Source: a virus (Duplodnaviria > Caudoviricetes). From it: a stretch of DNA of 64,000 bases. The position numbers and the translations under genes were made by a program. A model generated the notes under the pieces. It made no database searches. It saw only the letters and a list, made by a program, of their open reading frames with translations, and had not been told where the DNA came from. Positions 1 through 64,000 of the stretch are shown here, one piece after another. How positions within the stretch are numbered: the first letter of the stretch is position 1; each line of letters begins with the position of its first letter. Location: positions 1 through 64,000 of IMG/VR virus record IMGVR_UViG_3300037466_003849; one strand, 5' to 3'.

Positions 1-738
1 CCGACGCCGACCACCGGCGACAGCTCGACGAAACTGGCCACCACGGCCTTCGTCCAGACTGCGGCGCTCGTCACTGGCGGCACCGCGGCGATGCAGCCGT
101 CGAAGACCTCGGCCTACACCGCCGCGGCCGGAGACTTCGTGCCGGTCAGCGCCAGCGGCGGCGCCGTGACCATCACCCTGCCGTCGGCGCCCGCCAACGG
201 AACGCGCGTGACGATCATGAAGACCGACTCGTCGACCAACGCGGTCACGATCGCGCGCGGTGGCTCCGACGTGATCAACGCTGGCGCAACGTCGCTCGTG
301 CTGCCCGGCCAGTTCCAGGTGGCCTCGCTGGAGTACTCCTCGGCCGCCGCGACCTGGTACAACCAGGAGGCCGCCGCGCCGTGCAAGTTCACCTGGCTCG
401 TCCAATCCGGTACGCGCGCAAGCGGTTACGGAGATATGCCCGAGGGCGTGTACTTCGACCAGGCGGCCACGATCTTCGCCGTCCAGTTCCGCATCGGCAC
501 CGCGGACGCGTCCGGCTCGAGCACGCTGGCGCTCTACAGCAACACGACCAACGCCAGCACCGGAACGGCGCTGACGAGCGGATCGACGACGCTGGCCACC
601 GCGACGGCGAACAACAAGACCGTGCTGACCGGGCCGTGGTCGATCGCCGCGGGCACCTTCCTTCAGGTCAACGCCACCGCGGTCGGCACGACGCCGGGCA
701 AGCGCCTCTACGCCGACGTGATCGGAATATACGTCTGA
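1..738 (+). CDS. Tail fibre / minor tail protein, 5'-truncated
   Basis: Frame is open from base 1 (PTPTTGDSSTKLATTAFVQ, a typical phage fibre motif) into the 91..738 ORF; Thr/Ala/Gly-rich beta-type sequence. Confidence 0.75.
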   Translation, partial: PTPTTGDSSTKLATTAFVQTAALVTGGTAAMQPSKTSAYTAAAGDFVPVSASGGAVTITLPSAPANGTRVTIMKTDSSTNAVTIARGGSDVINAGATSLVLPGQFQVASLEYSSAAATWYNQEAAAPCKFTWLVQSGTRASGYGDMPEGVYFDQAATIFAVQFRIGTADASGSSTLALYSNTTNASTGTALTSGSTTLATATANNKTVLTGPWSIAAGTFLQVNATAVGTTPGKRLYADVIGIYV

Positions 739-1160
739 TGTTCGTCGCACGCGCCGCCAACAGCGGTCCCGCATCCCAGCGGATGTATCTGAACACGAAC
801 TACAGTCCGGGCACTTCAACGGCCCAGCTGACGAACATGACGGCCGACCCAGGCTTTCCGGCCACCGTGCTGTCGTCAGCGAAGATCGTGGTCGACGTCG
901 CGGGGACGATCAACGTCACCGCGCTGATGACCCTGTCGTCGGTCTCCGGCGGCTGGACCACCACCGGCTACATCTACCTCAACGGCGCGCAGATCGCCTC
1001 CGGCAGCCGCTCCACGGCCGGAACGATCCCGCTGTCGGCGTCCGCCGTGGCCGTGAATGCCGGAGATCTCATCGACCTACGCGCGGTCTCCCAGTTCGCT
1101 TCCACGAGCACCGTCGCATCCGGTTCCACCTCCACCTACGTGGAGATCGACCCCGCATAG
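738..1160 (+). CDS. Minor tail / fibre-associated protein (140 aa)
   Basis: ATG at 738 overlaps upstream stop (TGATG); MFVARAANSG...; S/T-rich beta-sandwich-like sequence. Confidence 0.6.
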   Translation: MFVARAANSGPASQRMYLNTNYSPGTSTAQLTNMTADPGFPATVLSSAKIVVDVAGTINVTALMTLSSVSGGWTTTGYIYLNGAQIASGSRSTAGTIPLSASAVAVNAGDLIDLRAVSQFASTSTVASGSTSTYVEIDPA

Positions 1161-1180
1161 CAATCGAAAGGAGGGAAATC

Positions 1181-1267
1181 ATGCTGACCATCGTTGTCGA
1201 CCTGCTGGGCGTCCTCGTCAAGGACCTGCCCACCATCGTCGCCCTGGCGTCCTCGGCCTCGGCCTGA
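1181..1267 (+). CDS. 28-aa hydrophobic peptide (MLTIVVDLLGVLVKDLPTIVALASSASA)
   Basis: Strong RBS GAAAGGAGG upstream of ATG 1181; followed by a terminator; below the ORF-track cutoff. Confidence 0.5.
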   Translation: MLTIVVDLLGVLVKDLPTIVALASSASA

Positions 1268-1280
1268 TCGCCCCACGAAA

Positions 1281-1324
1281 ATAGCGCCCCCTCATTCCCA
1301 TCCACGGGATTGAGGGGGCGCTAT
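1281..1324. terminator. Probable bidirectional terminator ending the tail operon
   Basis: ATAGCGCCCCCTCA...TGAGGGGGCGCTAT 14-bp stem between convergent genes. Confidence 0.75.
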
Positions 1325-1342
1325 TTGTCGTTTCCGGGCAGG

Positions 1343-1759
1343 TTACTTGCGCTGCTGTACGTCCGTGATCCGCGCCTCGGTCTCCTTGGTGGACTCGTCG
1401 TAGGTGGCCTGGCAGGTGAACTCGGAGTGCATCAGGCCGCCCAGGGAGTTCTGGGCATCCACAGCGCCGGTGATCGTCCAGCCGTTCTTCGAATCGCCCT
1501 CGGGCTGCTCGTCGCTGAACTTCGCCGTGCCGGGCGATACGAGGTGATCCTTCGCCGCCTTCTCACACATCGACACCGCGAACTCCGTGCGGTGGCGCTC
1601 CACGTCGGCAGGATCTTCCTTGGGGTCGTAGAAGAAGAAGAACCAGACGAGGCCGCCGATGACGGCGAGGACGACCGCGGTGATCAGGAAGTCCCGCCAG
1701 GTCGCCTCCTTCTTCTCGCCGTCGCCGGAGGGGGCGGTTTCAGGGGCAGTCATGGGCAA
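1343..1759 (-). CDS. Single-pass membrane protein with extracytoplasmic domain
   Basis: One TM helix (FLITAVVLAVIGGLVWFFFF), then C..AAKDHLVSPGTAKF...GAVDAQNSLG...FTC. Confidence 0.7.
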   Translation of the reverse strand: MPMTAPETAPSGDGEKKEATWRDFLITAVVLAVIGGLVWFFFFYDPKEDPADVERHRTEFAVSMCEKAAKDHLVSPGTAKFSDEQPEGDSKNGWTITGAVDAQNSLGGLMHSEFTCQATYDESTKETEARITDVQQRK

Positions 1760-1817
1760 TGTCTCTCTGCGACAGTGGATGTGGCGATCTGATCATCGCC
1801 GAGAAGGTGCTGCGGCG

Positions 1818-2297
1818 TTACTTGAGAGTGACACCGACCGGCCGCATGGGGCCGATGATGTTGCGCCGGAGACGACGCCAATCTTCACGGGCGGCTGACA
1901 GCGCCGTCGGGTGAGCGCCGACACGGCCGAGCTTGCGGACCAGCTGGTCTCGAAGGCGGTACTCGAGCTTCTTCCACTGCCCCCGCTCGACGAGCCCCGC
2001 GCAGGTATGGCAGGCGGCCCAGTTCCCAGTCGTATCCATGCCGAGCACGTTCGTGAAGGTCCGCGCCGGGAGTATCCACGAGGCGCGCTCCTCGATGCAG
2101 AAATCGCAGTCCAGGCGCTTGTAGGTCTCGTCGACCTCGACCGCTACAGGCTCGTGGTCGAAGGTGTACTGGGGCGGGTGGATCGGAGTCTTGCGCTCGC
2201 CTTCGCGAAGGTTGTGCAGGACGACGCCGCAGGTGATGCAAATGAAGATGGGATGCGATTCCTCGGTGCTCACCTGCGGCATCCTCCCACGGGTCAC
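1818..2297 (-). CDS. Hypothetical Cys-rich (Zn-binding) protein
   Basis: GTGA overlap with upstream stop at 2294-2297; CITC, CDFC and CHTC motifs. Confidence 0.6.
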   Translation of the reverse strand: MTRGRMPQVSTEESHPIFICITCGVVLHNLREGERKTPIHPPQYTFDHEPVAVEVDETYKRLDCDFCIEERASWILPARTFTNVLGMDTTGNWAACHTCAGLVERGQWKKLEYRLRDQLVRKLGRVGAHPTALSAAREDWRRLRRNIIGPMRPVGVTLK

Positions 2298-2767
2298 TGA
2301 CCGGCGCGTTGGCGCTGGCGCATTTCCCGCGCGGTATCGAGCACGACCGACAATGGCAGGCGCTCCTTGCCTGGCGGCAACTCGACCCACCGGCGCAACA
2401 CATCGCCCGGTTTCGGATAGACCAGGATGTTGCTCGGCGCCGACAGGCCGATCGGACAACCCGGCTCGTTCCACAGCAGCTCGCGGGCGTGCACGAAGTC
2501 CGTTAGGTGCAGGTCCAACTTGACGATGAACTGCCAGAACCGCGCATCCTCGTTGGCGATGACCGGCGTGTGCAGACTCAGCCGCGCCAACTCCTCGTGG
2601 ACGAGCTGGCCGAGCCAGTCGTCCATTCGCACGGTGTAGACCGAGCCCTCCGAAGCGATGTTGGTGACGATGCTGTCGCCGTCGACCGAGATCCGCGCGC
2701 CCAGGTCGTGCTCGCGGTTGTACTCCTGGACGCGCTGGCGCAGTGCGTCCCTCTGGGCTGTGTCCAT
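2294..2767 (-). CDS. Hypothetical protein, distant paralogue of 3468-3941
   Basis: RBS GAGGAG, ATG 2767; FWQFIV and YPKP..RRWVELP motifs. Confidence 0.65.
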   Translation of the reverse strand: MDTAQRDALRQRVQEYNREHDLGARISVDGDSIVTNIASEGSVYTVRMDDWLGQLVHEELARLSLHTPVIANEDARFWQFIVKLDLHLTDFVHARELLWNEPGCPIGLSAPSNILVYPKPGDVLRRWVELPPGKERLPLSVVLDTAREMRQRQRAGQ

Positions 2768-2918
2768 GACTCCTCTTGGTGTGTTCGACGATTGACGAGG
2801 GAGGTGCGGGAGCCCTCTCGCTGCGTCAGGCAAACGCAGGGCCGGTTTCGATTGAGAGGGCCTCCCGCGGGCCGCCGAGCGGGGAAGAAGTCGCCCGGCG
2901 GGGTCTGAAGGCGCTGAC

Positions 2919-3140
2919 CTACGGCACGAGCCAGAGGTGCTCGTAGGTCAGCCGGGGTAAGTCGAGGGAGCGCAGGGGCTCCACCGTCACGTGGTCAGGG
3001 TGGTGATGCTCCGACCAGATCCGCGCGAACCGCTTCGCCGCTGTCTCACAAGCCCGGTATGACAGGTCCATACCGGTTTGAGTGAAATGCACGACGACCT
3101 TCACATCCTTCTCGCCCGGCCGCGGAGACACCGCGGTCAC
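2919..3140 (-). CDS. Small hypothetical protein (73 aa)
   Basis: GTGA-coupled to upstream gene; SYRAC..AA..F...LPRL motif. Confidence 0.6.
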   Translation of the reverse strand: MTAVSPRPGEKDVKVVVHFTQTGMDLSYRACETAAKRFARIWSEHHHPDHVTVEPLRSLDLPRLTYEHLWLVP

Positions 3141-3487
3141 CGCAGGCTCCCGACCAGATGGCCAGAGACGACGCTGAGGTGTCGCTTTGGCTTCGGCGTC
3201 ACCGGCGCCACCACTGGCAGCTCGGTGGTGGGGAAGTCGTTGGGGTCGAACAGCTTCTCCTCCTCCGGCCGGTACGCCGCGAATCGGCCCGTCCAGTCCG
3301 GGTGGCCGTGCTCTGCCAGCATCCGGGAGGCGGCGTAGTCGCCGTGGCTCTCCTCGGCGCGCCGACGGAAGTAGCGCTCGATCCGGTGGACGCAGTAGGC
3401 CATCGCCAGCAGCGCGGCGATCGTGATGACCATCAGACTCGTTGTGTCCTTGAACATCTCGGCCGCCTTATACGTAGTGCTGTGCAT
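3137..3487 (-). CDS. Membrane-anchored hypothetical protein (start uncertain: 3487 or 3457)
   Basis: TM helix LMVITIAALLAMAYCV; part of a coupled leftward operon. Confidence 0.55.
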   Translation of the reverse strand: MHSTTYKAAEMFKDTTSLMVITIAALLAMAYCVHRIERYFRRRAEESHGDYAASRMLAEHGHPDWTGRFAAYRPEEEKLFDPNDFPTTELPVVAPVTPKPKRHLSVVSGHLVGSLR

Positions 3488-3941
3488 AGCGGGTGGCCAA
3501 TGCGTTCCGGCCGGTAACCCGGTCGATGGCGTGGACAATTGCCACCGCCGACGGCCGCAGGGTGTCCTGTGGCTGCTCGATCCACTGGCAGTAGCCGTTC
3601 TGTTCGGTCAGTGGCGACGGCAGCATCATCGACGCCCCGGCGCCGACGATGCAGGCGCCATCGACGAGCAGCAGCGACGAGTACTGATCCAGGGGCGTCT
3701 CCCCGCGTGCTAGGAAGGTCCAGCGACTGTTGCGGATGCCGACGATCGGGCCGCGCATGTTGAGCGTGTGCAGCCGCTCGCGCACTTTTTCGCCCAGCGC
3801 CGCGGGCATGGTGATGGCGGTCAGGTCGATCATCCGGGTCATGATGTGACCCTTGGACGCCCAGCATGGCAGCTGGAATCTGTCCTGGTACCGGGCGAGC
3901 CGGGTGTAGATGTCGTCCGCGGTCACGGTTGTCGTGGTCAT
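3468..3941 (-). CDS. Nocardia-type hypothetical protein, degenerate Prim-Pol-like fold (inferred)
   Basis: RBS GGAGGA, ATG 3941; AITMPAALG..GPIV..RWTFL..LPSP..WIEQP motifs. Confidence 0.65.
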   Translation of the reverse strand: MTTTTVTADDIYTRLARYQDRFQLPCWASKGHIMTRMIDLTAITMPAALGEKVRERLHTLNMRGPIVGIRNSRWTFLARGETPLDQYSSLLLVDGACIVGAGASMMLPSPLTEQNGYCQWIEQPQDTLRPSAVAIVHAIDRVTGRNALATRYAQHYV

Positions 3942-4160
3942 GAGTCCTCCAGGAGCTCCGATAGAAGCGCCCGGCGCGGCCGGAGGGGTGGTGGTCACTC
4001 TGCGAGTGGTAAGTGACCCCGACCACGGCCGGGTGCAGAATCAGTGCACCACTGCAAGACCGTAGTGACAATGCCATTGCGGAAATGTCTTCGAAGTCCT
4101 GCGAAGTCCCAGGGGATGTGCCATCCTGATCCCACAGAATTGCCAGAATGAGAAAGCCTG

Positions 4161-5045
4161 GTGACCAAAGTGGCAAAGGATGCGTCGCCGTCTCCGCTTC
4201 CGAGACGTCAGCTGGGCCGATATCTTCGCAAAGGGCGCGAGGATATCGGCCTCACCTTGAAGCAGGTCTCGACCGAGATGGAGTGGAGCTTGAGCAAGCT
4301 GGCCCGCATCGAGCGCGGTGAGATGGGCAAGCTGACGACTCGCGACATCGAGGCCCTGTGCAAGATCTTGGAGTTCGACGACGAGCGCACCAAGGCGATG
4401 ATCGGACTCAATCAGCAGTCGGCAACCAAGAGTTGGTGGCACGCCTACGGGGATGTAATCCCAGAAGGCTTCAACGTGTACGTCGGTCTGGAAACGTCCG
4501 CCGTCGCGATGGACATCTTCCGGCCGGACATCATTCCTGGCCTGTGTCAGACCGCCGATTACGCCCGCGCGCTCGACAGGATCTTCTTTCCCAACGACTC
4601 GGAGGAGGAGCAAAGGGGACGCATCGAATTGCGGATGAGCCGCCAGGCAATCCTGACCCGAAGAACCAGTCCACCAAAGGTGGACGTGGTGCTGCATGAA
4701 TCGGTTCTACACACTCAAGTGGGAGATTCCGAGGTGATGGCCGGACAACTCCGGCACCTCGCCGACATGAGCACCCGAGACAATGTGAGCGTCCGCATAC
4801 TGCCGTCGAGCGCGGGATTCCCGCTCGGCATCCCAGTCGGCCCGTATGTGATTCTGGATTTTCCGGACGATAACGAGCCGACGGTCGTTTACATCGAGAA
4901 CTTCACGGGCGACGCCTACCTTGAGGGAGAATCGGATGTCGCACGGTACCGTGAAGCATCTGCAATCATCCAGCACGCTGCGCTGGATGCAGTTTCCAGT
5001 AGGAGCCTGCTTCGGCGGGTAGCAAGACAACGAAGGGACGATTGA
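4161..5045 (+). CDS. XRE-family HTH regulator with DUF5753 domain (Scr1/WhiJ-like)
   Basis: RRQLGRYLR..RE HTH, WW..Y, GLE, IPGLCQTADYARA, LHESVL, M..QL.HL, VVYIE motifs. Confidence 0.92.
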   Translation: MTKVAKDASPSPLPRRQLGRYLRKGREDIGLTLKQVSTEMEWSLSKLARIERGEMGKLTTRDIEALCKILEFDDERTKAMIGLNQQSATKSWWHAYGDVIPEGFNVYVGLETSAVAMDIFRPDIIPGLCQTADYARALDRIFFPNDSEEEQRGRIELRMSRQAILTRRTSPPKVDVVLHESVLHTQVGDSEVMAGQLRHLADMSTRDNVSVRILPSSAGFPLGIPVGPYVILDFPDDNEPTVVYIENFTGDAYLEGESDVARYREASAIIQHAALDAVSSRSLLRRVARQRRDD

Positions 5046-5260
5046 CCGTGAGCATTGACCTGTCCGGGGCCAAGTGGTTCAAGAGCAGCCGCAGCTCTGG
5101 GGGGAAGGAATGCGTGGAGGCGGCACACCTGGATGGCGGCCACGTCGGCGTTCGCGACTCCAAGAACCCGACCGGCCCGGCGCTCATCTTCACCCCCGGC
5201 GAATGGGACGCCTTCATCGGCGGAGTGATGGACGGAGAGTTCAACCGGCCGCAGGCGTAG
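5042..5260 (+). CDS. DUF397 protein (Scr2-like)
   Basis: WFKSSRS...CVE...VGVRDSKNP.GP.L.F...EW.AF signature; coupled to the XRE gene. Confidence 0.95.
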   Translation: MTVSIDLSGAKWFKSSRSSGGKECVEAAHLDGGHVGVRDSKNPTGPALIFTPGEWDAFIGGVMDGEFNRPQA

Positions 5261-5278
5261 CCCGCGGCGAAAGGACAT

Positions 5279-5310
5279 GCCCCCAGCCCGTTGGGTTGGG
5301 GGCTTCTTTC
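5279..5310 (+). terminator. Intrinsic terminator
   Basis: GCCCCCAGCCC-gtt-GGGTTGGGGGC followed by TTCTTTC. Confidence 0.7.
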
Positions 5311-5360
5311 TGTCTCGGCCCGGATGGCCGATAGCTAAAGGGTTGCTGACTAGGTCGCCC

Positions 5361-5628
5361 GCGAACGTGTTGTGAACGTTTTCGTGAACGCTTTCGGTCC
5401 GAACCCCCCCGATGCCAACCGATCGCAACCGATGAGAGCATCGGTGCGTCGGCGGCATAGGGCCTGCTCAGGAGATAGATTCTGATAGGTCTGGATCGGC
5501 TTGTAAGACATCCCCGGAAACCGATGGCACAATCGTGGAGTTCTATGGGATGCAGGCCCGAAATAGGCCCTCCACCTGCGCCGGTCGGTTCCGGCCCGAG
5601 CGGCGTGAACGTTTACTCGAACGTTTTC
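5361..5628. other. Putative attP with integrase arm-type sites
   Basis: GTGAACGTTTTC-like repeats at 5361, 5372, 5384 and 5605, 5617 bracket about 210 bp of non-coding DNA just downstream of int. Core not identified. Confidence 0.6.
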
Positions 5629-5641
5629 GCCGTGTGGTCGC

Positions 5642-6994
5642 TCAACCGATGGCGGCAAAGTCGATAACTGGCGCCTCGGCGATCGACACGTAGAAGCGGT
5701 TCGTCACCGGACTGTTGATGCCGTGGCCGAGGATCTCGCGCGCCCGCGCGAGAGCCACATCCTTGCCGAGATCCAGGTAGTGCTCGACGACGCGGGTGGC
5801 CCTCGTCGACCGCAGCGTCTTCAGCGTGGAGCCCTCCAGGGGCGTGCCCTTGACCACCTGCCGGTAGGTCTCATCGAGGTATCCCGGCGCCATGATCCGG
5901 CCCTGATGCGTGGCGAATGGGAATTTGCACTCCGGCTTCGCTTCGAGCTTCCGACGTTTCAGCACCGCGATCTCATCCGCGGAAACTCGGATGCGTCGGC
6001 GCGAGTCGTCGGTCTTCGGAAACGGCTGCCGGAATGAGATGAGCATCTGCGCGTCCGGCAACATGCTGGCAGGGTCCGATCGAAGGATGTACTCCTGCGG
6101 CTCCAGTTCGAATTCCGCGATCAACTTGTCGGCCTGGGCGCGGGTGACCAAACACGATACGGCGGTGGCGCCCACCGACACCGTCCGCTCATCGAAGTCG
6201 ATATCGGGGAATTCCAGCGCCATGACTTCGCTGGGCCGACCGGCCACCGCATACAGCGTGGTCGTGAAATCCAGATATCGACGCCCGGTGTACCGCGTCT
6301 CTTTCACTCGCTCGGTTTCAAGGTGGCGATAGAGCTCGTATTCCTCGGGCGTGAACGGCTCCGGCTCGTCGGCGAACCATTTGCGCGTCGTCACCTTCTT
6401 CCACCGGCGCTTGTGGCCGGTGCTGCGCTTCAGTTTCACGCCCGCGGCCGGATTGTCGTCGCGTCCTTCGTCGGCGATGAACCAGTCGAACGCCTGCCGG
6501 AGAATCGTGGCCTGCCGCGCCTGTTTCACCGGCGTGCTGGCCATCAGCTCGAAATGCAGACGGAAGTCTTTGCGCAGAACCGTCTTCGCCTTCTTCGCGC
6601 CGAGCTTCGAGTTCGCGATCTTCAGAGTGTCCGGCCGCGACCGATCGAGCACCTCGATTTCGCGGTAGTACTCGGAGAGCGTCTGGATTCGCTTCGCGGT
6701 ATTCGCGGACTTCTCCTCCGCGGCATACCACGCGCGCACGAGCTCGAGGACGGTCGGATCGTCGCTGTAGTCGGTGCTGGCGATCGGCCGCGGCTTCCAC
6801 TGCTTGATGCGCTTGGCGAGATCCTTGCGGCACGCCTCTGGTGATCGGCCGAAGCCCCAGACCTTGCTCGGATCGCCGTCGTCAGGCTCGCCGATGCGCA
6901 CCATCTGCTCGTAGCACCCGCGCTGGCTGTTCCAACGCGGCTCCAGGGGCCAGGGCTTACCCGGCTGTCCGGGGGCCAGTGGCGGACGCCCCAT
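5642..6994 (-). CDS. int: Tyrosine integrase (450 aa)
   Basis: ATG 6994 with RBS GAGGAG; MGRPPL N-terminus, AGRPSEVMAL, KTLR, LGH and terminal Tyr (TNRFY). Confidence 0.92.
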   Translation of the reverse strand: MGRPPLAPGQPGKPWPLEPRWNSQRGCYEQMVRIGEPDDGDPSKVWGFGRSPEACRKDLAKRIKQWKPRPIASTDYSDDPTVLELVRAWYAAEEKSANTAKRIQTLSEYYREIEVLDRSRPDTLKIANSKLGAKKAKTVLRKDFRLHFELMASTPVKQARQATILRQAFDWFIADEGRDDNPAAGVKLKRSTGHKRRWKKVTTRKWFADEPEPFTPEEYELYRHLETERVKETRYTGRRYLDFTTTLYAVAGRPSEVMALEFPDIDFDERTVSVGATAVSCLVTRAQADKLIAEFELEPQEYILRSDPASMLPDAQMLISFRQPFPKTDDSRRRIRVSADEIAVLKRRKLEAKPECKFPFATHQGRIMAPGYLDETYRQVVKGTPLEGSTLKTLRSTRATRVVEHYLDLGKDVALARAREILGHGINSPVTNRFYVSIAEAPVIDFAAIG

Positions 6995-7454
6995 CGGCCT
7001 CTCCTCTCTCTCGGCGTTCGATGCCCGCCTCGATATCGCGGACGTACTGATCGAGCTCCCACGACGCGCTGGAGCGCACGAGGAACTCGAGCTTGCGGCG
7101 GCCACCGCGCTCACCCGGCGCCAGGCCGAAGGGCTCGTCGCCGCGCAGCCAGGCCAGCCAGGTGTCGGCGGCGAGGCCGGTGCCCGGCACGGCGTCGGCC
7201 CGGTCGATGCCCGACGGCATCAGCAGAGCGATCGGCGATACATCGAAGGCGTAGGCGAAGCCGATCAGCTCGGCCGCGGAAACCTTCCGGCGGCCCTTCT
7301 CGATGTCCTTGATGGCGACATGCTGGACCGGGACGCCGATCTCGTTGAGCCGCCGGGAGAGCTCGGTGTAGGCGATGTCGCCCTGCGTTCGGAAGTGATG
7401 GATGCGCGCCGCGACGATATCGGCGACGGCAGGGCCGAGTTCGGATGGGGGCAT
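6957..7454 (-). CDS. XRE-family HTH regulator upstream of int
   Basis: IAYTELSRRL...IKDIEKGRRKVSAAELIGFAYAFDVSPIALL. Confidence 0.85.
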   Translation of the reverse strand: MPPSELGPAVADIVAARIHHFRTQGDIAYTELSRRLNEIGVPVQHVAIKDIEKGRRKVSAAELIGFAYAFDVSPIALLMPSGIDRADAVPGTGLAADTWLAWLRGDEPFGLAPGERGGRRKLEFLVRSSASWELDQYVRDIEAGIERRERGEADGASATGPRTAG

Positions 7455-7465
7455 CGGTCCAGCCT

Positions 7466-7487
7466 GACATCTAATACGATAGATGTC
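7466..7487. promoter_or_regulatory. Operator-like palindrome between XRE and xis
   Basis: GACATCTA-N6-TAGATGTC; several GGATT repeats follow to about 7535. Confidence 0.5.
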
Positions 7488-7563
7488 TATGGATTCTCAT
7501 CGGTCGAGTTAGGATTTTCCATGCGGGATTGAGGATTTCTCCCGCCTGAACGATAGGAAGATC

Positions 7564-7749
7564 GTGACCGACCCTCTACTGACCCCCGAGGAAGTCGCCG
7601 ACTACCTGCGGCTGACCAAGCAGGCCCTCGCCGATCTGCGCAGCAGCGGGAAGGGGCCGTCGTACACCCACGTCGGCCGCCTGGTTCGCTACCGCAAGTC
7701 CGAGGTCGAGCGCTACCTCGAGGACAACACGGTGCCGACCGCCGGTTGA
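7564..7749 (+). CDS. Excisionase-like HTH protein
   Basis: LLTPEEVADYL...L.DLR..G.GP.Y..VGR.VRYR.SEV signature; divergent from the XRE gene. Confidence 0.88.
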   Translation: MTDPLLTPEEVADYLRLTKQALADLRSSGKGPSYTHVGRLVRYRKSEVERYLEDNTVPTAG

Positions 7750-7763
7750 GCCCCATGCGACGC

Positions 7764-7793
7764 AGGCCCTGCGATCACGCGATCGTGGGGCCT
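7764..7793. terminator. Hairpin between convergent genes
   Basis: 13-bp stem (two G-T pairs), 4-nt loop. Confidence 0.5.
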
Positions 7794-7800
7794 TCGTCGT

Positions 7801-8478
7801 CTACAGAAACGCCGACAACGACAGCAGCACCAAGGCCGGACTGGCGATGAAGTAGTCGACGGTCGTCGAGTCGTCGGCGTGCATCGTGATCAGGCCCGAG
7901 GAATGGGCGGTCATCACGCCGCCGAGGATCGCCACGAAGACCGCCGCGCCACACAGCAGCGCCGCGCCCCATCGCCGCCGTCGGCCGTCGAGACCGTCGA
8001 TCAGCGCGCGCAGGGTGCCGATGACGGTGGTGACGCCCATCAGGGCGCACCAGATGCCGTAGGTCAGCCCGAAGGCGCGGTCGGCCGGGTCGTCGAGCGA
8101 GAGGATGTTCCAGGAGCCGGATCGTCGGCTGTCGCCGACGGCCCAGCAGATGACGAAGATGATCATCGTGACGAGGAAGGCCACACCGAGAACTCGCCGG
8201 GGCTCGAAGGCGTCGATGGCGCGCAGGGCTACGACACTGAAGCATCCGTAGGCGAAGACCATCAGCGACATCGTCGCCAGCACGGCGATAGAGCCGGTGC
8301 TGTGGTTGGACTTGTCGGGGTCGAACGCGGCATCGACGCTCGGAACGAGCAATGCCAGCACAATCGCGGCGAGACCCAGTGTGAAAACCCGTGAATTCAG
8401 TCCCGACCTGCGCCACCAGCACAGCCGAGTGACGAGGGCGGCCAGCAGGAGGACCGCTTTGAGAGCGCCGAGCAACAC
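7801..8478 (-). CDS. Polytopic membrane protein (about 6 TM), MAB_1171c-like (tentative)
   Basis: Multiple hydrophobic helices; directly downstream of an XRE gene. Confidence 0.7.
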   Translation of the reverse strand: MLLGALKAVLLLAALVTRLCWWRRSGLNSRVFTLGLAAIVLALLVPSVDAAFDPDKSNHSTGSIAVLATMSLMVFAYGCFSVVALRAIDAFEPRRVLGVAFLVTMIIFVICWAVGDSRRSGSWNILSLDDPADRAFGLTYGIWCALMGVTTVIGTLRALIDGLDGRRRRWGAALLCGAAVFVAILGGVMTAHSSGLITMHADDSTTVDYFIASPALVLLSLSAFL

Positions 8479-8526
8479 GAGCGCGATTGTAAAGCGGAAC
8501 GCTGACTCTCAACTAGAGGTTGCCGC

Positions 8527-8823
8527 TCACCGGCCGAATACGTCGCCGTAGATCCTGGCCGCGTGGCTGCGCTGCCCGTCGGCGCTGTCGGCGAGCCGCT
8601 TCTTCGATGCGGTGAATATGGCCGCCGCGGTGGTCTTGAGGACGGTAGCAATGTCGTCGAGCTGGACGGCGTTCACGACGCGGTGACCGGTCTCGATCTC
8701 CCGGTACGTCGTCTTGGTGATCTTGGCGGCGGTCCAGACCTCCTCCTGAGTCAGTCCGGCCGCCAGCCGCCGATCGCGGATCTCGTCGGCCATCGCGTAG
8801 ACCAGGGGAGTGCGCCGTGCCAT
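8527..8823 (-). CDS. XRE-family HTH protein (98 aa)
   Basis: EIRDRRLAAGLTQEEV..AAKI...YREIETG.R..NA.QL..IA.VL. Confidence 0.85.
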   Translation of the reverse strand: MARRTPLVYAMADEIRDRRLAAGLTQEEVWTAAKITKTTYREIETGHRVVNAVQLDDIATVLKTTAAAIFTASKKRLADSADGQRSHAARIYGDVFGR

Positions 8824-8970
8824 TAGGCTAGCCTAACCTGTAACTCAACTGTCCAGTACTTACCAGTAGGTAACTGTAACCCCCGAAAAACGTTAATGAA
8901 ATGCGTATTTTGGGGTGTTGCGGTACCCGAAAACGGGTACTACAGTCGGTTTCACCTCCGATAAAGGAGG
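8823..8970. promoter_or_regulatory. AT-rich palindrome cluster
   Basis: TTAGGCTAGCCTAA (8823-36), TTACC-N4-GGTAA (8860-73), GTACCCG-N4-CGGGTAC (8923-40), CCTCC-N6-GGAGG (8955-70). Confidence 0.45.
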
Positions 8971-9080
8971 ATACTTATCAGAGAAAAAACGCGCAGCTGA
9001 ACGGCCGCCCCGTCGGGGGGCGGTGGGCCGCAAGGGCGCGGGCCAAAGTGAAGCAGGGGTCAGGCGTGGACGGTTTGGGG

Positions 9081-9257
9081 ATGTACCACCGGGCGGCACC
9101 AGTGCCGATCGTCGCCATTCAGCGGATGCTCGAAGCCGGGCACGCCCACGCCGACGACGCCGAGCCGTCGCCGCCGCAGGATGATCCCGGAGGGTCAATC
9201 GTTCTCCTCAGCGAGATGAGGGAATACATCGCGTCGCTACCGGCGACGGCTGTCTAG
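9081..9257 (+). CDS. Possible small protein or HTH remnant
   Basis: Ends IVLLSEMREYIASLP; start and coding status uncertain. Confidence 0.25.
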   Translation: MYHRAAPVPIVAIQRMLEAGHAHADDAEPSPPQDDPGGSIVLLSEMREYIASLPATAV

Positions 9258-9847
9258 TCTGGCGTCGACAGGAACTGAGCAACAGCGCGGCCGACCTCAT
9301 GGGCCGTTTTGAGGTCGACACCACGAGCCTCGCCGAACGTCTCAGCTGAGGCGTTGATCAAGCGCCACATCGCTTCTTTCATGGTCTCGTTGGATACTTC
9401 GCCAGCCTCCCACTGGTTCAATGCGGTGGCGGCAATGTGTGTCAATCCGATCTGACTCAGCAGCTTCTTTTCGCTGACGCGATCGAGGTGGGTTGCGACC
9501 CCTGGCCCCGCTGCCGTCTGGACAAACGTCATCTGCGCGGCCAGTGGCATGTCCGGCCGCGCAGGGTCTGTGCGAGGGATCAGATCCTCGACCTCGCCAT
9601 CCAAAAAAGCGTTGAGTGACCCCGGCTCCAGGCCGAACACGCCCTCTATCTCCGACAGCATCTTGTCACTGGGGGTGCCCAGTCTTTTGTTGGGGATGTG
9701 GCCGTTCTCTATAGCGCTCTGGAAGGTGACAGAAGGACCTCCCGCCTTCTGTATGTCCTTCTGGGGCAGTCGTAAGACCTCTGTTCGTCGCTTACGCAGA
9801 AGTTTGCCCAGCTCTGCCCAACGGGCCGTGGATTCCATGTTCTCCAT
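9254..9847 (-). CDS. Immunity repressor (HTH)
   Basis: WAELGKLLRKRR..L...Q..I..AGGPS...IENG; divergent from a Cro-like gene. Confidence 0.8.
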   Translation of the reverse strand: MENMESTARWAELGKLLRKRRTEVLRLPQKDIQKAGGPSVTFQSAIENGHIPNKRLGTPSDKMLSEIEGVFGLEPGSLNAFLDGEVEDLIPRTDPARPDMPLAAQMTFVQTAAGPGVATHLDRVSEKKLLSQIGLTHIAATALNQWEAGEVSNETMKEAMWRLINASAETFGEARGVDLKTAHEVGRAVAQFLSTPD

Positions 9848-10018
9848 CGTCTCAGACAGCCATAGACAGGTCTAGCACCTGCTGGGAAATCCCAGTTTGC
9901 AATTTCTCACACGGCGTGTCGATCTATTTACCCAGGTCATCGGCACTTCTGTAAGTTTCTGTCTATCTATGCGGGTTTCTGTTTGCCAGGCCCAAACCTG
10001 TCTTGTACTGTCCTTCAT
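9848..10018. promoter_or_regulatory. Repressor/Cro intergenic switch region
   Basis: AT-rich; inverted ATAGACAG (9862) / CTGTCTAT (9959); CTGGG-N4-CCCAG (9882-95). Confidence 0.55.
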
Positions 10019-10282
10019 GTGGCCGACAGAGCAACCGGCCCGCAAGTACGAATCCGAGACATACGAGTAGCCCACGGACTGTCGTTGACGCAGTTGGCCC
10101 AGCGCATCCGGGGGAACGGCGTAAGCGTTCATCCAGATCACCTGGGAAACGTCGAGCTCGGCTACAAACGGGCATCCCCTCATCTCCTCCACGCCTGGGC
10201 TGCGGCCCTGGGCATTCACCCTCTCGACGTGTGGCAGCCGCCGCGCGTGTCCACTCCCCAAGACGCCGACGACGCGGCGTAG
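10019..10282 (+). CDS. Cro-like HTH protein (start 10019 or 9983)
   Basis: IRDIRVAHGLSLTQLAQRI...HLGNVELGYKRAS..LL.AWA.ALG. Confidence 0.82.
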   Translation: MADRATGPQVRIRDIRVAHGLSLTQLAQRIRGNGVSVHPDHLGNVELGYKRASPHLLHAWAAALGIHPLDVWQPPRVSTPQDADDAA

Positions 10283-10304
10283 GACATTCAGGACGGAATT
10301 CGCT

Positions 10305-10820
10305 TTGAGCACAGGATTTTTCGGCATCGCCGTCTACCACCCTAAGCACGAGGTCAACGTCGGCACGTTGTGGAGATCGGCGATGACTTACGACGCCGCC
10401 CTCCTGGCCACCGTCGGCCGCCGGTACCGATCGCAGGCATCCGACACCTGCAAGGCGCCGAAATCCATTCCCCTGCAACACTTCGCCGACATCGACGCCC
10501 TCATCGAGGGTCTGCCTCACAGCTGCCCGCTGATCGGCGTCGAGCTCGACTCCCGCAGTGAGGATCTCGAATACTTCGAGCATCCCGCCCGCGGCCTCTA
10601 CCTCCTCGGCGCCGAAGACCATGGCCTCCCGCCCGAGATTCTCGATCGCTGCCACCGGGTCATCAAGGTCGAATCCGCGGAGCCTTGGTCACTCAATCTC
10701 GCCGTCGCCGGTTCGATCGTCATGCGCGACCGCTACATCAAGACCCAGACTCGCAGCCTGGTCACCGCCGCCGAGATGCGCGCCTACGCCGCCAGCCTGC
10801 CGACCACGATGGCCAGCTGA
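10305..10820 (+). CDS. SpoU/TrmH-family (SPOUT) RNA methyltransferase
   Basis: P...NVGTLWRSA, GVEL, LLGAEDHGLP, SLNLAVAGSIVM motifs. Confidence 0.9.
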   Translation: MSTGFFGIAVYHPKHEVNVGTLWRSAMTYDAALLATVGRRYRSQASDTCKAPKSIPLQHFADIDALIEGLPHSCPLIGVELDSRSEDLEYFEHPARGLYLLGAEDHGLPPEILDRCHRVIKVESAEPWSLNLAVAGSIVMRDRYIKTQTRSLVTAAEMRAYAASLPTTMAS

Positions 10821-10821
10821 C

Positions 10822-11055
10822 ATGTGGGCGCAGCGCTCCGCGGAGGAGTTCCTCCGCGACAACGGTGAGAACTTCACCAACGACGACCTGATCGCCATGT
10901 CCGAGCACTACGAGTCGCTCGCCTGCTTCGGCCAGTTCACCAGTCTGCGCGAATACGAACAGGCATTCCGGCGCTGGGTCATCTCCATCCACGTCTGTTG
11001 CACCGCACGCACACCCCGAAGGGACTGGGTCCATGTCACCGACAACGCTGCCTGA
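10822..11055 (+). CDS. Hypothetical protein (77 aa)
   Basis: ATG 2 nt after upstream stop; operon position. Confidence 0.55.
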   Translation: MWAQRSAEEFLRDNGENFTNDDLIAMSEHYESLACFGQFTSLREYEQAFRRWVISIHVCCTARTPRRDWVHVTDNAA

Positions 11056-11410
11056 CCCCGCGCAGATCGTCGAGAAGGTCCGCGAGATCGTCGCGACCCG
11101 GCCCGACTTCGTCTACTCCTTCACTGATGCCGAGGGCAAGGCGAAGTGCTACTACTTCGTGGACGGCCAGCCCTCCTGCATCGTCGGCCACGCCCTCGCC
11201 GCATTCGGTGTTCCCGCAACGATTTTCGAGCGCGACGGCGGCGAGTACTACGTCAACGGCCTCAGCATCGACCGCCCGCAGGTGCTCAAGATCCTGGGCT
11301 GGCCGATGAGCCGCCTCGTCGAGTGGCTGCGCACCGTCCAGGTTGGCCAGGACTCCGGTTACACCTGGCGCAAGTCGGTCGACAACGCCGACGAGTACTT
11401 CCCCCTCTGA
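11033..11410 (+). CDS. Hypothetical protein, paralogue of next gene
   Basis: PDFVY..C.Y..PSCIVGHAL..GV..W...Q..QD.G.TW. Confidence 0.75.
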   Translation: MSPTTLPDPAQIVEKVREIVATRPDFVYSFTDAEGKAKCYYFVDGQPSCIVGHALAAFGVPATIFERDGGEYYVNGLSIDRPQVLKILGWPMSRLVEWLRTVQVGQDSGYTWRKSVDNADEYFPL

Positions 11411-11467
11411 TCCACGCCGCCCGGCGCTCTTTCTCCACACACCCCGAATTCGAAAGTGGGTACCCCT

Positions 11468-11881
11468 ATGTCGAAATACCCCAACATTTCCGCTGGTGAT
11501 GTCGCGGTCAGAATGATCGAGATCGCGGCCGAAAACCCCAGATTCGCCTACGACCCGCCGGGGGAATTCCTCTACATCGAATTCGGCCAGGACAACAAGA
11601 AGGTCGGTTCGTGCCTCGTCGGCCGCGCGCTCGTCGACCTCGGCGTCGACCCCGACGACATCGTCGAAGGCTGGAGCGCTTCGGCCACGCTGGGGCGCCT
11701 CGGCATTCGCGTGACATTCGCCGACAACCCGAACACCATGCGGTGGATCACCTGCGCCCAGGCGCACCAGGATCGCCGCACGACGTGGCACACCGCCATC
11801 CAGCAGGCCAACAGCTTCTTCCCGAACGTCGCCGAGAAGCTCGCCGAGAAGATGGCGCTCAAGGCCGCGGCGGCGAAGTGA
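11468..11881 (+). CDS. Hypothetical protein, paralogue of previous gene
   Basis: PRFAY..SCLVGRAL..GV..W...Q..QD..TW. Confidence 0.75.
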   Translation: MSKYPNISAGDVAVRMIEIAAENPRFAYDPPGEFLYIEFGQDNKKVGSCLVGRALVDLGVDPDDIVEGWSASATLGRLGIRVTFADNPNTMRWITCAQAHQDRRTTWHTAIQQANSFFPNVAEKLAEKMALKAAAAK

Positions 11882-11988
11882 TGGCGTACTCGGATTCCGA
11901 TTCCGTCGGCGGATTGTTCGCCGACCTGATCATCGGCTTCGCAATTCTCTCGCTCGGCATCGTCGTCCTCGTCCTCTCCGTCATCTGA
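11881..11988 (+). CDS. 35-aa membrane peptide
   Basis: TGATG overlap; single TM helix. Confidence 0.6.
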   Translation: MAYSDSDSVGGLFADLIIGFAILSLGIVVLVLSVI

Positions 11989-11996
11989 GGTATTCC

Positions 11997-12500
11997 GTGA
12001 ATCCATTCACCGTCGTCGAAGACGACTATTCCGTCGATTGGCAGCACCGTTCCCGGTGCGCCCGGCACCCGAAATACTGGAATGTCGACAACCTGCCTGA
12101 CGGCAAGGACGGCTTCGCCATCGCGAAGGCGATGTGCGAGCCCTGCCCCGTCGCTCGGCAGTGCGCGCAGTTCCACAGGGACAACTCCACCGGCATCGGC
12201 CACGTCGTGGCGGGCCTGGCGCTGGTCGCCGGGCGCCTGAACAAGCAGCTCGCCGCGCAGCATCTGGCAGCCGTCGCCTCCGGCGTTCCGATCTCGGACT
12301 CCCTCAAGGCCGTGTACGCCGACGCCGTCGCCGACCAGCACGTCAAGTACTGCGCCGACCCCGACTGCGGACATCCGATGATGACGCGCGACCGCTGGCT
12401 CGCCGCGGGCGGTCCGACCGAATATCGCAAGGTCGGCGGCCACGGTCTGTGTCAAGCCTGCTACGCCCGTGCGCGCTACCACGAGGAGCGGGCGAGCTGA
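11997..12500 (+). CDS. whiB: WhiB-like Fe-S transcription factor with C-terminal Cys4 module
   Basis: DWQHRSRC...AKAMCEPCPVARQC; C-terminal CADPDC...GLCQACY. Confidence 0.8.
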   Translation: MNPFTVVEDDYSVDWQHRSRCARHPKYWNVDNLPDGKDGFAIAKAMCEPCPVARQCAQFHRDNSTGIGHVVAGLALVAGRLNKQLAAQHLAAVASGVPISDSLKAVYADAVADQHVKYCADPDCGHPMMTRDRWLAAGGPTEYRKVGGHGLCQACYARARYHEERAS

Positions 12501-13348
12501 TGACGGAGGAGATACAGCTGCCGTCGATGGCCGAGATCCTCGCCTTCGACCCCATGGCGCAACTCGAAGCGGACTTGAGGGCGGCCGTCGCCTACCGGGT
12601 CTACAACTCCCCGCGGTCGCTCCAGAAGGAGCTCGGCCCGTCGGAGGTCGGCCACCCGTGCCCGCGGCGGATCGCCTTCGGCCTCATGGCCGCCCCCGAG
12701 GTCGCTCCGCGCTTCGACCCGCTGCCCAGCGCGGTCGGCACCGGCGGACATGACTTCTTCGGCGGCGCCTTCGAGATGGACAACGAGCGCATCGGCGAGC
12801 AGCGCTGGCTCGTCGAGGATCGGGTCAACCCCTTCGGCTCGACCGAGGGCAACTCCGACCTGTTCTGCACGCGCTACGGCACCGTCGTCGACCACAAATT
12901 CCTCGGCCTGGACAAGATCAAGCACGCCCGCAAACACGGCCCGCGGCGCGTCTACATCAACCAGGTACAGACCTACGGCCTGGGCCAGCTTCGCAAGGGC
13001 CGCCGGGTGGAGCGCGTGGCGATCTGGATGCTGCCCCGCGGCGGCCTGCTGGCCGATGCCTATCTCTGGTCGGCCCCGTTCGACCCGAAGATCGCCGAGT
13101 GGGTCGACCGGCGCCTGGCGACGATCACCGCACTGTGCGTCGACCTCGATGTGGAGCACCACCCCGAGCGCTTCCAGGACATCCCGCTCGACACCTCCGA
13201 CTGCTCCTTCTGTGGATGGAAGGTCAAGCACCCGGTCGCCGGGCCGCACTGCATCCCCCCGACGAAGAAGAAGGCCGAGGAGCCCAGCATTCCCGACTCC
13301 GCAGCGGGTGAAACTGCGGAACCCACTACGACAGAAGGAAATTCATGA
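12500..13348 (+). CDS. Cas4-like / PD-(D/E)XK exonuclease
   Basis: LGPSEVGHPCPRR, VVDHKF, QVQTYG, CSFCGW. Confidence 0.85.
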   Translation: MTEEIQLPSMAEILAFDPMAQLEADLRAAVAYRVYNSPRSLQKELGPSEVGHPCPRRIAFGLMAAPEVAPRFDPLPSAVGTGGHDFFGGAFEMDNERIGEQRWLVEDRVNPFGSTEGNSDLFCTRYGTVVDHKFLGLDKIKHARKHGPRRVYINQVQTYGLGQLRKGRRVERVAIWMLPRGGLLADAYLWSAPFDPKIAEWVDRRLATITALCVDLDVEHHPERFQDIPLDTSDCSFCGWKVKHPVAGPHCIPPTKKKAEEPSIPDSAAGETAEPTTTEGNS

Positions 13349-14064
13349 AGACGATGCAGCAGATTCTGTTCGGCGGCAAAGGCCCCAAGGCGGCGTTCGC
13401 CAAGGGTGACCCGATCGGCCTGGAAGTCGGCGGCACCGTCGTCGGCGCGCCGATCGTCCGGCAGTCGACGGATCTGGCCACCGGTCAGCCGGAGACCTGG
13501 CAGGACGGCAATCCGAAGACGGAAATCGTCGTCGTCGTGCAGACCAATCTGCGCGAGAACGCCGACGACGACGGCCAGCGGCGCTTCTTCCTTCGGGAGT
13601 CCTCCGACCAGCTGCGCGCGGTGAGCGCGGCGCTCGCCGCAGTCGGCGCCCCGGAGATCGAAGAAGGTGGCTACCTGTCGATCAAGTACACCGGCGACGG
13701 CGTCGCCCCGCGGCCGGGGTTCAACGCTCCACGGTTGCACACCGCCACCTATCAGCGGCCGAACCCGCAGGCGCGGCTGCTCCAGCAGCAGCCGGTGCAG
13801 CAGGTCCAGCAGCAGGTGCAGTACGCGCAGCCGCAGTACGTCCAGCAGCCGGTGCAGCAGCCCGTCCAGTACGTGCAGCAGCCGCAGCAGGTGGCCCAAC
13901 AGCCGGTCCAGCAGGTCGTCCAGCAGCCGGTGATGCAGCAGCAGCCGATGCAGCCGACCGCGGGCCAGCAGCTCGCCACCGACTACGCCCAGCAGTCCGT
14001 GGCCAACGCCGCGGTGGCGGCCGTCGAGGCGCTCGCCGACCAGCAGAACAACTACCCCGGCTGA
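13345..14064 (+). CDS. Putative ssDNA-binding protein with Gln-rich tail
   Basis: GTVVG..RQ.TD..TG.P.TW.DG.P...VV.VQT..DDDG.R core next to the exonuclease; QQPVQ repeats. Confidence 0.65.
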   Translation: MKTMQQILFGGKGPKAAFAKGDPIGLEVGGTVVGAPIVRQSTDLATGQPETWQDGNPKTEIVVVVQTNLRENADDDGQRRFFLRESSDQLRAVSAALAAVGAPEIEEGGYLSIKYTGDGVAPRPGFNAPRLHTATYQRPNPQARLLQQQPVQQVQQQVQYAQPQYVQQPVQQPVQYVQQPQQVAQQPVQQVVQQPVMQQQPMQPTAGQQLATDYAQQSVANAAVAAVEALADQQNNYPG

Positions 14065-14079
14065 GCCGGAATCGCTTCT

Positions 14080-14105
14080 CACCGCGGCGCTTCGGCGTCG
14101 CGGTG
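14080..14105 (+). terminator. UUCG-capped hairpin
   Basis: CACCGCGGCGC-TTCG-GCGTCGCGGTG; no U-tract, so termination is uncertain. Confidence 0.4.
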
Positions 14106-14124
14106 GGGGCGGCGAAAGGGATTC

Positions 14125-14298
14125 ATGTACAGCGTTCGCATCGAAGTGAAGGCGTTCGGAGCTGATCTGGATGTACGGGTCGATGACAAGTTCGCGGCGT
14201 ACGGCGAGGACGACGCCGATGTCATCGAGAGCCTGCTCTCCGATGCCTCCGCACGCGTCCGGCAGGCATACGGCATCCCGGTTCACCAGGAGAAATGA
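14125..14298 (+). CDS. Small hypothetical protein (57 aa)
   Basis: RBS GAAAGGG; MYSVRIEVKAFG...; stop overlaps dnaN start. Confidence 0.6.
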   Translation: MYSVRIEVKAFGADLDVRVDDKFAAYGEDDADVIESLLSDASARVRQAYGIPVHQEK

Positions 14299-15407
14299 TG
14301 GATTTCTCCGCTGACCACGCCGCCTTCACCGGCGCCGTCATCGCCGTCGGCCGGGCGGTGCCGGTCAATCCGATCCAGCCCGAGCACGGTGGCATCCTCC
14401 TCGACGCCGCCGACGGCACCGTCGCGGTCCGCGCCTACGACCTGGAGACCGCGATCACCCGGCGCATCGACGCCGACGTGGTCACTTCCGGCCGGGTGCT
14501 CGTCTCCGGCCGCCTGCTCGCTCAGGTCGGAAAGGTGTTGCCGCGCAAGCCGGTTCACGCCAAAGTGCGCGACGCACAGCTGGCCATCCAGGCCGGTAAC
14601 AGCGTCTTCGGCCTGCCGTTGATCCCCGAGGGCGCCTACCCGGCGCTGCCGGAACCCAGCGGCGTGGCGAGCACAGTCGACGGAGAACAGTTCGCCGTCG
14701 CGGTGGATCGGGCGTGCTCGGCGCTTACCGGCGCCGACGCCGCGGTGCTCAAGAGCCTGTTCGGCGTGCGCCTGGAGGCCGAGGGCAACCGGCTCACCGT
14801 GCTGGCGACCGACCGCTTCCGCATGGCGGTGGAGGAGATCGCCTGGGACGGGCCGGAGATGGCGGTCCTACTGCCCGCCGAGGCGCTCAACGCGGCGGCG
14901 AAGGCGATCGAGCCCGGCCCGGCGACGCTGCACGTCGGCCGATCGTTCGGATTGACCTCCGGCGCAACGACTTCGACGATGCGCGTGCTCGACCAGGGTT
15001 ACCCGCCCTGGAGCAAGGTACTCGCCGCGCCGCACGTGGCCATGGTCGTCGTCGACCCGGCCGAGCTGTCGGCGGCGCTGCGCCGCGTCGAGGTTGTCTC
15101 CGGCAAGTTCCCGCACGTCCTGTTGTCAGTTGGAAACAGCGAGATCCAGATCTCGGCCGCCAGGACCACCGACGTGCGGGGCGAGGCCGCCGAGATCGTC
15201 GAGTGCGAGGTCACCGGCGATCCGATCTCGACCAAGATCAACGGCGAGTACCTGCGGTCGATGATCGCCGCGCTGCGATCGGAGCACCTGTCGCTCGGCT
15301 TTTCCTCGCCACCGAACCGCCATCCGGTGCTCGGCTTCCCCCTTGAGGTCCGCGACCTCGAAAAACCTGAAACCCCAAGGGTATTCGCAGTAATGCCCGT
15401 CCGATAG
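14295..15407 (+). CDS. dnaN: DNA polymerase III beta sliding clamp
   Basis: 370 aa; GILL, AYDLE, G.VLVSGRLL, YPALP, LATDRFRM, YP.W, IN.EYL motifs. Confidence 0.92.
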   Translation: MMDFSADHAAFTGAVIAVGRAVPVNPIQPEHGGILLDAADGTVAVRAYDLETAITRRIDADVVTSGRVLVSGRLLAQVGKVLPRKPVHAKVRDAQLAIQAGNSVFGLPLIPEGAYPALPEPSGVASTVDGEQFAVAVDRACSALTGADAAVLKSLFGVRLEAEGNRLTVLATDRFRMAVEEIAWDGPEMAVLLPAEALNAAAKAIEPGPATLHVGRSFGLTSGATTSTMRVLDQGYPPWSKVLAAPHVAMVVVDPAELSAALRRVEVVSGKFPHVLLSVGNSEIQISAARTTDVRGEAAEIVECEVTGDPISTKINGEYLRSMIAALRSEHLSLGFSSPPNRHPVLGFPLEVRDLEKPETPRVFAVMPVR

Positions 15408-15415
15408 GAGACCTC

Positions 15416-15577
15416 ATGCCACTCATCGAAGGACGCGTCGCCGAGTGCACCGTCGGCCACGAGGGCCGCCTGGTCGTCGAGGCGACCATTACCGGCGGCG
15501 ACGAGCTCGACTTCCGGCCCGGCCGCCCGGTCGTGGTCCACCTCGACAAGCGCGACGACAGCGGGATCGAGCGGTGA
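15416..15577 (+). CDS. Small hypothetical protein (53 aa)
   Basis: RBS AGGAG; GTGA overlap with next gene. Confidence 0.55.
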   Translation: MPLIEGRVAECTVGHEGRLVVEATITGGDELDFRPGRPVVVHLDKRDDSGIER

Positions 15578-16464
15578 CCGAGCACGACCCCATCCACCCG
15601 GACACCTCCGAGCCCACGCCGGTCGAGATCGTCGCCGCGTTGTCGAAGGACGACCGGACGCGCCGGGTGCTTCACCTGATCGACCAGGCATACGCCATCT
15701 ACGACGAAGCGATCGAAACCCACCTCGACGACAAGCGTCTGGCCGCGTCGGCCGTGCTGTTCTCCGGCGGCAACGACTCGACAGTCCTCGCGCACCTCAT
15801 GGCACCGCGGGCCACGCACGCGATCCACTGCAACACCACGATCGGCATCGAGGCGACGCGTCAGTTCGTACGCGACACCTGCGTAGAGCTTGGCCTGCCG
15901 TTGCTCGAGGAAACTGCGCCGGTGTCGTATCGAGACCTGGTGCTGGAGCGAGGATTCCCCGGACCGCCGCACCACTGGAAGATGTACCAGCGTCTCAAGG
16001 AGCGCGGGCTACGGCAGGCCCGGCGCAAGCTGGTCGCCAACGGCCGCCGAGAGCGCGTCGTGTTCATCGCCGGGCGTCGGCGTCAGGAGTCGGACCGGCG
16101 CAAGGAGATTCCGCTGCACGAGCGGATTGACTCGGTCATCTGGGCGTCACCGCTGGCGATGTGGACGAAGCTCGACATGATGACCTACCGGACCATTCAC
16201 CCGGATGTTCCACTGAACGAGGTATCGCAGCTACTGCACATGTCCGGCGAATGCCTCTGCGGCGCATTTGCGAAGCCGGGCGAGCTCGAGGAGATCCGGG
16301 CGTGGTTCCCGGAGGTCGCCGCCGAGATCGACGCCATCCAGGAGGAAGTCCGGCAGGCGGGCATCTCGGGGAGGCGGGCCTGCTGGGGCCACGGCGGCGG
16401 TAAGGCGAGCAAGCGCGTCGGCGCGCTGTGCACCTCCTGCGAGGTGGCCAGTGCCGCGACCTGA
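15574..16464 (+). CDS. PAPS-reductase-family (PP-loop) protein
   Basis: LFSGGNDSTVL, HCNTTIG, GFPGP, RLKER, GRRRQES..R, PL..WT, SGECLCGA. Confidence 0.88.
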   Translation: MTEHDPIHPDTSEPTPVEIVAALSKDDRTRRVLHLIDQAYAIYDEAIETHLDDKRLAASAVLFSGGNDSTVLAHLMAPRATHAIHCNTTIGIEATRQFVRDTCVELGLPLLEETAPVSYRDLVLERGFPGPPHHWKMYQRLKERGLRQARRKLVANGRRERVVFIAGRRRQESDRRKEIPLHERIDSVIWASPLAMWTKLDMMTYRTIHPDVPLNEVSQLLHMSGECLCGAFAKPGELEEIRAWFPEVAAEIDAIQEEVRQAGISGRRACWGHGGGKASKRVGALCTSCEVASAAT

Positions 16465-16588
16465 ATCCGTCGGCGAGTCCGATCGCCAAGAGCTGCTGGC
16501 CGCCAAGCTGGCCGACCTGAGCACCGATCGCCGCGGCTACGAGTCCGAAGACACCAACGGCCCGACCTGGTACGACGAGAGAGGATGA
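16451..16588 (+). CDS. Possible small protein (45 aa)
   Basis: Fills the gap and supplies the RBS/ATGA overlap for Prim-Pol. Confidence 0.35.
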   Translation: MPRPESVGESDRQELLAAKLADLSTDRRGYESEDTNGPTWYDERG

Positions 16589-18861
16589 CGATGGGATACG
16601 GCGAAGCCGCCCAACGCTATTGGGACCTGGGCTGGCACGGCGTCCTCCCGCTGCCGCCCGGCCGGAAGAAGCCCGTGCCGAAGGGCTACACCGGCTACGA
16701 CGGCGTCTACCCGAAGTTCCCCGACGTGTTCGCCTGGGCCGAGGAGTTCCCGGACGGCAACGTGGGACTTCGTATGCCGGACAACGTCATTGGGCTGGAC
16801 GTAGATTCTTACAACGGCAAGACTGGCGGCGCGACCTACAACCGCGCCGTGAAGCTGTGGGGCACGCTGCCGCCGACATGGATGTCCACCTCGCGCTCCG
16901 ACGGGATGTCCGGCATTCGGATGTACCGGGTGCCGCCCGGCACGCGCCTGATCACCCAGCTTGGCTTCGCCGACGAGGGCATCGGCCACGTCGAGATCGT
17001 GCAGCGGGTGCACCGCTACGCCGTCGTCGCGCCGTCGATCCACCCGGACACCGGCAAGGAGTACCGCTGGGCGGACCCGGAGGGCTACTGGGCCGAGGAG
17101 TGGCCCGCGGTCGAGGATCTGCCCGAGCTGCCCCAGCGCTGGCTCGAGGCGCTCACCGAAACCGGCGACGCCGACGTTGCTGACGTGGACGTGGCCGAGG
17201 TGCTGCGCGCTCTCCCGGCCGGACCGATGAACCCCTGGGTCCGCGAGCGCACCGACCAGGCCATCGCCGACCTGGCGGCGAAGAAGGACTCCCGCCACGA
17301 CACCACCACCCGCCACGTCCTGGCGCTGCTGCGCCTGGCCGAGACCGGCCGCGAGGGCGTCGCCCAGGCGCTCAAGGAGCTCGGCAAGGCGTTCGTGGCG
17401 GCCGTCGCGCCCGACCGCGGCGAGGGCGAGGCCAAGAGCGAGTACACCCGGATGGTCGTCGGCAAGCGCGGGCACGGCTTGATCGCCGCGACGCCGACCG
17501 TCGACATCGCCGCCATCTCCGGCGTCGCCAAGGAGCAGTGGCAACTGGCGGGCGCGCAGGCGCCGCAGGAGCCCCCGGCCACACCGGAACCCTCGGTGAC
17601 CGTCGTTGAGCCGCCAGCGGAGCCGCCAGCCCCGCCGGAGTCGCCATTCGCGGACTTCTGGGAGGAGCGGGCGTCGCTGCGCACGATCCGCACCTTCGCC
17701 TACAGCCGGATGTGCTCGCCGTGGTCGGTGCTGGGCGTGGTGATGGCGCGGGCGCTGACCATGGTGCCGCCGTGGATCACCTTGCCGCCGTTGATCGGCG
17801 GCCGGGGATCGCTGAACACCTTCATCGCCCTCGTCGGCCCGTCCGGCGGCGGCAAGGGCGCCAGCGAGTCTGCGGCGGGGGAGCTGCTCCCGGCCAAGAT
17901 CCACATCGCCCCGCTCGGCTCCGGCGAAGGCATCGCCCACCAGTACGCCCACTACGACACCAAGGACAAGCAGATCGTCTGGGACCGTACGGCGGTGATG
18001 TTCTCCGAGAGCGAAATCGACACCCTCGCAGGCATTTCCGCGCGCACCGGCTCGACGCTGATGGGCAAGATCCGCAACGCCTTCTCCGGCGAGGAGATCG
18101 GTTTCTCCTACGCGGACTCGTCGCGGCGCATCACCCTCGGCCGCCACGAGTACCGGCTGACGCTGGTGCTGGGCGTGCAGCCGACGCGGGCGGCCACCCT
18201 GATCGGCGACGCCCACGGCGGCACGCCGCAGCGCTTCGTGTGGATGCCCACCGTCGACCCCGGCATCTCGATCAATCCACCGGCGTCGCCACCGTCGATC
18301 GTGCTCCGGCCGCAATGGGACTCCTACGCCCGCTCTGTCGCCGTTCCCGGCGTCGCCCGGCACGAGATCCTCGACAACCACGTCCGGCGCGCACGAGGCG
18401 AAGGAGACGCCCTCGACGGGCACAGCCTGTTCACCCGGCTCAAGGTCGCCACCGCGCTGGCGATCCTGGACGGCCGCATCGACATCAACGAGGAGGACTG
18501 GGAATTGTCGGCGACGGTCATGGAGGTCAGCGACGAAACCCGCGAGCTCTGCACGAAGGAGATCCGCCGAGCCGAGAAGGAGGAGAACCAGCAGCGCGGC
18601 GAAGCCCTCGGCGTCCAGCGCGCCGTGGCCGATGCCGTGGCCGAGGAGGCGAAGGTGGCGCGGGTGGCGGGCTGGATCGTCCGCAAGCTCGGCGAACTCG
18701 GCGGCGGGGCGAGCTGGTCGCGCCTGCACCGCCGGATGGCCAACCGCGATCGGGAGTACCTGGAACCCGCGTTGATGCGCCTGGCCGAGGATGTCCGGAT
18801 CACCGTCACCGAAGACCGCGAGATCCGGCTCTACGAGGCATCGCAGGCGGGGGCGGCGTGA
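16585..18861 (+). CDS. Bifunctional primase-polymerase fused to a DUF3987-like helicase/ATPase
   Basis: N-terminal LPLPPGRKKP, GLDVD; C-terminal Walker A GPSGGGKG. Confidence 0.88.
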   Translation: MTMGYGEAAQRYWDLGWHGVLPLPPGRKKPVPKGYTGYDGVYPKFPDVFAWAEEFPDGNVGLRMPDNVIGLDVDSYNGKTGGATYNRAVKLWGTLPPTWMSTSRSDGMSGIRMYRVPPGTRLITQLGFADEGIGHVEIVQRVHRYAVVAPSIHPDTGKEYRWADPEGYWAEEWPAVEDLPELPQRWLEALTETGDADVADVDVAEVLRALPAGPMNPWVRERTDQAIADLAAKKDSRHDTTTRHVLALLRLAETGREGVAQALKELGKAFVAAVAPDRGEGEAKSEYTRMVVGKRGHGLIAATPTVDIAAISGVAKEQWQLAGAQAPQEPPATPEPSVTVVEPPAEPPAPPESPFADFWEERASLRTIRTFAYSRMCSPWSVLGVVMARALTMVPPWITLPPLIGGRGSLNTFIALVGPSGGGKGASESAAGELLPAKIHIAPLGSGEGIAHQYAHYDTKDKQIVWDRTAVMFSESEIDTLAGISARTGSTLMGKIRNAFSGEEIGFSYADSSRRITLGRHEYRLTLVLGVQPTRAATLIGDAHGGTPQRFVWMPTVDPGISINPPASPPSIVLRPQWDSYARSVAVPGVARHEILDNHVRRARGEGDALDGHSLFTRLKVATALAILDGRIDINEEDWELSATVMEVSDETRELCTKEIRRAEKEENQQRGEALGVQRAVADAVAEEAKVARVAGWIVRKLGELGGGASWSRLHRRMANRDREYLEPALMRLAEDVRITVTEDREIRLYEASQAGAA

Positions 18862-19212
18862 AAACAGACCAGGCGGTGCGGAGTGTGGACAAAATGTCCA
18901 CACCGCGTCGAAAAAATTTTCGCGCCCTAAGACATTAAAGACGTTAAGAGAGTAAAGACGTTAAGTCGTTAATGTCTTTGAAGAGAGTGAAGTCTTTGAA
19001 GGCGTTGAAGACGTTACGAGTGTAATTCGAAACCGAAATCGAAGTCCAACACCTCTGAACATTCGGCGTGTCGACGTGGCGTCGAACACAAACAGACCGA
19101 GCGGTGCGGAAAGTGTGGACACGGTGTGGACATCAATGTCCACGATGCCGATCCATCTTCACCGACGTTGATCTATTCACCGGGAATTCCGATGTCCCAC
19201 GTTGTCCCACGA
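18862..19212. other. Putative replication origin
   Basis: Non-coding; DnaA-box-like 9-mers; AT-rich TAAAGACGTTAAG repeats; flanking direct repeat of about 30 bp. Confidence 0.65.
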
Positions 19213-19244
19213 AGTCCATCCATCTAAACCGAGGTAAACCGATA

Positions 19245-19586
19245 ATGGCGAAGAAGGCCCCGGTGACACGGTCGGCCCCACGCCGTGGCACCTGCACCGT
19301 CTGCAAGGAGAAGATCGTCCTCTACCTGCGAGACGGTCTCGACATCGTTCTCGATGCCCAGCCGATCAACCTGCGAGGCGAGGCGGCGTCACTACTGGCA
19401 GGCCATCAGACCTGGCACTGGATCGAGGGCAGGATGCATCGGCGATCGGAGCCGTATATCCGCCTGGAGCCACACCCGATGCTGGGCACGATTCATCGAC
19501 TGCACCACTGCGGCGAGATCGTGGCCGACGAGCACAAGTTCGTGCCGAGAAAGCCGGATTACGACAGCGATATCCCACCCTTCTGA
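19245..19586 (+). CDS. Zn-binding hypothetical protein
   Basis: CTVC...LHHC; ends DIPPF. Confidence 0.65.
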   Translation: MAKKAPVTRSAPRRGTCTVCKEKIVLYLRDGLDIVLDAQPINLRGEAASLLAGHQTWHWIEGRMHRRSEPYIRLEPHPMLGTIHRLHHCGEIVADEHKFVPRKPDYDSDIPPF

Positions 19587-19710
19587 ATAGGGCTGGGGAA
19601 GTGCCCGCCCGCTGCCGCGTGCGGTCATTCCACCGGGATTGTCTAGTACGCATGACACCCCCGACCCGGTGAGAAAATTGAGAGGGGGAGAAATTCGAAA
19701 GGAATTCATT

Positions 19711-20202
19711 GTGGGCCACACCTATGCCTACATCGACAAAAACGGAAATTATCGGTGGACGGAGGCGAGGCGAGTCGGAAACCGCATCGTCGGCCACGAC
19801 GGCATCGCAGTCGAAATAGGGGCTGGCGTCGATCGCGACGAAATCGAGATGCGCCGGGGCACCGGCCGCTCCGCGACCAACTGGTTCTCCTTCACGATCC
19901 CCGCCGATCCCACCTCCGAGGGGCTGTATCACCCGGCCAACTGGGCCGCCTTCCTCGGTGCCGCGTTCCGCATCTACCGCCAGGAGGTCAACGACGACGC
20001 GGAGGCCACGGCCAAGGCCCGCAAGTCCGACGAGGAGGAGGCTGCCGCCCTGGCCGCCGCCCACGAGGCCCGGATCGCCTCCCTCGCCGCCGATCTGCGC
20101 GAGAGCACCGTGCCCTACACCGGCGCCCCATCCGCCGACGAGTACTACACGCACATGGCGCGCATCGCCGTCGCCCACCTCGATGCCGGAGTCGGCCGAT
20201 GA
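19711..20202 (+). CDS. Paralogue A of unknown family
   Basis: RBS GAAAGGA, GTG 19711; motif shared with B-G. Confidence 0.7.
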   Translation: MGHTYAYIDKNGNYRWTEARRVGNRIVGHDGIAVEIGAGVDRDEIEMRRGTGRSATNWFSFTIPADPTSEGLYHPANWAAFLGAAFRIYRQEVNDDAEATAKARKSDEEEAAALAAAHEARIASLAADLRESTVPYTGAPSADEYYTHMARIAVAHLDAGVGR

Positions 20203-20618
20203 GCCGCCTCGCCGACGAGTACTGGGGCCTGGACGAGAACTGCATCGCCGTCTGCCACAGGCTCCACCGCAACGGCGACATGATCGTGGACGAGACCGGG
20301 CGCTTCATCGAGATCCCGCCGCCGGTCGAGGGGCAGGTCGACCAGGCCCTCCTCGACACGATCGACAAGCGCTCGAAGGCCCGGCTGCGCGAGGGCTACC
20401 GCAACTTCACCCTCGGCGCCTTCTACTCCGGCGCAGTCGAATTCGTGAAGGCCGAGGCCCGCGACCAGCTCCCCCCGGCTCGGCAGCCCGACGCCGACAC
20501 CGAGCTCGCGAACGCCTTGCGCGCCAGCGTTCCCCGCCTCGGCGGCGTCACCGGCGATGACTACTACCTCACCCTCGCCCGCGCCGCCCGCGCTCACCTC
20601 GAAGGGAAAACCGCGTGA
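20199..20618 (+). CDS. Paralogue B of unknown family
   Basis: ATGA overlap; shared motifs. Confidence 0.7.
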   Translation: MSRLADEYWGLDENCIAVCHRLHRNGDMIVDETGRFIEIPPPVEGQVDQALLDTIDKRSKARLREGYRNFTLGAFYSGAVEFVKAEARDQLPPARQPDADTELANALRASVPRLGGVTGDDYYLTLARAARAHLEGKTA

Positions 20619-21088
20619 CCGACTACAACTACCTCGCCGTCGCGAACAACGGCCAGCTCCGGCAGCACGGCATCGTCCGTAGCGGCATCTACCTCACCAA
20701 CGTCGCTGCGCCGCATGGCCAGAACTTCGAAACGGCCGTGGAAGTGGTCCAGGTGTACGCGCCACTGAAGCCGACGAACAACTCGGTCGACTTCTACCGC
20801 AAGCAGATCGTCAAGCGCCGCGCCGATGTCCTCACGCAGATCAACCAGGCCCGCAACGAGCTCAACGTGCTCGACGCCGTCCTGCCGATCTACGACGCCG
20901 AGATCGCCGCCGCCGAGAAGGCCGCCAAGGAGGACGAGGCCAAGAAGGCGCAGCAGGAGAAGGACCGCGAGTTCGCCGCGACGATCCTCAACGCCGCCCG
21001 CGCCTACGACAGCCAGGGCGGCACCACCGAGGACTTTGCCGCCCGTATCCGCCGGATCGTCGCCGACGACGAGGCGGGCGAGCGCTGA
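20615..21088 (+). CDS. Paralogue C of unknown family
   Basis: GTGA overlap; shared motifs. Confidence 0.7.
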   Translation: MTDYNYLAVANNGQLRQHGIVRSGIYLTNVAAPHGQNFETAVEVVQVYAPLKPTNNSVDFYRKQIVKRRADVLTQINQARNELNVLDAVLPIYDAEIAAAEKAAKEDEAKKAQQEKDREFAATILNAARAYDSQGGTTEDFAARIRRIVADDEAGER

Positions 21089-21090
21089 CC

Positions 21091-21537
21091 ATGTACTACA
21101 CCCACGACAAGGACGGCAAGCAGCACAGCTGGTCCATCAAGCGTGAAGGCGCCACCCTGAAGGGTCACCGCCGCGTCATCGTCACAGACCCCGCCTCGCT
21201 CGGCGCGAACCCGATCCGCACCCGCGCGAACATCGAGGAGCACCTCCGGCGCTCACGCAACGATGTCGCCTTCTATACCGACGCGCTGCGGCATTTCGAC
21301 CGCGAGGTCGAGGAGTCCGAGGCCGCTCGCATCAACGCCGAGCTGACGGCGAAGGCCAGCGCCGACGCCCAGAAGGTCTCGAAGTTCCTTCAGACGGTGG
21401 GCGAGGCCATGAAAACGGCTACGCGCGTGATGAATTCGGAGACCATCTCGCCCGAGCTCGTCGCCGAGGCGGACCGCCAGTGCGCCGCGCTGGCCGAGGC
21501 GATGGACACCGTGCTGACGATCGAGGAGCCGCGGTGA
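21091..21537 (+). CDS. Paralogue D of unknown family
   Basis: ATG 3 nt after upstream stop; shared motifs. Confidence 0.7.
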   Translation: MYYTHDKDGKQHSWSIKREGATLKGHRRVIVTDPASLGANPIRTRANIEEHLRRSRNDVAFYTDALRHFDREVEESEAARINAELTAKASADAQKVSKFLQTVGEAMKTATRVMNSETISPELVAEADRQCAALAEAMDTVLTIEEPR

Positions 21538-21962
21538 AGGAACACAGTTACGCCGCCCGCGCCCCCAAGGGCGACGCCGTCGTCACCTACACCATCCGCC
21601 GTGATGGCGGCTCTCTCGGAGGCCACATCTCCGTCCTGGTGCCCGACCCGGCCCGCCACGCCGAGGCCCTCGTCGCCCGAGGCCGCCAGGACCTGCTCGA
21701 CGCGATGAAGTTCGAAGCCGAGCGAATCCGGGAGCACAAGGAGCGCTTCAGCTTCTACAGCTCGGCGCTGGCCCACTACGACGAGGAATGTGCCGAGGTC
21801 GCCGAGGCGGCGAAGAAGGCCCGCGTCGCCGAGATCCGCGACGAGCTGAGCGACCTCTGGCGTCAGCCCGGATCGGTGCCCGCATTCCTGACGACTGTCG
21901 CCCGCTACATCGCCGACAACGTCCCGCCCGACGCCGCGCCGCTGAAGGCGGACCCGCGGTGA
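21534..21962 (+). CDS. Paralogue E of unknown family
   Basis: GTGA overlap; shared motifs. Confidence 0.7.
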   Translation: MKEHSYAARAPKGDAVVTYTIRRDGGSLGGHISVLVPDPARHAEALVARGRQDLLDAMKFEAERIREHKERFSFYSSALAHYDEECAEVAEAAKKARVAEIRDELSDLWRQPGSVPAFLTTVARYIADNVPPDAAPLKADPR

Positions 21963-22645
21963 ACGACAGCGTCGGCCACCACGCCATGGGGATCAACCCC
22001 TTTCTGCCCCAGCCACTTCCGAACCCGCTCACCCTCGCCGACCTGGCCCATTTTCGCTATCTCGGCTTCGCACCAGGAGGAATCCCTATGGTCAACAACC
22101 CCTACTCCCGCGGCGGCGTCATTCCGATCCCTGCGACCAACCCCTACGACTTCGGTGGCATCCTCTCGCCAGGCATGACCGCCGTCGCGGCCCCCCGCTT
22201 CACCGCCTACGAAGGCCGCGACAACGAGGGCAAGAAGGTCACCTACTACGTCCGCCGCGACGGCGACGACATCGTGACCTCGTTCGGGATGCGCATCCCC
22301 GCGCCGAAACCCGGCAGTGGCGTCAATGTCGTCGAGAATCTGCGCAGCCTGCGTGAGAAGGCCGAGACCCGCAAGGCCAACTTCGAGCGCCAGGCCGCCC
22401 ACTGCGCGCGGATGATCGCCACCTACGAGGCGGCATCGAAGCTCTACGCCGCGGAGGCCGCCGACGCCGCCCGCGAGGAGCGCCGCAGGGGCATCGAGAA
22501 GCTTGCCGGTGACCTGATGAGCGAATACGGCAAGGCCGCCCCGTTCACCGGGGTCAGCGTGCCCGGCTTCGAGAAGCTCGCCGAGCACGTCCAGAAGCTC
22601 ATCGACGACGCCGTCGCCGCCGTGACGAAGGCGGGTGTCCTGTGA
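21959..22645 (+). CDS. Paralogue F of unknown family, with Pro/Gly-rich N-terminal extension
   Basis: GTGA overlap; shared motifs. Confidence 0.7.
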   Translation: MNDSVGHHAMGINPFLPQPLPNPLTLADLAHFRYLGFAPGGIPMVNNPYSRGGVIPIPATNPYDFGGILSPGMTAVAAPRFTAYEGRDNEGKKVTYYVRRDGDDIVTSFGMRIPAPKPGSGVNVVENLRSLREKAETRKANFERQAAHCARMIATYEAASKLYAAEAADAAREERRRGIEKLAGDLMSEYGKAAPFTGVSVPGFEKLAEHVQKLIDDAVAAVTKAGVL

Positions 22646-22953
22646 GCGTCGGCAAGCAGATCGCCCTCGCGATGGGCGTGGTCGCCGCGATCGTCGTCAT
22701 CAGCGTCGGCGGCTGGCAACTGCACTGGTGGATGGCCCGCCACGGCGTCAACAACCGCTACCAGGTCAACACGTCGTCGCAGGAGTACCAGTCGAGCCTG
22801 GTCACCCAGGAGCGCGACCGCGCGCTGGCCTTCGACAAGTCGCAGGACACCGAGCAGCGCGCCGTCATCCGCGCCCAGTTCTGCCAGGTGCTGGCCGACA
22901 TCCACCCCATCCCCGCCGACATCGAACTCGATGCGGCCCACCTCAACTGCTGA
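22642..22953 (+). CDS. Membrane-anchored protein with extracytoplasmic helical domain
   Basis: N-terminal TM helix; two Cys near the C-terminus. Confidence 0.75.
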   Translation: MSVGKQIALAMGVVAAIVVISVGGWQLHWWMARHGVNNRYQVNTSSQEYQSSLVTQERDRALAFDKSQDTEQRAVIRAQFCQVLADIHPIPADIELDAAHLNC

Positions 22954-22968
22954 AAGGCCACTGCCACA

Positions 22969-23541
22969 ATGAAACTCGGAACCGTCGCTCTCGGGAGCGC
23001 GATCCTGTCCGCCGGTATTCTCCTGACCGCCGCGTGCAGCCAGAACAACACCGCGGCCAGCCACGACCAGGCGGTGCTCAACCAGGCCCTCGACGCCTTC
23101 CAGCGCACCCAGCCGATCCCGCAGGCGACCTGGTCGCAGATGCGCGAGTCGCTGATCCAGATCGAGAACGCCCGCATTCACGGCATCGCCACCACGACCT
23201 TCTTCTACAACATGGGGTCGAACGTGCCGATCAAGTCGTGCGCCTCGACCGGTTTCCCGATCCCGGCCACCGCGCAGCTGACCAACCCGTCGCAGCTGTC
23301 CTGGCTGGTCGCGAACCAGAACACCATCGACGGCGTCATCGGCCAGATGGAGCCCAACGGCACCTTCACCGGCGACTCGGCGGGCACCTACGTCACCTGC
23401 GCCGGGCCGAACGGCTCGACGTATGAGACCTACTGGGAAGGCCCGGTGGAGACCGAGGGCGGCCCCGCCCACTACGACCCCGACGCCCGCCAGATCGTCC
23501 TCGACGGCGCGCCGACCGTGACCGCGAAGGGCGGAAAGTGA
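22969..23541 (+). CDS. Lipoprotein
   Basis: Signal peptide with lipobox LTAAC; GFPIPATAQLTNP..QMEPNG motif. Confidence 0.8.
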   Translation: MKLGTVALGSAILSAGILLTAACSQNNTAASHDQAVLNQALDAFQRTQPIPQATWSQMRESLIQIENARIHGIATTTFFYNMGSNVPIKSCASTGFPIPATAQLTNPSQLSWLVANQNTIDGVIGQMEPNGTFTGDSAGTYVTCAGPNGSTYETYWEGPVETEGGPAHYDPDARQIVLDGAPTVTAKGGK

Positions 23542-24359
23542 TGACCGAGACCGCAACCACCGCAACCACCGCGGCGACCGCCACCGACGCCGTCATGGTC
23601 TCGGTGCCCGGCACCGACACCCCGCTGGTCGCCCAGCTGATCAACGGCGAGCCCTACGCCGCGCTGCGCCCGATGTGCGACGCGATCGGCCTGGACTACT
23701 CCAGTCAGTGGTCGAAGCTGAAGACCAAGTCGTGGGCGAACGTGGCGATCAGCCCGACGGTTGCCGCCGATGGCAAGGTCCGCGACATGGTCCTCGTCGA
23801 CCGCCGCACGCTGACGATGTGGCTGGCGACGATCACCGAGACCCGGATCGCCCCGGATCTCCAGCCGACCATCCGCGCCTTCCAGGCCGAGGCCGCCGAC
23901 GCCCTCGACGCCTACTTCCACGAGGGCGGTGCGATCAACCCGAACGCCACCGACGACCAGCTCGACCGGCTGACCGAGCGTGCCCGCGCGCAGATGGAGC
24001 TCATCCAGTCGGCGAAGGGAATCATCAACCCCGAGCACCTGGAGACGAGGGCTCGTCTGGTGCTGGCCCGCGGTCTCGGCGAGGTGCCCGAGATCGAACC
24101 GGAGGACATGCCGCTCTACACCCAGACCTACCTGGAGGACCGCGGCGTCGACCGCGAGCGTATCCAGCGGATCGCGGGCGCGTTCGGCAAGAAGGTCAAG
24201 ATGGCCTACCGGCTGAAGTACGGCAAGGAGCCGGGCAAGTACCCGATCACCGCCCTCAACGGTCAGGTCCGCATGGCCTACGCCTACGTCGAGGCCGACC
24301 GGCCGCTGCTCGACGAGATCTACCGGGAGTTCTACGCCGACGAGGCGGTGAAGTCGTGA
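23538..24359 (+). CDS. Antirepressor (P22AR N-terminal domain)
   Basis: NGEPYAALRPMCDAIGLDYSSQWSKLK..W; LTMWLATI. Confidence 0.85.
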   Translation: MMTETATTATTAATATDAVMVSVPGTDTPLVAQLINGEPYAALRPMCDAIGLDYSSQWSKLKTKSWANVAISPTVAADGKVRDMVLVDRRTLTMWLATITETRIAPDLQPTIRAFQAEAADALDAYFHEGGAINPNATDDQLDRLTERARAQMELIQSAKGIINPEHLETRARLVLARGLGEVPEIEPEDMPLYTQTYLEDRGVDRERIQRIAGAFGKKVKMAYRLKYGKEPGKYPITALNGQVRMAYAYVEADRPLLDEIYREFYADEAVKS

Positions 24360-24877
24360 CGATGCCCGAGAATGCCAACGGCAGCAACGGATTCCTCGTC
24401 GGAGGTGGTGGCGGCTCCGGCCCAGGGTGGCGCGATCTTGCCGCCGTCGGCGCCCTCGCCCAGCCCGTCGGCAGCTTCCGCTGGATACACCCCGGCGGCG
24501 AGATGAACTCCCTGCGCGACCTCTACTTCAACGGAAACGCGGTCACCGCCATCGACTCGTACATCAACGCCTATGTCGGCGACGATGCCACGAAGGTCGA
24601 CCAGGCCCGCAACGAGATCGCGGAGTCGATCCGCCGCGCCCGCAACCGGCTGGCCTTCCTCGAAGCCGCCAAGGAGATCCACGACGGCAAGATCGCCGAG
24701 CTCGACAAGGCCAAGCAGGCTGATCGCCTGGCCGAGGTCGAGGCGCTGTGCGACAGCATCCGCGAGGTCTGGATCAACGACCCCAGCCCGATGGCGGGCG
24801 ACCGCATCCACCGTGTGGCCGAACATGTCCAGACGCTGATCGAGGCCGCCAAGGCCGGAAAGGACGGCGCGAAGTGA
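24356..24877 (+). CDS. Paralogue G of unknown family
   Basis: GTGA overlap; shared middle and C-terminal helices. Confidence 0.65.
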   Translation: MTMPENANGSNGFLVGGGGGSGPGWRDLAAVGALAQPVGSFRWIHPGGEMNSLRDLYFNGNAVTAIDSYINAYVGDDATKVDQARNEIAESIRRARNRLAFLEAAKEIHDGKIAELDKAKQADRLAEVEALCDSIREVWINDPSPMAGDRIHRVAEHVQTLIEAAKAGKDGAK

Positions 24878-25665
24878 GCACCGCCCGCTACACCGTGCTG
24901 GCCGTCCCCGGCACCAGCGAGTCCCACGTCGGCGACACCCGCATGGAGCCCGTCGGGATGCTGAGCTACGTCACACGCGAGCTCGACCCGGCCGTCTTCG
25001 AGTGCCTGAATGTCGGCTACCCCAGCGCTTTCGGCTACCCGATGAGCGAGGATGAGTCGCTGGCGATGGCACTGAAGTCGCTGGAGGCGATGATCCGGGC
25101 GACGCCGCTGCCGGTGATCCTGCTCGGCTACAGCCAGGGCGCCCAGGTGGTGCGCAAGCTGCTGTGGCTGCTGTGCCAGCGCGATCTCAGCGTTGCCGAC
25201 CTGGAGGTTGCCGGGGCCGGTCTCATCGCCGACCCGAACCGCAACGCCGGACTCAACGAGGGTCCGGTGCTGGACGGCTCCGGCATCGCCGGTGGCGGTG
25301 GACCGTGGCCGATGGGGATGCCGATGTGGGAGCTGGCGCTGCCGAATGACCCGATCGCCAACGCCCCCGCCGACAGCCTGCTCCGGCCGGTCGCCGACGT
25401 GCTGAAGTACTTCACCGCGGTGAACCTGCCGAGGTGGGGCGCCCAGATGGCCCACATGCTGCTCACCCGCGAGGGTTGGCAGCCCGGCGACTACAAGGTC
25501 ACCCCGGTCACCGTGGAGCTGGCACTCGACGAGCTCGCCAACTACACCGTCCGCGGCTGCCACACCGCCTACGCCACAACGCATTTCCCCGGCACGGACC
25601 GCACCTACTGCGAGCACCTGGCCGACCTGATCACCGCACGATTCGGTGCAGGTGGAACCGCCTGA
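24874..25665 (+). CDS. Cutinase / PE-PPE / LysB-like serine hydrolase
   Basis: VPGTSES, YPSAFG, LLGYSQGA nucleophile elbow, LIADP, DPIAN, HTAY. Confidence 0.85.
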   Translation: MSTARYTVLAVPGTSESHVGDTRMEPVGMLSYVTRELDPAVFECLNVGYPSAFGYPMSEDESLAMALKSLEAMIRATPLPVILLGYSQGAQVVRKLLWLLCQRDLSVADLEVAGAGLIADPNRNAGLNEGPVLDGSGIAGGGGPWPMGMPMWELALPNDPIANAPADSLLRPVADVLKYFTAVNLPRWGAQMAHMLLTREGWQPGDYKVTPVTVELALDELANYTVRGCHTAYATTHFPGTDRTYCEHLADLITARFGAGGTA

Positions 25666-26062
25666 CGACTGGCGGCAGCACGCGCAGTGCATCGGCTCCG
25701 ACCCCGCGGCCTGGGACACCTCCTACTACCCGGAACCCCCAGGCCAACGGGCGGAGCTCGCCCGCAGGGTGTGCCGGGGCTGTGAGGTCCGCCAGGAGTG
25801 CGCGCAATGGGCGCTGAGCGTCCCGCACATCCACGGCGAGTACCTGACCGGCGTCGTGGTCGCCGGATTCGCCATGCACGGCAACCCCAGCGCCACCCGC
25901 GCGAACGAGAAGATCCGCCGCCGCATGGCCGCCCGCTACGACCTCCCCTATTCCAGCGCCTCGGCCACCGTGCGCCGCGCCGCCGCCAAGACATACGAGC
26001 AAGGACAAACCGATGACCATCAAGGAGAACCTGACCAAGGCCCTGGAGCAGCTGAGGGCTGA
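25652..26062 (+). CDS. whiB: Second WhiB-like protein
   Basis: DWRQHAQC..DP...ARRVCRGCEVRQECAQWAL. Confidence 0.85.
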   Translation: MEPPDDWRQHAQCIGSDPAAWDTSYYPEPPGQRAELARRVCRGCEVRQECAQWALSVPHIHGEYLTGVVVAGFAMHGNPSATRANEKIRRRMAARYDLPYSSASATVRRAAAKTYEQGQTDDHQGEPDQGPGAAEG

Positions 26063-26426
26063 CGGCTGGATACACGGCGCGCTGTGCCGCGCCGAGCGGG
26101 ACTTCGCGGGGGTGGCAGCGGAGCTCTACACCGGCCTGTGCGGGTGGTGCACCCTCGGCATCCTCACCCACGTCCGCTATCCGCTGCTCAACCCCGCCAG
26201 CGTCGACTTCGGCGCCGAGGCGTACAAGAGCACGCCGGAGACCGAGATCCTCGCCGTGGTGATCGTCGATCTGGGCTACGAGGCGCCGGGTGAGTCCAGC
26301 CTGGTCGACGTGCCGCAGGACGTGACCGCCGTCGTCGACTTCAACGATTCCCCCGGCCGCACCTTCGCCCAGGTCGAGGAGGTCTTCCTCAAGGCCATCG
26401 CCCTGGCCCACGAGCGGGGCCTGTAG
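26013..26426 (+). CDS. DUF6197-like phage protein
   Basis: L.KA.E.L..DGW..G...CTLG...FND.PGRT..QV..VF.KA. Confidence 0.65.
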   Translation: MTIKENLTKALEQLRADGWIHGALCRAERDFAGVAAELYTGLCGWCTLGILTHVRYPLLNPASVDFGAEAYKSTPETEILAVVIVDLGYEAPGESSLVDVPQDVTAVVDFNDSPGRTFAQVEEVFLKAIALAHERGL

Positions 26427-26623
26427 TGCACGCCCGCGAGTACGCCAAGGGTGACCTCGTCACCGCGCCGGACCACGACGGCGCCCTGATCGTCCGGGCC
26501 ATCCGCACCTGGCCCTTCGAGTACGCCGAGTGCGTCACCACCGACCGCCTGCTGGTCGCCATCCCCACCTCCCGCTTGATGAAGCTGTCGAGCCTCTGGT
26601 TCGCCATGCGGAAAGAGATCTGA
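26426..26623 (+). CDS. Small hypothetical protein
   Basis: Coupled to neighbours. Confidence 0.5.
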   Translation: MHAREYAKGDLVTAPDHDGALIVRAIRTWPFEYAECVTTDRLLVAIPTSRLMKLSSLWFAMRKEI

Positions 26624-26862
26624 TGAAAACCCTCAAGTCCCTCGTCAAAGGCTTTGTCTCCGACGCGATCTGGGTAACCTTCGTCGCCGTCGCCGCCTTC
26701 CTCGTCTACCTGCTCGCCGACCTCATCGTGTGGATGGGCGAGGACATCATCTCGGCCCTGATCAGCCTCGCGTGCGGCGCGGGGGCTGGCCTGGTCGTGC
26801 TCACCGGCTTCCGGCTGCTGGCGCTGTCGATGCGGCGGGCGGACAGCGACGACGATGCCTAA
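26623..26862 (+). CDS. Small 2-TM membrane protein
   Basis: TGATG overlap; two hydrophobic helices. Confidence 0.65.
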   Translation: MKTLKSLVKGFVSDAIWVTFVAVAAFLVYLLADLIVWMGEDIISALISLACGAGAGLVVLTGFRLLALSMRRADSDDDA

Positions 26863-27415
26863 CCGCAACAAGATCCGCGGCGACGCCTACGAGCGGGCCG
26901 GGCGGGACTTCTTCCGCGCCAACGGATTCCCCGGTGCCGAACGGACCAAGGCGGGCTACGAGCGCGACGGCGGCGACCTCCATCTCGATCCCGTGATCGG
27001 CATGGCGCCCGGCGTGATCGGCCAGTCGAAGGACGTGGTCACTCCGCAGTGGAAGGAATGGATCGCCAAGCTGCGCGAGCAGATCGTCAACGCCAACGCC
27101 GAGGTCGGCTTCATCATCTGGCGCCGCCGCGGCATCCCGGATGTCGGCGAGCACCTGGTGATCATGCCCGCCCGCGAGTTCTCGATGCTGCTGCGCCGGG
27201 CTGGATACGGCGACCCGCTGCCGATCACCGATCGCTGCCAGCGCTGCGGGACGCAGATCGACTGGGTCGACTGCCCGACCGGCGGGTGGTGGGCACATCG
27301 GGACCATCCGGCCGACGACCACGACGCCGTCAGTGCAACCAAGGAGGTCGTCGAGTCGATCGACGACAACGGCCTGTGGTTCGCCGTCGGCACGGCACCG
27401 AAGAAGCGCCGATGA
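26855..27415 (+). CDS. Holliday-junction-resolvase-like PD-(D/E)XK nuclease
   Basis: NK.RGDAYER..RDFF..NGF..AER, GDL, QSKD, W...L.EQ..NA. Confidence 0.8.
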   Translation: MPNRNKIRGDAYERAGRDFFRANGFPGAERTKAGYERDGGDLHLDPVIGMAPGVIGQSKDVVTPQWKEWIAKLREQIVNANAEVGFIIWRRRGIPDVGEHLVIMPAREFSMLLRRAGYGDPLPITDRCQRCGTQIDWVDCPTGGWWAHRDHPADDHDAVSATKEVVESIDDNGLWFAVGTAPKKRR

Positions 27416-27915
27416 GCGCCCGCGCGGTGATCGCCGACGTGGACGGCACCCTCTGCGATGTCTCCACCGCGCTGCACCACCTGCCCGATTTCACGAAGTT
27501 CCACCAGGCCACCTCTGAATGCCCGGCCACCCCCGAGGTTGTGGAGTGGTGCCGGATCATGCAGTCGACCGGCTGTGTGATCGCTGTCGTCACCGCGCGC
27601 AAATACCAGCACCAGGAGCTGACCGAGCGCTGGCTGGCCCGGCACTTGGACTTCCCGTATATCGGCCCGTTCATGCGCGGCGACCACGATGACCGGCCGG
27701 ACACCGAGGTGAAGCGCGATATCCATCGAATCCTCACCGAGGACTACGGATTTCGCATCCAGGCAGCCATCGACGACCGGCCGAGCGTCATCCGCTTCTG
27801 GCAGTCGATGGGCGTGCCGGTCCGGGTGGTCTACCGCCGGGATTGGGAGGCCGCGGGCGAGAGCTACGAGGGCCTGCTCGGCGAGAACTCGCTGATCGCG
27901 CAGGGGCGCCGATGA
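27412..27915 (+). CDS. HAD-family phosphatase (T4 PNK phosphatase-like)
   Basis: DVDGTL, VTAR, MR..D.RPD.EVK, DDRP.V..FW. Confidence 0.85.
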   Translation: MSARAVIADVDGTLCDVSTALHHLPDFTKFHQATSECPATPEVVEWCRIMQSTGCVIAVVTARKYQHQELTERWLARHLDFPYIGPFMRGDHDDRPDTEVKRDIHRILTEDYGFRIQAAIDDRPSVIRFWQSMGVPVRVVYRRDWEAAGESYEGLLGENSLIAQGRR

Positions 27916-28067
27916 ACTGGCCCGCCCGCGGCTCCCGGCCGCTGCTGCGGCGTATGGAGAAGCTCCTGCGCCGCCGAATCGACACCGTCACCGACGAAGT
28001 CGTCGATGGCCACGCCCGCATGGTCATCACCTTCGTCGATAACCCGAAACCGAAAGGACACCGATGA
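27912..28067 (+). CDS. Small hypothetical protein (51 aa)
   Basis: ATGA overlaps on both sides. Confidence 0.5.
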   Translation: MNWPARGSRPLLRRMEKLLRRRIDTVTDEVVDGHARMVITFVDNPKPKGHR

Positions 28068-28450
28068 GCGCCACCGATATCTGGGAGATGCTCCCCGAAG
28101 CCGCGGAGCGCAAGGAGTTCCGCGCCCGCGCCGCCCTCCTCGACATGCTGGCCGAGGCGATCGTGACCGGCGACGAGAAGGAGATCGGCGAGCGCCTTGG
28201 CCTCGCTCCGATCCTCGTGGGCCAGCTCGCCAGCCGCGAGATGTGGGAGTTCACCAGCGCCCAGCTGGCTGTCTACGCCTGGCGCCTGGGCCTGAATCCG
28301 CAGGCGCCAGTAGACAAGCTGAAGGCCGCCGTAGCGGAGTATGTCGCTCGCGACATCGGCGAATTCTCGGTCAAGTACGAATCCCTCAACAGGGTCCACA
28401 TCACCGCGGAGCTCGCGCCGGGTCGGCTCACGGCGGGGTATCTCCGATGA
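28064..28450 (+). CDS. HTH protein resembling HTH_37/HigA-type antitoxins
   Basis: RARAALLDML.EAI...IGERLGL...V.QL....EFT..QL..YA.RLG. Confidence 0.55.
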   Translation: MSATDIWEMLPEAAERKEFRARAALLDMLAEAIVTGDEKEIGERLGLAPILVGQLASREMWEFTSAQLAVYAWRLGLNPQAPVDKLKAAVAEYVARDIGEFSVKYESLNRVHITAELAPGRLTAGYLR

Positions 28451-28572
28451 AGAACAAACTCGCCGCGATCCTGACCCACCGGGCCTTCCCGATCGCCCTC
28501 GACCTCATCGCCGACGCGATCACGCTGTTTCTCGTCCTGCGCTGGGCCTACGGGGATCTCGATGATGAATGA
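28447..28572 (+). CDS. 41-aa membrane peptide
   Basis: ATGA overlap; hydrophobic helix. Confidence 0.5.
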   Translation: MKNKLAAILTHRAFPIALDLIADAITLFLVLRWAYGDLDDE

Positions 28573-28885
28573 CATCCCGACCCCGGCGTTCGTCACCACG
28601 ACGGACGCCGGGGGGCCGCACGACGCCGAGAGCTACCGGGCAGGCTTCGAGATGGGCCTGCTCCAGATGTCGCTGATCCGCCAGAGCATCGCCGCGGACC
28701 TGCTGGGCAATCCGAGCCTGTTCGATCCACTGCTCGAAGGCTTCGTGATCAGCGCCGCCAACCAGCCGCAGGCCGACCTCATCGCCATGGCCGCGGGCTA
28801 CGTCGCGACGTTCTCCGAGATCCCCGGCCACCTCGAGCTGATGCGCATGGACCTCAAGCGGGGCACCGGGTTGGAGCGCCGCTGA
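28562..28885 (+). CDS. Hypothetical protein
   Basis: Operon position; GGP..D.ESY.AGFEMG motif. Confidence 0.65.
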   Translation: MMNDIPTPAFVTTTDAGGPHDAESYRAGFEMGLLQMSLIRQSIAADLLGNPSLFDPLLEGFVISAANQPQADLIAMAAGYVATFSEIPGHLELMRMDLKRGTGLERR

Positions 28886-29163
28886 TGCTGTTCATCTGCT
28901 CCCGCACCAACAACGGCCCCGAGCAGGTCGACCTCGTCGGCGAGCCCGAGTCTCCGGTCGAGATCAGCGCCGAGCTGGTCGACGGCGGCTGGGATCGGGT
29001 CACCCGCAACGGCGTCGATGTGACTATCCGCGCCGACAACGGCACCTGGACCTACCGCATCGCCAGCTACGACATCGACCGCAAGGTCTACATCGCCAAC
29101 CTGCTCCCCACGGCGCAGGAAATCCCCGAATCGAACGAAACCGAAAGGGACACAACGCAATGA
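28885..29163 (+). CDS. Hypothetical protein
   Basis: TGATG overlap. Confidence 0.6.
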   Translation: MLFICSRTNNGPEQVDLVGEPESPVEISAELVDGGWDRVTRNGVDVTIRADNGTWTYRIASYDIDRKVYIANLLPTAQEIPESNETERDTTQ

Positions 29164-29729
29164 CGGAACTGTACGCACCTGTCCAGGTCGTCGTCGACAC
29201 CGACAAACTCCTCGATCAGATCGGATGGCGCGAGACCGACTACAACTACGAAGGCGAGGAGTACGAGCAGACCGGCCCGGCCAACCTGCGCAAGGGCCTC
29301 GCCGCCGAGGTCGCAAAAGTCCTTGCGCCGCAGCTCCGTTCGGAGATGGTCGAGGTCGTCCGCGAGGTGGCCAACGAGGTCGCCCACGAGCGCGTCGCCG
29401 CTGTGGTCGACGAGGTGATGGCGGGGGAGATCCGCAAGACCAACTCCTGGGGCGAGCCCACCGGCGAGCCGGTCACCCTGCGCGAGATCCTCGTCGCCGA
29501 GGTGAAGACAGCGCTGGAGCGCAAGGTCGACACCCATGGCCGCCCAGCTGGCTACAGCCGTGACGGTATGCCCTACGTCGACTACGTCGCCCGCACCGCA
29601 GCCGCCGAGGCGATCAAGGGCGAGCTGGCCCCCGCGGTGAAGGATGCCGTCGCCGAGGTGAAGTCGAAGGTCACCTCGATCGTGTCCGAGCACCTGGCCG
29701 CTCAGATCACGCGCGAGGTGGTCCGGTGA
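29160..29729 (+). CDS. Hypothetical helical phage protein
   Basis: RBS GAAAGGG; TNSWGEP.GEP.TLRE motif. Confidence 0.7.
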   Translation: MTELYAPVQVVVDTDKLLDQIGWRETDYNYEGEEYEQTGPANLRKGLAAEVAKVLAPQLRSEMVEVVREVANEVAHERVAAVVDEVMAGEIRKTNSWGEPTGEPVTLREILVAEVKTALERKVDTHGRPAGYSRDGMPYVDYVARTAAAEAIKGELAPAVKDAVAEVKSKVTSIVSEHLAAQITREVVR

Positions 29730-30391
29730 GCGAGCTCGAAACCCTCAAGGCGCTCCTGGACAAGGACTGGAACGCGCTGACCGATGTCGGCGTCACTGTC
29801 GACGGCTTCCAGACCGTCGACTGCATCGGCGGCGGCCAAACCCGCTGGCACGAAATCATGGAGATGATCACCCGCGGCCCGTCCGGCCAGAATTACCGGT
29901 GGACCTACGGCCGGGGCCTGACCGAGTGCCAGGAAGAACCCCTTGAGCCCGACACCCGTCAGATCACGCCGGTCGTCCCGGCCCTGGCGAACATCGAGGT
30001 GCTCATCTGGACGCCCGGCGAGGGCACCGAACCCGCCCAGGCCCACACCTACGTCCCCTTCGTCGAGCGCAACGACAACGAGGGCGAGACCTGGACCGCC
30101 TGGATTCAGCTGGACGGCAACGAAGCCGAGCTCGGCCGCCTCGCCGCGTACCTGACGCGCATCAACGGCGACAGCGAAGATCCCGAATACACCCTCGACC
30201 TCGCCGAGGGCTACACCGAGCGCGATGTCGACGTGCTGATCAAGCACGGTGCCGACGGCTACATGGCCCAGCATCGCCGCCTCGTCGGCCGCCTGGTGCT
30301 GGGCGAGCACCTCGACGACAGCGACGGCGAGGTGCTGCCCGGCGACCTGTTCTACAAGGGCGGCATCAACGACTTCATGAAGGAGTCCTGA
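29726..30391 (+). CDS. Hypothetical two-domain protein
   Basis: RW..GLTECQE domain, then ERND.EGETW..GYM..FYKGGI domain. Confidence 0.7.
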   Translation: MSELETLKALLDKDWNALTDVGVTVDGFQTVDCIGGGQTRWHEIMEMITRGPSGQNYRWTYGRGLTECQEEPLEPDTRQITPVVPALANIEVLIWTPGEGTEPAQAHTYVPFVERNDNEGETWTAWIQLDGNEAELGRLAAYLTRINGDSEDPEYTLDLAEGYTERDVDVLIKHGADGYMAQHRRLVGRLVLGEHLDDSDGEVLPGDLFYKGGINDFMKES

Positions 30392-30392
30392 A

Positions 30393-30965
30393 ATGCGAAA
30401 GATCCCAACGCTGTTCGTCCGCCACATCGACTTCGAGAACTCCCACATCACCGAGGCGATCACCCCCGGCTGCGAGTGGGTCGCCGAGGGTCTGGGCGTC
30501 GCCACGGCGAAGTGGGACGGCGTCGCCACGATGCTCGACGCGTACGGCAACTGGTGGGCGCGCCGCGAGGTCCGCGAGGGCCGCCCGTTCCCGCCGGTGT
30601 ACCTGACGGTGCAGCGCGACCCGAACACCGGCAAGACCGTGGGGTGGGAGCCGATCGAGCAGTCCGGCTACCGCAAGGCGTTCGGCGATGCGTGCGGCGA
30701 CTCCGAACGCAGGCCGGGCACCTTCGAGCTGATCGGCCCGAAGGTCAACGGCAACCCGCACGGTGTCGGCGCCCATCACCTGATCCGCCACGGCACGACC
30801 GAGATCCCCGGCGCCCCGCGGTCATTCGACACCCTGCGTGCCTACCTGCGCAGCAAGCCTTCGGTGCCGGACGGCCTCACCGCAATCGAGGGCATCGTCT
30901 TCTGGTCCGAGCCGGGCAACCTCGACGCCCCCATGGCCAAGATCAAGGTCAGGGATTTCCGGTGA
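30393..30965 (+). CDS. Putative RNA ligase (nucleotidyltransferase, KxDG)
   Basis: KIPTLF, AKWDG, ELIGPKVNGNP, EGIVF, MAKIK motifs. Confidence 0.75.
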   Translation: MRKIPTLFVRHIDFENSHITEAITPGCEWVAEGLGVATAKWDGVATMLDAYGNWWARREVREGRPFPPVYLTVQRDPNTGKTVGWEPIEQSGYRKAFGDACGDSERRPGTFELIGPKVNGNPHGVGAHHLIRHGTTEIPGAPRSFDTLRAYLRSKPSVPDGLTAIEGIVFWSEPGNLDAPMAKIKVRDFR

Positions 30966-31279
30966 GGCTCATCAGGACCATCGCCTACGGCCTGCGCATC
31001 GTCGGCGTCGGCCTCATCCGGCGAGCCTTCTCCGTCGGCGGCCGGTGCGGGATGGGTCCGCAGTCCGACGAGGAGCTGCTGGAGTGGCTGCGCTCGCTGG
31101 CGGGGCCGAAGCCGACCTTCGAGGGTGGCGTGCTGCTCGGCAGCTCCATGGAGAAAGATGCCGCGATCGTCCTCACCCCCGGCTACTACAGCACCGACGG
31201 CGGCAAGACCTGGGTGGAGAATCCGACGGCCGAGCAGATCCAGGCCGCCCTCGACAAGCGCCGCAAGGCGCCGCGGTGA
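30962..31279 (+). CDS. Hypothetical protein
   Basis: GTGA overlap. Confidence 0.5.
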   Translation: MRLIRTIAYGLRIVGVGLIRRAFSVGGRCGMGPQSDEELLEWLRSLAGPKPTFEGGVLLGSSMEKDAAIVLTPGYYSTDGGKTWVENPTAEQIQAALDKRRKAPR

Positions 31280-31383
31280 GCGAGGCCGAGTACCCGCCCG
31301 GTCGTGAGAAGGCCCTGGCGATCACGAAATTGGAGGAGGCGATGCTCTGGGCCAACGCCGCCATCGCCCGGCAGATCAGCTGA
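31276..31383 (+). CDS. 35-aa Acb2/Tad1-hairpin-like peptide (possibly truncated)
   Basis: PPGREKALAITKLEEAMLWANAAIAR. Confidence 0.6.
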   Translation: MSEAEYPPGREKALAITKLEEAMLWANAAIARQIS

Positions 31384-31473
31384 TCCCTTTTTCAGCAGTA
31401 ACCGGCGGCGGCACCTCGCCGCCGCCGTGACCTGCACAGATCTTTTTGCACAGTAACTTCCGAGGAGACACCG

Positions 31474-31581
31474 ATGTCCTGCATCTACGCCCTGCTGCAC
31501 CCGCTGCTGCACCACCCGATCGCCACCCTGGAGCTGCACGCGCACCTGTTCGTCGCGCCGATCAAGGTGCTGCCGTGGTAG
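31474..31581 (+). CDS. 35-aa His-rich hydrophobic peptide
   Basis: RBS GAGGAG; MSCIYALLHPLLHHPIATLELHAHLFVAPIKVLPW. Confidence 0.5.
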   Translation: MSCIYALLHPLLHHPIATLELHAHLFVAPIKVLPW

Positions 31582-31859
31582 ACCAGCTCACCCCCGAGGA
31601 TCTCGACGGCCTGCGCGAGCTCTACGCCGACGACGCCAGCGTGGTCGGCGTGGTCGAGCTCGCGATCCGGCTGCGTGATGAGCTCGCCGTGGCGAAGGCG
31701 GCGCTGGAGGCCATCAAGGCCGCCGACCCGGACCTGTTCGACCCCACCGGCGGCAACCGCCGCGGCCGGGCCTACGAGACCTACGGATCGGCCGGGCATG
31801 ACCTGCGTGAGCGGTACCTCGCCGCAGTCGGCGAGACGCTGGGGGATGGCGATGAGTGA
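31575..31859 (+). CDS. Hypothetical protein
   Basis: GTG overlapping upstream stop. Confidence 0.55.
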   Translation: MVDQLTPEDLDGLRELYADDASVVGVVELAIRLRDELAVAKAALEAIKAADPDLFDPTGGNRRGRAYETYGSAGHDLRERYLAAVGETLGDGDE

Positions 31860-32343
31860 GTCTCCGGAATTGGCGCAGGCGACTCTCACCTTGGCGCGCG
31901 TGGCCGACGAACTCGGTTGCACCCGTGACCAGTTGGATCTCTGGTTCGCCCGCGGCGTCGTCGCCGAGCGGGACGGCCTGCGCTCGCAGCTGGCCGGGCT
32001 GGTCGCCTGGAGGGGCAAATTCCTCGCCCAGGCGCGCCGGGCGATCGTGGATGCGGATCGCTTTCGTCGCATCTACGACCCCGAGCAGCCGGACCTCGGC
32101 ATCGTGATCGACACCGTGCTCGACGACCGCGACGCCCTGCGCGCCCGCGTGGACGAGCTGGAGTCCTTCGTCGTCGACCTGGCCTTCCATGGCACTCGCC
32201 ACGACCTCAACCCGACGATGAACATGGCCGACGTGGACGTGCTCTACACCGGCATGTCCGACTACCTGCGCTCCATGGACGAAACGATCCGCCGCCGCGC
32301 CAAGGCACTGCTGCCCGAGAAAGAGACCAAGGCCGATGAGTGA
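31852..32343 (+). CDS. Hypothetical coiled-coil protein
   Basis: RBS GGGGGA; operon position. Confidence 0.6.
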   Translation: MSESPELAQATLTLARVADELGCTRDQLDLWFARGVVAERDGLRSQLAGLVAWRGKFLAQARRAIVDADRFRRIYDPEQPDLGIVIDTVLDDRDALRARVDELESFVVDLAFHGTRHDLNPTMNMADVDVLYTGMSDYLRSMDETIRRRAKALLPEKETKADE

Positions 32344-32548
32344 CAACGAATTCCGCCCCATCGTCGACATCGACGAACTGCACGCCATCCCGGTCGGCAA
32401 GTTCGTCGAGGCCGACGGAATCCTGTACAAGAAGGTGCGCACCCGCAAGGGCTTCCAGTGGCGCGTCGTCCACCAGTACACGAGCTCGCAGCTGTTCCGC
32501 CACAACGAGGAGATCCGCATCAAGGTGGGGGTCGCCGACGATGAGTGA
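32336..32548 (+). CDS. Small hypothetical protein
   Basis: Coupled overlap. Confidence 0.6.
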   Translation: MSDNEFRPIVDIDELHAIPVGKFVEADGILYKKVRTRKGFQWRVVHQYTSSQLFRHNEEIRIKVGVADDE

Positions 32549-32978
32549 CTTTCGCGTGCTCGTCACCGGCTCGCGCGATCACCCAAAGCGCGGCCTGGTC
32601 TTCGAGGCCCTGGACGCTGTGCTGTTCGACAAGTGCCAGCCCGGCGGCAAGCTGACCGTCGTCCACGGCGCCTGCCCTACTGGCGCCGATGCCTACGCCT
32701 CGGAATGGTGCCAGCTGTGGTCGGCACAAGTGATCGAGGAGAAGCACCCCGCCGACTGGAACACCTGCACAGAGCGCTGCTACCACAAGCCCCGGCCGGA
32801 CGGTCGCTGCCCGGCTGCCGGACCCCGCCGCAACGGCGAGATGGTCGCCCTCGGTGCGGATCTGGTGCTCGGCTTCCCATTGCCTGGCGCGTGGACGAAC
32901 TCCCGCGGCACCTACAACTGCCTGCGCCAGGCCATGCAGGCGGGCCTGGAGGTCAAGAAGCTGGTCTACAGCGTCTGA
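32541..32978 (+). CDS. SLOG / DUF2493 (YspA-like) protein
   Basis: RVLVTGSRD, VVHGACPTGAD, AAGPRRN.EM, SRGT..C...A..AG. Confidence 0.88.
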   Translation: MSDFRVLVTGSRDHPKRGLVFEALDAVLFDKCQPGGKLTVVHGACPTGADAYASEWCQLWSAQVIEEKHPADWNTCTERCYHKPRPDGRCPAAGPRRNGEMVALGADLVLGFPLPGAWTNSRGTYNCLRQAMQAGLEVKKLVYSV

Positions 32979-32992
32979 CCGACCGCAGATAC

Positions 32993-33027
32993 GACAACGC
33001 CCCCGGTGCTCAATCGGGGGCGTTGTC
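32993..33027. terminator. Probable bidirectional terminator
   Basis: GACAACGCCCCCG-N9-CGGGGGCGTTGTC between convergent operons. Confidence 0.75.
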
Positions 33028-33075
33028 TGGTTTGCGGCAGCAACTGCATCTGTAGTTGTTGTCGCCTCGACGGTA

Positions 33076-33366
33076 TCAGGAGTTGCGGTGCGCCGCCTCC
33101 ATGGCCTCGCGCTCGGCCTTGAACTCCTCGATCGTCCGATAGCCGTCCCAGACGAGCCCCCGCCGCGCCAGCGCGAGCTTGTCCTGCATGTTCACCATGG
33201 CCTCGTCGATGCCGAGGCAGACGGCCGGATCGCCCTGGAAGGCATAGCGATACCGCTTCGGGTCATTCGAGTCGGAGGGGTCGGAGATGTGGCCCATCAC
33301 CTTCTCGCCGACGATCGCGGCGTACTCCTCGTTGAGGGCCTTCAATTCGTCCAGCTTCTTGCTCAT
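33076..33366 (-). CDS. Hypothetical protein (96 aa)
   Basis: RBS GAAAGGA, ATG 33366. Confidence 0.65.
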   Translation of the reverse strand: MSKKLDELKALNEEYAAIVGEKVMGHISDPSDSNDPKRYRYAFQGDPAVCLGIDEAMVNMQDKLALARRGLVWDGYRTIEEFKAEREAMEAAHRNS

Positions 33367-33380
33367 GTTCGTCCTTTCGA

Positions 33381-33602
33381 TCAGTAGTCGGGCAGCGGTT
33401 CGCCCGCGGCGCAGGCGGGGCAGTTGTCGGTGCAGGCCGTCCACGCGGAGGAGTAGATCGGCCGCCCGTTGGCGTAGCGCGGGTGCTGCCGCATCCGGTG
33501 GCCGTTGACGGCGAGGTAGGGCTTCTCCTGCTCGGCCTGCCACGCCAGCTGCTCCCGCTCGGTCATGGCCGCGTAGTCGTCGGCGCCGAGGGATCGCATC
33601 AT
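33381..33602 (-). CDS. Small Cys-containing protein (73 aa)
   Basis: ATGA overlap; CTDNCPAC. Confidence 0.6.
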   Translation of the reverse strand: MMRSLGADDYAAMTEREQLAWQAEQEKPYLAVNGHRMRQHPRYANGRPIYSSAWTACTDNCPACAAGEPLPDY

Positions 33603-34150
33603 GCCTCCGGCGCGTACTGCTTGACGAGGTCCTGGATGAACTGCGGCGCCGCGGCGAGCCCTCCTGGCACGTCGATGGAGTGCCATTCTTCGGCGCCTAG
33701 GACCTGACTGACTGCGCCGTCCTTCTTGTAGATCGGGCCTTCGGCCGTGACGCGCCAGCACTCCCAGTCTTTGCCACGCTCCCTTCGATACTGGATGACG
33801 AGGCCGTTGGGCCGGTACTTCGCGCTGCCCGGCCGGGTGAAGTGCAGGCCCGTCCCGGCAGTGACATCCGGGGCGTCGTCGAGGTAGAGGACGACCTTGT
33901 GCTCGAATTCCTCGCCAGTAACCTTCATAGCCGCCTCCTCCGTTACGGTCACGCTGTCCTGCTGGGCCAGCACGTGCTCGACTGGGTCGTGCGGGCCGAC
34001 GTAGGCGAGCGTCTCACCCAGCGGGTAGTCACCGGCATGGTAGATCTGCCGCAGCTCGCCGCTGACGCTTTTGCCGTCGCCGTCCTTGAAGACGACCGTC
34101 TTCCCGATGTGACGGGCGCTGAGGTCGCCCGCGGTCAATGTCTCTGTCAT
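33599..34150 (-). CDS. Hypothetical protein, probably two fused genes
   Basis: Internal GGAGG-spaced ATG (MKVTG...). Confidence 0.65.
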   Translation of the reverse strand: MTETLTAGDLSARHIGKTVVFKDGDGKSVSGELRQIYHAGDYPLGETLAYVGPHDPVEHVLAQQDSVTVTEEAAMKVTGEEFEHKVVLYLDDAPDVTAGTGLHFTRPGSAKYRPNGLVIQYRRERGKDWECWRVTAEGPIYKKDGAVSQVLGAEEWHSIDVPGGLAAAPQFIQDLVKQYAPEA

Positions 34151-34231
34151 GTCGAACCCTTTGCTGTGGCCGATGTTTCCACCGGCCGGGCCGGGCTACC
34201 AGCGGGGTGCTGATAACCCGGCTTATCGGTG

Positions 34232-34540
34232 TCAGGGCTTGCGCGAGCCGGGGGTGGGGGAGTCGCCGTCGAGCCACTTCTTGGCGGCGTCGACGATGTC
34301 GTAGCCCATCTCCTCTGCCTCGCCGACAGCGAGGGTGCAGATCGGCCCGTACTCCTCGCCGCCGAAGGCGTAGGACAGCGTGGTCAGCATTCCGCGCTGC
34401 CCCGGCGCGCTGTGGTCACCGGCGAAGTCGGCGGTGAACCAATCCTCGTCCTTGACGAACAGCACTCGGGTGGCCGTCGATTCAGGGATGCTCCAGCCCT
34501 TCTCGATGGCGTAGGCGGTGACGATGTCGCGGTCGGTCAC
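34232..34540 (-). CDS. Hypothetical acidic protein
   Basis: GTGA overlap. Confidence 0.6.
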   Translation of the reverse strand: MTDRDIVTAYAIEKGWSIPESTATRVLFVKDEDWFTADFAGDHSAPGQRGMLTTLSYAFGGEEYGPICTLAVGEAEEMGYDIVDAAKKWLDGDSPTPGSRKP

Positions 34541-35346
34541 TTCGGCGCCCTCTCGATCGCTTCCTTGACCACGGCGTCAACCGCGGCCGGGGTCATGTAC
34601 AGCCTGGCCACCTTCTCCAGAGCCTTCAGCTCCGAGGCTGCGTGCGCCAGGTCGGCGATGGACGAGCCGTTGTACCGGCCGGAGGTCGCCGCACCGGTGT
34701 CGAGGTCGGCACGCGCGATGCCGTATCGGGTCGCCGTCGTGCGCAGGAGCTGCGTGATCTGGTCGAGCACCTTGTCGCCCGCCGACGGAGGCGGCACAGG
34801 CGCCGCCTGGGAGATCGGCTTTCCCTCGATCTCGGCTTCTGCCTTCGCCAGGTCGGCCTGGGCGCTGGCGAGGGCGTACTCCTCCTCAGCGAGCCGCTTG
34901 CGGAGGCGGTCGATGTTCTTCGTCGACTCGTTCACCCGCTTCTGTGCCTCCGCGCGCCGCCACTCCAGTTCGACCGAGGGGTCGATGTTGGCGCTGACCT
35001 TCGAGATCCAGTCGACGACATGGGCCGCCCAGTCGGCCTTCTTCGGCAGGGGGCTGGAGTCGCTCCAGCCGCGCAGCTGGAACTCGTTGTCCGAGAGAAC
35101 CCACACAGTCTTGGCGTGCTCGCTGGCGTAGGCGTAGTTGAGCTTCCCTGACCGGGTGACCATGAACTCCAACCGCGCGTGCTGCTGCGGCAAAGAGATG
35201 TCGTTGTGGTAGGTCCCGCGTCCGTTCACGACGGGGTTGCCGGACCACAGCCCCTTGGCTGCGCCGAGGATCGCCATCGCGACCTCGGAATGCTGGTCGG
35301 ACTTGGGGTTGCTGGCCCAGCGCAGCATCTCGTCCAGATTAGCCAT
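34537..35346 (-). CDS. Hypothetical coiled-coil protein
   Basis: Coupled; central heptad region. Confidence 0.65.
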   Translation of the reverse strand: MANLDEMLRWASNPKSDQHSEVAMAILGAAKGLWSGNPVVNGRGTYHNDISLPQQHARLEFMVTRSGKLNYAYASEHAKTVWVLSDNEFQLRGWSDSSPLPKKADWAAHVVDWISKVSANIDPSVELEWRRAEAQKRVNESTKNIDRLRKRLAEEEYALASAQADLAKAEAEIEGKPISQAAPVPPPSAGDKVLDQITQLLRTTATRYGIARADLDTGAATSGRYNGSSIADLAHAASELKALEKVARLYMTPAAVDAVVKEAIERAPK

Positions 35347-35722
35347 AACGCACCTCGCCCAGGATCGCCAGCTGCACGACAGAGTCGATCACGCAGGCGT
35401 CGTACTCCTCGCCCCCGTCACCGCTGACGAGAGATTGCTCGGCCGCCGCAATCGGACGACCGGTGACGCCGCAGTGCTGCCACTTTCCGGCCTTCTCCAG
35501 GTCCAGCAGCTTCCGCCAGCCGGTTGCGATGGAGTCGACGCCGATGGTGAACTCCGCGATGGGCTCCTCCTCGTCGCCGAGTTCGCGGACTATGAGCCGG
35601 GAGAACTCAGGATCACCGGGGATGTCGCTCCACTCGGTGCGCGCCCAGTAGGCGACGGCCGAGGGCGACTCCTCGAGCATCCATCGGTAGAACTGCTCAC
35701 GAACTTCGGTGCGCTTGCTCAT
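35339..35722 (-). CDS. Conserved phage hypothetical protein
   Basis: C-terminal YDA..IDSVVQLAILGEVRYG motif; TGATG start. Confidence 0.7.
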   Translation of the reverse strand: MSKRTEVREQFYRWMLEESPSAVAYWARTEWSDIPGDPEFSRLIVRELGDEEEPIAEFTIGVDSIATGWRKLLDLEKAGKWQHCGVTGRPIAAAEQSLVSGDGGEEYDACVIDSVVQLAILGEVRYG

Positions 35723-36060
35723 CACTTCTCCTCCGGCCAGTTGGCGACGATCACGGAACGCAGTGCGCCCCAGGAGTACCGGCTGTCCAGACCCTGGCCG
35801 CCCGGCGCCGACACGAATGTCTGCTTGAACTTCTTCTTGCCTGGCGTCTTGTCGGCCCGGAGGTTGTTGCCCCACAGCAGCGCGGTGCGAATCTTCCACG
35901 TCCCACCGTCGATTCGGACGTACTCCAGGTAGGCGTAGTCCGGCAGCCACTCGGCGCCCTTGTTGTCGGTGTGAAGGTCGTCGCTCGTTACGTCCGCCCG
36001 GATCGCCCGGACATCGGTGACGGTCGTGGTGTCCTTGACGGAGCTGATCTCGAATTCCAT
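35722..36060 (-). CDS. Hypothetical protein, similar to second half of 33599-34150
   Basis: RBS GAAGGG; W.P...LEY.R..GG.W...WG..LRAD. Confidence 0.65.
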   Translation of the reverse strand: MEFEISSVKDTTTVTDVRAIRADVTSDDLHTDNKGAEWLPDYAYLEYVRIDGGTWKIRTALLWGNNLRADKTPGKKKFKQTFVSAPGGQGLDSRYSWGALRSVIVANWPEEK

Positions 36061-36062
36061 GG

Positions 36063-36242
36063 TCAGTTCCCCTTCGTAGATGCCCGGCGCGCTGCCGCGG
36101 CGTGACGGCGCCAGTTGCCCATGCACCGGTTGCTCCATTCGAGCTGCGAGGCCCATCCGCACGAGCAGACGGCCTGAAACTTGCGACCCTCGGCGGTCTC
36201 GACAACCGCGAGGTTGGAGGAGTGAGTCGTGGTCTCGCTCAT
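36063..36242 (-). CDS. Small Zn-finger-like protein (59 aa)
   Basis: AVCSCGW...H; TGATG start. Confidence 0.6.
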   Translation of the reverse strand: MSETTTHSSNLAVVETAEGRKFQAVCSCGWASQLEWSNRCMGNWRRHAAAARRASTKGN

Positions 36243-37045
36243 CACTTCTCCTCGGTCGCCGCGAGCTCGCGATCGGCATCCCACTCGGCCTGTCGGCGCG
36301 TCTTCCAGATCTCCAGCGCCCGCGCCTGCGCCGCCTGCTTGGTCGGATGCTTGACGGCGTACTCGTCGTCGGTCACGCCGATGCCCTGGGACACCGTGAG
36401 CCCCCAGTACTGCTCGCTGCTGCCGGACTGCCTGCGCGAGATGGAGTAGGTCTCCTTGCGGCCGATGTAGTCGGCGCAGTGGGCGACGTAGTTGCCGTCG
36501 GACTTCTTGTAGAACCTCGGCGGCACCCATGCGTCGGCGACCTTGCTGATGTACAGGATCGAGCCGCTGGGGCTCGCCTCGACGGTGTAGCCCGCCTCCT
36601 TCAGCACCTTGGCGATCCGGGCGGCCTTCTTGGTGTTGACCTCCTCGATGTCGTCGGTGTCGACGCTCACCGAGATGCGGGTGGGGCCGGACTGGCTCAC
36701 CCGCAGGCCGGGCCGGGCGCGGTCGTGGGAGGTCTTGTACCCCAGCCGCCGCATGGCCAGCGCCATCGTGTTCACCGCCAGCAGGCCGGGGCGCATCCAC
36801 GGCTCGTGCTCGTCGGCCTTGCGCGGCCGTCCGGTCTGACGGTCGATCTTGGCGTAGGCCAGGATGTCGGCGCGCACGTAGATGTCGGTGCCCGAGGGGG
36901 AGGCGAGCTTCGGCGGGAAGTCTTCGGCCTTCTTCAGCACGTTCACCCGCTGACGCGAGCAGCCGAGGATCTCGGCGATATCGGCGACCCCGACGAGGTC
37001 GGCCGCGGGGGTGCCAGCGAGGGTGCTGGCGATCCACTCCGTCAT
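36242..37045 (-). CDS. HTH (AlpA/MerR-like) multidomain protein
   Basis: LVGVADIAEILGCSRQRV..L...DFPP..GRPR; RBS GAAAGGA. Confidence 0.75.
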   Translation of the reverse strand: MTEWIASTLAGTPAADLVGVADIAEILGCSRQRVNVLKKAEDFPPKLASPSGTDIYVRADILAYAKIDRQTGRPRKADEHEPWMRPGLLAVNTMALAMRRLGYKTSHDRARPGLRVSQSGPTRISVSVDTDDIEEVNTKKAARIAKVLKEAGYTVEASPSGSILYISKVADAWVPPRFYKKSDGNYVAHCADYIGRKETYSISRRQSGSSEQYWGLTVSQGIGVTDDEYAVKHPTKQAAQARALEIWKTRRQAEWDADRELAATEEK

Positions 37046-37083
37046 GGATTGTCCTTTCGATGAACGGGGTAGAGTGTGGACCC

Positions 37084-37114
37084 GAGCCGGGGTGCATAGG
37101 TCGCATCCCGGCTC
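37084..37114. promoter_or_regulatory. Hairpin with ATAGGTC loop
   Basis: GAGCCGGGGTGC-ATAGGTC-GCATCCCGGCTC, followed by TTTCT on the + strand. Confidence 0.6.
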
Positions 37115-37164
37115 TTTCTGTGTCCGCGCTCCCTCCGTACGAACGACTATACGGGAAAGAGTTG

Positions 37165-37578
37165 TCAGTCGTCAACCCTTTTTGGAGCAGGCTCGTTGAG
37201 GATCTGGGCGACGCGCTGACGACTCAGGCCGACGAGCGCGGCAATGTCGTGAGCCTTGAGATTGTCCCGGCCGAGATCGTGGACGAACGCCTTCGTCGTG
37301 CTCTCGATTTCCTTCTCGAATTCCCGCAGGCGCCCACGTGCCCGCAGCAATGCGCGTGAGCGAGATTCGATGCGCTTGGTGTGCCTGAAATCGCCCATGG
37401 TCATGACGACTTCGAATTCCGAGGGCCGCAGATCCTTCTCCAGCATGATGAAGCTCTGCGCCGCCTCGACGACGCCCTCCAGCTTGGTGGCGTGAGTCTT
37501 CACACCCTCTCCGACCTCGGGTAACTCGATAGTCCACGATGTCCCGTCGTACCCGGACACGACAGCTGTAAATCGCAT
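37165..37578 (-). CDS. HicB-like antitoxin (RNase H-like fold plus C-terminal HTH), no adjacent toxin
   Basis: F.A......W.IE.PEV...THA.KL..V.E.A..FI; DIAALVGLSRQRVAQIL. Confidence 0.7.
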   Translation of the reverse strand: MRFTAVVSGYDGTSWTIELPEVGEGVKTHATKLEGVVEAAQSFIMLEKDLRPSEFEVVMTMGDFRHTKRIESRSRALLRARGRLREFEKEIESTTKAFVHDLGRDNLKAHDIAALVGLSRQRVAQILNEPAPKRVDD

Positions 37579-37603
37579 AGCGATCCTCCTTTCGACACGC
37601 TCA

Positions 37604-37663
37604 TGCTATCCGGTAGCACGCTGATCCGCTAGTCGGTAGCAGCAGTGATGCTATCCAGTAGCA
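37604..37663. promoter_or_regulatory. Three phased palindromic operators
   Basis: (T/C)GCTA-N5-TAGCA at 37604, 37627, 37649. Confidence 0.7.
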
Positions 37664-37718
37664 CCACATGATCGAGCCGGGGCGTATATCGCCAGATCAG
37701 CGCCTGTCCAGCCAGGCG

Positions 37719-37738
37719 TTATACGGTGTATAAATAGT
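37719..37738 (+). promoter_or_regulatory. Candidate promoter/operator before a probably leaderless gene
   Basis: TTATAC-GGT-GTATAA palindrome overlapping TATAAA, just upstream of ATG 37741. Confidence 0.45.
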
Positions 37739-37740
37739 CC

Positions 37741-38598
37741 ATGTCTGATCGTGTCTGTGGAATGAAGCGCTGCTCCCGGTCGTCACCGAATTACATCTGC
37801 AACCTGTGCAACCGATACCTCCACAAGGACCTGCGAGCCGTCGCCTGGCTGGGCCGCGAGCTCCAGGTCACCCTCACCCGTACCGATCAGCTCGGCGATC
37901 CCTACGCCGACGGCGGCCACGCCACCGAGAAGCCGCTGATCTTCAACGACGCCGCCAGCGAGGCCGCGTGGGCGCTGCGCAATGATCTCCAGTACTGGAC
38001 CGGCGAACTGGCCGAGTTCATGGGCGTGACCTTCGTGCCGCTGGGCTCGACCCACCTGGCCAGCTTTGTCGGCCCGATCCGGCCGGGGGAGAGCCACGCC
38101 CCGCAGGACTACCGGCCCACCGCGCCGGACCTCGCGGCCTGGCTGGCCTACCACACCGCCACGATTCCGAAGATGGCCGCCGCCGCCGAGTGCGCCGACG
38201 CCATCGCCAACTCCGTCGCCCTCGTCGGCCGGACCATCGACAAGCGCGACGTGCCAGTGTTCTGCGGCCCGTGCCCGCACTGCGAGAAGGGCGGACTGTT
38301 CGGCCGCCGCGACGCCGACCGCCTGCACTGCCGCAGCTGTGGCGCGAAGGTCGACCGTGACGCCAACGAGGTGAGCGTGCACACCGAGCTGCGTCGCCGA
38401 TTCTTCCCGGCGGGGGAGATGGCCATCGTCGTCACGAACATCACCGGCAAGGAGATGTCCTCCAAGCAAATTCACAACTACGCCGCCGCCCGGCGCGACC
38501 GAATCCGCAGTGTCGTCGATACTCTCGGCCGCCGTCTGTATTCGGCCGCGGATGTTCTTGCCGCCATGGGGTATTCGAGCACCGTGGCGGCGGCGTAA
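37741..38598 (+). CDS. Zn-binding protein with C-terminal HTH (candidate late regulator)
   Basis: C..C N-terminus, CGPCPHC..C.SCG, C-terminal RLYSAADVL; position before the late region. Confidence 0.7.
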   Translation: MSDRVCGMKRCSRSSPNYICNLCNRYLHKDLRAVAWLGRELQVTLTRTDQLGDPYADGGHATEKPLIFNDAASEAAWALRNDLQYWTGELAEFMGVTFVPLGSTHLASFVGPIRPGESHAPQDYRPTAPDLAAWLAYHTATIPKMAAAAECADAIANSVALVGRTIDKRDVPVFCGPCPHCEKGGLFGRRDADRLHCRSCGAKVDRDANEVSVHTELRRRFFPAGEMAIVVTNITGKEMSSKQIHNYAAARRDRIRSVVDTLGRRLYSAADVLAAMGYSSTVAAA

Positions 38599-38692
38599 CA
38601 ACTACCCTGTAGTTCTGCGATCAGGTAGCGGGCCGGTTACCGCAATGCCTCCGCCGGAGACGGCAATTGAACAATCGAAAGGACTGCCCGAC

Positions 38693-39403
38693 ATGGGTAA
38701 AACGATTCCCGACGCCTACTCGCCAGCGACCAAGGAAACCGCGCTCCAACTTCTTCGCGAAGCGGTCGATTCGGGCAAAACCCTCAACGCGGCGGCGAAC
38801 GAAGTGGCGGACGCATTCTCCGATGGCCCGGCCGCCCCGACATTGATGGGCTGGGCGCGCAAGGCTGGGATCAGTTCCACTGCGACGCAGGGAAGGAATT
38901 ACAGCGACGAGCAGCGCCGCAAGGCCGTGGCCGAGATGCTGGAGCTGATCAAGCAGGGCAAGACGCCGCACATCGCCGCGACGACGGTCTCGAAGATGCC
39001 GGGGATGCCGAAGGTGACCGCCCTGCGCCGATGGCTCGACGCGTCCGCCGACGAGCTTGCCGCCGCGGCGAAGGAGAACGAGAAGCGCCGAGCCGAGGAG
39101 CTCGCCGCCTTCGAGGCTGAGCTGCGCGAGACCACCGCGCAGATCAAGGAGAAGCCGGTCGCACTGGAGCGCATCGAGCCTGTTCCCGCTACCGCCGCCG
39201 ACGCTCTGGTCACGCAGATCAACGAGCTGAAGGCAGAGAAGGCCGACCTCACCGATCGCCTCCAGGACGTCCAGGACGACTACGACAAGCTGATGGGCAA
39301 GTTCATCGAGCTCCAGGCCCGCCTGAGCGACGAGTCGCACCTGCGCGAGGAGGTGTCGAGGCTGCGCATCCTGGTGAACTTCTACACCTCCGAGGCGATC
39401 TGA
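38693..39403 (+). CDS. Tandem transposase-type HTH plus coiled-coil protein (IS3 OrfA-like)
   Basis: YSPATKETAL...TLMGWARKA and YSDEQRRKAV...ALRRW repeats; leucine-zipper-like end; RBS GAAAGGA. Confidence 0.65.
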   Translation: MGKTIPDAYSPATKETALQLLREAVDSGKTLNAAANEVADAFSDGPAAPTLMGWARKAGISSTATQGRNYSDEQRRKAVAEMLELIKQGKTPHIAATTVSKMPGMPKVTALRRWLDASADELAAAAKENEKRRAEELAAFEAELRETTAQIKEKPVALERIEPVPATAADALVTQINELKAEKADLTDRLQDVQDDYDKLMGKFIELQARLSDESHLREEVSRLRILVNFYTSEAI

Positions 39404-39520
39404 CCGTCCGCGACACGCCGAATATCCTGCATGTGGTTGAAACGCGCAGACACGACGTGTTTAGGCTAATTCGCCTGACGTGTACTGGATAAGTCACAAA
39501 GTCAGGCCCACAACTGAATC

Positions 39521-39732
39521 GAAACGCCCCATTGCGTGCTCCGTCGCGGTGGGGCGTTTCCCATGGATAGCGGGCCGCCATCCTCGTTACCGCAGAAAAC
39601 GAAGAATGCCGCGCCCGTAGCACCGCGCCGGATGGAGTTACGTCCTTTCGCCATCCGGTTGCGTGTGCCGCTGTGTCGCCCCCTCCAGCGCAAACATGAG
39701 GGGGCTCAACTTCCGGCCGGAATCATCGGCCG
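39521..39732. ncRNA. Multi-hairpin intergenic segment (candidate structured RNA or leader)
   Basis: Four consecutive stems at 39521-60, 39628-58, 39678-705, 39714-32. Confidence 0.3.
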
Positions 39733-39753
39733 AACCCTGAGAAGGAATCACAG

Positions 39754-39819
39754 ATGAACGCCTGGATCGCCTATGGCCTGATCCAGTGGCTTCTGCATTT
39801 CGCGAGGCCACTGGGATGA
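39754..39819 (+). CDS. 21-aa peptide (MNAWIAYGLIQWLLHFARPLG)
   Basis: RBS GAGAAGGA; ATGA overlap with next gene. Confidence 0.45.
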   Translation: MNAWIAYGLIQWLLHFARPLG

Positions 39820-40031
39820 ACGCGATGAAAGGACAGACGCCCGAGCAATCGCGGCCGTGTGCGGCATTTCTGCGGAAGACCATCAAGCCCGCGCACCCGC
39901 AGTACAACGCCGTCTCTCAGGAGTGGTACGTCGACTGCGTCAGCGCGCACGGCCACTCCGGGATGCACAGCAGCGCCCGCGGTGACCGCTGGCTGACCAC
40001 CGAGGGAGTAGTGATCGACCGTCGTGGCTGA
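39816..40031 (+). CDS. Small Cys/His protein
   Basis: C....DC....GH.G.H motif. Confidence 0.55.
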   Translation: MNAMKGQTPEQSRPCAAFLRKTIKPAHPQYNAVSQEWYVDCVSAHGHSGMHSSARGDRWLTTEGVVIDRRG

Positions 40032-40233
40032 GAAGACGAAAGACCCCGCCATCGCCGCCCTGGCCAACACCTTGTCGAACATCCCGCACCCCGGCGGCCA
40101 GGAGCTGCGCCTGGTGATGTTCGACGGCGCCTCCGACTCGGTGAAGACCCAGGTCGCCGAGGGCATCGTCCACTTCCTGCGGAAGAACGGCCACATGCCC
40201 TACCCGCGGTCGACCAAGCGCCGGACGAAGTGA
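40024..40233 (+). CDS. Small hypothetical protein
   Basis: RBS GAGGGAG. Confidence 0.6.
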   Translation: MAEKTKDPAIAALANTLSNIPHPGGQELRLVMFDGASDSVKTQVAEGIVHFLRKNGHMPYPRSTKRRTK

Positions 40234-40427
40234 TGGGTAAGGCGAAGAAGGCCAAGCAGGCCACCACCGCCGCCGAGGCGCCGCGCGTCATCGGCAACCC
40301 CACCGCTGCCCAGCGCGCCAGCGTGATCCAGGTGATCACCGGCCTGCTGGAGCGCGTCAACCTCGGCTCCGCGCTCACTCGCGGCGAGGACGGCAGCATC
40401 ACGATCCGCATACCGAAAGGTCCGTAA
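40230..40427 (+). CDS. Small hypothetical protein
   Basis: Coupled overlap. Confidence 0.6.
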   Translation: MMGKAKKAKQATTAAEAPRVIGNPTAAQRASVIQVITGLLERVNLGSALTRGEDGSITIRIPKGP

Positions 40428-40549
40428 TGGACACCGAAGACACCGACGACCGGCCGGTGACCATCGCCGATCGTCTCGGCCCCGAGGTGGTGGCGTCGCT
40501 GATGGCGAAGGCCACGGCGAGCGCCGACGCCGCCGACGCGCAGCGATAG
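40427..40549 (+). CDS. 40-aa acidic peptide
   Basis: TAATG overlap. Confidence 0.45.
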   Translation: MDTEDTDDRPVTIADRLGPEVVASLMAKATASADAADAQR

Positions 40550-40556
40550 GAGCACG

Positions 40557-40868
40557 ATGCCACGTCCGCCCCGCCGTCCCGAACATCCCGATCTCGATCT
40601 GCTGTCCCAGGCGGTGGCCGAGACCGACATCGCCAGCGCCCAGGGCGCCAGCCACGACGAGATCTTCAGCCGCGTCATCGCGCCGGAAGTCCTCGATTAC
40701 GCCGCCGTCTCCCGCGCCAACCTCGCCCGCCACCAGCTGAAGCTGTCCGCCTCCTCGGAGACCGGGATGGCCGCGACCTGGCAGGACGGATTCATGGCAG
40801 GCGCCCGATATCAGCAGCTGAAGGAATCGGCGGCCGGGGAAGAAATCCCCGCGGCCACGAATTCCTGA
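40557..40868 (+). CDS. Hypothetical protein
   Basis: RBS AGGAG; HPDL..LSQAV...W.DGFMAG motif. Confidence 0.65.
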   Translation: MPRPPRRPEHPDLDLLSQAVAETDIASAQGASHDEIFSRVIAPEVLDYAAVSRANLARHQLKLSASSETGMAATWQDGFMAGARYQQLKESAAGEEIPAATNS

Positions 40869-40925
40869 AATCCGACGAATTCCCGAAATCCCGGAACTCC
40901 TGCCCGCCAGGAATTCCGGGATTTC
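40859..40925. repeat. Tandem GAATTCC(T/C)GAAATCC repeats plus 18-bp inverted repeat
   Basis: Units at 40859 and 40877; stem 40885-902 / 40908-925 with one mismatch. Confidence 0.6.
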
Positions 40926-40990
40926 TTCGCGTCTGGGGATCTCCTCCGGCCGCACCGGCCCGACTGCGATCCGGCCGACGAAAGGACACC

Positions 40991-41326
40991 ATGGAGATCA
41001 ACACCGACGACGGCAGCAAGGGGCTCTGGCTGATGACCGGCCCTTCCGGCGACGACACCCCGGCCAAGATCGGCCTGCTGTTCGATTGGTGCCGCTATGA
41101 CAGTGACGCGCACGGCTGGGCCATCAGTGGCGGCACACCGCGCGGCGTCTTCGCCGTCGGCTGGATGCCGTGCCTCAGCGCGAGCTGCCCGCTACGTGGA
41201 ATGCCGAAGCCGCTGCACCATGCGATCGTCCTCGTCGGCAACCTCGTCGACAGCCTCCACGCCTGCGCCGACACCCTCGCCCTCGTGGCCCGCCGAGCCC
41301 GCGGCTTCTCGCGACTCTCGCGCTGA
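40991..41326 (+). CDS. Hypothetical protein
   Basis: RBS GAAAGGA; TGATG overlap with HNH gene. Confidence 0.6.
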   Translation: MEINTDDGSKGLWLMTGPSGDDTPAKIGLLFDWCRYDSDAHGWAISGGTPRGVFAVGWMPCLSASCPLRGMPKPLHHAIVLVGNLVDSLHACADTLALVARRARGFSRLSR

Positions 41327-41697
41327 TGGCCACGCGGGTACGCCGTCCGTGCACGCAGTGCGGCCAGCCGGTCGTCTCCGGCGGCAAGTGCGCCCGGCAC
41401 CTCGCGCTACACCACAAGCGCGTCGACCAGATCCGCGGTAACTCCTCGCAGCGCGGCTACGACAACGAGCACCGCACGCGCTTCCGTGCCGAGGTGCTGC
41501 GGCGGGACAACTACACCTGCCAGATCTGCTCCGGCTACGCCGACCGCGCCGACCATCACCCGCTCTCACGCAAGGAGCTGGTCGAGGCCAGGCTCGATCC
41601 CAACGATCCCGTCCACGGCCGGGCGCTGTGCGAGTACTGCCATAACCGGCACACCGCCAAGACGCAAGGCAAGGACAACTGGCGCAAGTCGCGATGA
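41326..41697 (+). CDS. HNH endonuclease (packaging-associated type)
   Basis: RGYD...R..VL.RD..TCQIC..ADH..P...GRALCEYCHNRHT. Confidence 0.92.
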   Translation: MATRVRRPCTQCGQPVVSGGKCARHLALHHKRVDQIRGNSSQRGYDNEHRTRFRAEVLRRDNYTCQICSGYADRADHHPLSRKELVEARLDPNDPVHGRALCEYCHNRHTAKTQGKDNWRKSR

Positions 41698-41844
41698 GAG
41701 CTCATCGGCGAGGGCCTCGGAGGGGAGGGGCTTCGCCGCGCCCGCGCGGCCGTTTCGGATCGGTTTCGCCGGGCGGTGGGAAAAAAATTTTTGGAGCACA
41801 ATCCTCGCTGGTCGGCAGGAGAAACCGTCGCTGGGAAACCCGCA

Positions 41845-41893
41845 GTACCCCCCGTGGGTATCTGAGACCCGGCTGGATACCCACCGGGGGTAC
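41845..41893. repeat. 18-bp inverted repeat near the presumed genome end
   Basis: GTACCCCCCGTGGGTATC-N13-GATACCCACCGGGGGTAC (one mismatch). Confidence 0.65.
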
Positions 41894-42029
41894 CAAGTGT
41901 TGACGATGTCAAGATCACGATTAAATATCTCCGCGTGTCGTAGCATTCGGGCGTGTCGTGCGTCCCGCATCGCCTCGGCTCGTTGGCGCTGTTCACGGCG
42001 CGTTTCCGTGCCCGAACGCACCGCAAGCC

Positions 42030-42330
42030 ATGTCGGCGCCGTCGGCGCGCCCGTCGGCGCCTTGTCGGCCGGATCGCTGGCGCGCCGTACAGGTCGGCTG
42101 TAGCGGTTGCTGTCGGCGCCGTCGGCCGGATCGCTGGCAGGCTGGCGCCGATCACGTCGGCCGGTCGCAAAGGGTCGGCCGGATCGCTGGCGCCGTCGCT
42201 GGCAGGCTCGAGCCGATGAGTCGGCCGGACATGCCGTGCGCCGTCGGCGCCAAGTCGGCGCCGTGCGGGACGCTCACCCAATCGGCCCGGTCGGCGCCGT
42301 TGCTGGCGCCCGGTCGGCCGGTCGAGTCTT
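42030..42330. repeat. Strand-polarised GTCGGC(GCC/CGG) simple-repeat tract
   Basis: More than 10 units; GTCGGCCGGATCGCTGGC at 42064, 42121, 42174. Confidence 0.75.
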
Positions 42331-42463
42331 AGGCACCGAGTGTGGCGCCCGTACGTGGTTGCGCGGTCCTAGATTCCGCGCTGTGAGGCTCGATATCCGA
42401 GCATGGTGCTTGCGATCGGTTCTCCTTCTGTCACGTGACGTAATGCTGTGTCGGCAAGATCGC

Positions 42464-42512
42464 CAGAAACACAACAAGCCCTACCGACATAGGCGCCGAT
42501 AGGGCTTGTTGT
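42464..42512 (-). terminator. Terminator of the leftward gene array
   Basis: ACAACAAGCCCTA...TAGGGCTTGTTGT 13-bp stem. Confidence 0.7.
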
Positions 42513-42528
42513 CTCGCTGTGCGCACCC

Positions 42529-42567
42529 ACGGCGCCGCGTGCGGATAGGTCCCGCGCGCGGCGCCGT
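42529..42567. repeat. Degenerate copy of array hairpin (16-bp stem, ATAGGTC loop)
   Basis: ACGGCGCCGCGTGCGG-ATAGGTC-CCGCGCGCGGCGCCGT. Confidence 0.75.
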
Positions 42568-42580
42568 CGGCGGCTCGGCA

Positions 42581-42832
42581 TCAGTACGTGTTGTCGTGCG
42601 TGAGGCCGCCGAGCCATTCGGGCACCCGCTTGCCCTGCCACATGATCAGCAATCGGCTCGGTATGCCAACCGTGCGGCTGTCGACGTATCGAACAATGCG
42701 CTTGTTGGTGCTGGCCTTGCGTCGGCGCAATTCCTTGCAAGCGTCAATGAAGGAAAGCGTTTGCGTTCCGCTGCTCCATTGTTCGGTCACGGGTGAGTAT
42801 TCCTGCGCGTAGAAAACGTCAATTTCTCGCAT
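42581..42832 (-). CDS. Array gene (83 aa), unknown function
   Basis: RBS GAGAGAGG; MREIDVFYAQEYS... Confidence 0.7.
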   Translation of the reverse strand: MREIDVFYAQEYSPVTEQWSSGTQTLSFIDACKELRRRKASTNKRIVRYVDSRTVGIPSRLLIMWQGKRVPEWLGGLTHDNTY

Positions 42833-42851
42833 GTAATTACCTCTCTCGGTT

Positions 42852-42915
42852 CGGCCCAGTTGCCGTGACACACCGCGCGGATAGGTCCCGCACGGTGTCT
42901 CGGAGACGACTAGGA
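42852..42915. repeat. 64-bp intergenic repeat, copy 1
   Basis: CGGCCCAGTTGCCGTGACACACCGCGCGGATAGGTCCCGCACGGTGTCTCGGAGACGACTAGGA. Confidence 0.95.
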
Positions 42916-43509
42916 CGGGTCCTGCAAACTCAGATTGCCGCGGTATGCAGCCTGCGACTCGCCCGCGCGGTAATCCGGGTTGTCATTGCCAGCGACGATG
43001 AATCCGATCATTCCGTTAGGCAGGAAGTTGTGCACTGTCCCGCGGACGTCTCCGCTCGCTGCGGAGTGCCAGACAACCCGATCACCTTGCTTGAACTCCG
43101 GGTAGCAACGCTCGCAATCGTCGTCGCTGCACTTCGGCGGTCGGTTGGCTGTCGGCGCGGCCCAGTAGCTCACGCTGTCGCCGTTGTTCCAGTTAACGCG
43201 ATACGAATACTCTTCGCCCGCGAGGACGGCGCGCCGGACTCCATAGAGCATGTCTCGGAATCCGTCCGACCCCTCGCGCTGCATCAACTCGACCATGCCG
43301 GTATCCCCGGCGCCGTCCTTGAGGTCAGCCTCAGATTCCGCGGACGCGTCGCACGCTTCGGCCGACGCCTCGCCATCGCGGACGATCAACTCAGCAAGCG
43401 CGCGCGCTACCTCGATAGCGTCGGCCTCACTGTCGACATGCAGCGCGGTCGGCGCCATGTCCTCGGGCAGGCATCCGGGCGTATTCGACGAGACAACCCA
43501 AACGGTCAT
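42910..43509 (-). CDS. Array gene (199 aa), acidic, with C..DC.RC and SH3-like C-terminus
   Basis: RBS GAAGGGA; its TAG stop lies inside repeat copy 1. Confidence 0.7.
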   Translation of the reverse strand: MTVWVVSSNTPGCLPEDMAPTALHVDSEADAIEVARALAELIVRDGEASAEACDASAESEADLKDGAGDTGMVELMQREGSDGFRDMLYGVRRAVLAGEEYSYRVNWNNGDSVSYWAAPTANRPPKCSDDDCERCYPEFKQGDRVVWHSAASGDVRGTVHNFLPNGMIGFIVAGNDNPDYRAGESQAAYRGNLSLQDPS

Positions 43510-43529
43510 GATTCGATCCCTTCTCAATC

Positions 43530-43593
43530 CGGCCTAGTTGCCGTGACACACCGCGCGGATAGGTCCCGCACGGTGTCTCGGAGACGACTAGGA
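43530..43593. repeat. 64-bp intergenic repeat, copy 2
   Basis: Same as copy 1 except one C>T. Confidence 0.95.
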
Positions 43594-43818
43594 CAGTGCG
43601 CCGTAGGACCAACTACCCAACGGCGCCGATTCGCACGGCAGCGGCGCCACTGGCGCCCCGTACGCGTCGGTTGTGTCGTCGGCCGGATAGCCGTACTCGC
43701 ACGGGTCGACATTGAACGGAACGTTGTACTCCGGTACGTCGGCCGACGCGGACGGCGCCGACAAGGCCAGCGCAGCGGCTGCGATAGCGAGGATGGTTCG
43801 AATTGCGTTGCGGGACAT
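43588..43818 (-). CDS. Array gene: secreted peptide (76 aa)
   Basis: Signal peptide ending ASA-D; two Cys; TAG stop inside repeat copy 2. Confidence 0.7.
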   Translation of the reverse strand: MSRNAIRTILAIAAAALALSAPSASADVPEYNVPFNVDPCEYGYPADDTTDAYGAPVAPLPCESAPLGSWSYGALS

Positions 43819-43845
43819 AGTGATTACTCCTGTCGGTAGGTTCGG

Positions 43846-44115
43846 TTAGACCGCGAGATAGAAGCGGGTGCGCCGGTAGACATTCCGGTACTCGTCGGCG
43901 CGCCCGTAGTCGATGATCAGCTCGGAGAAGTGGTCGCCGAACATGGCCGTTCGCGCCGCGCGCGGGTGCTCGACGGCGAACTGTTCGATGGCGCTTTTCA
44001 GTGCCTCATTTGCCACGCTGGGCAAGTCGTGCGAGCTCAACTCGCGCCGCTGCATTTCCGACGCGTCGGCACTCACTGTGAAGTCCTGGTCTATGCGGAC
44101 AACCTTGAAAGGCAT
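43846..44115 (-). CDS. Array gene (89 aa), unknown function
   Basis: Clean ORF in the operon. Confidence 0.65.
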   Translation of the reverse strand: MPFKVVRIDQDFTVSADASEMQRRELSSHDLPSVANEALKSAIEQFAVEHPRAARTAMFGDHFSELIIDYGRADEYRNVYRRTRFYLAV

Positions 44116-44145
44116 TGCGATCCTTCGCGTTTCGAGAATGGACGG

Positions 44146-44496
44146 TTAGACGCTGGCAGGCTCGACAATCGAGGCCCACCACGTGAACGCGTGCCGCGTA
44201 CCGGCATCACGGTCTCCGCAGTGCTCGCACTGCGACCGCGAGAACGTACGCGTTTCGCAATCGCAGTCGGCGCCGTCGGCGCACGGTTCGCCCATGTGGG
44301 CGCATTCGTCGTCGGTGAGGTGGCCGTGTCCAAGCGTCACGGCGTCGGCGCCAGCGTTGCGCATGTTGTTTTCGATGTGCGCCAGCCAATCGGCCACCTC
44401 ATCGGCCGACCAATCGGCCGGGACGTTGCCGTATTCGATGCGGAATAGGCACGGTTCGCAGCACCATCCACTACCGAGAGAGATTTGCGCGTTCAT
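44146..44496 (-). CDS. Array gene (116 aa), Cys-rich
   Basis: RBS GAAGGGA; WCCEPC, C..DCDC..FS...CEHCG...G.RH. Confidence 0.7.
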   Translation of the reverse strand: MNAQISLGSGWCCEPCLFRIEYGNVPADWSADEVADWLAHIENNMRNAGADAVTLGHGHLTDDECAHMGEPCADGADCDCETRTFSRSQCEHCGDRDAGTRHAFTWWASIVEPASV

Positions 44497-44514
44497 ATTC
44501 GATCCCTTCTGTGT

Positions 44515-44578
44515 CGGCCCAGTTGCCGTGACACACCGCGCGGATAGGTCCCGCACGGTGTCTCGGAGACGACTAGGA
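44515..44578. repeat. 64-bp intergenic repeat, copy 3
   Basis: Identical to copy 1. Confidence 0.95.
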
Positions 44579-44579
44579 C

Positions 44580-45179
44580 TCAGCGGGGAGCGAGTCGCAT
44601 GGTTCCGCCGTGCATGTGCACAAGCGGAACATGCGGCATGGTCATGCCCTCATACGGTGTGTGCAGGATGAGGGATACGTTTCCGTCCTCATCGGTGTGA
44701 GGCTCGAGCGTCATAGTGAAGCAACCGCGCGGCTCACCGACGCTGATCTGTACTTCGATCCGGTTTTCGCCGATCGTCACGCCTGCCCAGTTGACATAGT
44801 CGGCGGCGGACTTGTCGCGCGGCTCCGCCAGCGTGTAGTTGGTTTTCTCGCGAATGTCATCCTCCGACACCCACGCGTCGTCTTCTAGCTCAAGGTCGCG
44901 CCGGATGTCGTCAAAGTCGATTCCGTTGCACAACCGCGCGTCGTTTTCGTCGTGCGTCCAGCCATCAACAGTGTCGGAAATAGGCTGGCCGCAATGCTTG
45001 CAAACCTTCTCGTCGTCGCTGTTCGCGGTAACGGTCACGTCGATTGTGTCATCGTCGCCGAAGTGCTCGGAGTCGATTGCCTGGCCGTTAATTTCGATGC
45101 TGAACACAGCAGTACTCCCGTGGGAATTGGCGAATTTCTCGGCGCGCCAGATAGGCGCGTTGCGTGACCTAATGGCCAT
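44580..45179 (-). CDS. Array gene (199 aa), very acidic, with CKHC motif
   Basis: Stop immediately before repeat copy 3. Confidence 0.7.
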   Translation of the reverse strand: MAIRSRNAPIWRAEKFANSHGSTAVFSIEINGQAIDSEHFGDDDTIDVTVTANSDDEKVCKHCGQPISDTVDGWTHDENDARLCNGIDFDDIRRDLELEDDAWVSEDDIREKTNYTLAEPRDKSAADYVNWAGVTIGENRIEVQISVGEPRGCFTMTLEPHTDEDGNVSLILHTPYEGMTMPHVPLVHMHGGTMRLAPR

Positions 45180-45227
45180 GACATACCGCGCGCAATGTCG
45201 CGGTATCTCGGGAGCCGTTAGGGCAGG

Positions 45228-45956
45228 CTACGCGGACGCGTATTCGAAACGGATACGGAACGGCGCGCCGTCGAATTCGCGCGGCTGTCGGTCCTCGAAA
45301 GCGGAGACAAGATCAAGGTAAGCCTCGGCGTAGCGTTCGCCGAAAGTGTGTTCCCGCGCGGCATGTGCTTTGTTGAGTGCTGCCGCATTGTCCTCATCCC
45401 TCGCATTGAGCCACGCGCGGCGGTCGGTCGCAGTGCGCTTAGGCGCCGCTTTCACGATAGCGGGCATTACCTCCGAAGCCTCATCGGAAACCGCGTCGTA
45501 GTTGTCGCGGGCAGGCGCCTTGCCGCGCGCTACTTCCTTGGTCTGGCCGCTGGCAGTGACTTTCTCGATCACGTAGGTAGCGGTAAGGCCATCCAGGGCG
45601 CCAGCGAGCAAGTGGGGGTACTCGGCCGAGTCGTCGAATGAGTCTGCCCAATCGGCAATCCGGGCGGTCACGTCTGCATCGTTCGCGAGAGTGGCGCGCC
45701 GGTAAAGGCTGCGCATTCCGGCTGTGAAGTCCGACCATGTCATCGCGCCATCGCAGTAGCGCCGATCGAGTGCATCCAGTTCGTTGCGGAGCTCAGACTT
45801 GCCTGCCCACTGCTGGCCGCAGTATGTGCAGTCGAGCGGCTGGCCCGCGAAAACGGGCTCAGCTGCCGCGTAGAAGTCGACACAGTTGTTGCAGCGCTGA
45901 TCAATCGAGCCGTCATCTGCAATGCGCTGCACACCGATCATCTTGCGGTCCGTCAT
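45228..45956 (-). CDS. First array gene (242 aa), Zn-ribbon N-terminus
   Basis: RBS GGAGG; CNNC and CTYC motifs. Confidence 0.7.
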   Translation of the reverse strand: MTDRKMIGVQRIADDGSIDQRCNNCVDFYAAAEPVFAGQPLDCTYCGQQWAGKSELRNELDALDRRYCDGAMTWSDFTAGMRSLYRRATLANDADVTARIADWADSFDDSAEYPHLLAGALDGLTATYVIEKVTASGQTKEVARGKAPARDNYDAVSDEASEVMPAIVKAAPKRTATDRRAWLNARDEDNAAALNKAHAAREHTFGERYAEAYLDLVSAFEDRQPREFDGAPFRIRFEYASA

Positions 45957-46320
45957 GTCGTCGCCTCCCGTTCCGTCGCTTCGCACCGTGCGCCGCGATC
46001 GAGGCCAACAGTGCCCGTGACCAGGTGGAATGCGCAATCGGCCGGTAATTGCGTCCGGTGGTTTTGACGGCGTACGAAAACGGACCCGCCGGTTGGTTAC
46101 TCGATACCCCCTCGGAGTCAGCTACCCCCCGGCAACATCTCCACAGCGAGCGGCCGGCGACCGTTCTCCCCACAGTCCTCTCAAAAATGCTCGATTTTCG
46201 AAAGCCTTTTTGCGCCGGTCAGGGGCATGATTTTCGCACTCTCGCTATGGACGTGACCTGGGACGATGCCAGGTCGGCGACGGGGCGGCCGGAAGGGCCA
46301 GTCGAAAGGATTCTCCAGCA

Positions 46321-46686
46321 ATGATAGAGCCACCATTCGCGCTTTCGGAAGGCGCAGACGAACATTGGCGGCGGCACGTGGATCGCATCGTATCCGAGGG
46401 CCGCGCCAAGCTCATCAATACCGACGCGCTGGCGATCTACTGCGACATGCTGGCCCAGTATCAGCAGGCTACGCACCTGATCCACATGGAGGGCATGACC
46501 CGCGACGGCGACCGCGGCGGCATGACCAAGCACCCGGCCACGACCATCCTTACCTCGCTGCGCGCCGACCTGCGGCACTATGCCCGCATGATCCCGCTCT
46601 ACGACTCCGATGCCGAAATCGGCGACAGCCTCGACGGTTTCATCGCCGACGCCGAGAAGTGGGCCAACGAGCCCACGGCAGGCTGA
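46321..46686 (+). CDS. terS: Terminase small subunit (P27-like)
   Basis: D..AL..YC...AQY..A...I..EG.......KHPA motif; RBS GAAAGGA. Confidence 0.8.
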   Translation: MIEPPFALSEGADEHWRRHVDRIVSEGRAKLINTDALAIYCDMLAQYQQATHLIHMEGMTRDGDRGGMTKHPATTILTSLRADLRHYARMIPLYDSDAEIGDSLDGFIADAEKWANEPTAG

Positions 46687-46689
46687 CCC

Positions 46690-47037
46690 GTGGCCGCCCG
46701 CTGGGAGGAGCTGCTGGCGCTGACCGTGCGCTACCACCCCGAGACGCCGCTGCCGACCGCCGAGCGCTACGCCAAGACGGCCGCGAAATTCGAGGAAGTT
46801 CGCGCCTCGGTGCACCGCACCGGCAAGAAGCCGCCGTCGGCGTACTACAAGCTCGCCTCGATCCTCGCCGCGCTGTCGCAGCAGGTCGGTATCCCGGTGC
46901 CGACGGCCGACGAGTGGCGCGGCGACGACGGCGACTGGGGCGTCATCCGCGGCGTCACGCACTCAACCGGCTTCCTGCCGGTCGACCGGGCCGCCATCCT
47001 CGTCGACCGCGACTGGCACGCCAGCCTCACCACGTGA
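46690..47037 (+). CDS. Hypothetical protein
   Basis: Operon position. Confidence 0.6.
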   Translation: MAARWEELLALTVRYHPETPLPTAERYAKTAAKFEEVRASVHRTGKKPPSAYYKLASILAALSQQVGIPVPTADEWRGDDGDWGVIRGVTHSTGFLPVDRAAILVDRDWHASLTT

Positions 47038-47052
47038 ATCCGAAAGGCGCAC

Positions 47053-47610
47053 ATGGACCTCGAGATCCACCGCGACCACATCACCAAGTTTCTGCGCACT
47101 GCTGAGCGCGGAGAGTCGGCACCGATCCCGCCCTGGGCGGTGCTCTTACTGCAATCCATAGGAGCTGTCTTGTCCGATCAGGAAATCCTCGACGCCGACG
47201 TTGCCGCCCTGAACGCCATCGCCGACGACATCGAAGCCGAGCTGGCCGCCCTGCGGAAGGCCGCGCCGGGTCTGAACTTCTCCGGCCTGGACGCCATCGT
47301 CACCCGCCTGCGCGGCGACTCCTCGGACGGTGGCGGCACCGCGCCCGCCGCCGACGCATCGGCACCGGCCGCCAGCGCGCCCGCTCCGGTCGACACCGCT
47401 CCGGCGGACGACGCCAGCGAGCCCGTGGCCGAGCCCGAGCCCGAGGACGCCACCGCGCCCGAGGATGCTGCCCTGGTGGCCGACTCCGGCGATGCGGCTG
47501 CGCCCGTGGAGGACTCGGCGTCCGCTTCGTCGGCCGACGCGGCCCCCGCGGTCCCGACCGTCGGCGACGGTTCGGGCGACGACCCGACCCCGGAAACGCC
47601 CGCTGTCTGA
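47053..47610 (+). CDS. Hypothetical protein with acidic Ala/Pro/Asp low-complexity tail
   Basis: RBS GAAAGG. Confidence 0.7.
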   Translation: MDLEIHRDHITKFLRTAERGESAPIPPWAVLLLQSIGAVLSDQEILDADVAALNAIADDIEAELAALRKAAPGLNFSGLDAIVTRLRGDSSDGGGTAPAADASAPAASAPAPVDTAPADDASEPVAEPEPEDATAPEDAALVADSGDAAAPVEDSASASSADAAPAVPTVGDGSGDDPTPETPAV

Positions 47611-47647
47611 TTTCGACCTCAACACACCGGGGGCAACCCCGCTCCCG

Positions 47648-49312
47648 GTGTGTGGGTTCGTCAATATCTTGTCTGGTCTCCGCTGTTTGGAGACCGGCGA
47701 TCATCTCTGCGAAGCCCGCGCCACGCTGGGCCGGGATTTCTTCGAATGCGTGCTCGTGCACACCAAGGGCGCCTACGCCGGGGCGCCCTTTCTGCTCTAC
47801 AACTGGCAATACGACGACATCGTCCGGCCGCTGCTCGGCAAGACGGTGTGGTCGGACGAATACGGTTGCTACAAGCGGCAATTCGAAATCGCGTGGATCG
47901 AGGTCGCCCGGAAAAACGGGAAGTCCGAGATCCTCGCGGGCCTCATGCTCTACCTCCTCGTGATGGACGACGAGGAGTCTGCCGAGATCTACGGCTGCGC
48001 GAAGAACCGTGAACAGGCCAGCCTCGTCTTCGACGTGGCGAAGCGGATGGTCGAGCTGTCTCCCGTCCTGCGCCAGCGCCTGCGCATCAAGGCCACCGAG
48101 AAGCGCCTGATCTTCGCGCGCACCAACAGCTTCTACCGGGTGCTCGCCGCCGACGCTGGCGGCGCCCTGGGCTCCAACCCGCACGGCGTCGGCGCCGACG
48201 AGATCCTCGCCTGGCCGAACTCCGGCATGTGGGACTCGATGCGTACCGGCATGGGCTCCGGCGCCCGCCGCCAGCCGCTGATGGTCGCCGCCACCACCGC
48301 GGGATCGGACACCGAAGGCTTCGCCGGGCAGATGCACAAGGAGATGGAGCGCATCGCGGAAGATCCCGACCGCGCGCCGCACATCTTCGTCTACCTGCGC
48401 AACGTGCCCATGGACGCCGATCCGTGGGACGAGGAGAACTGGCACCTCGCCAATCCGGCTCTCGGGCAATTCCTTTCGATCGAGGGCCTGCGCAAGCAGG
48501 CAATCGAGGCGATGCAGAACCCCATCGCCGAGGTTGCGTTCCGGCAGTACCGGCTCAACCAGTGGCAGAACGCAACGTCGCGCTGGATGCCGATGCACCT
48601 GTTCGACGCCTGCGCTGGCGAGGAATTCGAGACGTTCGACGAGGCGCGCGAGCGCTTCCGCGGCATGGACTGCTGGTTCGGCCTCGACCTCGCCGCCCGC
48701 CAGGACCTCACCTCGATGTGCTACGCGTTTCCCGACGCCGACGGCGGCGTGGATCTGCTCTGGCGCTTCTGGCTGCCCGAGGCGGCCTACGCCCGGCTCA
48801 ACGCCGCCAACGACGGCCGCCTGGTCGACTGGCAGCGCAAGGGCTGGCTGACGGTCACCGAGGGCGATGTCCTGGACTTCGAGGTCTTCTACAAGCACGT
48901 CCAGGAGGACAGCGAGCACTTCCACATCCTCGGCGGCGACGCGGACAAATTCGCCTCCGATCCGGTGCTCCAGCGCGTGCAGCAGACCGTCTACTGCGAC
49001 GACATCATGGCCTACAGCAACACCTTCCAATACATGAGCCCTGGGATGCACCACATCTCAGACCTGGTGAAGCTCAAGGCATTCCGCTGGCACGGCAACC
49101 CCGTCGCGCGGTTCTGTTTCGACTCGACCGAGGTAGTCGTCGACACCGCCGATCCCGACCGCATCCGGCCGCACAAGCCCAACCGCGGCCTGGCCGCGAA
49201 ACGCATCGACGGCGTCCCGGCCGCGATCCTCGCCGTCAACGCGTGGAAGACCCGCGGCGACTCCATCCTGAGCGTCTACGCCAGTGGCGATTACGACGTT
49301 TATAGCCTCTGA
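47648..49312 (+). CDS. terL: Terminase large subunit (start approximate)
   Basis: Walker A ARKNGKS, GADE, GLDLA, RIDG motifs. Confidence 0.95.
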   Translation: MCGFVNILSGLRCLETGDHLCEARATLGRDFFECVLVHTKGAYAGAPFLLYNWQYDDIVRPLLGKTVWSDEYGCYKRQFEIAWIEVARKNGKSEILAGLMLYLLVMDDEESAEIYGCAKNREQASLVFDVAKRMVELSPVLRQRLRIKATEKRLIFARTNSFYRVLAADAGGALGSNPHGVGADEILAWPNSGMWDSMRTGMGSGARRQPLMVAATTAGSDTEGFAGQMHKEMERIAEDPDRAPHIFVYLRNVPMDADPWDEENWHLANPALGQFLSIEGLRKQAIEAMQNPIAEVAFRQYRLNQWQNATSRWMPMHLFDACAGEEFETFDEARERFRGMDCWFGLDLAARQDLTSMCYAFPDADGGVDLLWRFWLPEAAYARLNAANDGRLVDWQRKGWLTVTEGDVLDFEVFYKHVQEDSEHFHILGGDADKFASDPVLQRVQQTVYCDDIMAYSNTFQYMSPGMHHISDLVKLKAFRWHGNPVARFCFDSTEVVVDTADPDRIRPHKPNRGLAAKRIDGVPAAILAVNAWKTRGDSILSVYASGDYDVYSL

Positions 49313-49322
49313 GGGGGTGTGA

Positions 49323-49568
49323 ATGTTCAAGCGCCGCAACAAGCTTGACGCTTATCTCGGCGAGATCCTGAGTCGGTTCATAGTGACCCTCAAGGACGGC
49401 TCCGTGGCCAGTGGCGTCCTGACCAAGGTCACCGCGCGCAGCTTCGTCTTCGCCGATGTGAAGTTGCTGGAGGAGGGCCGAACCTGGCAACCGGCGGCCG
49501 GGGATGGCCTGTTCGTCGACCGCGCCGAGGTCCGCTACTGCCAGCTCATGTCCAGCGGAGGTGAGTGA
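49323..49568 (+). CDS. Small Sm-like protein between terL and portal
   Basis: FIVTLKDG...SGVL......F..V...LFVDR..V.Y.Q. Confidence 0.7.
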   Translation: MFKRRNKLDAYLGEILSRFIVTLKDGSVASGVLTKVTARSFVFADVKLLEEGRTWQPAAGDGLFVDRAEVRYCQLMSSGGE

Positions 49569-51058
49569 TGCTGCTCCGCGACGGCTCCATTGCGATGCCC
49601 GCCAGCGCGCTCGCCGAATTCAGTCCGCAGATCCAGAAGTCGTACTGGTACCCGATCTCCGACGGCGTCCAGCTCGAGCGCCAGTGGGCCTTCTACGGCG
49701 CGCTCTACCGCTACCAGCCCTGGGTGCGCACCGTCATCGACAAGCTCGCCTGGGCGCTGGCACGGCTGAGAATCGAGGCGTGGGAAGTCAATGACGACGA
49801 CCAGCGGAAGAAGGCCCACGGCCCATTCGCGAAGCTGATCAAGAACCCGTGCCAAGAACTCTCGCCGATGGCCTTCTGGTTGTGGATCGAGACGACGATC
49901 GAGATCTACGGCGAAGCCTTCCTGGTGAAGGTCCGCGACGACAACGGCCGGACGATAAGCCTCCTTCCGCTGCATCCGTCCCGGACCACGGTCATGCGCG
50001 ACGAGAACGGCCGCCGCAAGTACCTGTTCTCCACCGCGGCCACTTCGGCCGGAATGCTCGAGTTCGGCGAAGAAGACGTGATCCCGCTCCAGCTCTACTG
50101 CCCCGACGGCACCATGCGCGGCATGTCGCGGCTGGAAAGCCTTGCCAGCACGCTCATTTCGGAGGATTCCGGCCGGACCGCGACATCGAGTATGTGGCGC
50201 AACGCCGGTCGGCCGAACATCGTGCTGAGCTCCGACAAGGTCCTGGGCCGCGAGGGCAAGGCGCGGCTGCGCGAGAGCTTCGACGGCAACCACGCAGGCT
50301 CGATGAACGCGGGCAAGACGCTGGTCCTCGAGGACGGCATCAAGGCCACCTCCCTCCAGCTCACCGCGGTCGAAATGCAGTGGGTCGAATCCCGCAAGCT
50401 CAACAGGGAGGAAGTCTGCTCGGTCTTCGACGTGGCACCGCCGATGGTCCACATCCTCGACCGCGCAACGTTTTCCAACATCACCGAGCAGATGCGCAGC
50501 TTCTACCGCGACACCATGAGCTCCAAGCTGGAGTTCATCGAGGCGCAGATCGACTACTACCTCGCATCGGAGTTCGGCGACAACCTCGAGGCTCGCTTCG
50601 CCGTGGCCGAGATGCTGCGCGGCGACTACGAAACCCGCGCCGACAGCGTCCAGAAGCTCGTCCTCTCGGGCGTGATGAAGCCCGCCGAGGGGCGCGAAGT
50701 CATGGACCTGGACAAGGCCGGTCCCGAGGCCGACAAGCTGTACGCCAACGCGTCGGTGCAGCCCCTGGGCAAGCCCGCCGAGCGTGTCACCCTCACCGGC
50801 GCCATGGCGCCCGGTGGCGACCCGGACGGCATCCCGATCACCGGCCAGCCCAGCGGCACCAACCCGGCCGCGAACGCCGGGCCGGACGACTCGACGACCG
50901 CACCGCCCCCGCCGAAGTCGAACAAGTACGTGCGCGCGCTGCGCGGCGGCATCGGCCGCGGCAAGTCGCTCCAGGACGTGGCCGTCGATCTCGCCCAGCG
51001 CAACGCCGACGACCTCCAAGCCATTCTCGATTCGGCCTCGCTGATCCTGGCCGAGTAA
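49565..51058 (+). CDS. Portal protein, HK97 family
   Basis: YGEAF, PLHPS, G.S.LE, N.GRP, QWVE.RK..REEVC.VFDV.P. Confidence 0.95.
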   Translation: MMLLRDGSIAMPASALAEFSPQIQKSYWYPISDGVQLERQWAFYGALYRYQPWVRTVIDKLAWALARLRIEAWEVNDDDQRKKAHGPFAKLIKNPCQELSPMAFWLWIETTIEIYGEAFLVKVRDDNGRTISLLPLHPSRTTVMRDENGRRKYLFSTAATSAGMLEFGEEDVIPLQLYCPDGTMRGMSRLESLASTLISEDSGRTATSSMWRNAGRPNIVLSSDKVLGREGKARLRESFDGNHAGSMNAGKTLVLEDGIKATSLQLTAVEMQWVESRKLNREEVCSVFDVAPPMVHILDRATFSNITEQMRSFYRDTMSSKLEFIEAQIDYYLASEFGDNLEARFAVAEMLRGDYETRADSVQKLVLSGVMKPAEGREVMDLDKAGPEADKLYANASVQPLGKPAERVTLTGAMAPGGDPDGIPITGQPSGTNPAANAGPDDSTTAPPPPKSNKYVRALRGGIGRGKSLQDVAVDLAQRNADDLQAILDSASLILAE

Positions 51059-51074
51059 CCGCAGGTAGGACGCA

Positions 51075-52007
51075 GTGAACAACTCCATAACGAAGGCGAT
51101 GGCCAGCGTCGTCGCCACCGATAGCGCCACCAACGGCCATTCGCTCGACGACGCACCGAACGGCGGCTTCATCGCCGTCCTGTCCACGCCCGCGCTCGAT
51201 CGCGACGGCGACCGGCTGGCCACCAACGAGTGGAAGACGCCACTGCCGGACCACATCACCGTCGACATCGACCACGAGATGAGCGTCCGCGGCACCGTCG
51301 GGTCGGCGCGGCCGTTCATCGACGACGAAGGCCGGATGTGCATCGAGGCCCGCTTCGCCTCCACGGCCACGGCCCAGGAAGTCCGCACGCTGATCAACGA
51401 GGGCCACATCAAGACCGTGAGCGTGGCGTTCATGAACGACAAGGCCGCCGCGAAGGATGGAAAGCCCTCGCGCGAGCTGCTCAACGCGGGAATCGTCGCG
51501 ATCCCGTCCAACCGTGAGGCGCTGATCCTCGACTCCAAGGCGGGCGCACGGAACTCCGCGGGCGACCGCGGCCTGATCCAGTCCATCCACGATGCCTCCG
51601 GCCAGCTCGGAGCCGCCTGCACTGACGCAGACGACACCGGCGCCACCGACGGCGCCAACATGCGCGGCGTCACCGAGGCAGAGACCAAGACCGGCACGGC
51701 CGAGGCCGTCCTCGACATGCCGGAATTCCTGAAGCGCCTGGGCGAACTCATCGCCGAGGCGCAGAAACCCGCCAGCCCGGAAGGCGCTGGCACGCCGCAA
51801 GATTCGCGCGACGAATCGGCTGCGACACCCGCCGATCCTCCCGCTGACGCCGCGCCGCAAGGCCCCGCTGACGCCGCAGGAGACGCCGCTGACGCCGCAG
51901 ATGAGTCGGGAGATGACGTGGCCGCAGTGCAGGCCGAGCTCGAAGCCCGCCTCGCACTGCTCTCGCTCGCCGAGTCCGAGCTGAGCGATTCCCCCGAAAT
52001 CCCCTGA
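51075..52007 (+). CDS. Prohead protease with scaffold-like acidic C-terminus
   Basis: DRDGD, DH, SVAF, IVAIPSN.EA motifs. Confidence 0.9.
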   Translation: MNNSITKAMASVVATDSATNGHSLDDAPNGGFIAVLSTPALDRDGDRLATNEWKTPLPDHITVDIDHEMSVRGTVGSARPFIDDEGRMCIEARFASTATAQEVRTLINEGHIKTVSVAFMNDKAAAKDGKPSRELLNAGIVAIPSNREALILDSKAGARNSAGDRGLIQSIHDASGQLGAACTDADDTGATDGANMRGVTEAETKTGTAEAVLDMPEFLKRLGELIAEAQKPASPEGAGTPQDSRDESAATPADPPADAAPQGPADAAGDAADAADESGDDVAAVQAELEARLALLSLAESELSDSPEIP

Positions 52008-52024
52008 TACTCAAGGAGATCCCC

Positions 52025-53464
52025 ATGGCGAACTCCGCCACTCTGAAGGCCCGCGGCGAACAGTTGCGCGCGGACTTCAAGACCATCAACGAGGACACCG
52101 CCCTCACCAACGCCGAGCGCGCCGAGAAGCTGGAGAAGCTGACCAAGGCCGTCACCGACCACGAGCTCGAGCTGAAGAACTCCGAGACCGCGCGGGCGCT
52201 GTCGGCGAAGCTGGGCACCGGCGAGGCCGCTGCCGAGATGGGCGCCGAGCAGGAGAAGGGCGGCCCGCGGTTCAAGTCGCTGGCCGAGCGCATCATGTCG
52301 CACGCCGACTTCAAGGACGCGCTCGACGCCTGCAATCCCGACGCCAAGCGCGCGGTTTCGAAGGCTTTCGAGATCGACATGAAGGACGCGTCGGCCGGTG
52401 CCAACCAGATGGGTGAGTCCATCTACGGCGCGGTCGGCCCGACTGCCCTCGGTCAGAATCCCTTCTTCCCGACTGGCGCCGCGGCGGCCGTCCTGCCGCC
52501 CACCTGGCTGCCGGGCATCGTGGAGCAGCGTTTCTACCCGCTGACCCTGGCGGACGTGATCCCCAGCTCGGCGATCAGCACCAACAACCTGAGCTACGTC
52601 GTCGAGACCGCGTTCACCAACAACGCCGCGGAGACGGCGGAAGGTGGCCAGTACCCCTACAGCTCCGTGAAGCTGGACCGGGTCTACGAGCAGCTGGGCA
52701 AGATCACCAACGCCGAGAAGCTGACCGACGAGACCATCGCCGACAGCGCGATGTTCCACAACTTCGCGACCGGCCGCCTGGTGCTGGGTGTCCAGCGCAA
52801 GGAGGAAGTCGCGATGCTGGCGGGCCAGGGTGCTGGCCAGGGCAACATCAACGGCCTGCTCAACCGCAGCACCGGCTTCACCGTGGCCAGCGGCTTCACC
52901 CCGGTCACCGCGAGCAATGTCAAGTTCCCGCCCACCGGCACCCCCGGCGCGGGCACCTCCTCGGAGACCGTCGCGACCCTGACCTACGGCCGCAAGATCG
53001 TCGGCGCGGGCACCGGCGTGTACCCGACCGCCTCGGCGCTGGCCGAGGGCCTGTTCATGGGCACCACCGACATCTGGCTGAATAGCTGGATCGCGCCGAC
53101 GCACTACGTGCTGAACCCGCTGGACTGGCAGATCATCCGGCTTGCCAAGGACGCCAACGGCCAGTACTTCGGTGGCAGCTTCTTCGGCACCAACTACGGC
53201 CTGGGGCAGAGCTCCAGCGAAATGCTGTGGGGCAAGCCGGTCATCGTCACCCCGGCGATGCCGCAGGGCTCCGCGCTGATCGCCTCGTTCTCCCGCGAGG
53301 TGCTGGAGGCGTTCCGGCGCCAGGGCATCTCGGTCGAGATGACCAACACCAACGGCAACGACTTCGACCACGGCCTGTGGACGGTCCGCGCCCAGGTGCG
53401 CTCCGGTCTGGCCGTCTACCGCCCGGCCGCTTTCCAGCTGGTCCAGGTCGTCGTCGGTCCGTGA
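52025..53464 (+). CDS. Major capsid protein, HK97 fold
   Basis: Coiled-coil delta domain; AEG..YP, LNP.DW..IR.AKD.NG.Y, LWG.PV, RP.AF. Confidence 0.95.
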   Translation: MANSATLKARGEQLRADFKTINEDTALTNAERAEKLEKLTKAVTDHELELKNSETARALSAKLGTGEAAAEMGAEQEKGGPRFKSLAERIMSHADFKDALDACNPDAKRAVSKAFEIDMKDASAGANQMGESIYGAVGPTALGQNPFFPTGAAAAVLPPTWLPGIVEQRFYPLTLADVIPSSAISTNNLSYVVETAFTNNAAETAEGGQYPYSSVKLDRVYEQLGKITNAEKLTDETIADSAMFHNFATGRLVLGVQRKEEVAMLAGQGAGQGNINGLLNRSTGFTVASGFTPVTASNVKFPPTGTPGAGTSSETVATLTYGRKIVGAGTGVYPTASALAEGLFMGTTDIWLNSWIAPTHYVLNPLDWQIIRLAKDANGQYFGGSFFGTNYGLGQSSSEMLWGKPVIVTPAMPQGSALIASFSREVLEAFRRQGISVEMTNTNGNDFDHGLWTVRAQVRSGLAVYRPAAFQLVQVVVGP

Positions 53465-53530
53465 TGAAGCCGCCCCGGCGGTGCCTGCTTTGCGCCGCCG
53501 CCGGGGCTGGCCTCCAGGAAGGAAATCCCC

Positions 53531-53728
53531 ATGGCCACAAGCTATGTCGACCCCTACCACCAGTCGCTCATTCCCGCGATGCGCCAGATCTTCGGTGAGC
53601 AGTCCACCCTCGGCAATGACGAGGCAGAGGCCGAGGACGAGAAGCCGAAGACCGCGCGGACGAAGGTCGTCAAGGCCCCGGCCGCCGCAGCGCCGGAGAA
53701 GACCCAGGAAGGTGTCGAGACGAAGTGA
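53531..53728 (+). CDS. Small head-associated protein
   Basis: RBS GAAGGA; position. Confidence 0.6.
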   Translation: MATSYVDPYHQSLIPAMRQIFGEQSTLGNDEAEAEDEKPKTARTKVVKAPAAAAPEKTQEGVETK

Positions 53729-54270
53729 GTTCCCTGGTCACAGGGAGTCCCACGCTCGATCCGTTCGAATACGCCTCGCAGCTGGTCCGCGGGTATTGCG
53801 GGATCTCGTTCGACTTCGTCGAGAACGACACCAAGATCCTCGATCCGCGGGCCGACGGCACGGTCCAGCTCCCCGAGACGCCGGTCACCGCCGTTTCGTC
53901 CGTCGAAGGATGGATGCCCGGCCAGACCGGCGTCTGGGACTGGCAGCCGATCACCTGGTACCGATGGCTCGACCGCGGCCTGCTCTACAACACCGCCTAC
54001 ATCGAAAGCCATGAGCTGCCGACGTGGGGGCCGGTGTGGCCGTGGGTACCTGGTGGGCTGAAGGTCGTCTACAGCCACGGATTCGCGGAGATTCCCGACG
54101 ATATCGTGTCCGTCGTCACGCGCCTGGGCGCCCAGATCGCCGCCAACCCGCGCTGGGTGCAGTCGCGCAAGGTCGGCGAGGTCTCCACCGTCTTCTCCAC
54201 CTCCGGCATCACGCTGCGAGACGAGGACAAGGCGGTGCTGGATCGCTATGCGGCCCAGGAGGTCTCGTGA
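53725..54270 (+). CDS. Head-to-tail adaptor
   Basis: VRGYC, LPETPV..V..V, V.YSHGF.EIPDDI motifs. Confidence 0.85.
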   Translation: MSSLVTGSPTLDPFEYASQLVRGYCGISFDFVENDTKILDPRADGTVQLPETPVTAVSSVEGWMPGQTGVWDWQPITWYRWLDRGLLYNTAYIESHELPTWGPVWPWVPGGLKVVYSHGFAEIPDDIVSVVTRLGAQIAANPRWVQSRKVGEVSTVFSTSGITLRDEDKAVLDRYAAQEVS

Positions 54271-54614
54271 GTGAGACCGACCTCGGCGGTCAGACGATCA
54301 CCGTCCTCGTCCGCGCCGACACCGGCACTAAGGATGTCCTCGGCGTGCCGGTGCTGAACACGACGCCGACCGACCAGCCCGGATGCAGCGTGCAACCGCG
54401 CTACACCTCCGAGCACGAGTCGAGCGTCGACTTCACCCGGTCGATGTGGATCGTTTTCGCCCCGCCGTCGGCGCTGATTATGGCGCTCAAGGCCACGGAT
54501 GCCGTCGAGTACCTCGGCGACACCTTCGAGGTCTACGGCGACCCGATGCCGTGGCCGGACGAGACCGGCGTCATCGACTACGTCCGCTTCGAGCTCCGCA
54601 AGGCGAGGGGGTGA
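54267..54614 (+). CDS. Head-to-tail stopper
   Basis: GCSVQP..TSE, ..G.TFEV.G.P..W. Confidence 0.85.
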   Translation: MSETDLGGQTITVLVRADTGTKDVLGVPVLNTTPTDQPGCSVQPRYTSEHESSVDFTRSMWIVFAPPSALIMALKATDAVEYLGDTFEVYGDPMPWPDETGVIDYVRFELRKARG

Positions 54615-54617
54615 GTC

Positions 54618-54992
54618 GTGCCCGCCAGCTACAAGATCGACGCGAACGTCTTCGCCGACTATCTGAAGAACTCCTCGGAGATGCACGCCAAGCTCGCCGA
54701 GATCGGCGCCGAGGCAGTGGAGATCTGGCAGGACAAGGCGCCGGTGAACAAAACCGGAAAGCCGCACACGTTGCCGAGTGGATACGTCGACAATCCAGGC
54801 GATTATCGCGATTCCATCCGCTACAAGATCATGCGCAATCCGACGCGTATGAAGGTGCGGATCATGGCGACCGATTACAAGGCGCACTGGATCGAATACG
54901 GCACCAAAAAGATGGAGGCCATGCACCCCATGGCCGACACGCGCGAGGAAATGATCAGCCGCGGATATCACCGTGAAGGCCGCGACGAGTGA
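54618..54992 (+). CDS. HK97 gp10-like neck/tail completion protein
   Basis: APV..G.YRDSI, AHWIEYGT..M. Confidence 0.8.
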   Translation: MPASYKIDANVFADYLKNSSEMHAKLAEIGAEAVEIWQDKAPVNKTGKPHTLPSGYVDNPGDYRDSIRYKIMRNPTRMKVRIMATDYKAHWIEYGTKKMEAMHPMADTREEMISRGYHREGRDE

Positions 54993-55375
54993 TTATCGAC
55001 TCCGAAGTCTTCATGGTCGCCTATCTCTCGCCGCTGGGCAATGTGAGCGTGGAGCTCCCCAACGATCCTCCGCTGCCGTTCTACCAGCTCTGGCGTATCA
55101 CCGGCTCCGACGACGGGGTCACCGATTGCGGCACTGTGCAGGTCAATATTTTCGGCGACTCACGAAATTCCGCCCGGATCGCCGCGCGAGAAATGCACGC
55201 GCGAATGCTGGCGCTGAGTCCGAAAATTACCGTCGAGACCGATAAAGGTCCGGCGTGTATCGACCATCGCCGGACAATTCTTGCTCCGGCTTACCTGGAT
55301 TACCAGGACGAAAATCTCTGGCGATATGTCGCTCGATACGAGCTGGCCTCTCGTCTCACCTCTCAATCTCTTTAG
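54989..55375 (+). CDS. Tail terminator protein
   Basis: LPF...RI.G.DD..TD...VQV..F motif; position. Confidence 0.85.
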   Translation: MIIDSEVFMVAYLSPLGNVSVELPNDPPLPFYQLWRITGSDDGVTDCGTVQVNIFGDSRNSARIAAREMHARMLALSPKITVETDKGPACIDHRRTILAPAYLDYQDENLWRYVARYELASRLTSQSL

Positions 55376-55384
55376 GAGATTTCC

Positions 55385-56350
55385 ATGACCGGATATGTCC
55401 TCTGGGACAATTTCTTCGGCGGCCGGGCCAACCGAATCACCAAGGCCCTCTACGGCTCGCTGCTGGTTCGCGACCACGAGGACGAGGCCACCGCCGTCGC
55501 GGCCTACTCGCCCTTCGATCCCGAGACCGGCAACCTGAGCCCCACCCTGCTCACCACCGACGGCTGGCGCGATGTCGGCCTGCTCGGCGAGAACGGCGTC
55601 AGCTTCACGCCGAAGTACACCACCGTCGACACCATGGTGTGGCAGAGCCGCCAGGCGCAGCGCACCGACGTCACCGTCGACCAGGAGGAGTGCGCGTTCC
55701 AGTGCGCGGAGTCCTCGGTGCTCGTGGACTACCTGAAGGAGAATCTGCCGCTGGCCGGAATGCCCGCCGACGGCACGATCGGCTACACCATCACCAAGTC
55801 CAAGGTGCCGCAGGTGGTTTACCGCCAGGTGCTGGCGCTCGGCGTGGACGGCAGCTCGGGCAACAACGAGTACTTCGGCACCCTGTACGCCCGCGCGCTG
55901 ATGATCAAGCCGGAGAAGCAGGACTGGAACGCCAAGACCGAGATCCTGACCCCGCTGACCTTCGATTCCTACCCGGACCCGTTCTCCGGCTTCGCCGTTC
56001 GGCGCTTCCGTGAAGGTCCCGCGTGGCGGGCGTCCGGCGGCACCACCTCGGCACCCGGAACTCCGGTGGCGACCGCGGTGGCGGGCGCGAAGGCGACCCT
56101 CCAGTTCACGCCGCCGACCAGCGAAAACGGCCCGTTCACCTACAACGTGCTGAAGACCACCGGCGGCGTGATCACCCCGGTCACCGCGAGCAACGTCGTC
56201 GTCTCCTCGTCCTCGAGCTCGAGCGTGACGCTGACCATCTCCGGCCTGACCGCCTCAGAGGCCGACACCTTCACCGTCCAGGCGACCGGCTCCAACGGCT
56301 CGCAGTCGGTCCCGTCGACCGCGTCCAACTCGATCACGGTCCTGGCCTGA
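55385..56350 (+). CDS. Major tail protein with C-terminal FN3-like domain
   Basis: W.DVGLL.E.GV; C-terminal PGTP.A...L.FTPP...YTV.A...NG..S.PS. Confidence 0.9.
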   Translation: MTGYVLWDNFFGGRANRITKALYGSLLVRDHEDEATAVAAYSPFDPETGNLSPTLLTTDGWRDVGLLGENGVSFTPKYTTVDTMVWQSRQAQRTDVTVDQEECAFQCAESSVLVDYLKENLPLAGMPADGTIGYTITKSKVPQVVYRQVLALGVDGSSGNNEYFGTLYARALMIKPEKQDWNAKTEILTPLTFDSYPDPFSGFAVRRFREGPAWRASGGTTSAPGTPVATAVAGAKATLQFTPPTSENGPFTYNVLKTTGGVITPVTASNVVVSSSSSSSVTLTISGLTASEADTFTVQATGSNGSQSVPSTASNSITVLA

Positions 56351-56354
56351 TCTA

Positions 56355-56398
56355 GACCCCGCCGCGCAGATCTCTCGGCTGGCTGCGCGGCGGGGGTC
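56355..56398 (+). terminator. Hairpin after major tail gene
   Basis: GACCCCGCCGCGCAG...CTGCGCGGCGGGGGTC. Confidence 0.55.
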
Positions 56399-56444
56399 AC
56401 CCCCTTTCACAGCCGAGATTCCTTACAGCCGAGGAGTTTTCGAA

Positions 56445-56894
56445 ATGGCAACCCGCAACGTCAAGCCGATGACCAACAAGCGCCTGTCGATCGCCGACTT
56501 CGAGGAGCAGGCGATGGCCGCCCTCGGTCAGCCTCCGGGCTACACCCTGATCCTCAGCGAGGACGAAAGCGTCCCCGACGTGCACATCCCGCACCCGTTG
56601 CTCGTCGCCGAGGATCGCCTCAAGGCGATTCAGGACGCGCAGTCCGGCGCCGACCTCGACACCGAGGAGATTGAGGACCCCGAGACCGGGCGCACCGTCA
56701 CGGTCACCAAGTTCCCCCGCACCATCGACGGCAAGCCCGCCGACCCCGAGGCCGTCCGGCTGGCCCGCGCGGTCCTCGGCCCGGCCGAGCACAAGCGCTT
56801 CCTCGCCCATGGCGGCAAGTCGACGCACGTGGCGCTGGCCTGGGAGGCCATGGCCGCGGAGGTGCAGTCGATGGCCCCAAAACGCGGGAAGTAA
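56445..56894 (+). CDS. Tail assembly chaperone
   Basis: Between MTP and TMP; slippery heptamer near its end. Confidence 0.85.
   Translation: MATRNVKPMTNKRLSIADFEEQAMAALGQPPGYTLILSEDESVPDVHIPHPLLVAEDRLKAIQDAQSGADLDTEEIEDPETGRTVTVTKFPRTIDGKPADPEAVRLARAVLGPAEHKRFLAHGGKSTHVALAWEAMAAEVQSMAPKRGK
56876..56882 (+). other. -1 programmed frameshift site (C CCA AAA)
   Basis: XXXYYYZ heptamer; the -1 frame is open into the 56924..57343 ORF. Confidence 0.75.
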
Positions 56895-57343
56895 TCGAGG
56901 TACTCAAGGCGCACCCGCTCGAAGTGCAGTCTGATCTGTCCCGCTACCACGGTGTTCGCATCCGCGACTGGTGGCGGGGCAAGGTCAGCTCCCAGGAGCT
57001 CTACGCCTTCATCGTGAACCTCCCCGAGGACAGCGCGACGAAAACCGCTGCCCGCGACGGAGACTGGCACGAGGACAAGTACCTCGCGGTCCGGCTCATC
57101 AACGAATTGCTCTGCTACCGCGCGGATTTCATCTCCGCGAACGGCGGCGAGTTCAAGCCGAACCTCATCCTGTCGCCCAAGCAGATCGAGGCCAAGCGCG
57201 CCGAGCGCCAGCAGTACCTCGACCTGCGAACGCTGATGCTCGCGCAGATGCGCGGCGAATTCGTACCCCCGAAGCGATCTGTGCGCTTCGAAACCGAGGA
57301 CCGCAAGGGCGACGGCATCCAAGGGCCACCGGCAACGAGATAG
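56882..57343 (+). CDS. Tail assembly chaperone frameshift extension
   Basis: DL..YH...I.DWW.G..S..EL..F...LP.DS motif. Confidence 0.8.
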   Translation, partial: TREVIEVLKAHPLEVQSDLSRYHGVRIRDWWRGKVSSQELYAFIVNLPEDSATKTAARDGDWHEDKYLAVRLINELLCYRADFISANGGEFKPNLILSPKQIEAKRAERQQYLDLRTLMLAQMRGEFVPPKRSVRFETEDRKGDGIQGPPATR

Positions 57344-57357
57344 CAAGGCGGTGAACC

Positions 57358-60300
57358 GTGTCCGGAAATGGCGTGTTTTTCGACGTAATCCCCAAGCTCG
57401 AGATGAAGATCTTCGAAGCGCAGATGGGATCGGCCACTCGACGGGCTGAAACTGCGGCCAACGAGATGGTCCGCGCCATTTCCGGGCATGACTACTTCGC
57501 CGCGCCGACGACGCAGCTCGACCGCTACGTCGCCCGCATGGAAACCCAGATGCGCTCGGCCAACTCGATCATGGATCGGACCGAGGAGCGCCAGATCCAG
57601 GCGGCCGAGCGCGTCGAGGCGGCCGAGAAGCGCAAGAACGCCGCTATCAAGAACAGCGAGGAAGTCCTCGCCAAGACTCGCGACGAGAACTCTGCCCGCT
57701 ACCTGCGCGCCCTGGCGACGCAGACCAGGGCAGAGAACGAGCTCGCCGCCGCGACGCGCGAGCACAGCGCCGCCTCCGCGGCTTTCGTGACGGCCCAGCG
57801 CGGCCACGAGGAGGCAACCCGTCGCCAGGAGGAGGCCACCGTCGCCGCGGCCGGTGCGATGGGACGCTTCGGCACCGCCGCCGCCAACACCACCATGGCC
57901 GTCGGCGTCGGCCTCGCCGGGGCGTTCGCCGTCGGCGCCAGCCGGGCCGCGGACCTGGAGAAGGGCCTGAACCTGCTCGTCACCGGCGCCGGTGAGAGCA
58001 GCAAGAACCTCGACGGCCTGCGCAAGGGTGTCCTCGATCTCCAGGCGCAGTGGGGCACCTCGGCCAACGAGCAGTCCAAGGCGTTGCTGCTGATCGAGCG
58101 CGCGGGATACCACGGCGCCGATGCCCTCAAGGTCCTCACCGCGGGCGTCCAGGCCGCCAAGGCCGAAGGCTCCGACCTGTCCACGGTCGTCGACCAGCTG
58201 ACGACCACGATGCACGACTTCGCCGGATCTCGGGTCGGCAACTTCGCCATCTCGCTCGACAACGTCAACGGTGTCATGTCGGTCGGCGTCGAGACCGCGC
58301 GCCTGTCGAAGACCACGCTGGAGGAGTACGCCCGCGCGATCGGCACCGTCGAGGAGACGGCCAAGAACGCGGGCATGAACATTTCTGGTCTCAACGCCGC
58401 CTTCGCGACGATGACCCAGCACGGCATCTCGGCGCAGAACGCGAGCCAGATGCTCCAGCACGGCATCATGACGCTCCAGTCGCCGCAGGGGCCGCAGCAG
58501 GCGGTGCTGAATCAGTTCGGCATTTCAACTCGCCAGGTCCAGCAATGGCTCGCCGACCCCGATGTGCAGCTCGGCGGCGCGATCGAAAATATCAACAAGG
58601 CGATCGAGAAGAAGACCGACAAGAAGACCGGAATCGTCCACATCGACCCGAATATGGTGTCGATCGACGCAAAGGCCGCCCTTGCCGCTCAAGTGCAGGC
58701 AATGGACCCGCTCCAGCGCGCCGTGGTGGAGAGATTCCAGGGCAAGGGCGAAGTCAACGGCGAGTCCTTCAACAAGGTCCTCAATAGCCTCCAGGAAGGC
58801 GAGCGCAAAAAGCTCATCACGTGGCGATCGACCTACGACAACCTCACCGGATTCAACAAAATGCTCGCCAAGGGGCAGAACCCGGATATGTCGGTCGAGC
58901 AGGTCATGAAAATGATCTACGGCGACCAGGTCACCACCAAAGACGCCATGAACCTGCTCGACGAGGACCCGCAGGTCGGCTACCGCCAGACCAAGGAGAA
59001 GCTCGACCTCGCCGCCAGGGGCATCGACCCGAACAAGCACGTCGAAGGCGCCGACCAGTCGCAGCAGTCTCTACGCGCGCAGCTGGCGGACCTCCGCGGC
59101 GCCCTGAACACCAACCTCACCGACCTCGGCGAGGCGACGCAGGGGCCGCTGACGAAGTTCGTCCACATGCTGGTCGACGCCGCCCAGCTGCTGCACGGCC
59201 ACAGCGACGCGCTCCAGTGGGCCGGTCTCGGCACCATGGGCCTTGCCGCCGGGCTGGGCGTCATCAAGGGCGGCAACGCCCTCGGCAACCTGTTCGGCTA
59301 CGAGAAGAACGCCTTCGGCCGCAAGGTCGGCCAGGGCATCGGCGCCACCGTCAGGGGCACCGGCCGCGGCATCGCCGCGACGACCCGCGGCATCGGCACC
59401 GGCACGAACGCCGCCATCGCCGCAGCGCGCAACGCGCGCAGCTCCGACACCGCCCTCTACCTCCAGGGCGCTGCTCTCAACGGCATGGACGCCGCCCGCA
59501 ACGCTCGCGACGCTGCGCGCACCCGGCGAGAGCACGCCGCATTCCTGGAGGAGGAGGAACGGCCCAGCCGGTTCGCCCGCGCTGGCCGTTGGGGAGCCCG
59601 CGCCGGTGTCGTCGCCGCGCCGCTGGCCCTCATGGCGTTGACCGCGGGCGCCGCGCACGCCGACGACGGCTCCGGCGGTGGTGGCGGCATGACCGACATG
59701 GCGATGATGGCCATGACCGCGCTACCCGCGCTGCCGATGCTCGGCGGTGCCGCGAAGGGTGTCGGCAAGGGCGCCTCGGCGCTCGGGGAAGGCGCCAAGG
59801 CGGGCCTGGAGGCCATCTCCAGCGCAGGCAAGGGCGCGATGACCACCCTGACCGGCGTTACGAAGTCAGTCACCGAGCTGCCGAAGCTGTTCAAGGGCGT
59901 GACATCGGCGGTGAAGGACTGGACCGCGGTCCAGTGGCTGCTCGACGCCGCGATGGACGCCAACCCGATCGGCATTGCCGTCGTCGCAATCGCCGCGCTG
60001 ACCGCAGGCATCATCTACGCCTACAACCACAGCGAGAAATTCCGCGAAATCGTGAATGGCGCCCTTTCGGCGGTCGGAAACGCATTCAAGTCGACCTACG
60101 ACGGATTCGTAAAGCCATTCTTCGACGATTTTAAGCGGATTTTCTCCGATGTGTGGGATTTCGCGAAGAATACCTTCGGATTCTGGAAGGATTTGCTGAC
60201 CGGCGATTTCTCCGGCGCCTGGGACCACGCGAAGACGCTGGTCGGCGACGCAGTCGACGGAGTGAAGGCTTCCCTCGGAGTTCTCGGAACGGCGATCCAC

Positions 60301-63168
60301 GATGTCTATTCGGTCACCCTCGAGCCGGTGGTGAATTCCATCGGAAAGGCCCTCGGCAAAGTCCGCGATTTCTTCGGAAATACGGTCTCGTGGGTCAAGA
60401 CCGAGTGGGGAAAGCTGGAGTCGATCGCCTCGAAGCCGATTAAGTGGATCGTCGAGCACGTCTACGACGGCGGCATCCGGCCCGTCTGGAACAAGATCGA
60501 CAGCGTCTTCGGTGGCCACCACCAGCTCGCCTCGGTCAGCTTCAAGGCGGCCGGTGGCGGCGTCTGGACCGGGCCGGGCACGATCCCCGGCTACGCGCCA
60601 GGCATCGACAACGTCAACGCGATCCTGTCGCCTGGCGAGTCCGTGCTCACGCCCGAGGCGTCCAAGGAGCTCGGCTACGGCACAATCGTGGAGCTCAATC
60701 GGAAGTCGGGGCGCCGGTCGGCCAACGATCAGATGGGCCAGCCCATTCGCGCGGCCGGTGGTTTCCTCGGGGATCTCGGCGGCTGGGTCGGTTCGGCCTG
60801 GGACGGCGTGAAGGATGCCGCAGGCTTCACCACGAAGCTGCTCGGCAACCCGGTCAACGCGGTCAAGTCGCTGTTCTCGAAGGTGATCGGCGAGACCAAC
60901 GCCACTCCCGGCGATTCGTCGAAGTGGCGCACGATGCTCACCGACATCCCGAAGCACTTCGTGTCGCACGCGATCGAGACGGCCAAGGGCTGGATCGGCA
61001 TGGGGCGCAAGGCCGTTGGCGGTGCCATGGCCAGCGTGCCGTGGGTCGGCAACGGCGATGTCGACGCCTGGATCGCGCAGGCCATGAGCATCACCGGCGT
61101 CGATGCGCACTGGGCTCCGCGGCTTCGCACCATCATCGGTCGCGAGTCGCGCGGCAACCCGAACGCCATCAACAACTGGGACAGCAACGCCGCGGCGGGA
61201 GATCCCTCGCGCGGCCTGATGCAGACCATCGGGTCGACGTTCCGGGCGTACCGCGATCCGCGATTGTCCGACAACATTTATGACCCGGTGTCGAACATCG
61301 TCGCAGGTATCCGGTACATCCAGGCCCGCTACGGCGACATCGACAACGTCCAGCAGGCGCACCCGGAATTGCCTCCCAAGGGCTACGCCGGTGGTGGTAT
61401 CGAAAGCCCGGATCACCACCTGAGCGAGAAGCAGAAGGATGCGCAGTCCGGCCGCACGACGGCCTCGCCGAAGCTTCCCGGCCAGGTCGCTGGCGGCGAC
61501 CGTACCGCGATCGAGCGCGCCTGGGCCTACATCAAGTCGGTGGCGGGCACGCCCTACGAACTCGGGCAGCTCGACTGCTCAATGTTCATGTCCGGCATCT
61601 ACCAGGCGCTCCTCGGCCGCAACACCGCGGTCCGCGCGTTCAACACGATGTCGGACTTCGCGGCGCTGGGCTTCCGGCGCGGCCTGGGCGGCATCTTCAA
61701 CATCGGCGTCCTGGCCAAGCCGGGTGCCGCGGGGCACATGGCGGGCACCTTTGACGGCCAGAACGTCGAATCCGGTGGGGCGCACAACAATGTGGCCTAC
61801 GGACCCGAGGCCGCTGGCGCCGCTGACGCGCAGTTCCCGGACAAGTGGTACCTGCCCGGCAGCCTGTTCTCGCCGCCGTACAAGGGCGAGGGCGCCAAGC
61901 CCACCGAGGGGCAGAGCCAGGCGAACAAGCTGCACACCAAGGCCCACAAGCTGCGCAGCTCGATCACCAAACTCCAGGGCGAGGAGAAGCGCGCCAACGA
62001 CGCCGCCAAGACCCACGACGACGCCGCCGCCAAGGCAGACGCCGACGCGGCGAAGTACGACGCCAAGGCCGCGACCCAGTTCCTGGAGGCCGACAAGAAG
62101 AAGGCGCAGGAGCAGGCACAGAAGGCGCGTGAGCGTGCCCAGCGAGCCCGTGCCGCGGCCCAGAAGGACCGCGACCGGGCGGGCATCTATCACCAGCGCG
62201 CCCAGGACGCCCAGGTGCAGGCCGACCAGGCCGACCAGGACGCCGGTGTCGCTTGGAAGTCGCCGAAGCAGCAGGGCAAGAAGGATGGAGAGAACTCCGA
62301 TCCGAACCATTTGATCACGCCGAAGGAGGCGGCCGAGAAGGCCGCTGGCATCGCCGTGGACGGATTGTTCGAAACGTTCGGACTCCAGGACACGCTGTTC
62401 GCCGACCCGAACAAGAGCTACCTGCTCCGTGTCGGTAACGCCGTCCTCAACCCCTTCGCGAAGGTGCCGCAGGATGACCAGAAGGATCAGGAGGACGCCG
62501 AGGGGAGCGAATCCAGCGACCCGACCGACCTCAGCGACACCGGACTCGACGACGACTCCTCGTCGGACTCGGGTGGTCTCGACGATTCGTCGGGTCTCGA
62601 CGATATGGCCGGTGCCGACGATTCATTGAATCCCGACACCGACACCAGCGACGAAGACAGCGACAGTCCGCCAGATCTACCCGACCCCGGTCCGGGTGAT
62701 GTGCCGAACCAGGACGACAACGATGGCGGCTGGGGTAAGCCCGCGGACAAGGACAAGAACAATCCGAGTCTGGGAGCCTTCCCGAAGCCAGACTGGCTGC
62801 CTGGGCCAGATGGCAGCACAACGCCGCTCGCACCTGGCACTCCGCCCGCCAACGGCGGCTTGGCGCAGACGCTGATGGACCTCATCGGCGTCAAACCGCA
62901 GCTGCACGACAACGGCGGCCTGCTCCAGCCGGGTCTCACGCTCGTCAACAACGCCACCGGCGTGCCGGAGGCAGTGCTGGCGCCGCGCGAGAAGGCCAAC
63001 CTCGAAACGATCGCCCGCGGCGGCGGCCACCCCTTCCTGGACGGCCACGCACCGCGGTCCTGGGTGCATATCGAACACCTGCACCAGGGCAGTAGCGAGG
63101 ACGGTCACGACATCGGCCGCCGGATCGCCCGTGAGATGAACGCATATGCAGGAGGAGGTGCCAGGTGA
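57358..63168 (+). CDS. Tape measure protein with SLT and NlpC/P60-like domains
   Basis: 1936 aa; TP901-like core; RESRGNPNAIN..GLMQ; YELGQLDCS..GHM. Confidence 0.95.
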   Translation: MSGNGVFFDVIPKLEMKIFEAQMGSATRRAETAANEMVRAISGHDYFAAPTTQLDRYVARMETQMRSANSIMDRTEERQIQAAERVEAAEKRKNAAIKNSEEVLAKTRDENSARYLRALATQTRAENELAAATREHSAASAAFVTAQRGHEEATRRQEEATVAAAGAMGRFGTAAANTTMAVGVGLAGAFAVGASRAADLEKGLNLLVTGAGESSKNLDGLRKGVLDLQAQWGTSANEQSKALLLIERAGYHGADALKVLTAGVQAAKAEGSDLSTVVDQLTTTMHDFAGSRVGNFAISLDNVNGVMSVGVETARLSKTTLEEYARAIGTVEETAKNAGMNISGLNAAFATMTQHGISAQNASQMLQHGIMTLQSPQGPQQAVLNQFGISTRQVQQWLADPDVQLGGAIENINKAIEKKTDKKTGIVHIDPNMVSIDAKAALAAQVQAMDPLQRAVVERFQGKGEVNGESFNKVLNSLQEGERKKLITWRSTYDNLTGFNKMLAKGQNPDMSVEQVMKMIYGDQVTTKDAMNLLDEDPQVGYRQTKEKLDLAARGIDPNKHVEGADQSQQSLRAQLADLRGALNTNLTDLGEATQGPLTKFVHMLVDAAQLLHGHSDALQWAGLGTMGLAAGLGVIKGGNALGNLFGYEKNAFGRKVGQGIGATVRGTGRGIAATTRGIGTGTNAAIAAARNARSSDTALYLQGAALNGMDAARNARDAARTRREHAAFLEEEERPSRFARAGRWGARAGVVAAPLALMALTAGAAHADDGSGGGGGMTDMAMMAMTALPALPMLGGAAKGVGKGASALGEGAKAGLEAISSAGKGAMTTLTGVTKSVTELPKLFKGVTSAVKDWTAVQWLLDAAMDANPIGIAVVAIAALTAGIIYAYNHSEKFREIVNGALSAVGNAFKSTYDGFVKPFFDDFKRIFSDVWDFAKNTFGFWKDLLTGDFSGAWDHAKTLVGDAVDGVKASLGVLGTAIHDVYSVTLEPVVNSIGKALGKVRDFFGNTVSWVKTEWGKLESIASKPIKWIVEHVYDGGIRPVWNKIDSVFGGHHQLASVSFKAAGGGVWTGPGTIPGYAPGIDNVNAILSPGESVLTPEASKELGYGTIVELNRKSGRRSANDQMGQPIRAAGGFLGDLGGWVGSAWDGVKDAAGFTTKLLGNPVNAVKSLFSKVIGETNATPGDSSKWRTMLTDIPKHFVSHAIETAKGWIGMGRKAVGGAMASVPWVGNGDVDAWIAQAMSITGVDAHWAPRLRTIIGRESRGNPNAINNWDSNAAAGDPSRGLMQTIGSTFRAYRDPRLSDNIYDPVSNIVAGIRYIQARYGDIDNVQQAHPELPPKGYAGGGIESPDHHLSEKQKDAQSGRTTASPKLPGQVAGGDRTAIERAWAYIKSVAGTPYELGQLDCSMFMSGIYQALLGRNTAVRAFNTMSDFAALGFRRGLGGIFNIGVLAKPGAAGHMAGTFDGQNVESGGAHNNVAYGPEAAGAADAQFPDKWYLPGSLFSPPYKGEGAKPTEGQSQANKLHTKAHKLRSSITKLQGEEKRANDAAKTHDDAAAKADADAAKYDAKAATQFLEADKKKAQEQAQKARERAQRARAAAQKDRDRAGIYHQRAQDAQVQADQADQDAGVAWKSPKQQGKKDGENSDPNHLITPKEAAEKAAGIAVDGLFETFGLQDTLFADPNKSYLLRVGNAVLNPFAKVPQDDQKDQEDAEGSESSDPTDLSDTGLDDDSSSDSGGLDDSSGLDDMAGADDSLNPDTDTSDEDSDSPPDLPDPGPGDVPNQDDNDGGWGKPADKDKNNPSLGAFPKPDWLPGPDGSTTPLAPGTPPANGGLAQTLMDLIGVKPQLHDNGGLLQPGLTLVNNATGVPEAVLAPREKANLETIARGGGHPFLDGHAPRSWVHIEHLHQGSSEDGHDIGRRIAREMNAYAGGGAR

Positions 63169-64000
63169 CCGCCTATACAGTGCCGAGCCCGCCGAACCTA
63201 TGGCAGACCAATTCCCTTCTGGCCGACAACGAGTCGATCGTCGTCTGGATCGGTGCCGACGGTTCGCGGTGGCCACTGTCGGGCGGCCTGGCGACCATGC
63301 CCGGCGTGCAGCCCGGCGTCGTTCTTCAGAGCGTCGCCGGGCTGCTGGGCAGCTTCAAACACTTGGATCAGCAAGGCGCCCGGCAGGACGGTGTCACCTA
63401 CGAGGACACCGTCTGGGACCCCACCGAGGTCGACCTTGGCATCAATATCTCCGGCCGGACGCCGCGCGAGTTCCGCCTCACGATGCACAACTGGATCGAC
63501 TCCTGGGACACCCGCACCACCGGGCGCCTGTCGTGGTTCACGCGCGAGTTCGGCGAGTGGTGGATCGACCTGCGCGCCCAGAAGCTGCCCGCCTCGGTGT
63601 TGAAGCTGGCGCCCGCTGGGGTGACCACCTGGGACACGAATTGGGTTGCGCGCGCCGACTTCCCGTTCTGGAGCTCGACCGATTCGGTGTCCCAGCTGGT
63701 CGCGATCAACCCCATCACGCTCGTCGACCCGGCGGGGATCAACCCCGCGGGCTGGCTCCCGTTGTGGAACAGGGGCGATCAGGACGGCTGGCCGACGCAC
63801 ATCCTCCAAGGGCCTGGCACCTTCACGATGGGCGACGGCGTCAGCTCGAATCAGATCGTCTTCGGGCCGGTGCCCGCGGGTGTGCAGGTGCAGATCGTCA
63901 CCCTGCCGCGTATCCGCACCATCCAGGAAATCAACACCGGCGCAAACCTTTACGACCTGCTCCAAGGGCGCTTCACCGTCCCGATCCCGCGGGGCCAGGC
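63165..64000 (+). CDS. Minor tail (distal tail-type) protein, 3'-truncated
   Basis: GTGA overlap with TMP stop; W.GADGSRW.L, KHLDQQGARQDG.TY motifs; open to the window end. Confidence 0.85.
   Translation, partial: MTAYTVPSPPNLWQTNSLLADNESIVVWIGADGSRWPLSGGLATMPGVQPGVVLQSVAGLLGSFKHLDQQGARQDGVTYEDTVWDPTEVDLGINISGRTPREFRLTMHNWIDSWDTRTTGRLSWFTREFGEWWIDLRAQKLPASVLKLAPAGVTTWDTNWVARADFPFWSSTDSVSQLVAINPITLVDPAGINPAGWLPLWNRGDQDGWPTHILQGPGTFTMGDGVSSNQIVFGPVPAGVQVQIVTLPRIRTIQEINTGANLYDLLQGRFTVPIPRGQ

Follow-up and report, generated by a model that had tools for sequence, protein, structure and literature searches.

A divergent protein family in variable copy number at a single slot upstream of WhiB in actinophages

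Introduction

The arms race between phages and host immunity has a known signature in phage accessory regions, namely tandem arrays of paralogues that diverge fast. To our knowledge, very few such arrays are understood in detail, and hardly any of these are from actinobacteria. In the nrdC.3-nrdC.6 array of phage T4, NrdC.5 was shown by experiment to overcome the host defense Dsr1 (PMC9391042). The locus described here lies in a window of 64,000 nucleotides (positions 1 to 64,000 of the IMG/VR record IMGVR_UViG_3300037466_003849), and the phage to which it belongs is a 72-kb phage of Nocardia-like bacteria. Its array comprises genes A to F and a further gene, G, which is parted from F by three unrelated genes and directly precedes an esterase and WhiB. 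Pfam provided no link between A to G and T4 nrdC.3-nrdC.6 at an E-value of ≤1.

Homology of the seven genes

All seven open reading frames were present on the plus strand (Table 1), and all of the motifs quoted in the sequence-only reading were found. When each gene was scored against an HMM built from the other six, the leave-one-out scores were 31.6 bits for A, 9.2 for B, 17.8 for C, 34.0 for D, 45.4 for E, 30.0 for F, and 25.5 for G. Every gene scored above all 1,000 of its own shuffles, the top shuffle per gene reaching 6.1 to 11.1 bits, and the top score of 733 six-frame decoy ORFs from the window was 6.5 bits. A stricter pairwise null was obtained by shuffling inside 15-residue windows (300 shuffles per pair). 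Under this null, 7 of the 21 gene pairs had a z score of ≥4.6, with none of the 300 shuffles reaching the observed score, and these pairs (A-B, B-F, C-G, D-E, E-F, E-G, and F-G) together connect all seven genes. The earlier claim that A to G form one divergent family was borne out by the leave-one-out scores, the decoys, and the seven linking pairs; with leave-one-out values of 9 to 45 bits, above all shuffles, the mutual profile similarity is significant. Genes A to F (19711-22645) and G (24356-24877) are therefore true paralogues belonging to one orphan protein family.

For all seven genes, the frame in which GC3 rises to 0.8 to 1.0 is precisely the one proposed. Leftover DNA similarity was also detected at homologous positions: a stretch of 31 nt is 87% identical between C and G, and the sequence of the D/E junction resembled that of the E/F junction. 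The closest pairs, A-B and D-E, are neighbors in the array, and these two junctions are alike; tandem duplication is therefore the likely origin of the array. A tree of 11 members was saturated, with terminal branches of 3 to 6 changes per site for most and moderate support for D plus E alone, and hence the order of duplication cannot be given.

Table 1. Genes of the array and of its immediate surroundings
Feature	Position	Strand	Length	Remarks
Cys/His-rich gene	19245..19586	+	113 aa	Conserved; upstream border of slot
Paralogue A	19711..20202	+	163 aa	GTG start; GAAAGGA 7 nt upstream
Paralogue B	20199..20618	+	139 aa	ATGA overlap with A
Paralogue C	20615..21088	+	157 aa	GTGA overlap with B
Paralogue D	21091..21537	+	148 aa	Start 2 nt past C stop; closest to neighbor E
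Paralogue E	21534..21962	+	142 aa	Member modeled with AlphaFold2
Paralogue F	21959..22645	+	up to 228 aa	Family domain about 22205-22642
Membrane protein	22642-22953	+		Between F and G, unrelated to family
Lipoprotein-like protein	22969-23541	+		Between F and G, unrelated to family
P22_AR_N antirepressor-like protein	23538-24359	+		Between F and G, unrelated to family
Paralogue G	24356..24877	+	171-173 aa	Gly-rich N-terminal extension, then family domain about 24473-24874
Alpha/beta-hydrolase (esterase)	24874-25665	+		Downstream border of slot
WhiB	25646-26062	+		Downstream border of slot

Several members carried features of their own. The tail of A is of the "YYxxxARxAxAHL" type, common to B and the Nocardia brasiliensis member. 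B had the lowest profile score of the family, yet it aligned to A over its full length (z of 7.2). An insertion of 12 residues lies in the head of C, whose central helix is nearest to that of G. In F, the family domain is preceded by an extension rich in Pro and Gly, in which NP[FY] occurs three times. The start codon of F is ambiguous (21959, 21986, 22088, or 22172), and the head domain is missing from the gene as publicly annotated (P0007, 118 aa). For G, the start may be the ATG at 24362 instead of the GTG at 24356. The position of G matches that of the last copy in a soil-metagenome contig.

Predicted architecture

As defined here, the family has 13 members in four phage lineages. Three parts are predicted for each protein: a small beta head of four strands, a central helix that is conserved, and a charged helical tail that varies among members and closes with a short helix. 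The head spans about 40 aa and carries the motif Y-x6-G-x8-(R/K)-x-G-(D/N)-x-(I/L) ... (I/V)-x-x-P, whose Gly is invariant in 13/13 members. The central helix motif, AFxxAAxxxYxxE in its simplest form and (A/S)F-x2-AA-x3-(Y/F)-x2-E for the family, was present across members, with its Ala and Glu columns at least 90% conserved. Of the three elements that had been proposed as common to all seven genes, the central helix was retained throughout and the head motif was clear in A to F, but the latter is degenerate in G. For the third element, a charged coiled coil followed by C-terminal helices, the members show a charged stretch of helix and one helix at the C terminus. A crude heptad test gave no confirmation of a canonical coiled coil, as periodicity of the family helices did not rise above shuffles (z ≤ 2.6).

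The AlphaFold2 model of E, built on an 11-sequence alignment (pTM 0.50), placed beta strands at residues 4 to 9, 16 to 24, 27 to 29, and 35 to 37 and helices at residues 44 to 110 and 115 to 129, the 67-residue helix being modeled with a pLDDT of about 90. Helix and tail lengths varied among members, and one (P0009) was without a tail altogether. Reading the sequences directly, no membrane or secretion signal was found in family members. The proteins are only mildly acidic (pI 5.4 to 6.2), with F at 8.6, and in this respect they do not resemble DNA mimics.

Searches for known families and folds

Searches of Pfam, PHROGs, NCBIfam, PADLOC, and PDB sequences returned just scattered single-member matches below threshold, and no Pfam, PHROGs, NCBIfam, or PADLOC family was matched by more than one member. 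The top E-values were 0.1 or worse for PHROGs, 0.019 for PADLOC, and 0.0028 for NCBIfam, the last two from single members. No DNA-binding or RNA polymerase-binding family was detected with Pfam or NCBIfam. Against 50,697 phage records, megablast and tblastn together yielded an antirepressor match and a chance-level match of E (E = 0.7), with no tblastn match for A.

Structure-based searches were similarly uninformative, neither Foldseek nor VIA giving an informative match. With the full model of E, Foldseek (PDB and BFVD) and VIA-wide searches found nothing beyond generic long helices, the VIA matches being generic coiled coils with Z ≤ 6.9. A head-only model (pLDDT 70) gave noise-level matches, PH, SH2, and NusG-KOW among them (VIA Z ≤ 3.4; Foldseek E > 1). 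The ESM Atlas contained no usable match for E; with P0010 as the query, no feature score exceeded 0.81 and no TM score reached 0.4. The earlier statement that no known family could be assigned thus held in all sequence, profile, and fold searches, including the suggested comparison of an AlphaFold model with Foldseek.

Copy number and genomic slot

An exhaustive HMM search of 1.84 billion representative proteins returned two relatives outside the window and no more, at library-wide E-values that overlook members scoring 20 to 35 bits. Word-indexed homologue searches recovered the window's own proteins only, plus the soil-contig member in one search. Matches in Mycobacteriales genomes at 19 to 23 bits were to helicases and one histidine kinase, aligned to the helical part only, and were rejected as false positives. 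Nothing was found in related-locus searches with Prim-Pol as the query or in a related-locus search of genome contigs with the Cys/His-rich neighbor gene.

The copy-number variation that the sequence-only reading had proposed to look for with a family HMM was observed, with 0, 1, 2, 3, or 7 copies across related phages: one in an N. brasiliensis prophage, two in tandem in another Nocardia genome, three in tandem in a forest-soil contig, and seven in the phage studied here; the two outside relatives from the HMM search are included in these numbers. Three of the four lineages came from bacterial genome assemblies, at least two as integrated prophages. The family was always located in one slot just upstream of the phage WhiB. 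A WhiB homologue followed it in 4/4 lineages, in each of which no more than one gene lay between WhiB and the nearest member, and the slot began after the conserved Cys/His-rich gene in 3/4. These four phages are related to each other, and their shared synteny is therefore not independent evidence. The Cys/His-rich gene was 46 to 48% identical in two related family-carrying phages, and the alpha/beta-hydrolase was found only in this phage and the soil contig (61% identical). Among more distantly related phages, the family was absent from Rhodococcus phage Shagrat, from Jflix2, and from one IMG/VR contig. All three retain the Cys/His-rich neighbor gene, which lies after Prim-Pol in the IMG/VR contig and in another context in Jflix2.

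Flanking genes were 42 to 70% identical between these phages, whereas the highest value for family members, in partial alignments, was about 32%. Divergence has gone much further in the copies than in the genes around them. Clear orthologues were not seen among family members of related phages. The family is best read as a fast-evolving accessory set of variable copy number, the slot containing 7, 3, 2, 1, or 0 copies depending on the phage.

The phage is a temperate-type actinophage. Its array lies downstream of the replication genes as part of a long operon with translational coupling, and the slot comes after Prim-Pol and an AT-richer intergenic region. The 4-nt start/stop overlaps noted earlier are real at A/B, B/C, D/E, and E/F, but they continue through unrelated genes down to WhiB and are a feature of the operon rather than of the family.

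Possible functions

We infer, with a probability of roughly 0.4, that these are dispensable, fast-evolving accessory proteins for host takeover or counter-defense, each copy binding a different host protein. Each copy would probably act alone, possibly as a homo-oligomer, with the head and central helix as the shared scaffold and specificity residing in the variable surfaces. The effector or anti-defense option had been one of two raised from the sequence. It is the better fit, as copy number is variable, divergence is far faster than in the flanks, and the family is dispensable across relatives; homology to anti-defense proteins did not emerge. T4 NrdC.5, which counters Dsr1, is a precedent. 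Fast divergence and variable copy number could also reflect relaxed constraint, and the constant place beside WhiB may point to a role in phage transcription, not host defense. A more specific version is tentative and somewhat doubtful: the array would be a counter-defense or host-takeover battery on a head-plus-helix scaffold not seen before, each paralogue neutralizing another Nocardia-type immune or housekeeping protein, and the slot upstream of WhiB would be an expandable "accordion" gaining and losing copies with the host defense repertoire.

The other option raised earlier was that the seven are subunits of a hetero-oligomer. In this reading they would build one helical assembly, and translational coupling would set its stoichiometry. 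The chains of 4-nt overlaps, the long predicted helix, and a central helix conserved in all members that could be a common interface are consistent with such an assembly, but unrelated operon genes carry the same overlaps, three unrelated genes part G from A to F, and the crude test found no heptad signal. An obligate hetero-oligomer is further weakened by the 1, 2, 3, or 0 copies in relatives and by the differing helix and tail lengths, including the tail-less P0009; it is the less likely of the two options, and we consider it unlikely overall.

A little less probable again is an accessory factor of phage transcription or replication, for example, one that partners the WhiB-like regulator or the Prim-Pol replisome, the copies being adapted to different promoters or stages. 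In all four lineages a member upstream of WhiB is separated from it by no more than one gene, and the slot follows Prim-Pol and the AT-richer region, which would suit this role. However, Shagrat and the IMG/VR contig have Prim-Pol and the Cys/His-rich neighbor without the family, the synteny may be simply inherited among related lineages, and the searches for DNA-binding or RNA polymerase-binding families were negative.

That the genes are diversified superinfection-exclusion or defense modules, expressed from the prophage to shield the lysogen from other phages, seems improbable. Three of the four lineages come from bacterial assemblies, where two or more are integrated prophages, and membrane, lipoprotein-like, and antirepressor-like genes lie inside the array, all of which points in this direction; against it, the genes are placed far inside a lytic operon that runs rightward, where they are coupled to genes of the replication module and are away from the immunity region, a PADLOC match is absent, and the family members themselves are without membrane or secretion signals. 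Finally, redundant or decaying duplication leftovers under relaxed constraint, with no distinct roles, would account for the extreme divergence, the saturated tree, and the absence of the family from relatives, but this is very improbable given that 7/7 frames are intact with a strong GC3 coding signal and that 13 members in four lineages conserve identical positions of the head and central helix, which indicates purifying selection on a common core.

As a set of seven to thirteen proteins, the family supplies candidate binders of proteins of the Nocardia, Rhodococcus, or Mycobacterium type. One scaffold without detectable relatives or a known fold has given rise to seven copies here and one to three in the same slot of close relatives, and this contrast of one to three versus seven copies is a natural series for testing copy number and sequence against host defenses. 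Should the function prove mundane, the locus would still illustrate cleanly how a gene family has expanded within one phage lineage.

Comparison with known systems

The charged helix of E gave subthreshold Pfam matches to MazG (19.7 bits; cutoff, 22) and PRA-PH (19.7 bits; cutoff, 21.3), and one of the 11 aligned members gave weak NCBIfam matches. The identity was rejected as compositional. Just one of the seven window copies matches these Pfam families, and below threshold; the acidic metal-binding pattern of MazG and PRA-PH is not kept in the present family, which has one Glu column only; and the four-helix bundle of these proteins differs from the single continuous helix in the E model.

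The layout is loosely similar to that of the XRCC4/XLF/SAS-6 type: a beta head at the N terminus is followed by a long helix and then by a helix that folds back. Chains of XRCC4/XLF complexes matched the head-only model with VIA Z scores of 2.9 and 2.7, within the noise range, and SAS-6 was among the helix matches. The head of XRCC4 comprises about 115 residues, compared with about 40 residues and four strands here, and with all scores in the noise range the likeness is one of analogy only.

The T4 array and the present one are both tandem, lie in a nonessential early or accessory phage region, and encode proteins in which a globular head is joined to a helical tail. T4 NrdC.5 belongs to Pfam DUF7235 (PF23882), which none of the seven proteins matches even at an E-value of ≤1. 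NrdC.5-like proteins are also larger, at about 300 to 340 aa versus 140 to 230 aa for the present family, and the host of T4 is of a different phylum from that of the phage studied here. NrdC.5 has a demonstrated counter-defense activity, and a further difference is that the copy number of the present family varies between related phages.

Relatedness of the seven genes

The proteins encoded by A to G form a real, orphan, tandemly expanded family. Because plain BLASTP scores among them were weak (14 to 42 bits), paralogy was tested with leave-one-out profiles, decoy open reading frames (ORFs), and a strict pairwise null. A profile of six members scored the seventh at 9.2 to 45.4 bits, and every left-out gene outscored all of its 1000 shuffles, the best of which reached 6.1 to 11.1 bits. 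With 733 other ORFs from six-frame translation of the window as decoys, the full profile scored at most 6.5 bits, and a search for an eighth copy with this profile in the window and the entire record found none. For the strict null, Smith-Waterman scores were compared with those of shuffles confined to 15-residue windows, so that local charged-helix composition was preserved. Of the 21 pairs, seven (A-B, B-F, C-G, D-E, E-F, E-G, and F-G) had z values of 4.6 to 11.1, with the observed score matched by 0/300 shuffles, and together they join all seven genes. In nucleotide sequence, C and G match at 27/31 nt just 5' of the central motif and A and G at 21/27 nt across it, and the D/E and E/F junctions, 425 nt apart, are alike. 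The closest pairs were the adjacent genes A-B and D-E, as expected under tandem duplication.

The third-codon-position GC was 0.8 to 1.0 in precisely the frames of A to G, with a change of frame at every junction; the large minus-strand ORFs are therefore high-GC artefacts. The sequence-only reading had described a coupled array with mostly 4-nt overlaps. ATGA or GTGA overlaps were indeed found at A/B, B/C, D/E, and E/F (C and D are separated by 2 nt), but the same type recurs at the F/membrane protein, lipoprotein/antirepressor, antirepressor/G, and G/hydrolase junctions, and the hydrolase and WhiB genes overlap by 20 nt. Since the overlaps continue through the other genes of the operon, coupling is a property of the operon and not evidence for a complex of paralogues. 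Neither a sigma-70-like promoter nor a plus-strand terminator was detected inside the block.

Occurrence and copy number

When the seven-member profile was run exhaustively (hmmsearch, E ≤ 0.001) against 1.84 billion representative proteins, only two non-self matches were returned. Tracing these, together with genome searches, led to three more lineages. The first match is a single copy carried by a prophage on CP046171.1, a 7.9-Mb chromosome named Nocardia brasiliensis in PMC11191271. The second was found on a forest-soil metagenome contig, where three of three consecutive genes are family members, and in assembly GCA_900155145.1 (project PRJEB12502). Two tandem members came to light in another Nocardia genome when 267 genomes of the genus were searched. 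In samples of 401 genomes each from the order and the taxonomic family, the N. brasiliensis genome alone gave a true match; the weak matches examined were helicases and a histidine kinase. With tblastn, A and E had no significant match in 50,697 GenBank phage records. The family may be wider, because members with scores of 20 to 35 bits would fall below the library-wide threshold.

All four three-copy contigs shown from the soil project and assembly (L009 to L012) stop no more than a few hundred bases 5' of the array, at most about 120 nt past the start of a Cys/His-rich gene. The shared ends suggest a repeat or strain-variable breakpoint there, and with the contigs ending beside this gene, the soil array would exceed three copies only if interrupted.

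Genomic setting

The record (72,121 bp, rated complete by CheckV) contributes its first 64 kb to the window, in which G+C is 61 to 70%. The gene order is a siphovirus-type actinophage layout: SpoU methylase, DnaN, a PAPS-reductase-family gene, a 758-aa Prim-Pol, the A-to-G region, an alpha/beta-hydrolase, WhiB, DUF6197, HAD phosphatase, large terminase, portal, and a 1936-aa ORF in the tape-measure position. Coordinates are collected in the table.

Coordinates of the family genes and associated features
Feature	Position	Strand	Remark
A	19711-20202	+	ORF
B	20199-20618	+	ORF
C	20615-21088	+	ORF
D	21091-21537	+	ORF
E	21534-21962	+	ORF
F	21959-22645	+	ORF
G	24356-24877	+	ORF
F, N-terminal extension	21986-22200		Pro/Gly-rich, about 80 residues, three NP[FY] motifs
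G, N-terminal extension	24362-24470		Gly-rich
Single-pass membrane protein, lipoprotein-like protein, P22_AR_N antirepressor-like protein	22642-24359	+	Inserted between F and G
Alpha/beta-hydrolase	24874-25665	+	Sub-threshold Abhydrolase_6, PE-PPE, and cutinase matches
Intergenic stretch	18862-19244		383 nt, low G+C (about 0.5), between Prim-Pol and array-bearing operon
113-aa Cys/His-rich gene, window	19245-19586
Same gene, related locus L008	9447-9803
Same gene, related locus L019	116-466
Same gene, related locus L020	3914-4300
Same gene, related locus L022	8001-8360

In all four lineages the members lie immediately 5' of the phage WhiB gene, with the hydrolase intervening in two, and in three they lie 3' of the conserved Cys/His-rich gene. 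In several phages of Nocardia and Rhodococcus, among them Shagrat, and in an IMG/VR contig, this gene comes after Prim-Pol; in Jflix2 its context is different. Shagrat, the IMG/VR contig, and Jflix2 all lack a family member. The slot therefore holds 0, 1, 2, 3, or 7 copies. Thus, copy number varies in a fixed slot, and the family is absent from some phages sharing its flanking genes. The three-gene insertion between F and G is missing from all three related lineages.

Identity to the window's copy was 70% for the PAPS-reductase-family gene, 65% for Prim-Pol (65 to 66% in the N. brasiliensis prophage), 61% for the hydrolase (soil-metagenome phage), 42 to 61% for WhiB, and 46 to 48% for the Cys/His-rich gene. 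Family members diverge much faster than these neighbours while keeping a head and central-helix core; between phages they reach at most about 32% identity over partial alignments, with no standout orthologue pairs. The sole faint positional signal was that G is nearest the last soil-contig copy before the hydrolase.

Other features of the region were also recorded. The Cys/His-rich protein, which has no Pfam family, contains the invariant pattern C-x2-C ... H-x3-H ... H-x2-H-x-C-G and is probably zinc-binding; its homologues in REQ1, Shagrat, Jflix2, and Madraxi are annotated as hypothetical. The signal peptide of the lipoprotein-like protein ends in LLTAAC. The hydrolase is placed in the early operon directly 5' of WhiB, not in a lysis cassette.

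Protein architecture

The N-terminal beta motif and central helix noticed from sequence were both seen in the family alignments. The head motif is Y-x6-G-x8-R-x-G-D-x-I ... I-x-x-P, with Gly invariant in 13/13 known members, and the central helix is (A/S)F-x2-AA-x3-Y-x2-E, in which the Ala and Glu columns show at least 90% conservation. Next comes a variable stretch rich in Ala, Glu, Lys, and Arg, then a C-terminal helix opening with an aromatic residue. At least two tail types are recognisable: A, B, and the N. brasiliensis member carry YYxxxARxAxAHL, and F, G, and the final soil-contig copy carry xLAEHVQxLI. The closest relative of a given copy changes between head, centre, and tail. The head of B is nearest that of F and its tail that of A, and G is nearest C in the centre and F and the last soil-contig copy in the tail. 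This may reflect module exchange between paralogues or merely uneven rates. The proteins are mildly acidic (pI 5.4 to 6.2), except F (8.6). The public gene call for F leaves out both its Pro/Gly-rich extension and its head domain.

An AlphaFold2 model of E (11-sequence alignment; mean pLDDT, 82.8; pTM, 0.50) predicts four strands (residues 4 to 37) and helices at 44 to 110 and 115 to 129; the same strands were predicted for the head alone (pLDDT, 70). The proposed charged coiled coil is treated as a long helix, and not as a demonstrated coiled coil, since in a crude heptad test a/d periodicity was no higher than in shuffles.

As the sequence-only reading had stated, no known family could be assigned. 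Profile searches of Pfam, PHROGs, NCBIfam, and PADLOC gave single-member, sub-threshold matches only. Profile search of PDB sequences gave no match under E = 0.14, and Foldseek of the E model against PDB and BFVD none under E = 0.18. VIA-align against 48,161 chains returned generic long helices (Z ≤ 6.9), the head-only model gave VIA Z ≤ 3.4 and Foldseek E > 1, and ESM Atlas yielded no usable lead. The one match that merited scrutiny, of E to MazG/PRA-PH, was rejected: at 19.7 bits it was under both cut-offs and confined to one copy, the acidic pattern is not conserved across the family, and the model is one helix, not a bundle.

Possible roles

The family is tentatively regarded as accessory and engaged with variable host components, in host takeover or counter-defence (probability about 0.4). 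The earlier suggestion of an expanded, diversified family, acting as hetero-oligomer subunits or as effectors or decoys, stands as to expansion and diversification and is partly supported as a whole. An obligate hetero-oligomer of the paralogues is unlikely, given the copy-number variation between related phages, the separation of G from A to F, and the unequal helix lengths. A factor accessory to the phage WhiB or replisome, for which inherited synteny is the one argument, appears somewhat less likely still. Exclusion or defence proteins expressed in the lysogen are improbable for genes deep inside a lytic operon. Decaying duplicates are the least credible reading, with frames intact, coding signal present, and the core conserved over 13 members.

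The family is new and very rare, its evolutionary behaviour is of a known kind, and its function is approachable by ordinary phage genetics. Its nearest precedent in kind is the T4 nrdC.3-nrdC.6 array, one member of which, NrdC.5, overcomes Dsr1 (PMC9391042); the two families are unrelated in sequence.

Follow-up and report, generated by a model that had tools for sequence, protein, structure and literature searches.

Several described systems place a short RNA hairpin under the control of a factor that reads its loop. In the nut sites of lambdoid phages, a phage protein recognizes the loop rather than the stem of boxB, a hairpin of early transcripts that combines a stem of about 5 bp with a GNRA-like GAAAA or GAAGA pentaloop, has boxA as its partner, and is present near promoters in about two copies per genome. 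The operators of MS2, PP7, and T4/RB69 gp43 overlap the ribosome-binding site of one target gene and pair a conserved loop with an irregularity a few pairs below it, leaving the stem otherwise free; PP7 bulges an A four pairs beneath its loop, and between T4 and RB69 the gp43 operators differ in stem but not in loop. In the antisense systems ColE1 RNA I/RNA II and R1 CopA/CopT, 7-nt recognition loops sit on GC-rich stems with the destabilizing upper-stem mispairs that are typical of antisense recognition hairpins. Other phage hairpins are read differently: T7 RNase III sites through the stem and an internal bubble, and the N4 hairpin promoter, with its 5- to 7-bp stem and 3-nt loop, by a giant virion RNA polymerase. 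To our knowledge, actinobacterial phages have no described counterpart to N/nut, coat-operator, or RegB-type readers of RNA signals, and we know of no functional explanation for the U-less gene-end hairpins of actinobacteria.

Here we describe a family of six fixed-loop hairpins in an uncultured metagenomic soil actinophage of about 72 kb and 66% GC (IMG/VR record IMGVR_UViG_3300037466_003849). The window analyzed is a 64,000-nt stretch of this genome, which is 72,121 bp in full. An earlier note on this DNA had reported five hairpins capped by the loop ATAGGTC, and all the features it described were found where it had placed them. We carried out the exhaustive two-strand scan for loop and stem that it had proposed. 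ATAGGTC occurs six times on the + strand and not at all on the − strand, in the window and in the whole genome alike, and five of the six copies are 7-nt loops capping stems of 11 to 16 bp (H1 to H5). A relaxed loop-and-stem search added a sixth hairpin with the loop ACAGGTC (H0). The family is counted as four independent stems, and its loop is the same on all of them or, in H0, one transition away.

Such a set is not expected by chance. Across 60 first-order Markov shuffles of the genome, hairpins with at most one loop mismatch and at least eight Watson–Crick pairs appeared at a mean of 0.03 per genome, compared with six in the real one. A covariance model built from the six hairpins scored its members at 36 to 46 bits and the rest of the window at no more than 23 bits, setting the family apart from every other hairpin. 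Because the hairpins were picked by having a stem, counts of compensatory changes follow from that selection, and the shared loop is the independent signal. The RNA-sense folds are more stable than shuffled sequences (z from −2.7 to −4.2), and the hairpins also fold stably as single-stranded DNA on both strands.

The members occupy diverse settings, all with their RNA sense on the − strand. H0 (3051 to 3079, −; RNA-sense loop GACCUGU; 35.9 bits) lies within a leftward 73-codon ORF (2919 to 3140) and has eight perfect pairs, uninterrupted by any mismatch, that extend weakly outward. Its A6-to-G change is the sole loop variant in the family; it alters a Leu codon synonymously at its third position (CTA to CTG) and keeps the core of the RR|CNU motif discussed below. 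H1 (37084 to 37114, −; 12-bp stem; loop GACCUAU; 38.9 bits) lies 50 nt past the stop of a HicB-like/HTH gene and 38 nt before the ATG (37045) of a 267-aa gene. If a sigma-70-like match upstream (TTGACG-18-TATAGT; 37146 to 37175, −; 10 of 12 positions, by consensus match only) were used as a promoter, H1 would fall within the 5′ UTR of this gene, at about +25 to +55. H2 (42529 to 42567, −; 16-bp stem; loop GACCUAU; 41.7 bits) begins 13 nt past the stop codon (42581) of the last gene in a leftward array. Between H2 and the rightward operon lies a terminator-like inverted repeat, U-rich on both sides (42464 to 42519), which indicates that H2 is not the sole candidate terminator at this convergent junction.

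The remaining three hairpins, each of 11 bp, lie in 73-nt repeats on the − strand that are 93% to 100% identical to one another and occupy only three of the seven array junctions. Copy 1 (42844 to 42916; 45.7 bits) contains H3 (42870 to 42898) and reads as the TAG stop of the upstream gene, 11 nt, H3, and a small second hairpin; the repeat stops about 10 nt short of the next gene's ATG (42834). Copy 2 (43522 to 43594) contains H4 (43548 to 43576), with the upstream stop at 43588 and the downstream ATG at 43510, and copy 3 (44507 to 44579) contains H5 (44533 to 44561), with the corresponding stop and start at 44580 and 44497.

The stems differ in how far they are related. The earlier note called the H2 stem largely different from those of the repeats, but its seven loop-proximal pairs match H3 to H5 except that the non-Watson–Crick pair is broken on the opposite arm. 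Given this matching upper stem, H2 is probably a diverged copy of the H3 to H5 hairpin. By contrast, H1 was rightly described as unrelated, having only the loop in common with H2 to H5, and sequence alignments gave neither H0 nor H1 any stem or flank similarity to that group. The claim that a changing stem beneath a kept loop is the pattern expected of a structure read by a sequence-specific partner stands, and it gains a sixth member, an excess over shuffled genomes, and the restriction to leftward blocks described below.

Each of H1 to H5 has, as had been noted, one non-Watson–Crick pair 4 to 5 bp from the loop: G.T on the + strand at the fourth position in H1, T.G on the + strand at the fifth in H2, and, at the fifth in H3 to H5, C.A on the + strand, equivalent to a U.G wobble on the − strand. 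One base pair has been altered by separate transitions, on one arm in H2 and on the other in H3 to H5, and H1 carries a transition-type mispair at its fourth pair, which hints that a weakened pair 4 to 5 bp below the loop is maintained. In the RNA sense, however, only H3 to H5 have a G.U wobble, while H1 and H2 have an A.C mismatch, and for both H1 and H2 the + strand gives the better fold. The wobbles thus provide no argument for the mRNA strand.

Leftward gene blocks cover 25% of the genome and hold all six hairpins (P ~0.004, counting four independent stems), but only 5 of 23 other strong hairpins. A tie to leftward operons had been proposed; it is strict for location, but involves three blocks rather than two. 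Leftward mRNAs therefore carry GACCURU, and since the reverse-complement loop is absent from the + strand, rightward transcripts are without the family loop. All members have a common orientation relative to the surrounding genes, which is inseparable from DNA-strand identity because all six are on one DNA strand. Spacing to genes is regular: H2 to H5 begin 11 to 13 nt downstream of a stop codon, and H1, H3, H4, and H5 end 35 to 38 nt upstream of an ATG. The positions themselves are mixed, with one intragenic (H0), one past a promoter-like site (H1), one at an operon end (H2), and three intercistronic (H3 to H5), and match no single classical device. An intrinsic terminator needs a U-tract after its GC-rich hairpin, but none of the six has one on the RNA-sense strand; the only U-tract belongs to the + strand of H1 (37084 to 37114), the sole family member called terminator-like. 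As the mycobacterial RNA polymerase requires a U-tract for intrinsic termination (PMC3993855), H2 to H5 are unlikely to be self-sufficient terminators.

An equivalent hairpin was absent from Rfam, phage collections, and the nearest relatives (TerL 82% to 83% identical), and the search in relatives suggested earlier turned up no other genome carrying the element. Rfam gave no match anywhere in the window at gathering thresholds; at an E-value cut-off of 1 across 36000 to 46500, it gave a single match, to a plant microRNA, which we judged spurious. The HNH-terS interval is hypervariable, with entirely different gene content in the closest relative. The blocks with hairpins are lineage-specific and have lower GC3, and they may share one foreign source.

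We also searched for a protein that could read the loop. The neighboring genes searched yielded no candidate RNA-binding protein or nuclease, and none of the approximately 40 ORFs searched against Pfam, PHROGs, NCBIfam, or PADLOC, which are part of the genome's ORFs, matched an antiterminator. N proteins are small and quick to diverge. A 200-aa array protein had weak Spt5/NusG neighbors in Atlas (TM 0.33 to 0.41). A specialized RfaH/LoaP-like system would call for a phage-encoded NGN+KOW protein. HMMER searched exhaustively, AlphaFold modeling, and Foldseek all failed to bear out a NusG-like identity for the array protein, which we rejected: the model had no PDB match at E ≤ 0.001, and the homologs of the protein define an unrelated N-terminal family.

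Based on these observations, the reading we tentatively favor, and rate at somewhat less than an even chance, is that these hairpins work as RNA and that a sequence-specific factor recognizes their loop, governing transcript ends or stability at gene boundaries. The six would be cis-acting elements of leftward transcripts that all display the GACCURU loop, which may take the form of an ACCUR pentaloop with G.U closure. They would have a single reader, most likely a protein or ribonuclease encoded by the phage or by its actinobacterial host, that binds or cuts the loop. In this way it would define the 3′ ends of transcripts and their processing and stability where genes meet, setting the relative expression of adjacent accessory genes. 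The stems would merely hold the loop out, leaving their sequences free to drift. Three parts of this reading are inferred: activity as RNA and not as DNA, the existence of a trans-acting reader, and a post-transcriptional outcome. Among the functions suggested earlier, the positions agree best with a processing or translation tag, for which no partner was identified. In a concrete version, an RNase E-type enzyme would cleave within the loop: mycobacterial RNase E prefers RR|CNU (PMC10641625), and both GACCUAU and GACCUGU contain GA|CCU, predicted to be unpaired, although about 5% of random 7-nt loops pass this comparison and the motif is mycobacterial and may not be that of the host. RR|CNU also constrains just four of the seven invariant loop bases.

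Two other readings keep the RNA as the active form. In antitermination of the nut/boxB type, as the earlier note had suggested, a phage protein on the nascent-RNA loop would make RNA polymerase terminator-resistant across the leftward operons. H1 resembles nutL after pL in following a strong promoter-like site at some 25 to 55 nt, a pentaloop with G.U closure can be drawn for the loop, antitermination tolerates UTR, intercistronic, or intragenic placement, and specialized NusG paralogs such as LoaP likewise use a leader RNA hairpin (PMC12691694). We nevertheless consider this unlikely, and the suggestion, while possible, went unsupported. The flanks of H0, H1, H2, and H3 have no boxA-like conserved sequence in common; H5, which of the array hairpins is closest to the presumed promoter, is some 1.4 kb past the start of the first gene; H2 follows the last gene of the array, just before a separate terminator-like repeat; no U-tract terminators that would require bypass are seen inside the array; and no N-, Q-, or NusG-like protein was found among the proteins searched, the NusG hint included. 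A similarly doubtful reading is that an RNA of about 40 nt from the + strand of H1 exposes AUAGGUC, which would pair with the GACCURU loops in leftward mRNAs of three operons, as well as with its own antisense in cis. On that strand, H1 forms a perfect 12-bp stem, including a G.U pair, followed by TTTCTGTGT; the stem directly precedes UUUCUGUGU, with the T-tract at 37115 to 37123, and folds with a z-score of −5.6. A -10-like hexamer, TAGAGT (37070 to 37075, +; read from the sequence), stands 8 nt before the base of H1, so that hexamer and T-tract would delimit a hypothetical hairpin-only RNA; the H0 loop GACCUGU could still pair with AUAGGUC through G.U, and the upper-stem mispairs resemble those of antisense recognition hairpins. 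However, this promoter and terminator are post hoc consensus matches with no -35 element, neither loop sense has a YUNR U-turn motif, complementarity stops at the seven loop bases, and H2 likewise folds better on the + strand yet has neither promoter nor U-tract. It is still less probable that this RNA runs a one-loop regulon, in which 7-bp kissing contacts with the three leftward operons would coordinate accessory and lysogeny-side genes, and a maintained mispair 4 to 5 bp below the loop would speed pairing and avoid RNase III, as in CopA/CopT.

The hairpins could instead act as DNA, formed on the single-stranded + strand or as cruciforms with a recombinase, nuclease, or replication protein as their reader; cassette-boundary recombination sites in the HNH-terS interval would be one example. 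All six are on the same DNA strand, their single-stranded folds are stable in either sense, and the mispairs show no steady preference for the RNA strand. Further, the near-identical direct repeats with H3 to H5 provide three unrelated orphan genes with their stop codon, and the wholesale replacement of HNH-terS gene content in the closest relative can be likened to integron attC or to PeSL-mediated shuffling in T4 (PMC2839356, PMC4122927). This, too, we hold to be improbable: H0 and H1 are outside any cassette array, and H0 is intragenic; among the proteins tested, none came out as a HUH, Y1, or integron-type enzyme; a weak tyrosine-integrase match beside an ordinary attP-like region, 36 kb away, is the one recombinase-like gene; contigs from two metagenomes had no deletion or rearrangement joints at the repeats; and the absence of these hairpins from the rightward 75% of the genome is hard to square with a replication or packaging signal. 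A DNA hairpin promoter of the N4 type, also raised by the earlier note, is unlikely given stems of 11 to 16 bp, 7-nt loops, and the lack of an ORF of about 3,500 codons in the genome, whose only very large ORF is a 1,936-codon frame in the late-gene block. The least probable of the main alternatives is that there is no dedicated reader, and ordinary gene-end or structural hairpins owe their identical loops to common descent or gene conversion rather than selection. H2 to H5 are plainly related copies, and the element is limited to one genome lineage, in blocks of possibly single foreign origin. But the lack of stem or flank likeness in H0 and H1 means that descent would need all stem positions changed and seven loop bases fixed, and the chance expectation is as low as given above.

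The direct value of the family is limited, since a single uncultured genome is all that is known to carry the element. A fixed loop on unrelated stems is nonetheless a clean handle, as the loop can be mutated without changing the structure and the hairpin can serve as bait for a reader. Should fixed-loop hairpins of this kind recur at gene ends in other phages, a general, uncatalogued layer of phage gene-boundary control may be at work.

Among known systems, the family resembles T4 PeSL and integron attC in that the H3 to H5 repeats flank orphan genes unrelated to one another, within a hypervariable interval, and include the stop codon of the gene upstream. PeSL, however, joins a host-type early promoter to a terminator stem-loop and is repeated between the ORFs of a hyperplastic region. 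The 73-nt repeat has the stem-loop; no sigma-70-like promoter was found in it by a consensus scan, which captures actinobacterial promoters poorly. Likewise, attC is an imperfect palindrome behind each cassette ORF, with R″-L″/L′-R′ cores and an IntI-type integrase, and no GTTRRRY-type core occurs in the repeats. Both models leave H0 and H1, which have just the loop in common, unaccounted for. The 7-nt loops, GC-rich stems, and upper-stem mispairs recall RNA I/RNA II and CopA/CopT, with the difference that here the antisense RNA is putative, its complementarity is loop-only, and YUNR is missing. As in lambdoid nut sites, one copy lies past a promoter and the loop can be drawn as a pentaloop, but the stems are 11 to 16 bp, the loop is GACCURU (ACCUR if G1.U7 pairs), there is no boxA, and the six copies include gene-end and intragenic ones. 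The conserved loop with an irregularity a few pairs below is shared with the MS2, PP7, and gp43 operators, whereas the hairpins here end 35 to 38 nt before starts, number six, and include one within a gene. In position, they resemble T7 RNase III sites and the U-less 'I-shaped' gene-end hairpins of actinomycetes, as strong hairpins soon after stop codons in polycistronic phage mRNAs, and with the latter they share the lack of a U-tract in a lineage whose polymerase requires one (PMC3993855). In both of those classes the loop is not conserved, whereas in this family the loop is the invariant part.

A scan of both strands for the loop and its stem located the heptamer ATAGGTC six times on the + strand and not once on the − strand, and five of the six copies form 7-nt loops atop strong stems. 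H1 (37084-37114) has a 12-bp stem with a G.T on the + strand at the fourth pair from the loop, H2 (42529-42567) has a 16-bp stem with a T.G on the + strand at the fifth, and H3, H4, and H5 (42870-98, 43548-76, and 44533-61) have 11-bp stems in which the fifth pair is C.A on the + strand, equivalent to U.G on the − strand. These are the five hairpins of the earlier note, which are confirmed, and its description of one non-Watson-Crick pair 4-5 bp from the loop, a G-T wobble on the + strand in two and on the − strand in three, was borne out for H1-H5. Allowing one loop mismatch added H0 (3051-3079), with the + strand loop ACAGGTC and eight perfect pairs. The family is thus robustly present and a little larger than first described. 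The sole copy of ATAGGTC outside a hairpin, at 5485, is almost stemless and lies within an attP-like region.

The stems had also been described as different from one another. This holds for H1, which has only the loop in common with the other hairpins in an alignment, but only in part for H2, which shares seven loop-proximal pairs with H3-H5, the broken pair being mutated on the opposite arm. H2 is therefore probably a diverged copy of H3-H5, which themselves lie within three 73-nt repeats of 93-100% identity. Sixty Markov shuffles yielded 0.03 hairpins per genome with at most one loop mismatch, against the six observed with four independent stems. A covariance model built on the six scored its members at 36-46 bits and the rest of the window at 23 bits or less, most of these lower-scoring sites being the same hairpins on the opposite strand. 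Compensatory changes were present at 10 of the 11 pairs, though these counts are not independent evidence because the hairpins were found by requiring a stem; the shared loop is independent. A further 16-bp hairpin in leftward block A (4214-4252) has a loop, AAAGGGC, that departs from the family loop at two positions, and a T.G at the fifth pair; it scored only 12 bits with the model.

The phage record, 72,121 bp long and 66% GC, comes from a rhizosphere metagenome assembly; the window comprises its initial 64 kb. Near-identical DNA is also present in a second soil run, and the hairpins do not vary between the near-identical sequences of the two runs; no RNA run was listed among those with the sequence. 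The large terminase (TerL) is 83% identical to that of the IMG provirus G001 (= L022), 82% to that of the metagenome contig L026, 58% to those of cluster E mycobacteriophages, and 44-46% to those of Kribbella prophages. We built the gene map from GC3-based gene calling and family searches. Leftward block A extends over the record start, from ~70.9 kb to 9 kb, and its features are an integrase-like gene, HTH regulators, the attP-like region, and a DUF397-like ORF. It is followed by a rightward early and replication block (10.3-33 kb; SpoU, WhiB-like proteins, DnaN, and primase-polymerase), leftward block C (33.1-37.6 kb), rightward block D (37.7-42.3 kb), whose last gene is an HNH endonuclease, seven orphan genes forming a leftward array (42.6-46.0 kb), and the rightward late genes from terS at 46.3 kb. 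No tRNA genes were found.

The attP-like non-coding region (5260-5640) lies beside the integrase-like gene and contains repeated arm motifs of the GTGAACGTTT type, and the DUF397-like ORF (5042-5260) suggests that the host may be an actinomycete; the relatives, too, suggest a host among soil Actinomycetota. A stretch of about 800 nt following the HNH gene (41700-42500) is apparently non-coding and includes three direct repeats of GTCGGCCGGATCGCTGGCGC at 42064-42198, spaced by 57 and 53 nt; it could be where terminase binds, or a cos region. A strong hairpin with the core ACACCGG....CCGGTGT occupies the 5′ end of the long TerL frame (47624-47651) and is kept in both close relatives (L028 6464-6491, L026 4983-5010); the true TerL start may lie downstream of it.

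All six members of the hairpin family fall in the leftward blocks, 25% of the genome in total (P ~0.004 for four independent stems), compared with 5 of 23 other strong hairpins. Thus, leftward mRNAs would bear GACCUAU, or GACCUGU in H0. The distance from stop codon to hairpin start is 11-13 nt in H2-H5, that from hairpin end to ATG is 35-38 nt in H1, H3, H4, and H5, and in the RNA sense a U-tract is missing from all six. H1 occupies the stretch 25-55 nt downstream of a promoter-like site, TTGACG-18-TATAGT, which overlaps the end of a HicB-like/HTH gene. H0 is placed inside a leftward ORF of 73 codons whose start overlaps the preceding stop (GTGA), with a good Shine-Dalgarno (SD) sequence ahead. 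Beyond H2, which is 3′ of the last array gene, comes a distinct terminator-like inverted repeat (42464-42519) with U-rich sequence to either side. This repeat, at the convergent junction, has a 13-bp stem built on ACAACAAGCCCTA and a 16-nt loop with CATAGGCG, a 5/7 match to the family loop.

The element is present at only three of seven array junctions. At the 45228/45179 junction, an intercistronic hairpin (45183-45206) presents another loop, ACAUUGCG in RNA sense, and its 3′ arm adjoins the ATG of the 199-aa gene. Two copies of an operator-like inverted repeat, TGCTAC(C/T)GGATAGCA, lie in the divergent stretch (37604-37663) ahead of the HicB-like/HTH gene and probably mark autoregulation.

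RNAfold often closed G1.U7 to leave an ACCUA pentaloop. The internal non-Watson-Crick pair, where present, is a transition-type mispair in every case; H1 and H2 have it as G.U on the + strand, H3-H5 as G.U on the − strand, so + strand RNA folds better for the former and − strand RNA for the latter. Folds of single-stranded DNA are feasible on either strand. The wobble evidence gives no strand preference, and the RNA reading is based instead on the hairpins tracking transcription direction and stop and start codons. The same pair is broken independently on opposite arms in H2 and in H3-H5, and the neighboring position is broken in H1, hinting that weak pairing 4-5 bp below the loop has been kept, though it is absent from H0.

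Relatives, to which the earlier note had looked for the hairpin, did not provide it: with TerL as the query, IMG/VR, JGI metagenomes, and GTDB genomes gave G001/L022, L026, and the Kribbella prophages and nothing else, and scans found the hairpin in none of them. Rfam gave nothing, and no INPHARED phage matched the region or the repeat, whether by megablast, by blastn, or with a 73-nt query at E ≤10. Queries with the 267-aa protein (encoded downstream of H1), the HicB-like protein, and the phrog_908 protein found no relatives; contigs with homologs of the 200-aa array protein lacked the element; and a literature search for the loop words returned nothing. Twenty-one exact 15-mer matches to the loop and upper stem in IMG/VR are due to chance, since none has a stem. 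The flanking HNH, terS, and structural genes are common to the closest relatives, but the genes of their HNH-terS interval are unrelated, and nothing in them corresponds to block C or to most of block A. They lack the hairpin as well, so the element is confined to lineage-specific, lower-GC3 accessory blocks. Two of the three ATAGGTC copies in G001 lie in its homologous HNH-terS interval, in the same orientation, within GGYAGACCTATGYCCAAAA; their stems are only 4-5 bp and register-shifted, they receive no covariance-model score, and we therefore treat them as doubtful candidates rather than as family members. The GGYAGACCTATGYCCAAAA copies (L022 5341-5360 and 7064-7083; G001 31301 and 29578) lie at the start codons of two leftward ORFs, one being a 12-codon upstream ORF that overlaps the next ATG.

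To find a candidate reader, we searched ~40 ORFs against Pfam, PHROGs, NCBIfam, or PADLOC. These yielded HTH proteins, WhiB-like factors, SpoU, DnaN, primase-polymerase, HNH, and an integrase-like protein, with no RNA-binding protein, ribonuclease, antiterminator, or HUH/Y1 enzyme among them. The array proteins are orphans. The 200-aa array protein (42913-43512, − strand) has weak Spt5/NusG-like neighbors in the ESM Atlas, but we rejected it as a NusG/Spt5-like factor: exhaustive HMMER places its N-terminal 140 residues in an uncharacterized family with a CSD..C..C motif, and its AlphaFold model (N-domain pLDDT >90) has no significant PDB match. That family comprises 18 representative clusters with the motif VVSSN.PGYLP...CSD..C..C.

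The earlier proposal of a structure recognized through its loop is reasonable, given a fixed loop on four stems, though unproven. We tentatively favor, at somewhat under an even chance, an RNA hairpin whose loop would be read on leftward RNA by a single sequence-specific factor; this would control where transcripts end, how they are processed, or how stable they are at gene boundaries. It would best account for one loop on four unrelated stems, in one orientation and in leftward operons only, mostly placed just 3′ of stops and ~36 nt before the next start, with no U-tract and a placement that otherwise varies, one site being intragenic. Actinobacterial (mycobacterial) RNA polymerase needs a U-tract for unaided termination (PMC3993855), so U-less gene-end hairpins need another explanation, which fits this loop-reading factor. 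Mycobacterial RNase E prefers RR|CNU (PMC10641625); the loop contains a match, GA|CCU, which explains four of its seven fixed bases and which ~5% of loops would have by chance. Nut-like antitermination would suit the promoter-proximal H1, but boxA is absent, H5 is late, and H2 is terminal, making it improbable. The 73-nt repeats give the stop codon to three unrelated genes in a hypervariable interval, paralleling the PeSLs of T4-type phages (PMC2839356, PMC4122927), as a DNA-level hairpin or cassette-recombination site might; H0 and H1 are misfits, however, rearrangement joints were not seen in the two DNA runs, and we consider this unlikely.

It is similarly doubtful that a tiny + strand RNA from H1 acts by loop-loop pairing: TAGAGT lies 8 nt upstream of H1, which has a perfect stem and U-tail, and the H0 variant could still pair through G.U, yet all of this support consists of post hoc consensus matches. 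We give a low probability, too, to the hairpins having no reader at all. Two other roles were rejected, and a third is remote at best. Translational coupling by SD sequestration in the 73-nt repeat is not supported by folding, which leaves the Shine-Dalgarno windows already 50-70% unpaired; holding open the 15 nt after the stop left this unchanged. As a promoter −10 or −35, the loop fits the TANNNT register on neither strand and a matching partner hexamer is absent. For the third, mimicry of a tRNA anticodon loop or T-loop toward the phage SpoU methyltransferase, the + strand offers only U33, position 37 is a non-purine, and tRNA genes are absent.

In function, the family resembles boxB, coat-protein operators, and intercistronic stabilizer hairpins, but it fails the defining features of each of these classes where they are testable. 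By classification, it would be placed among the cis-acting phage RNA hairpins that are read through their loop.

What the first reader, a model, noticed from the sequence alone, without database searches (positions are those of the whole stretch)
42529..44578. Leftward gene array punctuated by a near-identical 64-bp structured repeat
Seen: three copies (42852, 43530, 44515; one base differs in copy 2) and a degenerate fourth (42529) each lie directly after a gene. In copies 1 and 2 the repeat supplies the upstream gene's TAG stop. Each full copy is followed on the coding strand by the next RBS/ATG, and GAAGGGATCGAAT precedes two of those starts. The repeat has an 11-bp stem with ATAGGTC loop, a GTCTC-C-GAGAC palindrome, and CC(C/T)AGT...ACTAGG ends, so it can fold as a long imperfect hairpin. 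Intervening units carry 1-2 unrelated small genes. Inference: a modular cassette platform, with the repeats acting as recombination boxes for gene gain and loss, or as mRNA processing/stability sites analogous to T7 early RNase III sites. Repeats upstream of small genes are known in some actinophages, but I do not recognise this element.
Basis: partly seen in the sequence, partly recalled or inferred. Interest (0 to 1): 0.88.

Follow-up and report, generated by a model that had tools for sequence, protein, structure and literature searches.

The report
Stop-codon hairpin repeats between phage cassettes
A soil actinophage, probably of Nocardia, separates the small accessory genes of one leftward operon with near-identical 64-base hairpin-plus-ribosome-site modules; a related provirus has the same kind of module between completely different genes, so this is a new example of a known but still unexplained type of phage gene-cassette joint.

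Summary
Three copies of a 64-65-nt element lie at 42852-42916, 43530-43594 and 44515-44579. Their 50-nt core is identical, and they occur nowhere else in the 72-kb phage genome. The element sits between genes of a leftward seven-gene operon wedged between the HNH/cos end and terS. Each copy places the upstream stop codon in or next to the base of a roughly 60-nt imperfect hairpin. About 20 nt with a Shine-Dalgarno site follow, then the next ATG. Two further hairpins (42526-42570 and 37084-37114) have different stems but the same GACCUAU loop.

A related provirus (TerL 87% identical) has five modules with the same end sequences and fold, at the same locus, between entirely unrelated genes. Cluster M mycobacteriophage Aziz has the same architecture, and it houses the only homologue of any gene in this array.

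I found no promoter, no U-tract, no tyrosine recombinase and no target-site duplications.

My best reading (0.5) is an RNA-level intercistronic punctuation element that processes, stabilises or insulates the message and that also marks where cassettes are exchanged. T4-type PeSLs and the Cluster M/K intergenic repeats are the closest known analogues. I class it as a new variant of a known kind. Earlier notes of this scan describe the same kind of element on other soil-phage DNA.

The parts
44515..44579 (-). Repeat copy 3 (R3): hairpin module between gene A and gene B. The TGA of A (44580-44582) abuts it.
43530..43594 (-). Repeat copy 2 (R2): hairpin module between gene D and gene E. It supplies D's TAG stop (43588-43590). 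Its one base difference (43534) keeps the pair (U.G to U-A).
42852..42916 (-). Repeat copy 1 (R1): hairpin module between gene E and gene F. It supplies E's TAG stop (42910-42912).
42526..42570 (-). R0: stand-alone hairpin after the last gene (F). It has a different 16-18-bp stem, the same GGGACCUAUCC apex, and lacks the CCUAG/CUAGG lower stem.
37084..37114 (-). H37: fifth hairpin with the GACCUAU loop and a third stem sequence. It lies between the HicB-like gene (37165-37578) and gene 36242-37045 in another leftward operon.
42464..42519 (-). Strong 18-21-bp hairpin that closes the array, probably the operon terminator. Its loop is different.
   Evidence: (I12)
44497..44509 (-). Leader motif GAAGGGATCGAAT (Shine-Dalgarno region) directly before the ATG of gene B.
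43511..43523 (-). Leader motif GAAGGGATCGAAT, one base before the ATG of gene E. A looser copy, GAAGGATCGCA, precedes gene C.
45228..45956 (-). Gene G (242 aa), first gene of the array. No known family.
44580..45179 (-). Gene A (199 aa). Only weak zinc-ribbon hints; no known family.
44146..44496 (-). Gene B (116 aa), Cys-rich, phrog_3034 (function unknown).
43846..44115 (-). Gene C (89 aa), phrog_23229 (function unknown).
43588..43818 (-). Gene D (76 aa), with an N-terminus that looks like a signal peptide.
   Evidence: read from the sequence
42910..43509 (-). Gene E (199 aa), bounded by two identical repeats. An ORFan: no relative among 5.8 billion proteins.
42581..42832 (-). Gene F (83 aa), phrog_34673. 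Its only homologues (45% identity) lie in the repeat-punctuated array of Cluster M2 mycobacteriophages.
46042..46228 (-). Non-coding leader/promoter region of the array, conserved with provirus L067. The variable region starts just downstream of it.
45183..45206 (-). Small unrelated 8-bp hairpin at the G-A junction, which has no repeat copy.
   Evidence: read from the sequence

Best explanation
The repeat is the core of an intercistronic module of about 85 nt on one polycistronic leftward mRNA. That mRNA carries seven accessory genes that lie between the cos/HNH end and terS of a 72-kb siphophage, probably of Nocardia.

Module layout. The upstream stop codon sits in or abuts the base of a two-storey imperfect hairpin of about 60 nt. 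The hairpin has a 6-bp lower stem (CCUAGU/ACURGG), a 3-bp middle helix, internal loops and a 12-bp apical stem. Its loop is GACCUAU, or ACCUA closed by a G.U pair. About 20 nt with a purine-rich Shine-Dalgarno site follow, then the next AUG.

Proposed action (inferred). The module acts in cis as RNA. Once the terminating ribosome has left, the hairpin forms. It then serves either as a double-strand processing site, as the RNase III sites do between T7 early genes, or as a block to 3' exonucleases. Either way the long message becomes individually stable cistrons, and each downstream start is kept free of whatever lies upstream.

Second role (inferred from comparison). Because every cassette carries the same joint, the joints are also the places where homologous recombination adds, removes and swaps cassettes between related phages.

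Shown: the repeat, its fold, its position relative to stops and starts, its restriction to the array, a related module family around unrelated genes in a relative, and the absence of a promoter and of a U-tract.

Inferred: RNA cleavage or protection, and recombination at the joints.
For: 1. Position is exact and repeated. The stop codon lies in or abuts the lower stem and the ATG follows about 20 nt after the hairpin, in all three copies.

2. Structure is kept while sequence changes. R0 and H37 have wholly different stems. The five L067 modules have four or five different apical stems, with U-A/C-G and G.U exchanges, yet the same two-storey fold.

3. The only difference among copies 1-3 converts U.G to U-A.

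4. The sense strand folds better than the antisense strand in 6 of 8 hairpins of this phage and L067, and in 6 of 6 of Aziz. That is 12 of 14, one-sided binomial about 0.006 by my own arithmetic, with the grouping chosen afterwards.

5. There is no sigma-70-type promoter and no TANNNT hexamer in the module, so downstream genes depend on read-through. There is no U-tract, so this is not a classical intrinsic terminator (sequence).

6. The family is confined to the array in both phages.

7. Cassette pattern. The flanks are syntenic at 70-78% nt identity, no array gene is shared, and the array genes have lower GC3 than core genes.

8. The same architecture occurs in the Cluster M2 phage Aziz. The literature reports gene insertions there 'with associated copies of CR3' (PMC7953290). 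T4 PeSLs are shown to mediate shuffling (PMC2839356).
Against: No RNA data exist for this phage, so no cut or 3' end has been seen.

If host RNase III or exonucleases were the only readers, the invariant GACCUAU loop and the sequence-conserved lower stem would not be needed. The element would also be expected in other operons.

The sense-strand advantage is small for this phage and L067 (mean -1.9 kcal/mol), and H37 and L067-e go the other way.

Perfect identity of three 64-nt direct repeats 0.7-1 kb apart should make the array prone to deletion. That argues for recent spread or gene conversion rather than long-held RNA function.

Only one close relative could be compared.
Confidence: 0.5

Rival explanations
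1. The repeat is mainly a DNA-level cassette joint. Patches of shared sequence at gene boundaries let homologous recombination delete, duplicate and exchange cassettes between co-infecting relatives, as shown for T4-type PeSLs. On this reading the hairpin is secondary (a terminator or insulator) or incidental.
For: - Three copies are 100% identical over 59-64 nt although the genes between them are unrelated, while the copies in the relative are only 68-82% alike. This suggests recent spread or gene conversion.
- The locus is hypervariable between conserved flanks.
- The array genes have atypical GC3.
- The family is restricted to the array.
- L067 has a 12-codon stub ORF after module c that looks like a deletion scar.
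- Precedents exist: PMC2839356, PMC4122927; the Corndog gene 14 flanked by a repeat (PMC4351075); Cluster M insertions with CR3 (PMC7953290).
Against: The fold is kept through complete sequence turnover of the stems. That is not needed for homologous recombination and actually removes homology.

This phage and L067 share only about 10-12 nt at each end of the module, too little for homologous exchange between them.

No RecT, ERF or YqaJ recombinase was found in the phage.

No rearranged form appeared in two metagenomes, though the contigs break at the repeats, so this is uninformative.
Confidence: 0.2
2. The hairpins are binding sites for a trans-acting factor, phage- or host-encoded, that reads the GACCUAU loop. 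The factor could be a translational repressor, an antiterminator or an endoribonuclease, and it would co-regulate the two leftward operons.
For: GACCTAT occurs six times in the genome. Five of these are loops of minus-strand intergenic hairpins with three unrelated stem sequences, and the wider apex GGGACCUAUCC is identical in R0 and R1-R3. No permutation of the heptamer behaves this way. R0 and H37 work without the lower stem, so the apical hairpin looks like a unit of its own.
Against: The five modules of the close relative have varied loops (AUGG, UUCG, AGC, AUU, CACGU), so loop identity is not needed for the family.

R0 has no downstream gene to regulate.

No RNA-binding protein candidate was identified; the genes searched in and around the two operons are of unknown function or not RNA-related.

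The loop could be shared by descent, since only three independent hairpin lineages are involved.
Confidence: 0.15
3. The copies are plain recent duplications of one intergenic leader or terminator, carried along when genes were inserted. They have no function beyond an ordinary ribosome-binding site and an ordinary hairpin.
For: There are only three copies, they are near-identical, and they are confined to 2 kb. Other intergenic hairpins with other loops are common in this genome.
Against: A relative with 87% TerL identity keeps five diverged members with the same ends, fold and placement around other genes. This implies long-term retention. The stop-in-stem geometry recurs in Cluster M. The loop is conserved across different stems.
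Confidence: 0.08
4. It is an integron-like system: the hairpins are attC-type sites, folded as single-stranded DNA and recombined by a dedicated site-specific recombinase.
For: The array consists of promoterless, co-oriented cassettes, each followed by an imperfect hairpin with conserved ends and a variable centre. An earlier scan note reports attC-like arrays next to Xer-like recombinases in other phages (not checked here).
Against: No PF00589 tyrosine recombinase is present anywhere in the complete genome, and all 14 control genomes gave a hit in that search. The ends are CCTAGY/RCTAGG, not RYYYAAC/GTTRRRY. The neighbours are HNH and terS. The sense-strand bias fits RNA.
Confidence: 0.03

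Closest known systems
Cluster M mycobacteriophage conserved repeats CR3/CR4 with upstream stem-loops (Pope et al. 2014, J Virol 88:2461, not held here; Estes/Aziz note PMC7953290)
   Same: Both sit in arrays of small leftward genes of unknown function. Every gap in Aziz holds a 55-60-nt imperfect hairpin whose base includes the upstream stop codon, then a conserved leader with the Shine-Dalgarno site, then the ATG. Gene insertions there travel with a repeat copy (PMC7953290). Gene F of this array has its only homologues in that Aziz array. Cluster M also has a leftward gene block left of the terminase.
   Different: There is no sequence similarity between the elements: the Aziz leader is CACACGGAGAAGGGA, against GAAGGGATCGAAT here. 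In Cluster M the short leader is the conserved part and the stems vary. Here the whole 64-nt hairpin is repeated identically and the loop is invariant. The host genus differs, and so does the phage lineage (portal 44% to Cluster E).
PeSLs (promoter-early stem-loops) of T4-type phages (Arbiol et al. 2010, PMC2839356; Comeau et al. 2014, PMC4122927)
   Same: Both are composite intergenic modules running from the upstream stop codon through a stem-loop to the Shine-Dalgarno site and start codon. Both are concentrated in hyperplastic regions full of ORFans. In both, related phages differ by whole cassettes bounded by the modules.
   Different: PeSLs contain a strong sigma-70 promoter and an AT-rich tract, and their stem-loop is a tested terminator. 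This module has no promoter-like hexamers and no U-tract. PeSL-mediated mini-circles were shown by experiment; nothing of that sort is shown here.
RNase III processing sites between the early genes of coliphage T7 (R0.3, R0.5, R1, R1.1, R1.3; from my own knowledge of the T7 literature)
   Same: Both are intercistronic, similar to each other, and about 50-60 nt long. Both form a two-storey hairpin of about 20-25 bp interrupted by internal loops, lie just upstream of the next ribosome-binding site, and belong to one long promoter-distal message.
   Different: Cleavage is untested here. T7 sites do not carry the stop codon in the stem. RNase III does not read loops, so it cannot explain the invariant GACCUAU.
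Start-associated sequences (SAS) and extended SAS of Cluster K mycobacteriophages and Cluster EF Microbacterium phages (PMC3203893, PMC7302621)
   Same: Both have a well-conserved motif at the ribosome-binding site of a subset of non-structural genes, preceded in about half the cases by an inverted repeat in unusually long gaps. The function of the SAS/ESAS elements is unknown.
   Different: The SAS is a 13-mer (GGGATAGGAGCCC) present 11-19 times per genome. Here the leader motif occurs only 2-3 times. For ESAS the authors found little support for an RNA hairpin, whereas here hairpin formation is kept through stem turnover.
Integron attC sites
   Same: Both show co-oriented promoterless cassettes, each followed by an imperfect hairpin with conserved ends and a variable centre.
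   Different: There is no integrase and no attC core sequences, and the element has a sense-RNA bias.

Membership tests
T4-type PeSL | Sigma-70-type early promoter inside the module | tested here: not met
   The promoter scan of 41600-46500 found one site only, inside gene F, at the level expected from shuffles. The repeat and its leader contain no TANNNT hexamer (read).
T4-type PeSL | Stem-loop between the upstream stop codon and the downstream Shine-Dalgarno site and start | tested here: met
T4-type PeSL | Concentrated in a hyperplastic region where relatives differ by whole cassettes at the modules | tested here: met
   One relative only: flanks align at 70-78% nt identity and no array protein is shared. 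The family is confined to the array.
T4-type PeSL | Recombination between modules gives deletions and mini-circles | not testable with these tools
   Logan contigs of the two runs break at the repeats.
T7-type RNase III processing site | Intercistronic hairpin of about two helical turns with internal loops | tested here: met
   24-26 base pairs in three helices, in each of the three copies.
T7-type RNase III processing site | Cleavage by RNase III in vivo or in vitro | not testable with these tools
   No RNA run holds the phage. The phage encodes no RNase III of its own.
Cluster M CR3/CR4 plus stem-loop | Conserved short leader repeat just upstream of start codons of small genes in one array | tested here: inconclusive
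   GAAGGGATCGAAT occurs at two starts and a looser copy at a third. This is far fewer than in Cluster M, and the sequence differs from the Aziz leader.
Cluster M CR3/CR4 plus stem-loop | Stem-loop immediately upstream of the leader, at the end of the preceding gene | tested here: met
Cluster K SAS/ESAS | 13-bp motif GGGATAGGAGCCC 3-8 bp from start codons, in many copies | tested here: not met
   No such repeated k-mer appears in the genome. The definition is from PMC3203893.
Integron (attC array) | IntI-type tyrosine recombinase | tested here: not met
   PF00589 is absent from the complete genome, while the same search hit all 14 control genomes.
Integron (attC array) | Core sites RYYYAAC ... 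GTTRRRY at the ends of the hairpin | tested here: not met
   The ends read GTCCTAGYCG ... GGCRACTRGGCC.
Intrinsic (Rho-independent) terminator | GC-rich hairpin followed by a U-tract | tested here: not met
   No terminator-like site falls at the repeats. The hairpin is followed by GGCCGA..., not by U.
MITE / REP-type mobile or dispersed repeat | Target-site duplications, and copies dispersed in the host or phage genome | tested here: not met
   The flanks of the three copies share no duplication. Scans with the 15-mer and 19-mer loop cores over IMG/VR and 185,579 species genomes gave only single chance hits.

The most novel reading that the evidence does not exclude
Actinophages of this lineage may run a dedicated cassette-exchange system without an integron-type integrase. 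In that case the sequence-conserved hairpin ends (GTCCTAGYCG ... GGCRACTAGGCC) would be joints recognised by a specific nuclease or recombinase, perhaps acting on folded single strands. These ends hold 4 of the only 19 CTAG sites in a genome where about 223 are expected. The phage-specific GACCUAU apex would be a second, separately read signal.
Probability: 0.08. Interest if true: 0.85.

Novelty: new variant of a known kind. Interest (0 to 1): 0.45.

Why it matters
Repeated intergenic motifs have been described in several actinophage clusters (K, M, O, EC, EF, EG) for more than ten years, and no function has been shown for any of them.

This case adds three things that sharpen the question. 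The stop codon is built into the hairpin base. The fold and end sequences are kept between two phages whose cassettes are entirely different. A loop is held constant across three unrelated stems.

The relative is a provirus in a cultured isolate. RNA end mapping and hairpin mutagenesis are therefore feasible there, and could decide between RNA processing, loop-specific regulation and recombination. If the joints do drive cassette exchange, they help explain how phages turn over ORFan accessory genes. They would also offer a natural plug-in expression adaptor for actinobacterial phage engineering.

Tried and rejected
- Loop-core scans. GCGGGACCTATCCGC over IMG/VR gave 21 single chance hits. GYGCGGGACCTATCCGCRC over 185,579 species genomes gave 40 single hits in unrelated phyla. 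There is thus no sign of a host-borne repeat family.
- End-pattern scan of metagenome contigs gave 8 hits, mostly without a hairpin. Only L088/L093 fold alike, and I did not follow them.
- The end-pattern scan of IMG/VR found L071, L073 and L079 with hairpins and conserved leaders. In L079 the antisense strand folds better in 4 of 4 hairpins, and the hits were selected by the pattern itself. I therefore do not count them as family members.
- blastn of the 2.8-kb region and of single elements against 50,697 phage genomes gave nothing real.
- Rfam gave no family.
- The search for related loci with terS and with gene E gave nothing.
- Blind genome-search searches were run at order level (401 genomes, twice) and over one genus (147 genomes). 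They found only TerL relatives at about 50% identity, with no such repeats upstream of terL.
- Sequencing runs: no RNA holder is listed. The two DNA runs hold identical sequence, and their contigs break at the repeats, so gene order variants cannot be seen.
- The protein atlas for genes A and G gave only sub-threshold hits. Gene E is an ORFan.
- RecT, ERF, YqaJ and RNase III families are absent from the phage.
- Reading the hairpin as a promoter on either strand was rejected: there is no acceptable -10 hexamer.
- A terminase-binding (cosB) role was rejected, because the copies are 0.7-1 kb apart and sit exactly at gene boundaries.
- A CRISPR-repeat mimic was rejected, because the stems differ while the loop is kept.
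Full report
**What the window is.** The window is the first 64 kb of a 72,121-bp IMG/VR virus record that CheckV rates as complete. Its GC content is 66%.
- The portal is 44-45% identical to that of Cluster E mycobacteriophages.
- The P27-family small terminase is 71-72% identical to proteins of Nocardia terpenica, so the host is probably a Nocardia or a close relative.
- The same sequence occurs in one rhizosphere and one soil metagenome from different studies.

**The observation.** Three copies of a 64-65-nt element lie at 42852-42916, 43530-43594 and 44515-44579.
- A 50-nt core is identical in all three, with none expected by chance.
- The core is found nowhere else in the genome.
- The genes here run leftward, so the '-' strand is the coding strand.

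I place seven genes in one co-oriented block:

| Gene | Coordinates |
|---|---|
| G | 45228-45956 |
| A | 44580-45179 |
| B | 44146-44496 |
| C | 43846-44115 |
| D | 43588-43818 |
| E | 42910-43509 |
| F | 42581-42832 |

- The repeats sit at the A/B, D/E and E/F junctions.
- The TAG stops of D and E lie inside the repeat, and the TGA of A abuts it.
- About 20 nt after each hairpin comes the next ATG. In two cases it is preceded by GAAGGGATCGAAT, and a looser copy precedes gene C.
- After F comes a hairpin (R0, 42526-42570) that shares only the 15-nt apex, followed by a strong closing hairpin at 42464-42519.

**Structure.** As RNA, each copy folds into a two-storey hairpin. It has a 6-bp lower stem (CCUAGU/ACURGG), a 3-bp middle helix, internal loops, and a 12-bp apical stem. 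The loop is ACCUA closed by G.U, which is GACCUAU if that pair is counted as open.
- The one base that differs in copy 2 changes U.G to U-A in the lower stem.
- R0 keeps GGGACCUAUCC on a different stem.
- A fifth hairpin at 37084-37114 lies between a HicB-like gene and the next gene of another leftward operon. It has the GACCUAU loop on a third stem.
- GACCTAT occurs six times in the genome, and five of these are such loops. No permutation of the heptamer behaves this way.

**Context.** The array fills most of a 4.6-kb island between an HNH endonuclease gene (41170-41697) and terS (46321-46686). In cos phages of this type these two genes are usually neighbours across the genome ends.
- Between HNH and the array lies about 770 bp of non-coding DNA with its own direct repeats (families D5/D6).
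- None of the seven proteins has a known function.
- E has no relative at all among 5.8 billion proteins.
- GC3 of the array genes is 0.72-0.83, against 0.84-0.91 in packaging and structural genes.

**The relative.** A TerL search of IMG/VR found a provirus from a cultured isolate (L067, TerL 87% identical).
- Its flanks align with this phage on both sides of the island at 70-78% nucleotide identity. The alignment includes a roughly 190-nt non-coding leader at the head of the array.
- The interval between the flanks does not align.
- That interval is again a leftward array, of about ten genes, one of them a DnaN-like sliding clamp.
- No protein of this phage's array has a homologue there.
- Yet the L067 array is punctuated by five related elements that are 68-82% alike. 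They have the same ends as here (GTCCTAGYCG ... GGCRACTAGGCC), the same two-storey fold and the same placement: the stop is inside the lower stem in at least two, and the ATG follows 20-35 nt later.
- Their apical stems and loops differ from this phage's and from each other, with U-A/C-G and G.U exchanges.
- As here, the family occurs only in the array.
- Six more distant prophages (TerL about 50% identical) have no such repeats upstream of terL.

**Known analogues.** Gene F has homologues only in Cluster M2 mycobacteriophages. In Aziz the homologue sits in an array of small leftward genes.
- Every gap in that array holds a 55-60-nt imperfect hairpin whose base includes the stop codon (UAG or UGA). 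The conserved leader CACACGGAGAAGGGA follows, then the ATG.
- These are the published CR3/CR4 repeats 'including stem-loop sequences upstream'. [quoted passage not shown]
- Cluster K and EF phages have start-associated sequences with an extended inverted repeat (PMC3203893, PMC7302621).
- Cluster O has 17-bp repeats that flank an inserted gene (PMC4351075).
- T4-type phages have PeSLs, modules of stop / promoter / stem-loop / SD / start in hyperplastic regions, which were shown by experiment to mediate cassette shuffling (PMC2839356, PMC4122927).
- No function has been shown for any of the actinophage repeats in the papers I could read.

**What it is not.**
- Not a promoter. One promoter-like site in 4.9 kb is the number expected by chance, and it is not in a repeat. 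The module has no TANNNT hexamer.
- Not a classical intrinsic terminator, because there is no U-tract.
- Not an integron. PF00589 is absent from the complete genome although the search hit all 14 control genomes, and the ends do not resemble attC cores.
- Not a MITE or REP. There are no target-site duplications, and no copies turned up in IMG/VR or in one genome of each of 185,579 species.
- Not in Rfam.
- Not present in 50,697 deposited phage genomes.

**RNA or DNA?** I compared the folding energy of the sense and antisense strands of each hairpin.
- The sense strand folds better in 6 of 8 independent hairpins of this phage and L067, with a mean advantage of 1.9 kcal/mol.
- It folds better in 6 of 6 hairpins of Aziz, with a mean advantage of 7.5 kcal/mol.
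- Together that is 12 of 14, about p = 0.006 one-sided by my own arithmetic, with the grouping chosen afterwards. It favours a role as sense RNA for this class of element.
- In this phage alone the support is modest.
- A metagenomic phage (L079) that I found through the end pattern shows the opposite bias, so I do not count it as related.

**Most likely mechanism.** I read the module as an RNA punctuation mark on one long message. The array has a single conserved leader region and no internal promoters. Each joint has about two helical turns of imperfect duplex placed just before the next ribosome-binding site, which is the layout of the T7 early RNase III sites.
- A double-strand cut, or simply a block to 3' exonucleases, would leave each cistron with a protective 3' hairpin. 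It would also leave each downstream start free of upstream structure.
- Having the stop codon in the stem means the hairpin can only form after the last ribosome has left.
- These steps are inferred; none is shown.

The restriction of the family to a hypervariable locus, the complete replacement of cassettes in the relative, and the perfect identity of the three copies here point to a second, evolutionary role. The joints are where cassettes are gained, lost and exchanged, as with PeSLs. The invariant GACCUAU apex is not explained by either role, and it leaves room for a loop-specific factor.

**What could not be done.** No RNA run holds the phage. The metagenome contigs break at the repeats, so rearranged forms cannot be seen.

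**Earlier notes of this scan.** The notes describe stop-codon-anchored hairpin repeats between small genes in several other soil phages, and read them in the same way. They are unchecked AI notes and I give them no weight as evidence. They do show that the scan has met this kind of element before on other DNA.

**Verdict.** This is a new sequence family, and a new variant (stop-in-stem, identical 64-mers, invariant loop) of a known but functionally unexplained class of phage intergenic repeats.

Noticed in passing
window 42064-42198 (and 40966-40979 on the other strand): Three direct copies of GTCGGCCGGATCGCTGGCGC, spaced 57 and 53 bp apart, lie in the roughly 770-bp non-coding gap between the HNH gene and the array. 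One inverted 14-mer copy lies upstream. They may be terminase-binding (cosB-like) sites at the genome end.
   Followed up: no
window 46042-46228; L067 7480-7671: The non-coding leader between the array and terS has conserved blocks, for example TGGGGAGAACGGTC and GGACGCAATTAC, shared with the provirus although the genes downstream differ. This is likely the divergent promoter/operator region, or a structured 5' leader.
   Followed up: partly
window 37084-37114: A hairpin with the same GACCUAU loop lies between a HicB-like/HTH gene (phrog_8245) and a 267-aa gene with a weak excisionase-like match. It links the accessory array to a second leftward operon.
   Followed up: partly
whole genome (G000): CTAG is strongly avoided: 19 sites against about 223 expected from base composition. 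Four of the 19 sit in the three repeats.
   Followed up: partly
L067 5780-6895 (-): The array of the related provirus carries a DnaN-like sliding-clamp gene (PF02767, PF02768) among ORFans. Its GC3 is 0.58-0.69, against 0.85 in terL.
   Followed up: partly
L067 3975-3915 (-): A 12-codon stub ORF follows module c, then about 90 nt of non-coding DNA before the next gene. It looks like the scar of a deleted cassette.
   Followed up: no
L067 6925-6940 and 5205-5215 (-): GACCTAT occurs twice on the coding strand of the relative's array. One copy is the loop of a 5-bp hairpin upstream of the clamp gene, and the other overlaps a start codon (AGACCUAUG). Whether this relates to the invariant loop of this phage is unclear.
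   Followed up: partly
window 43588-43818 (-): Gene D encodes a 76-aa protein with a hydrophobic, Ala-rich N-terminus like a signal peptide, followed by two Cys. It may be a secreted or envelope protein expressed from the array.
   Followed up: no
L079 1650-2560 (+): An unrelated metagenomic phage (GC 57%) has four small genes separated by two alternating types of hairpin element. Each is followed by the leader AACCCGGAAAGGAAA and an ATG. One type has ends like those here (CCTAGCCGC ... GGCGACTGTGCC), but its antisense strand folds better.
   Followed up: partly
window 42867-42907 and equivalents: The small palindrome GTCTC-C-GAGAC on the 5' side of the hairpin could form a competing 4-bp mini-hairpin. 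It is not conserved in the relative's modules, so it is probably incidental.
   Followed up: no
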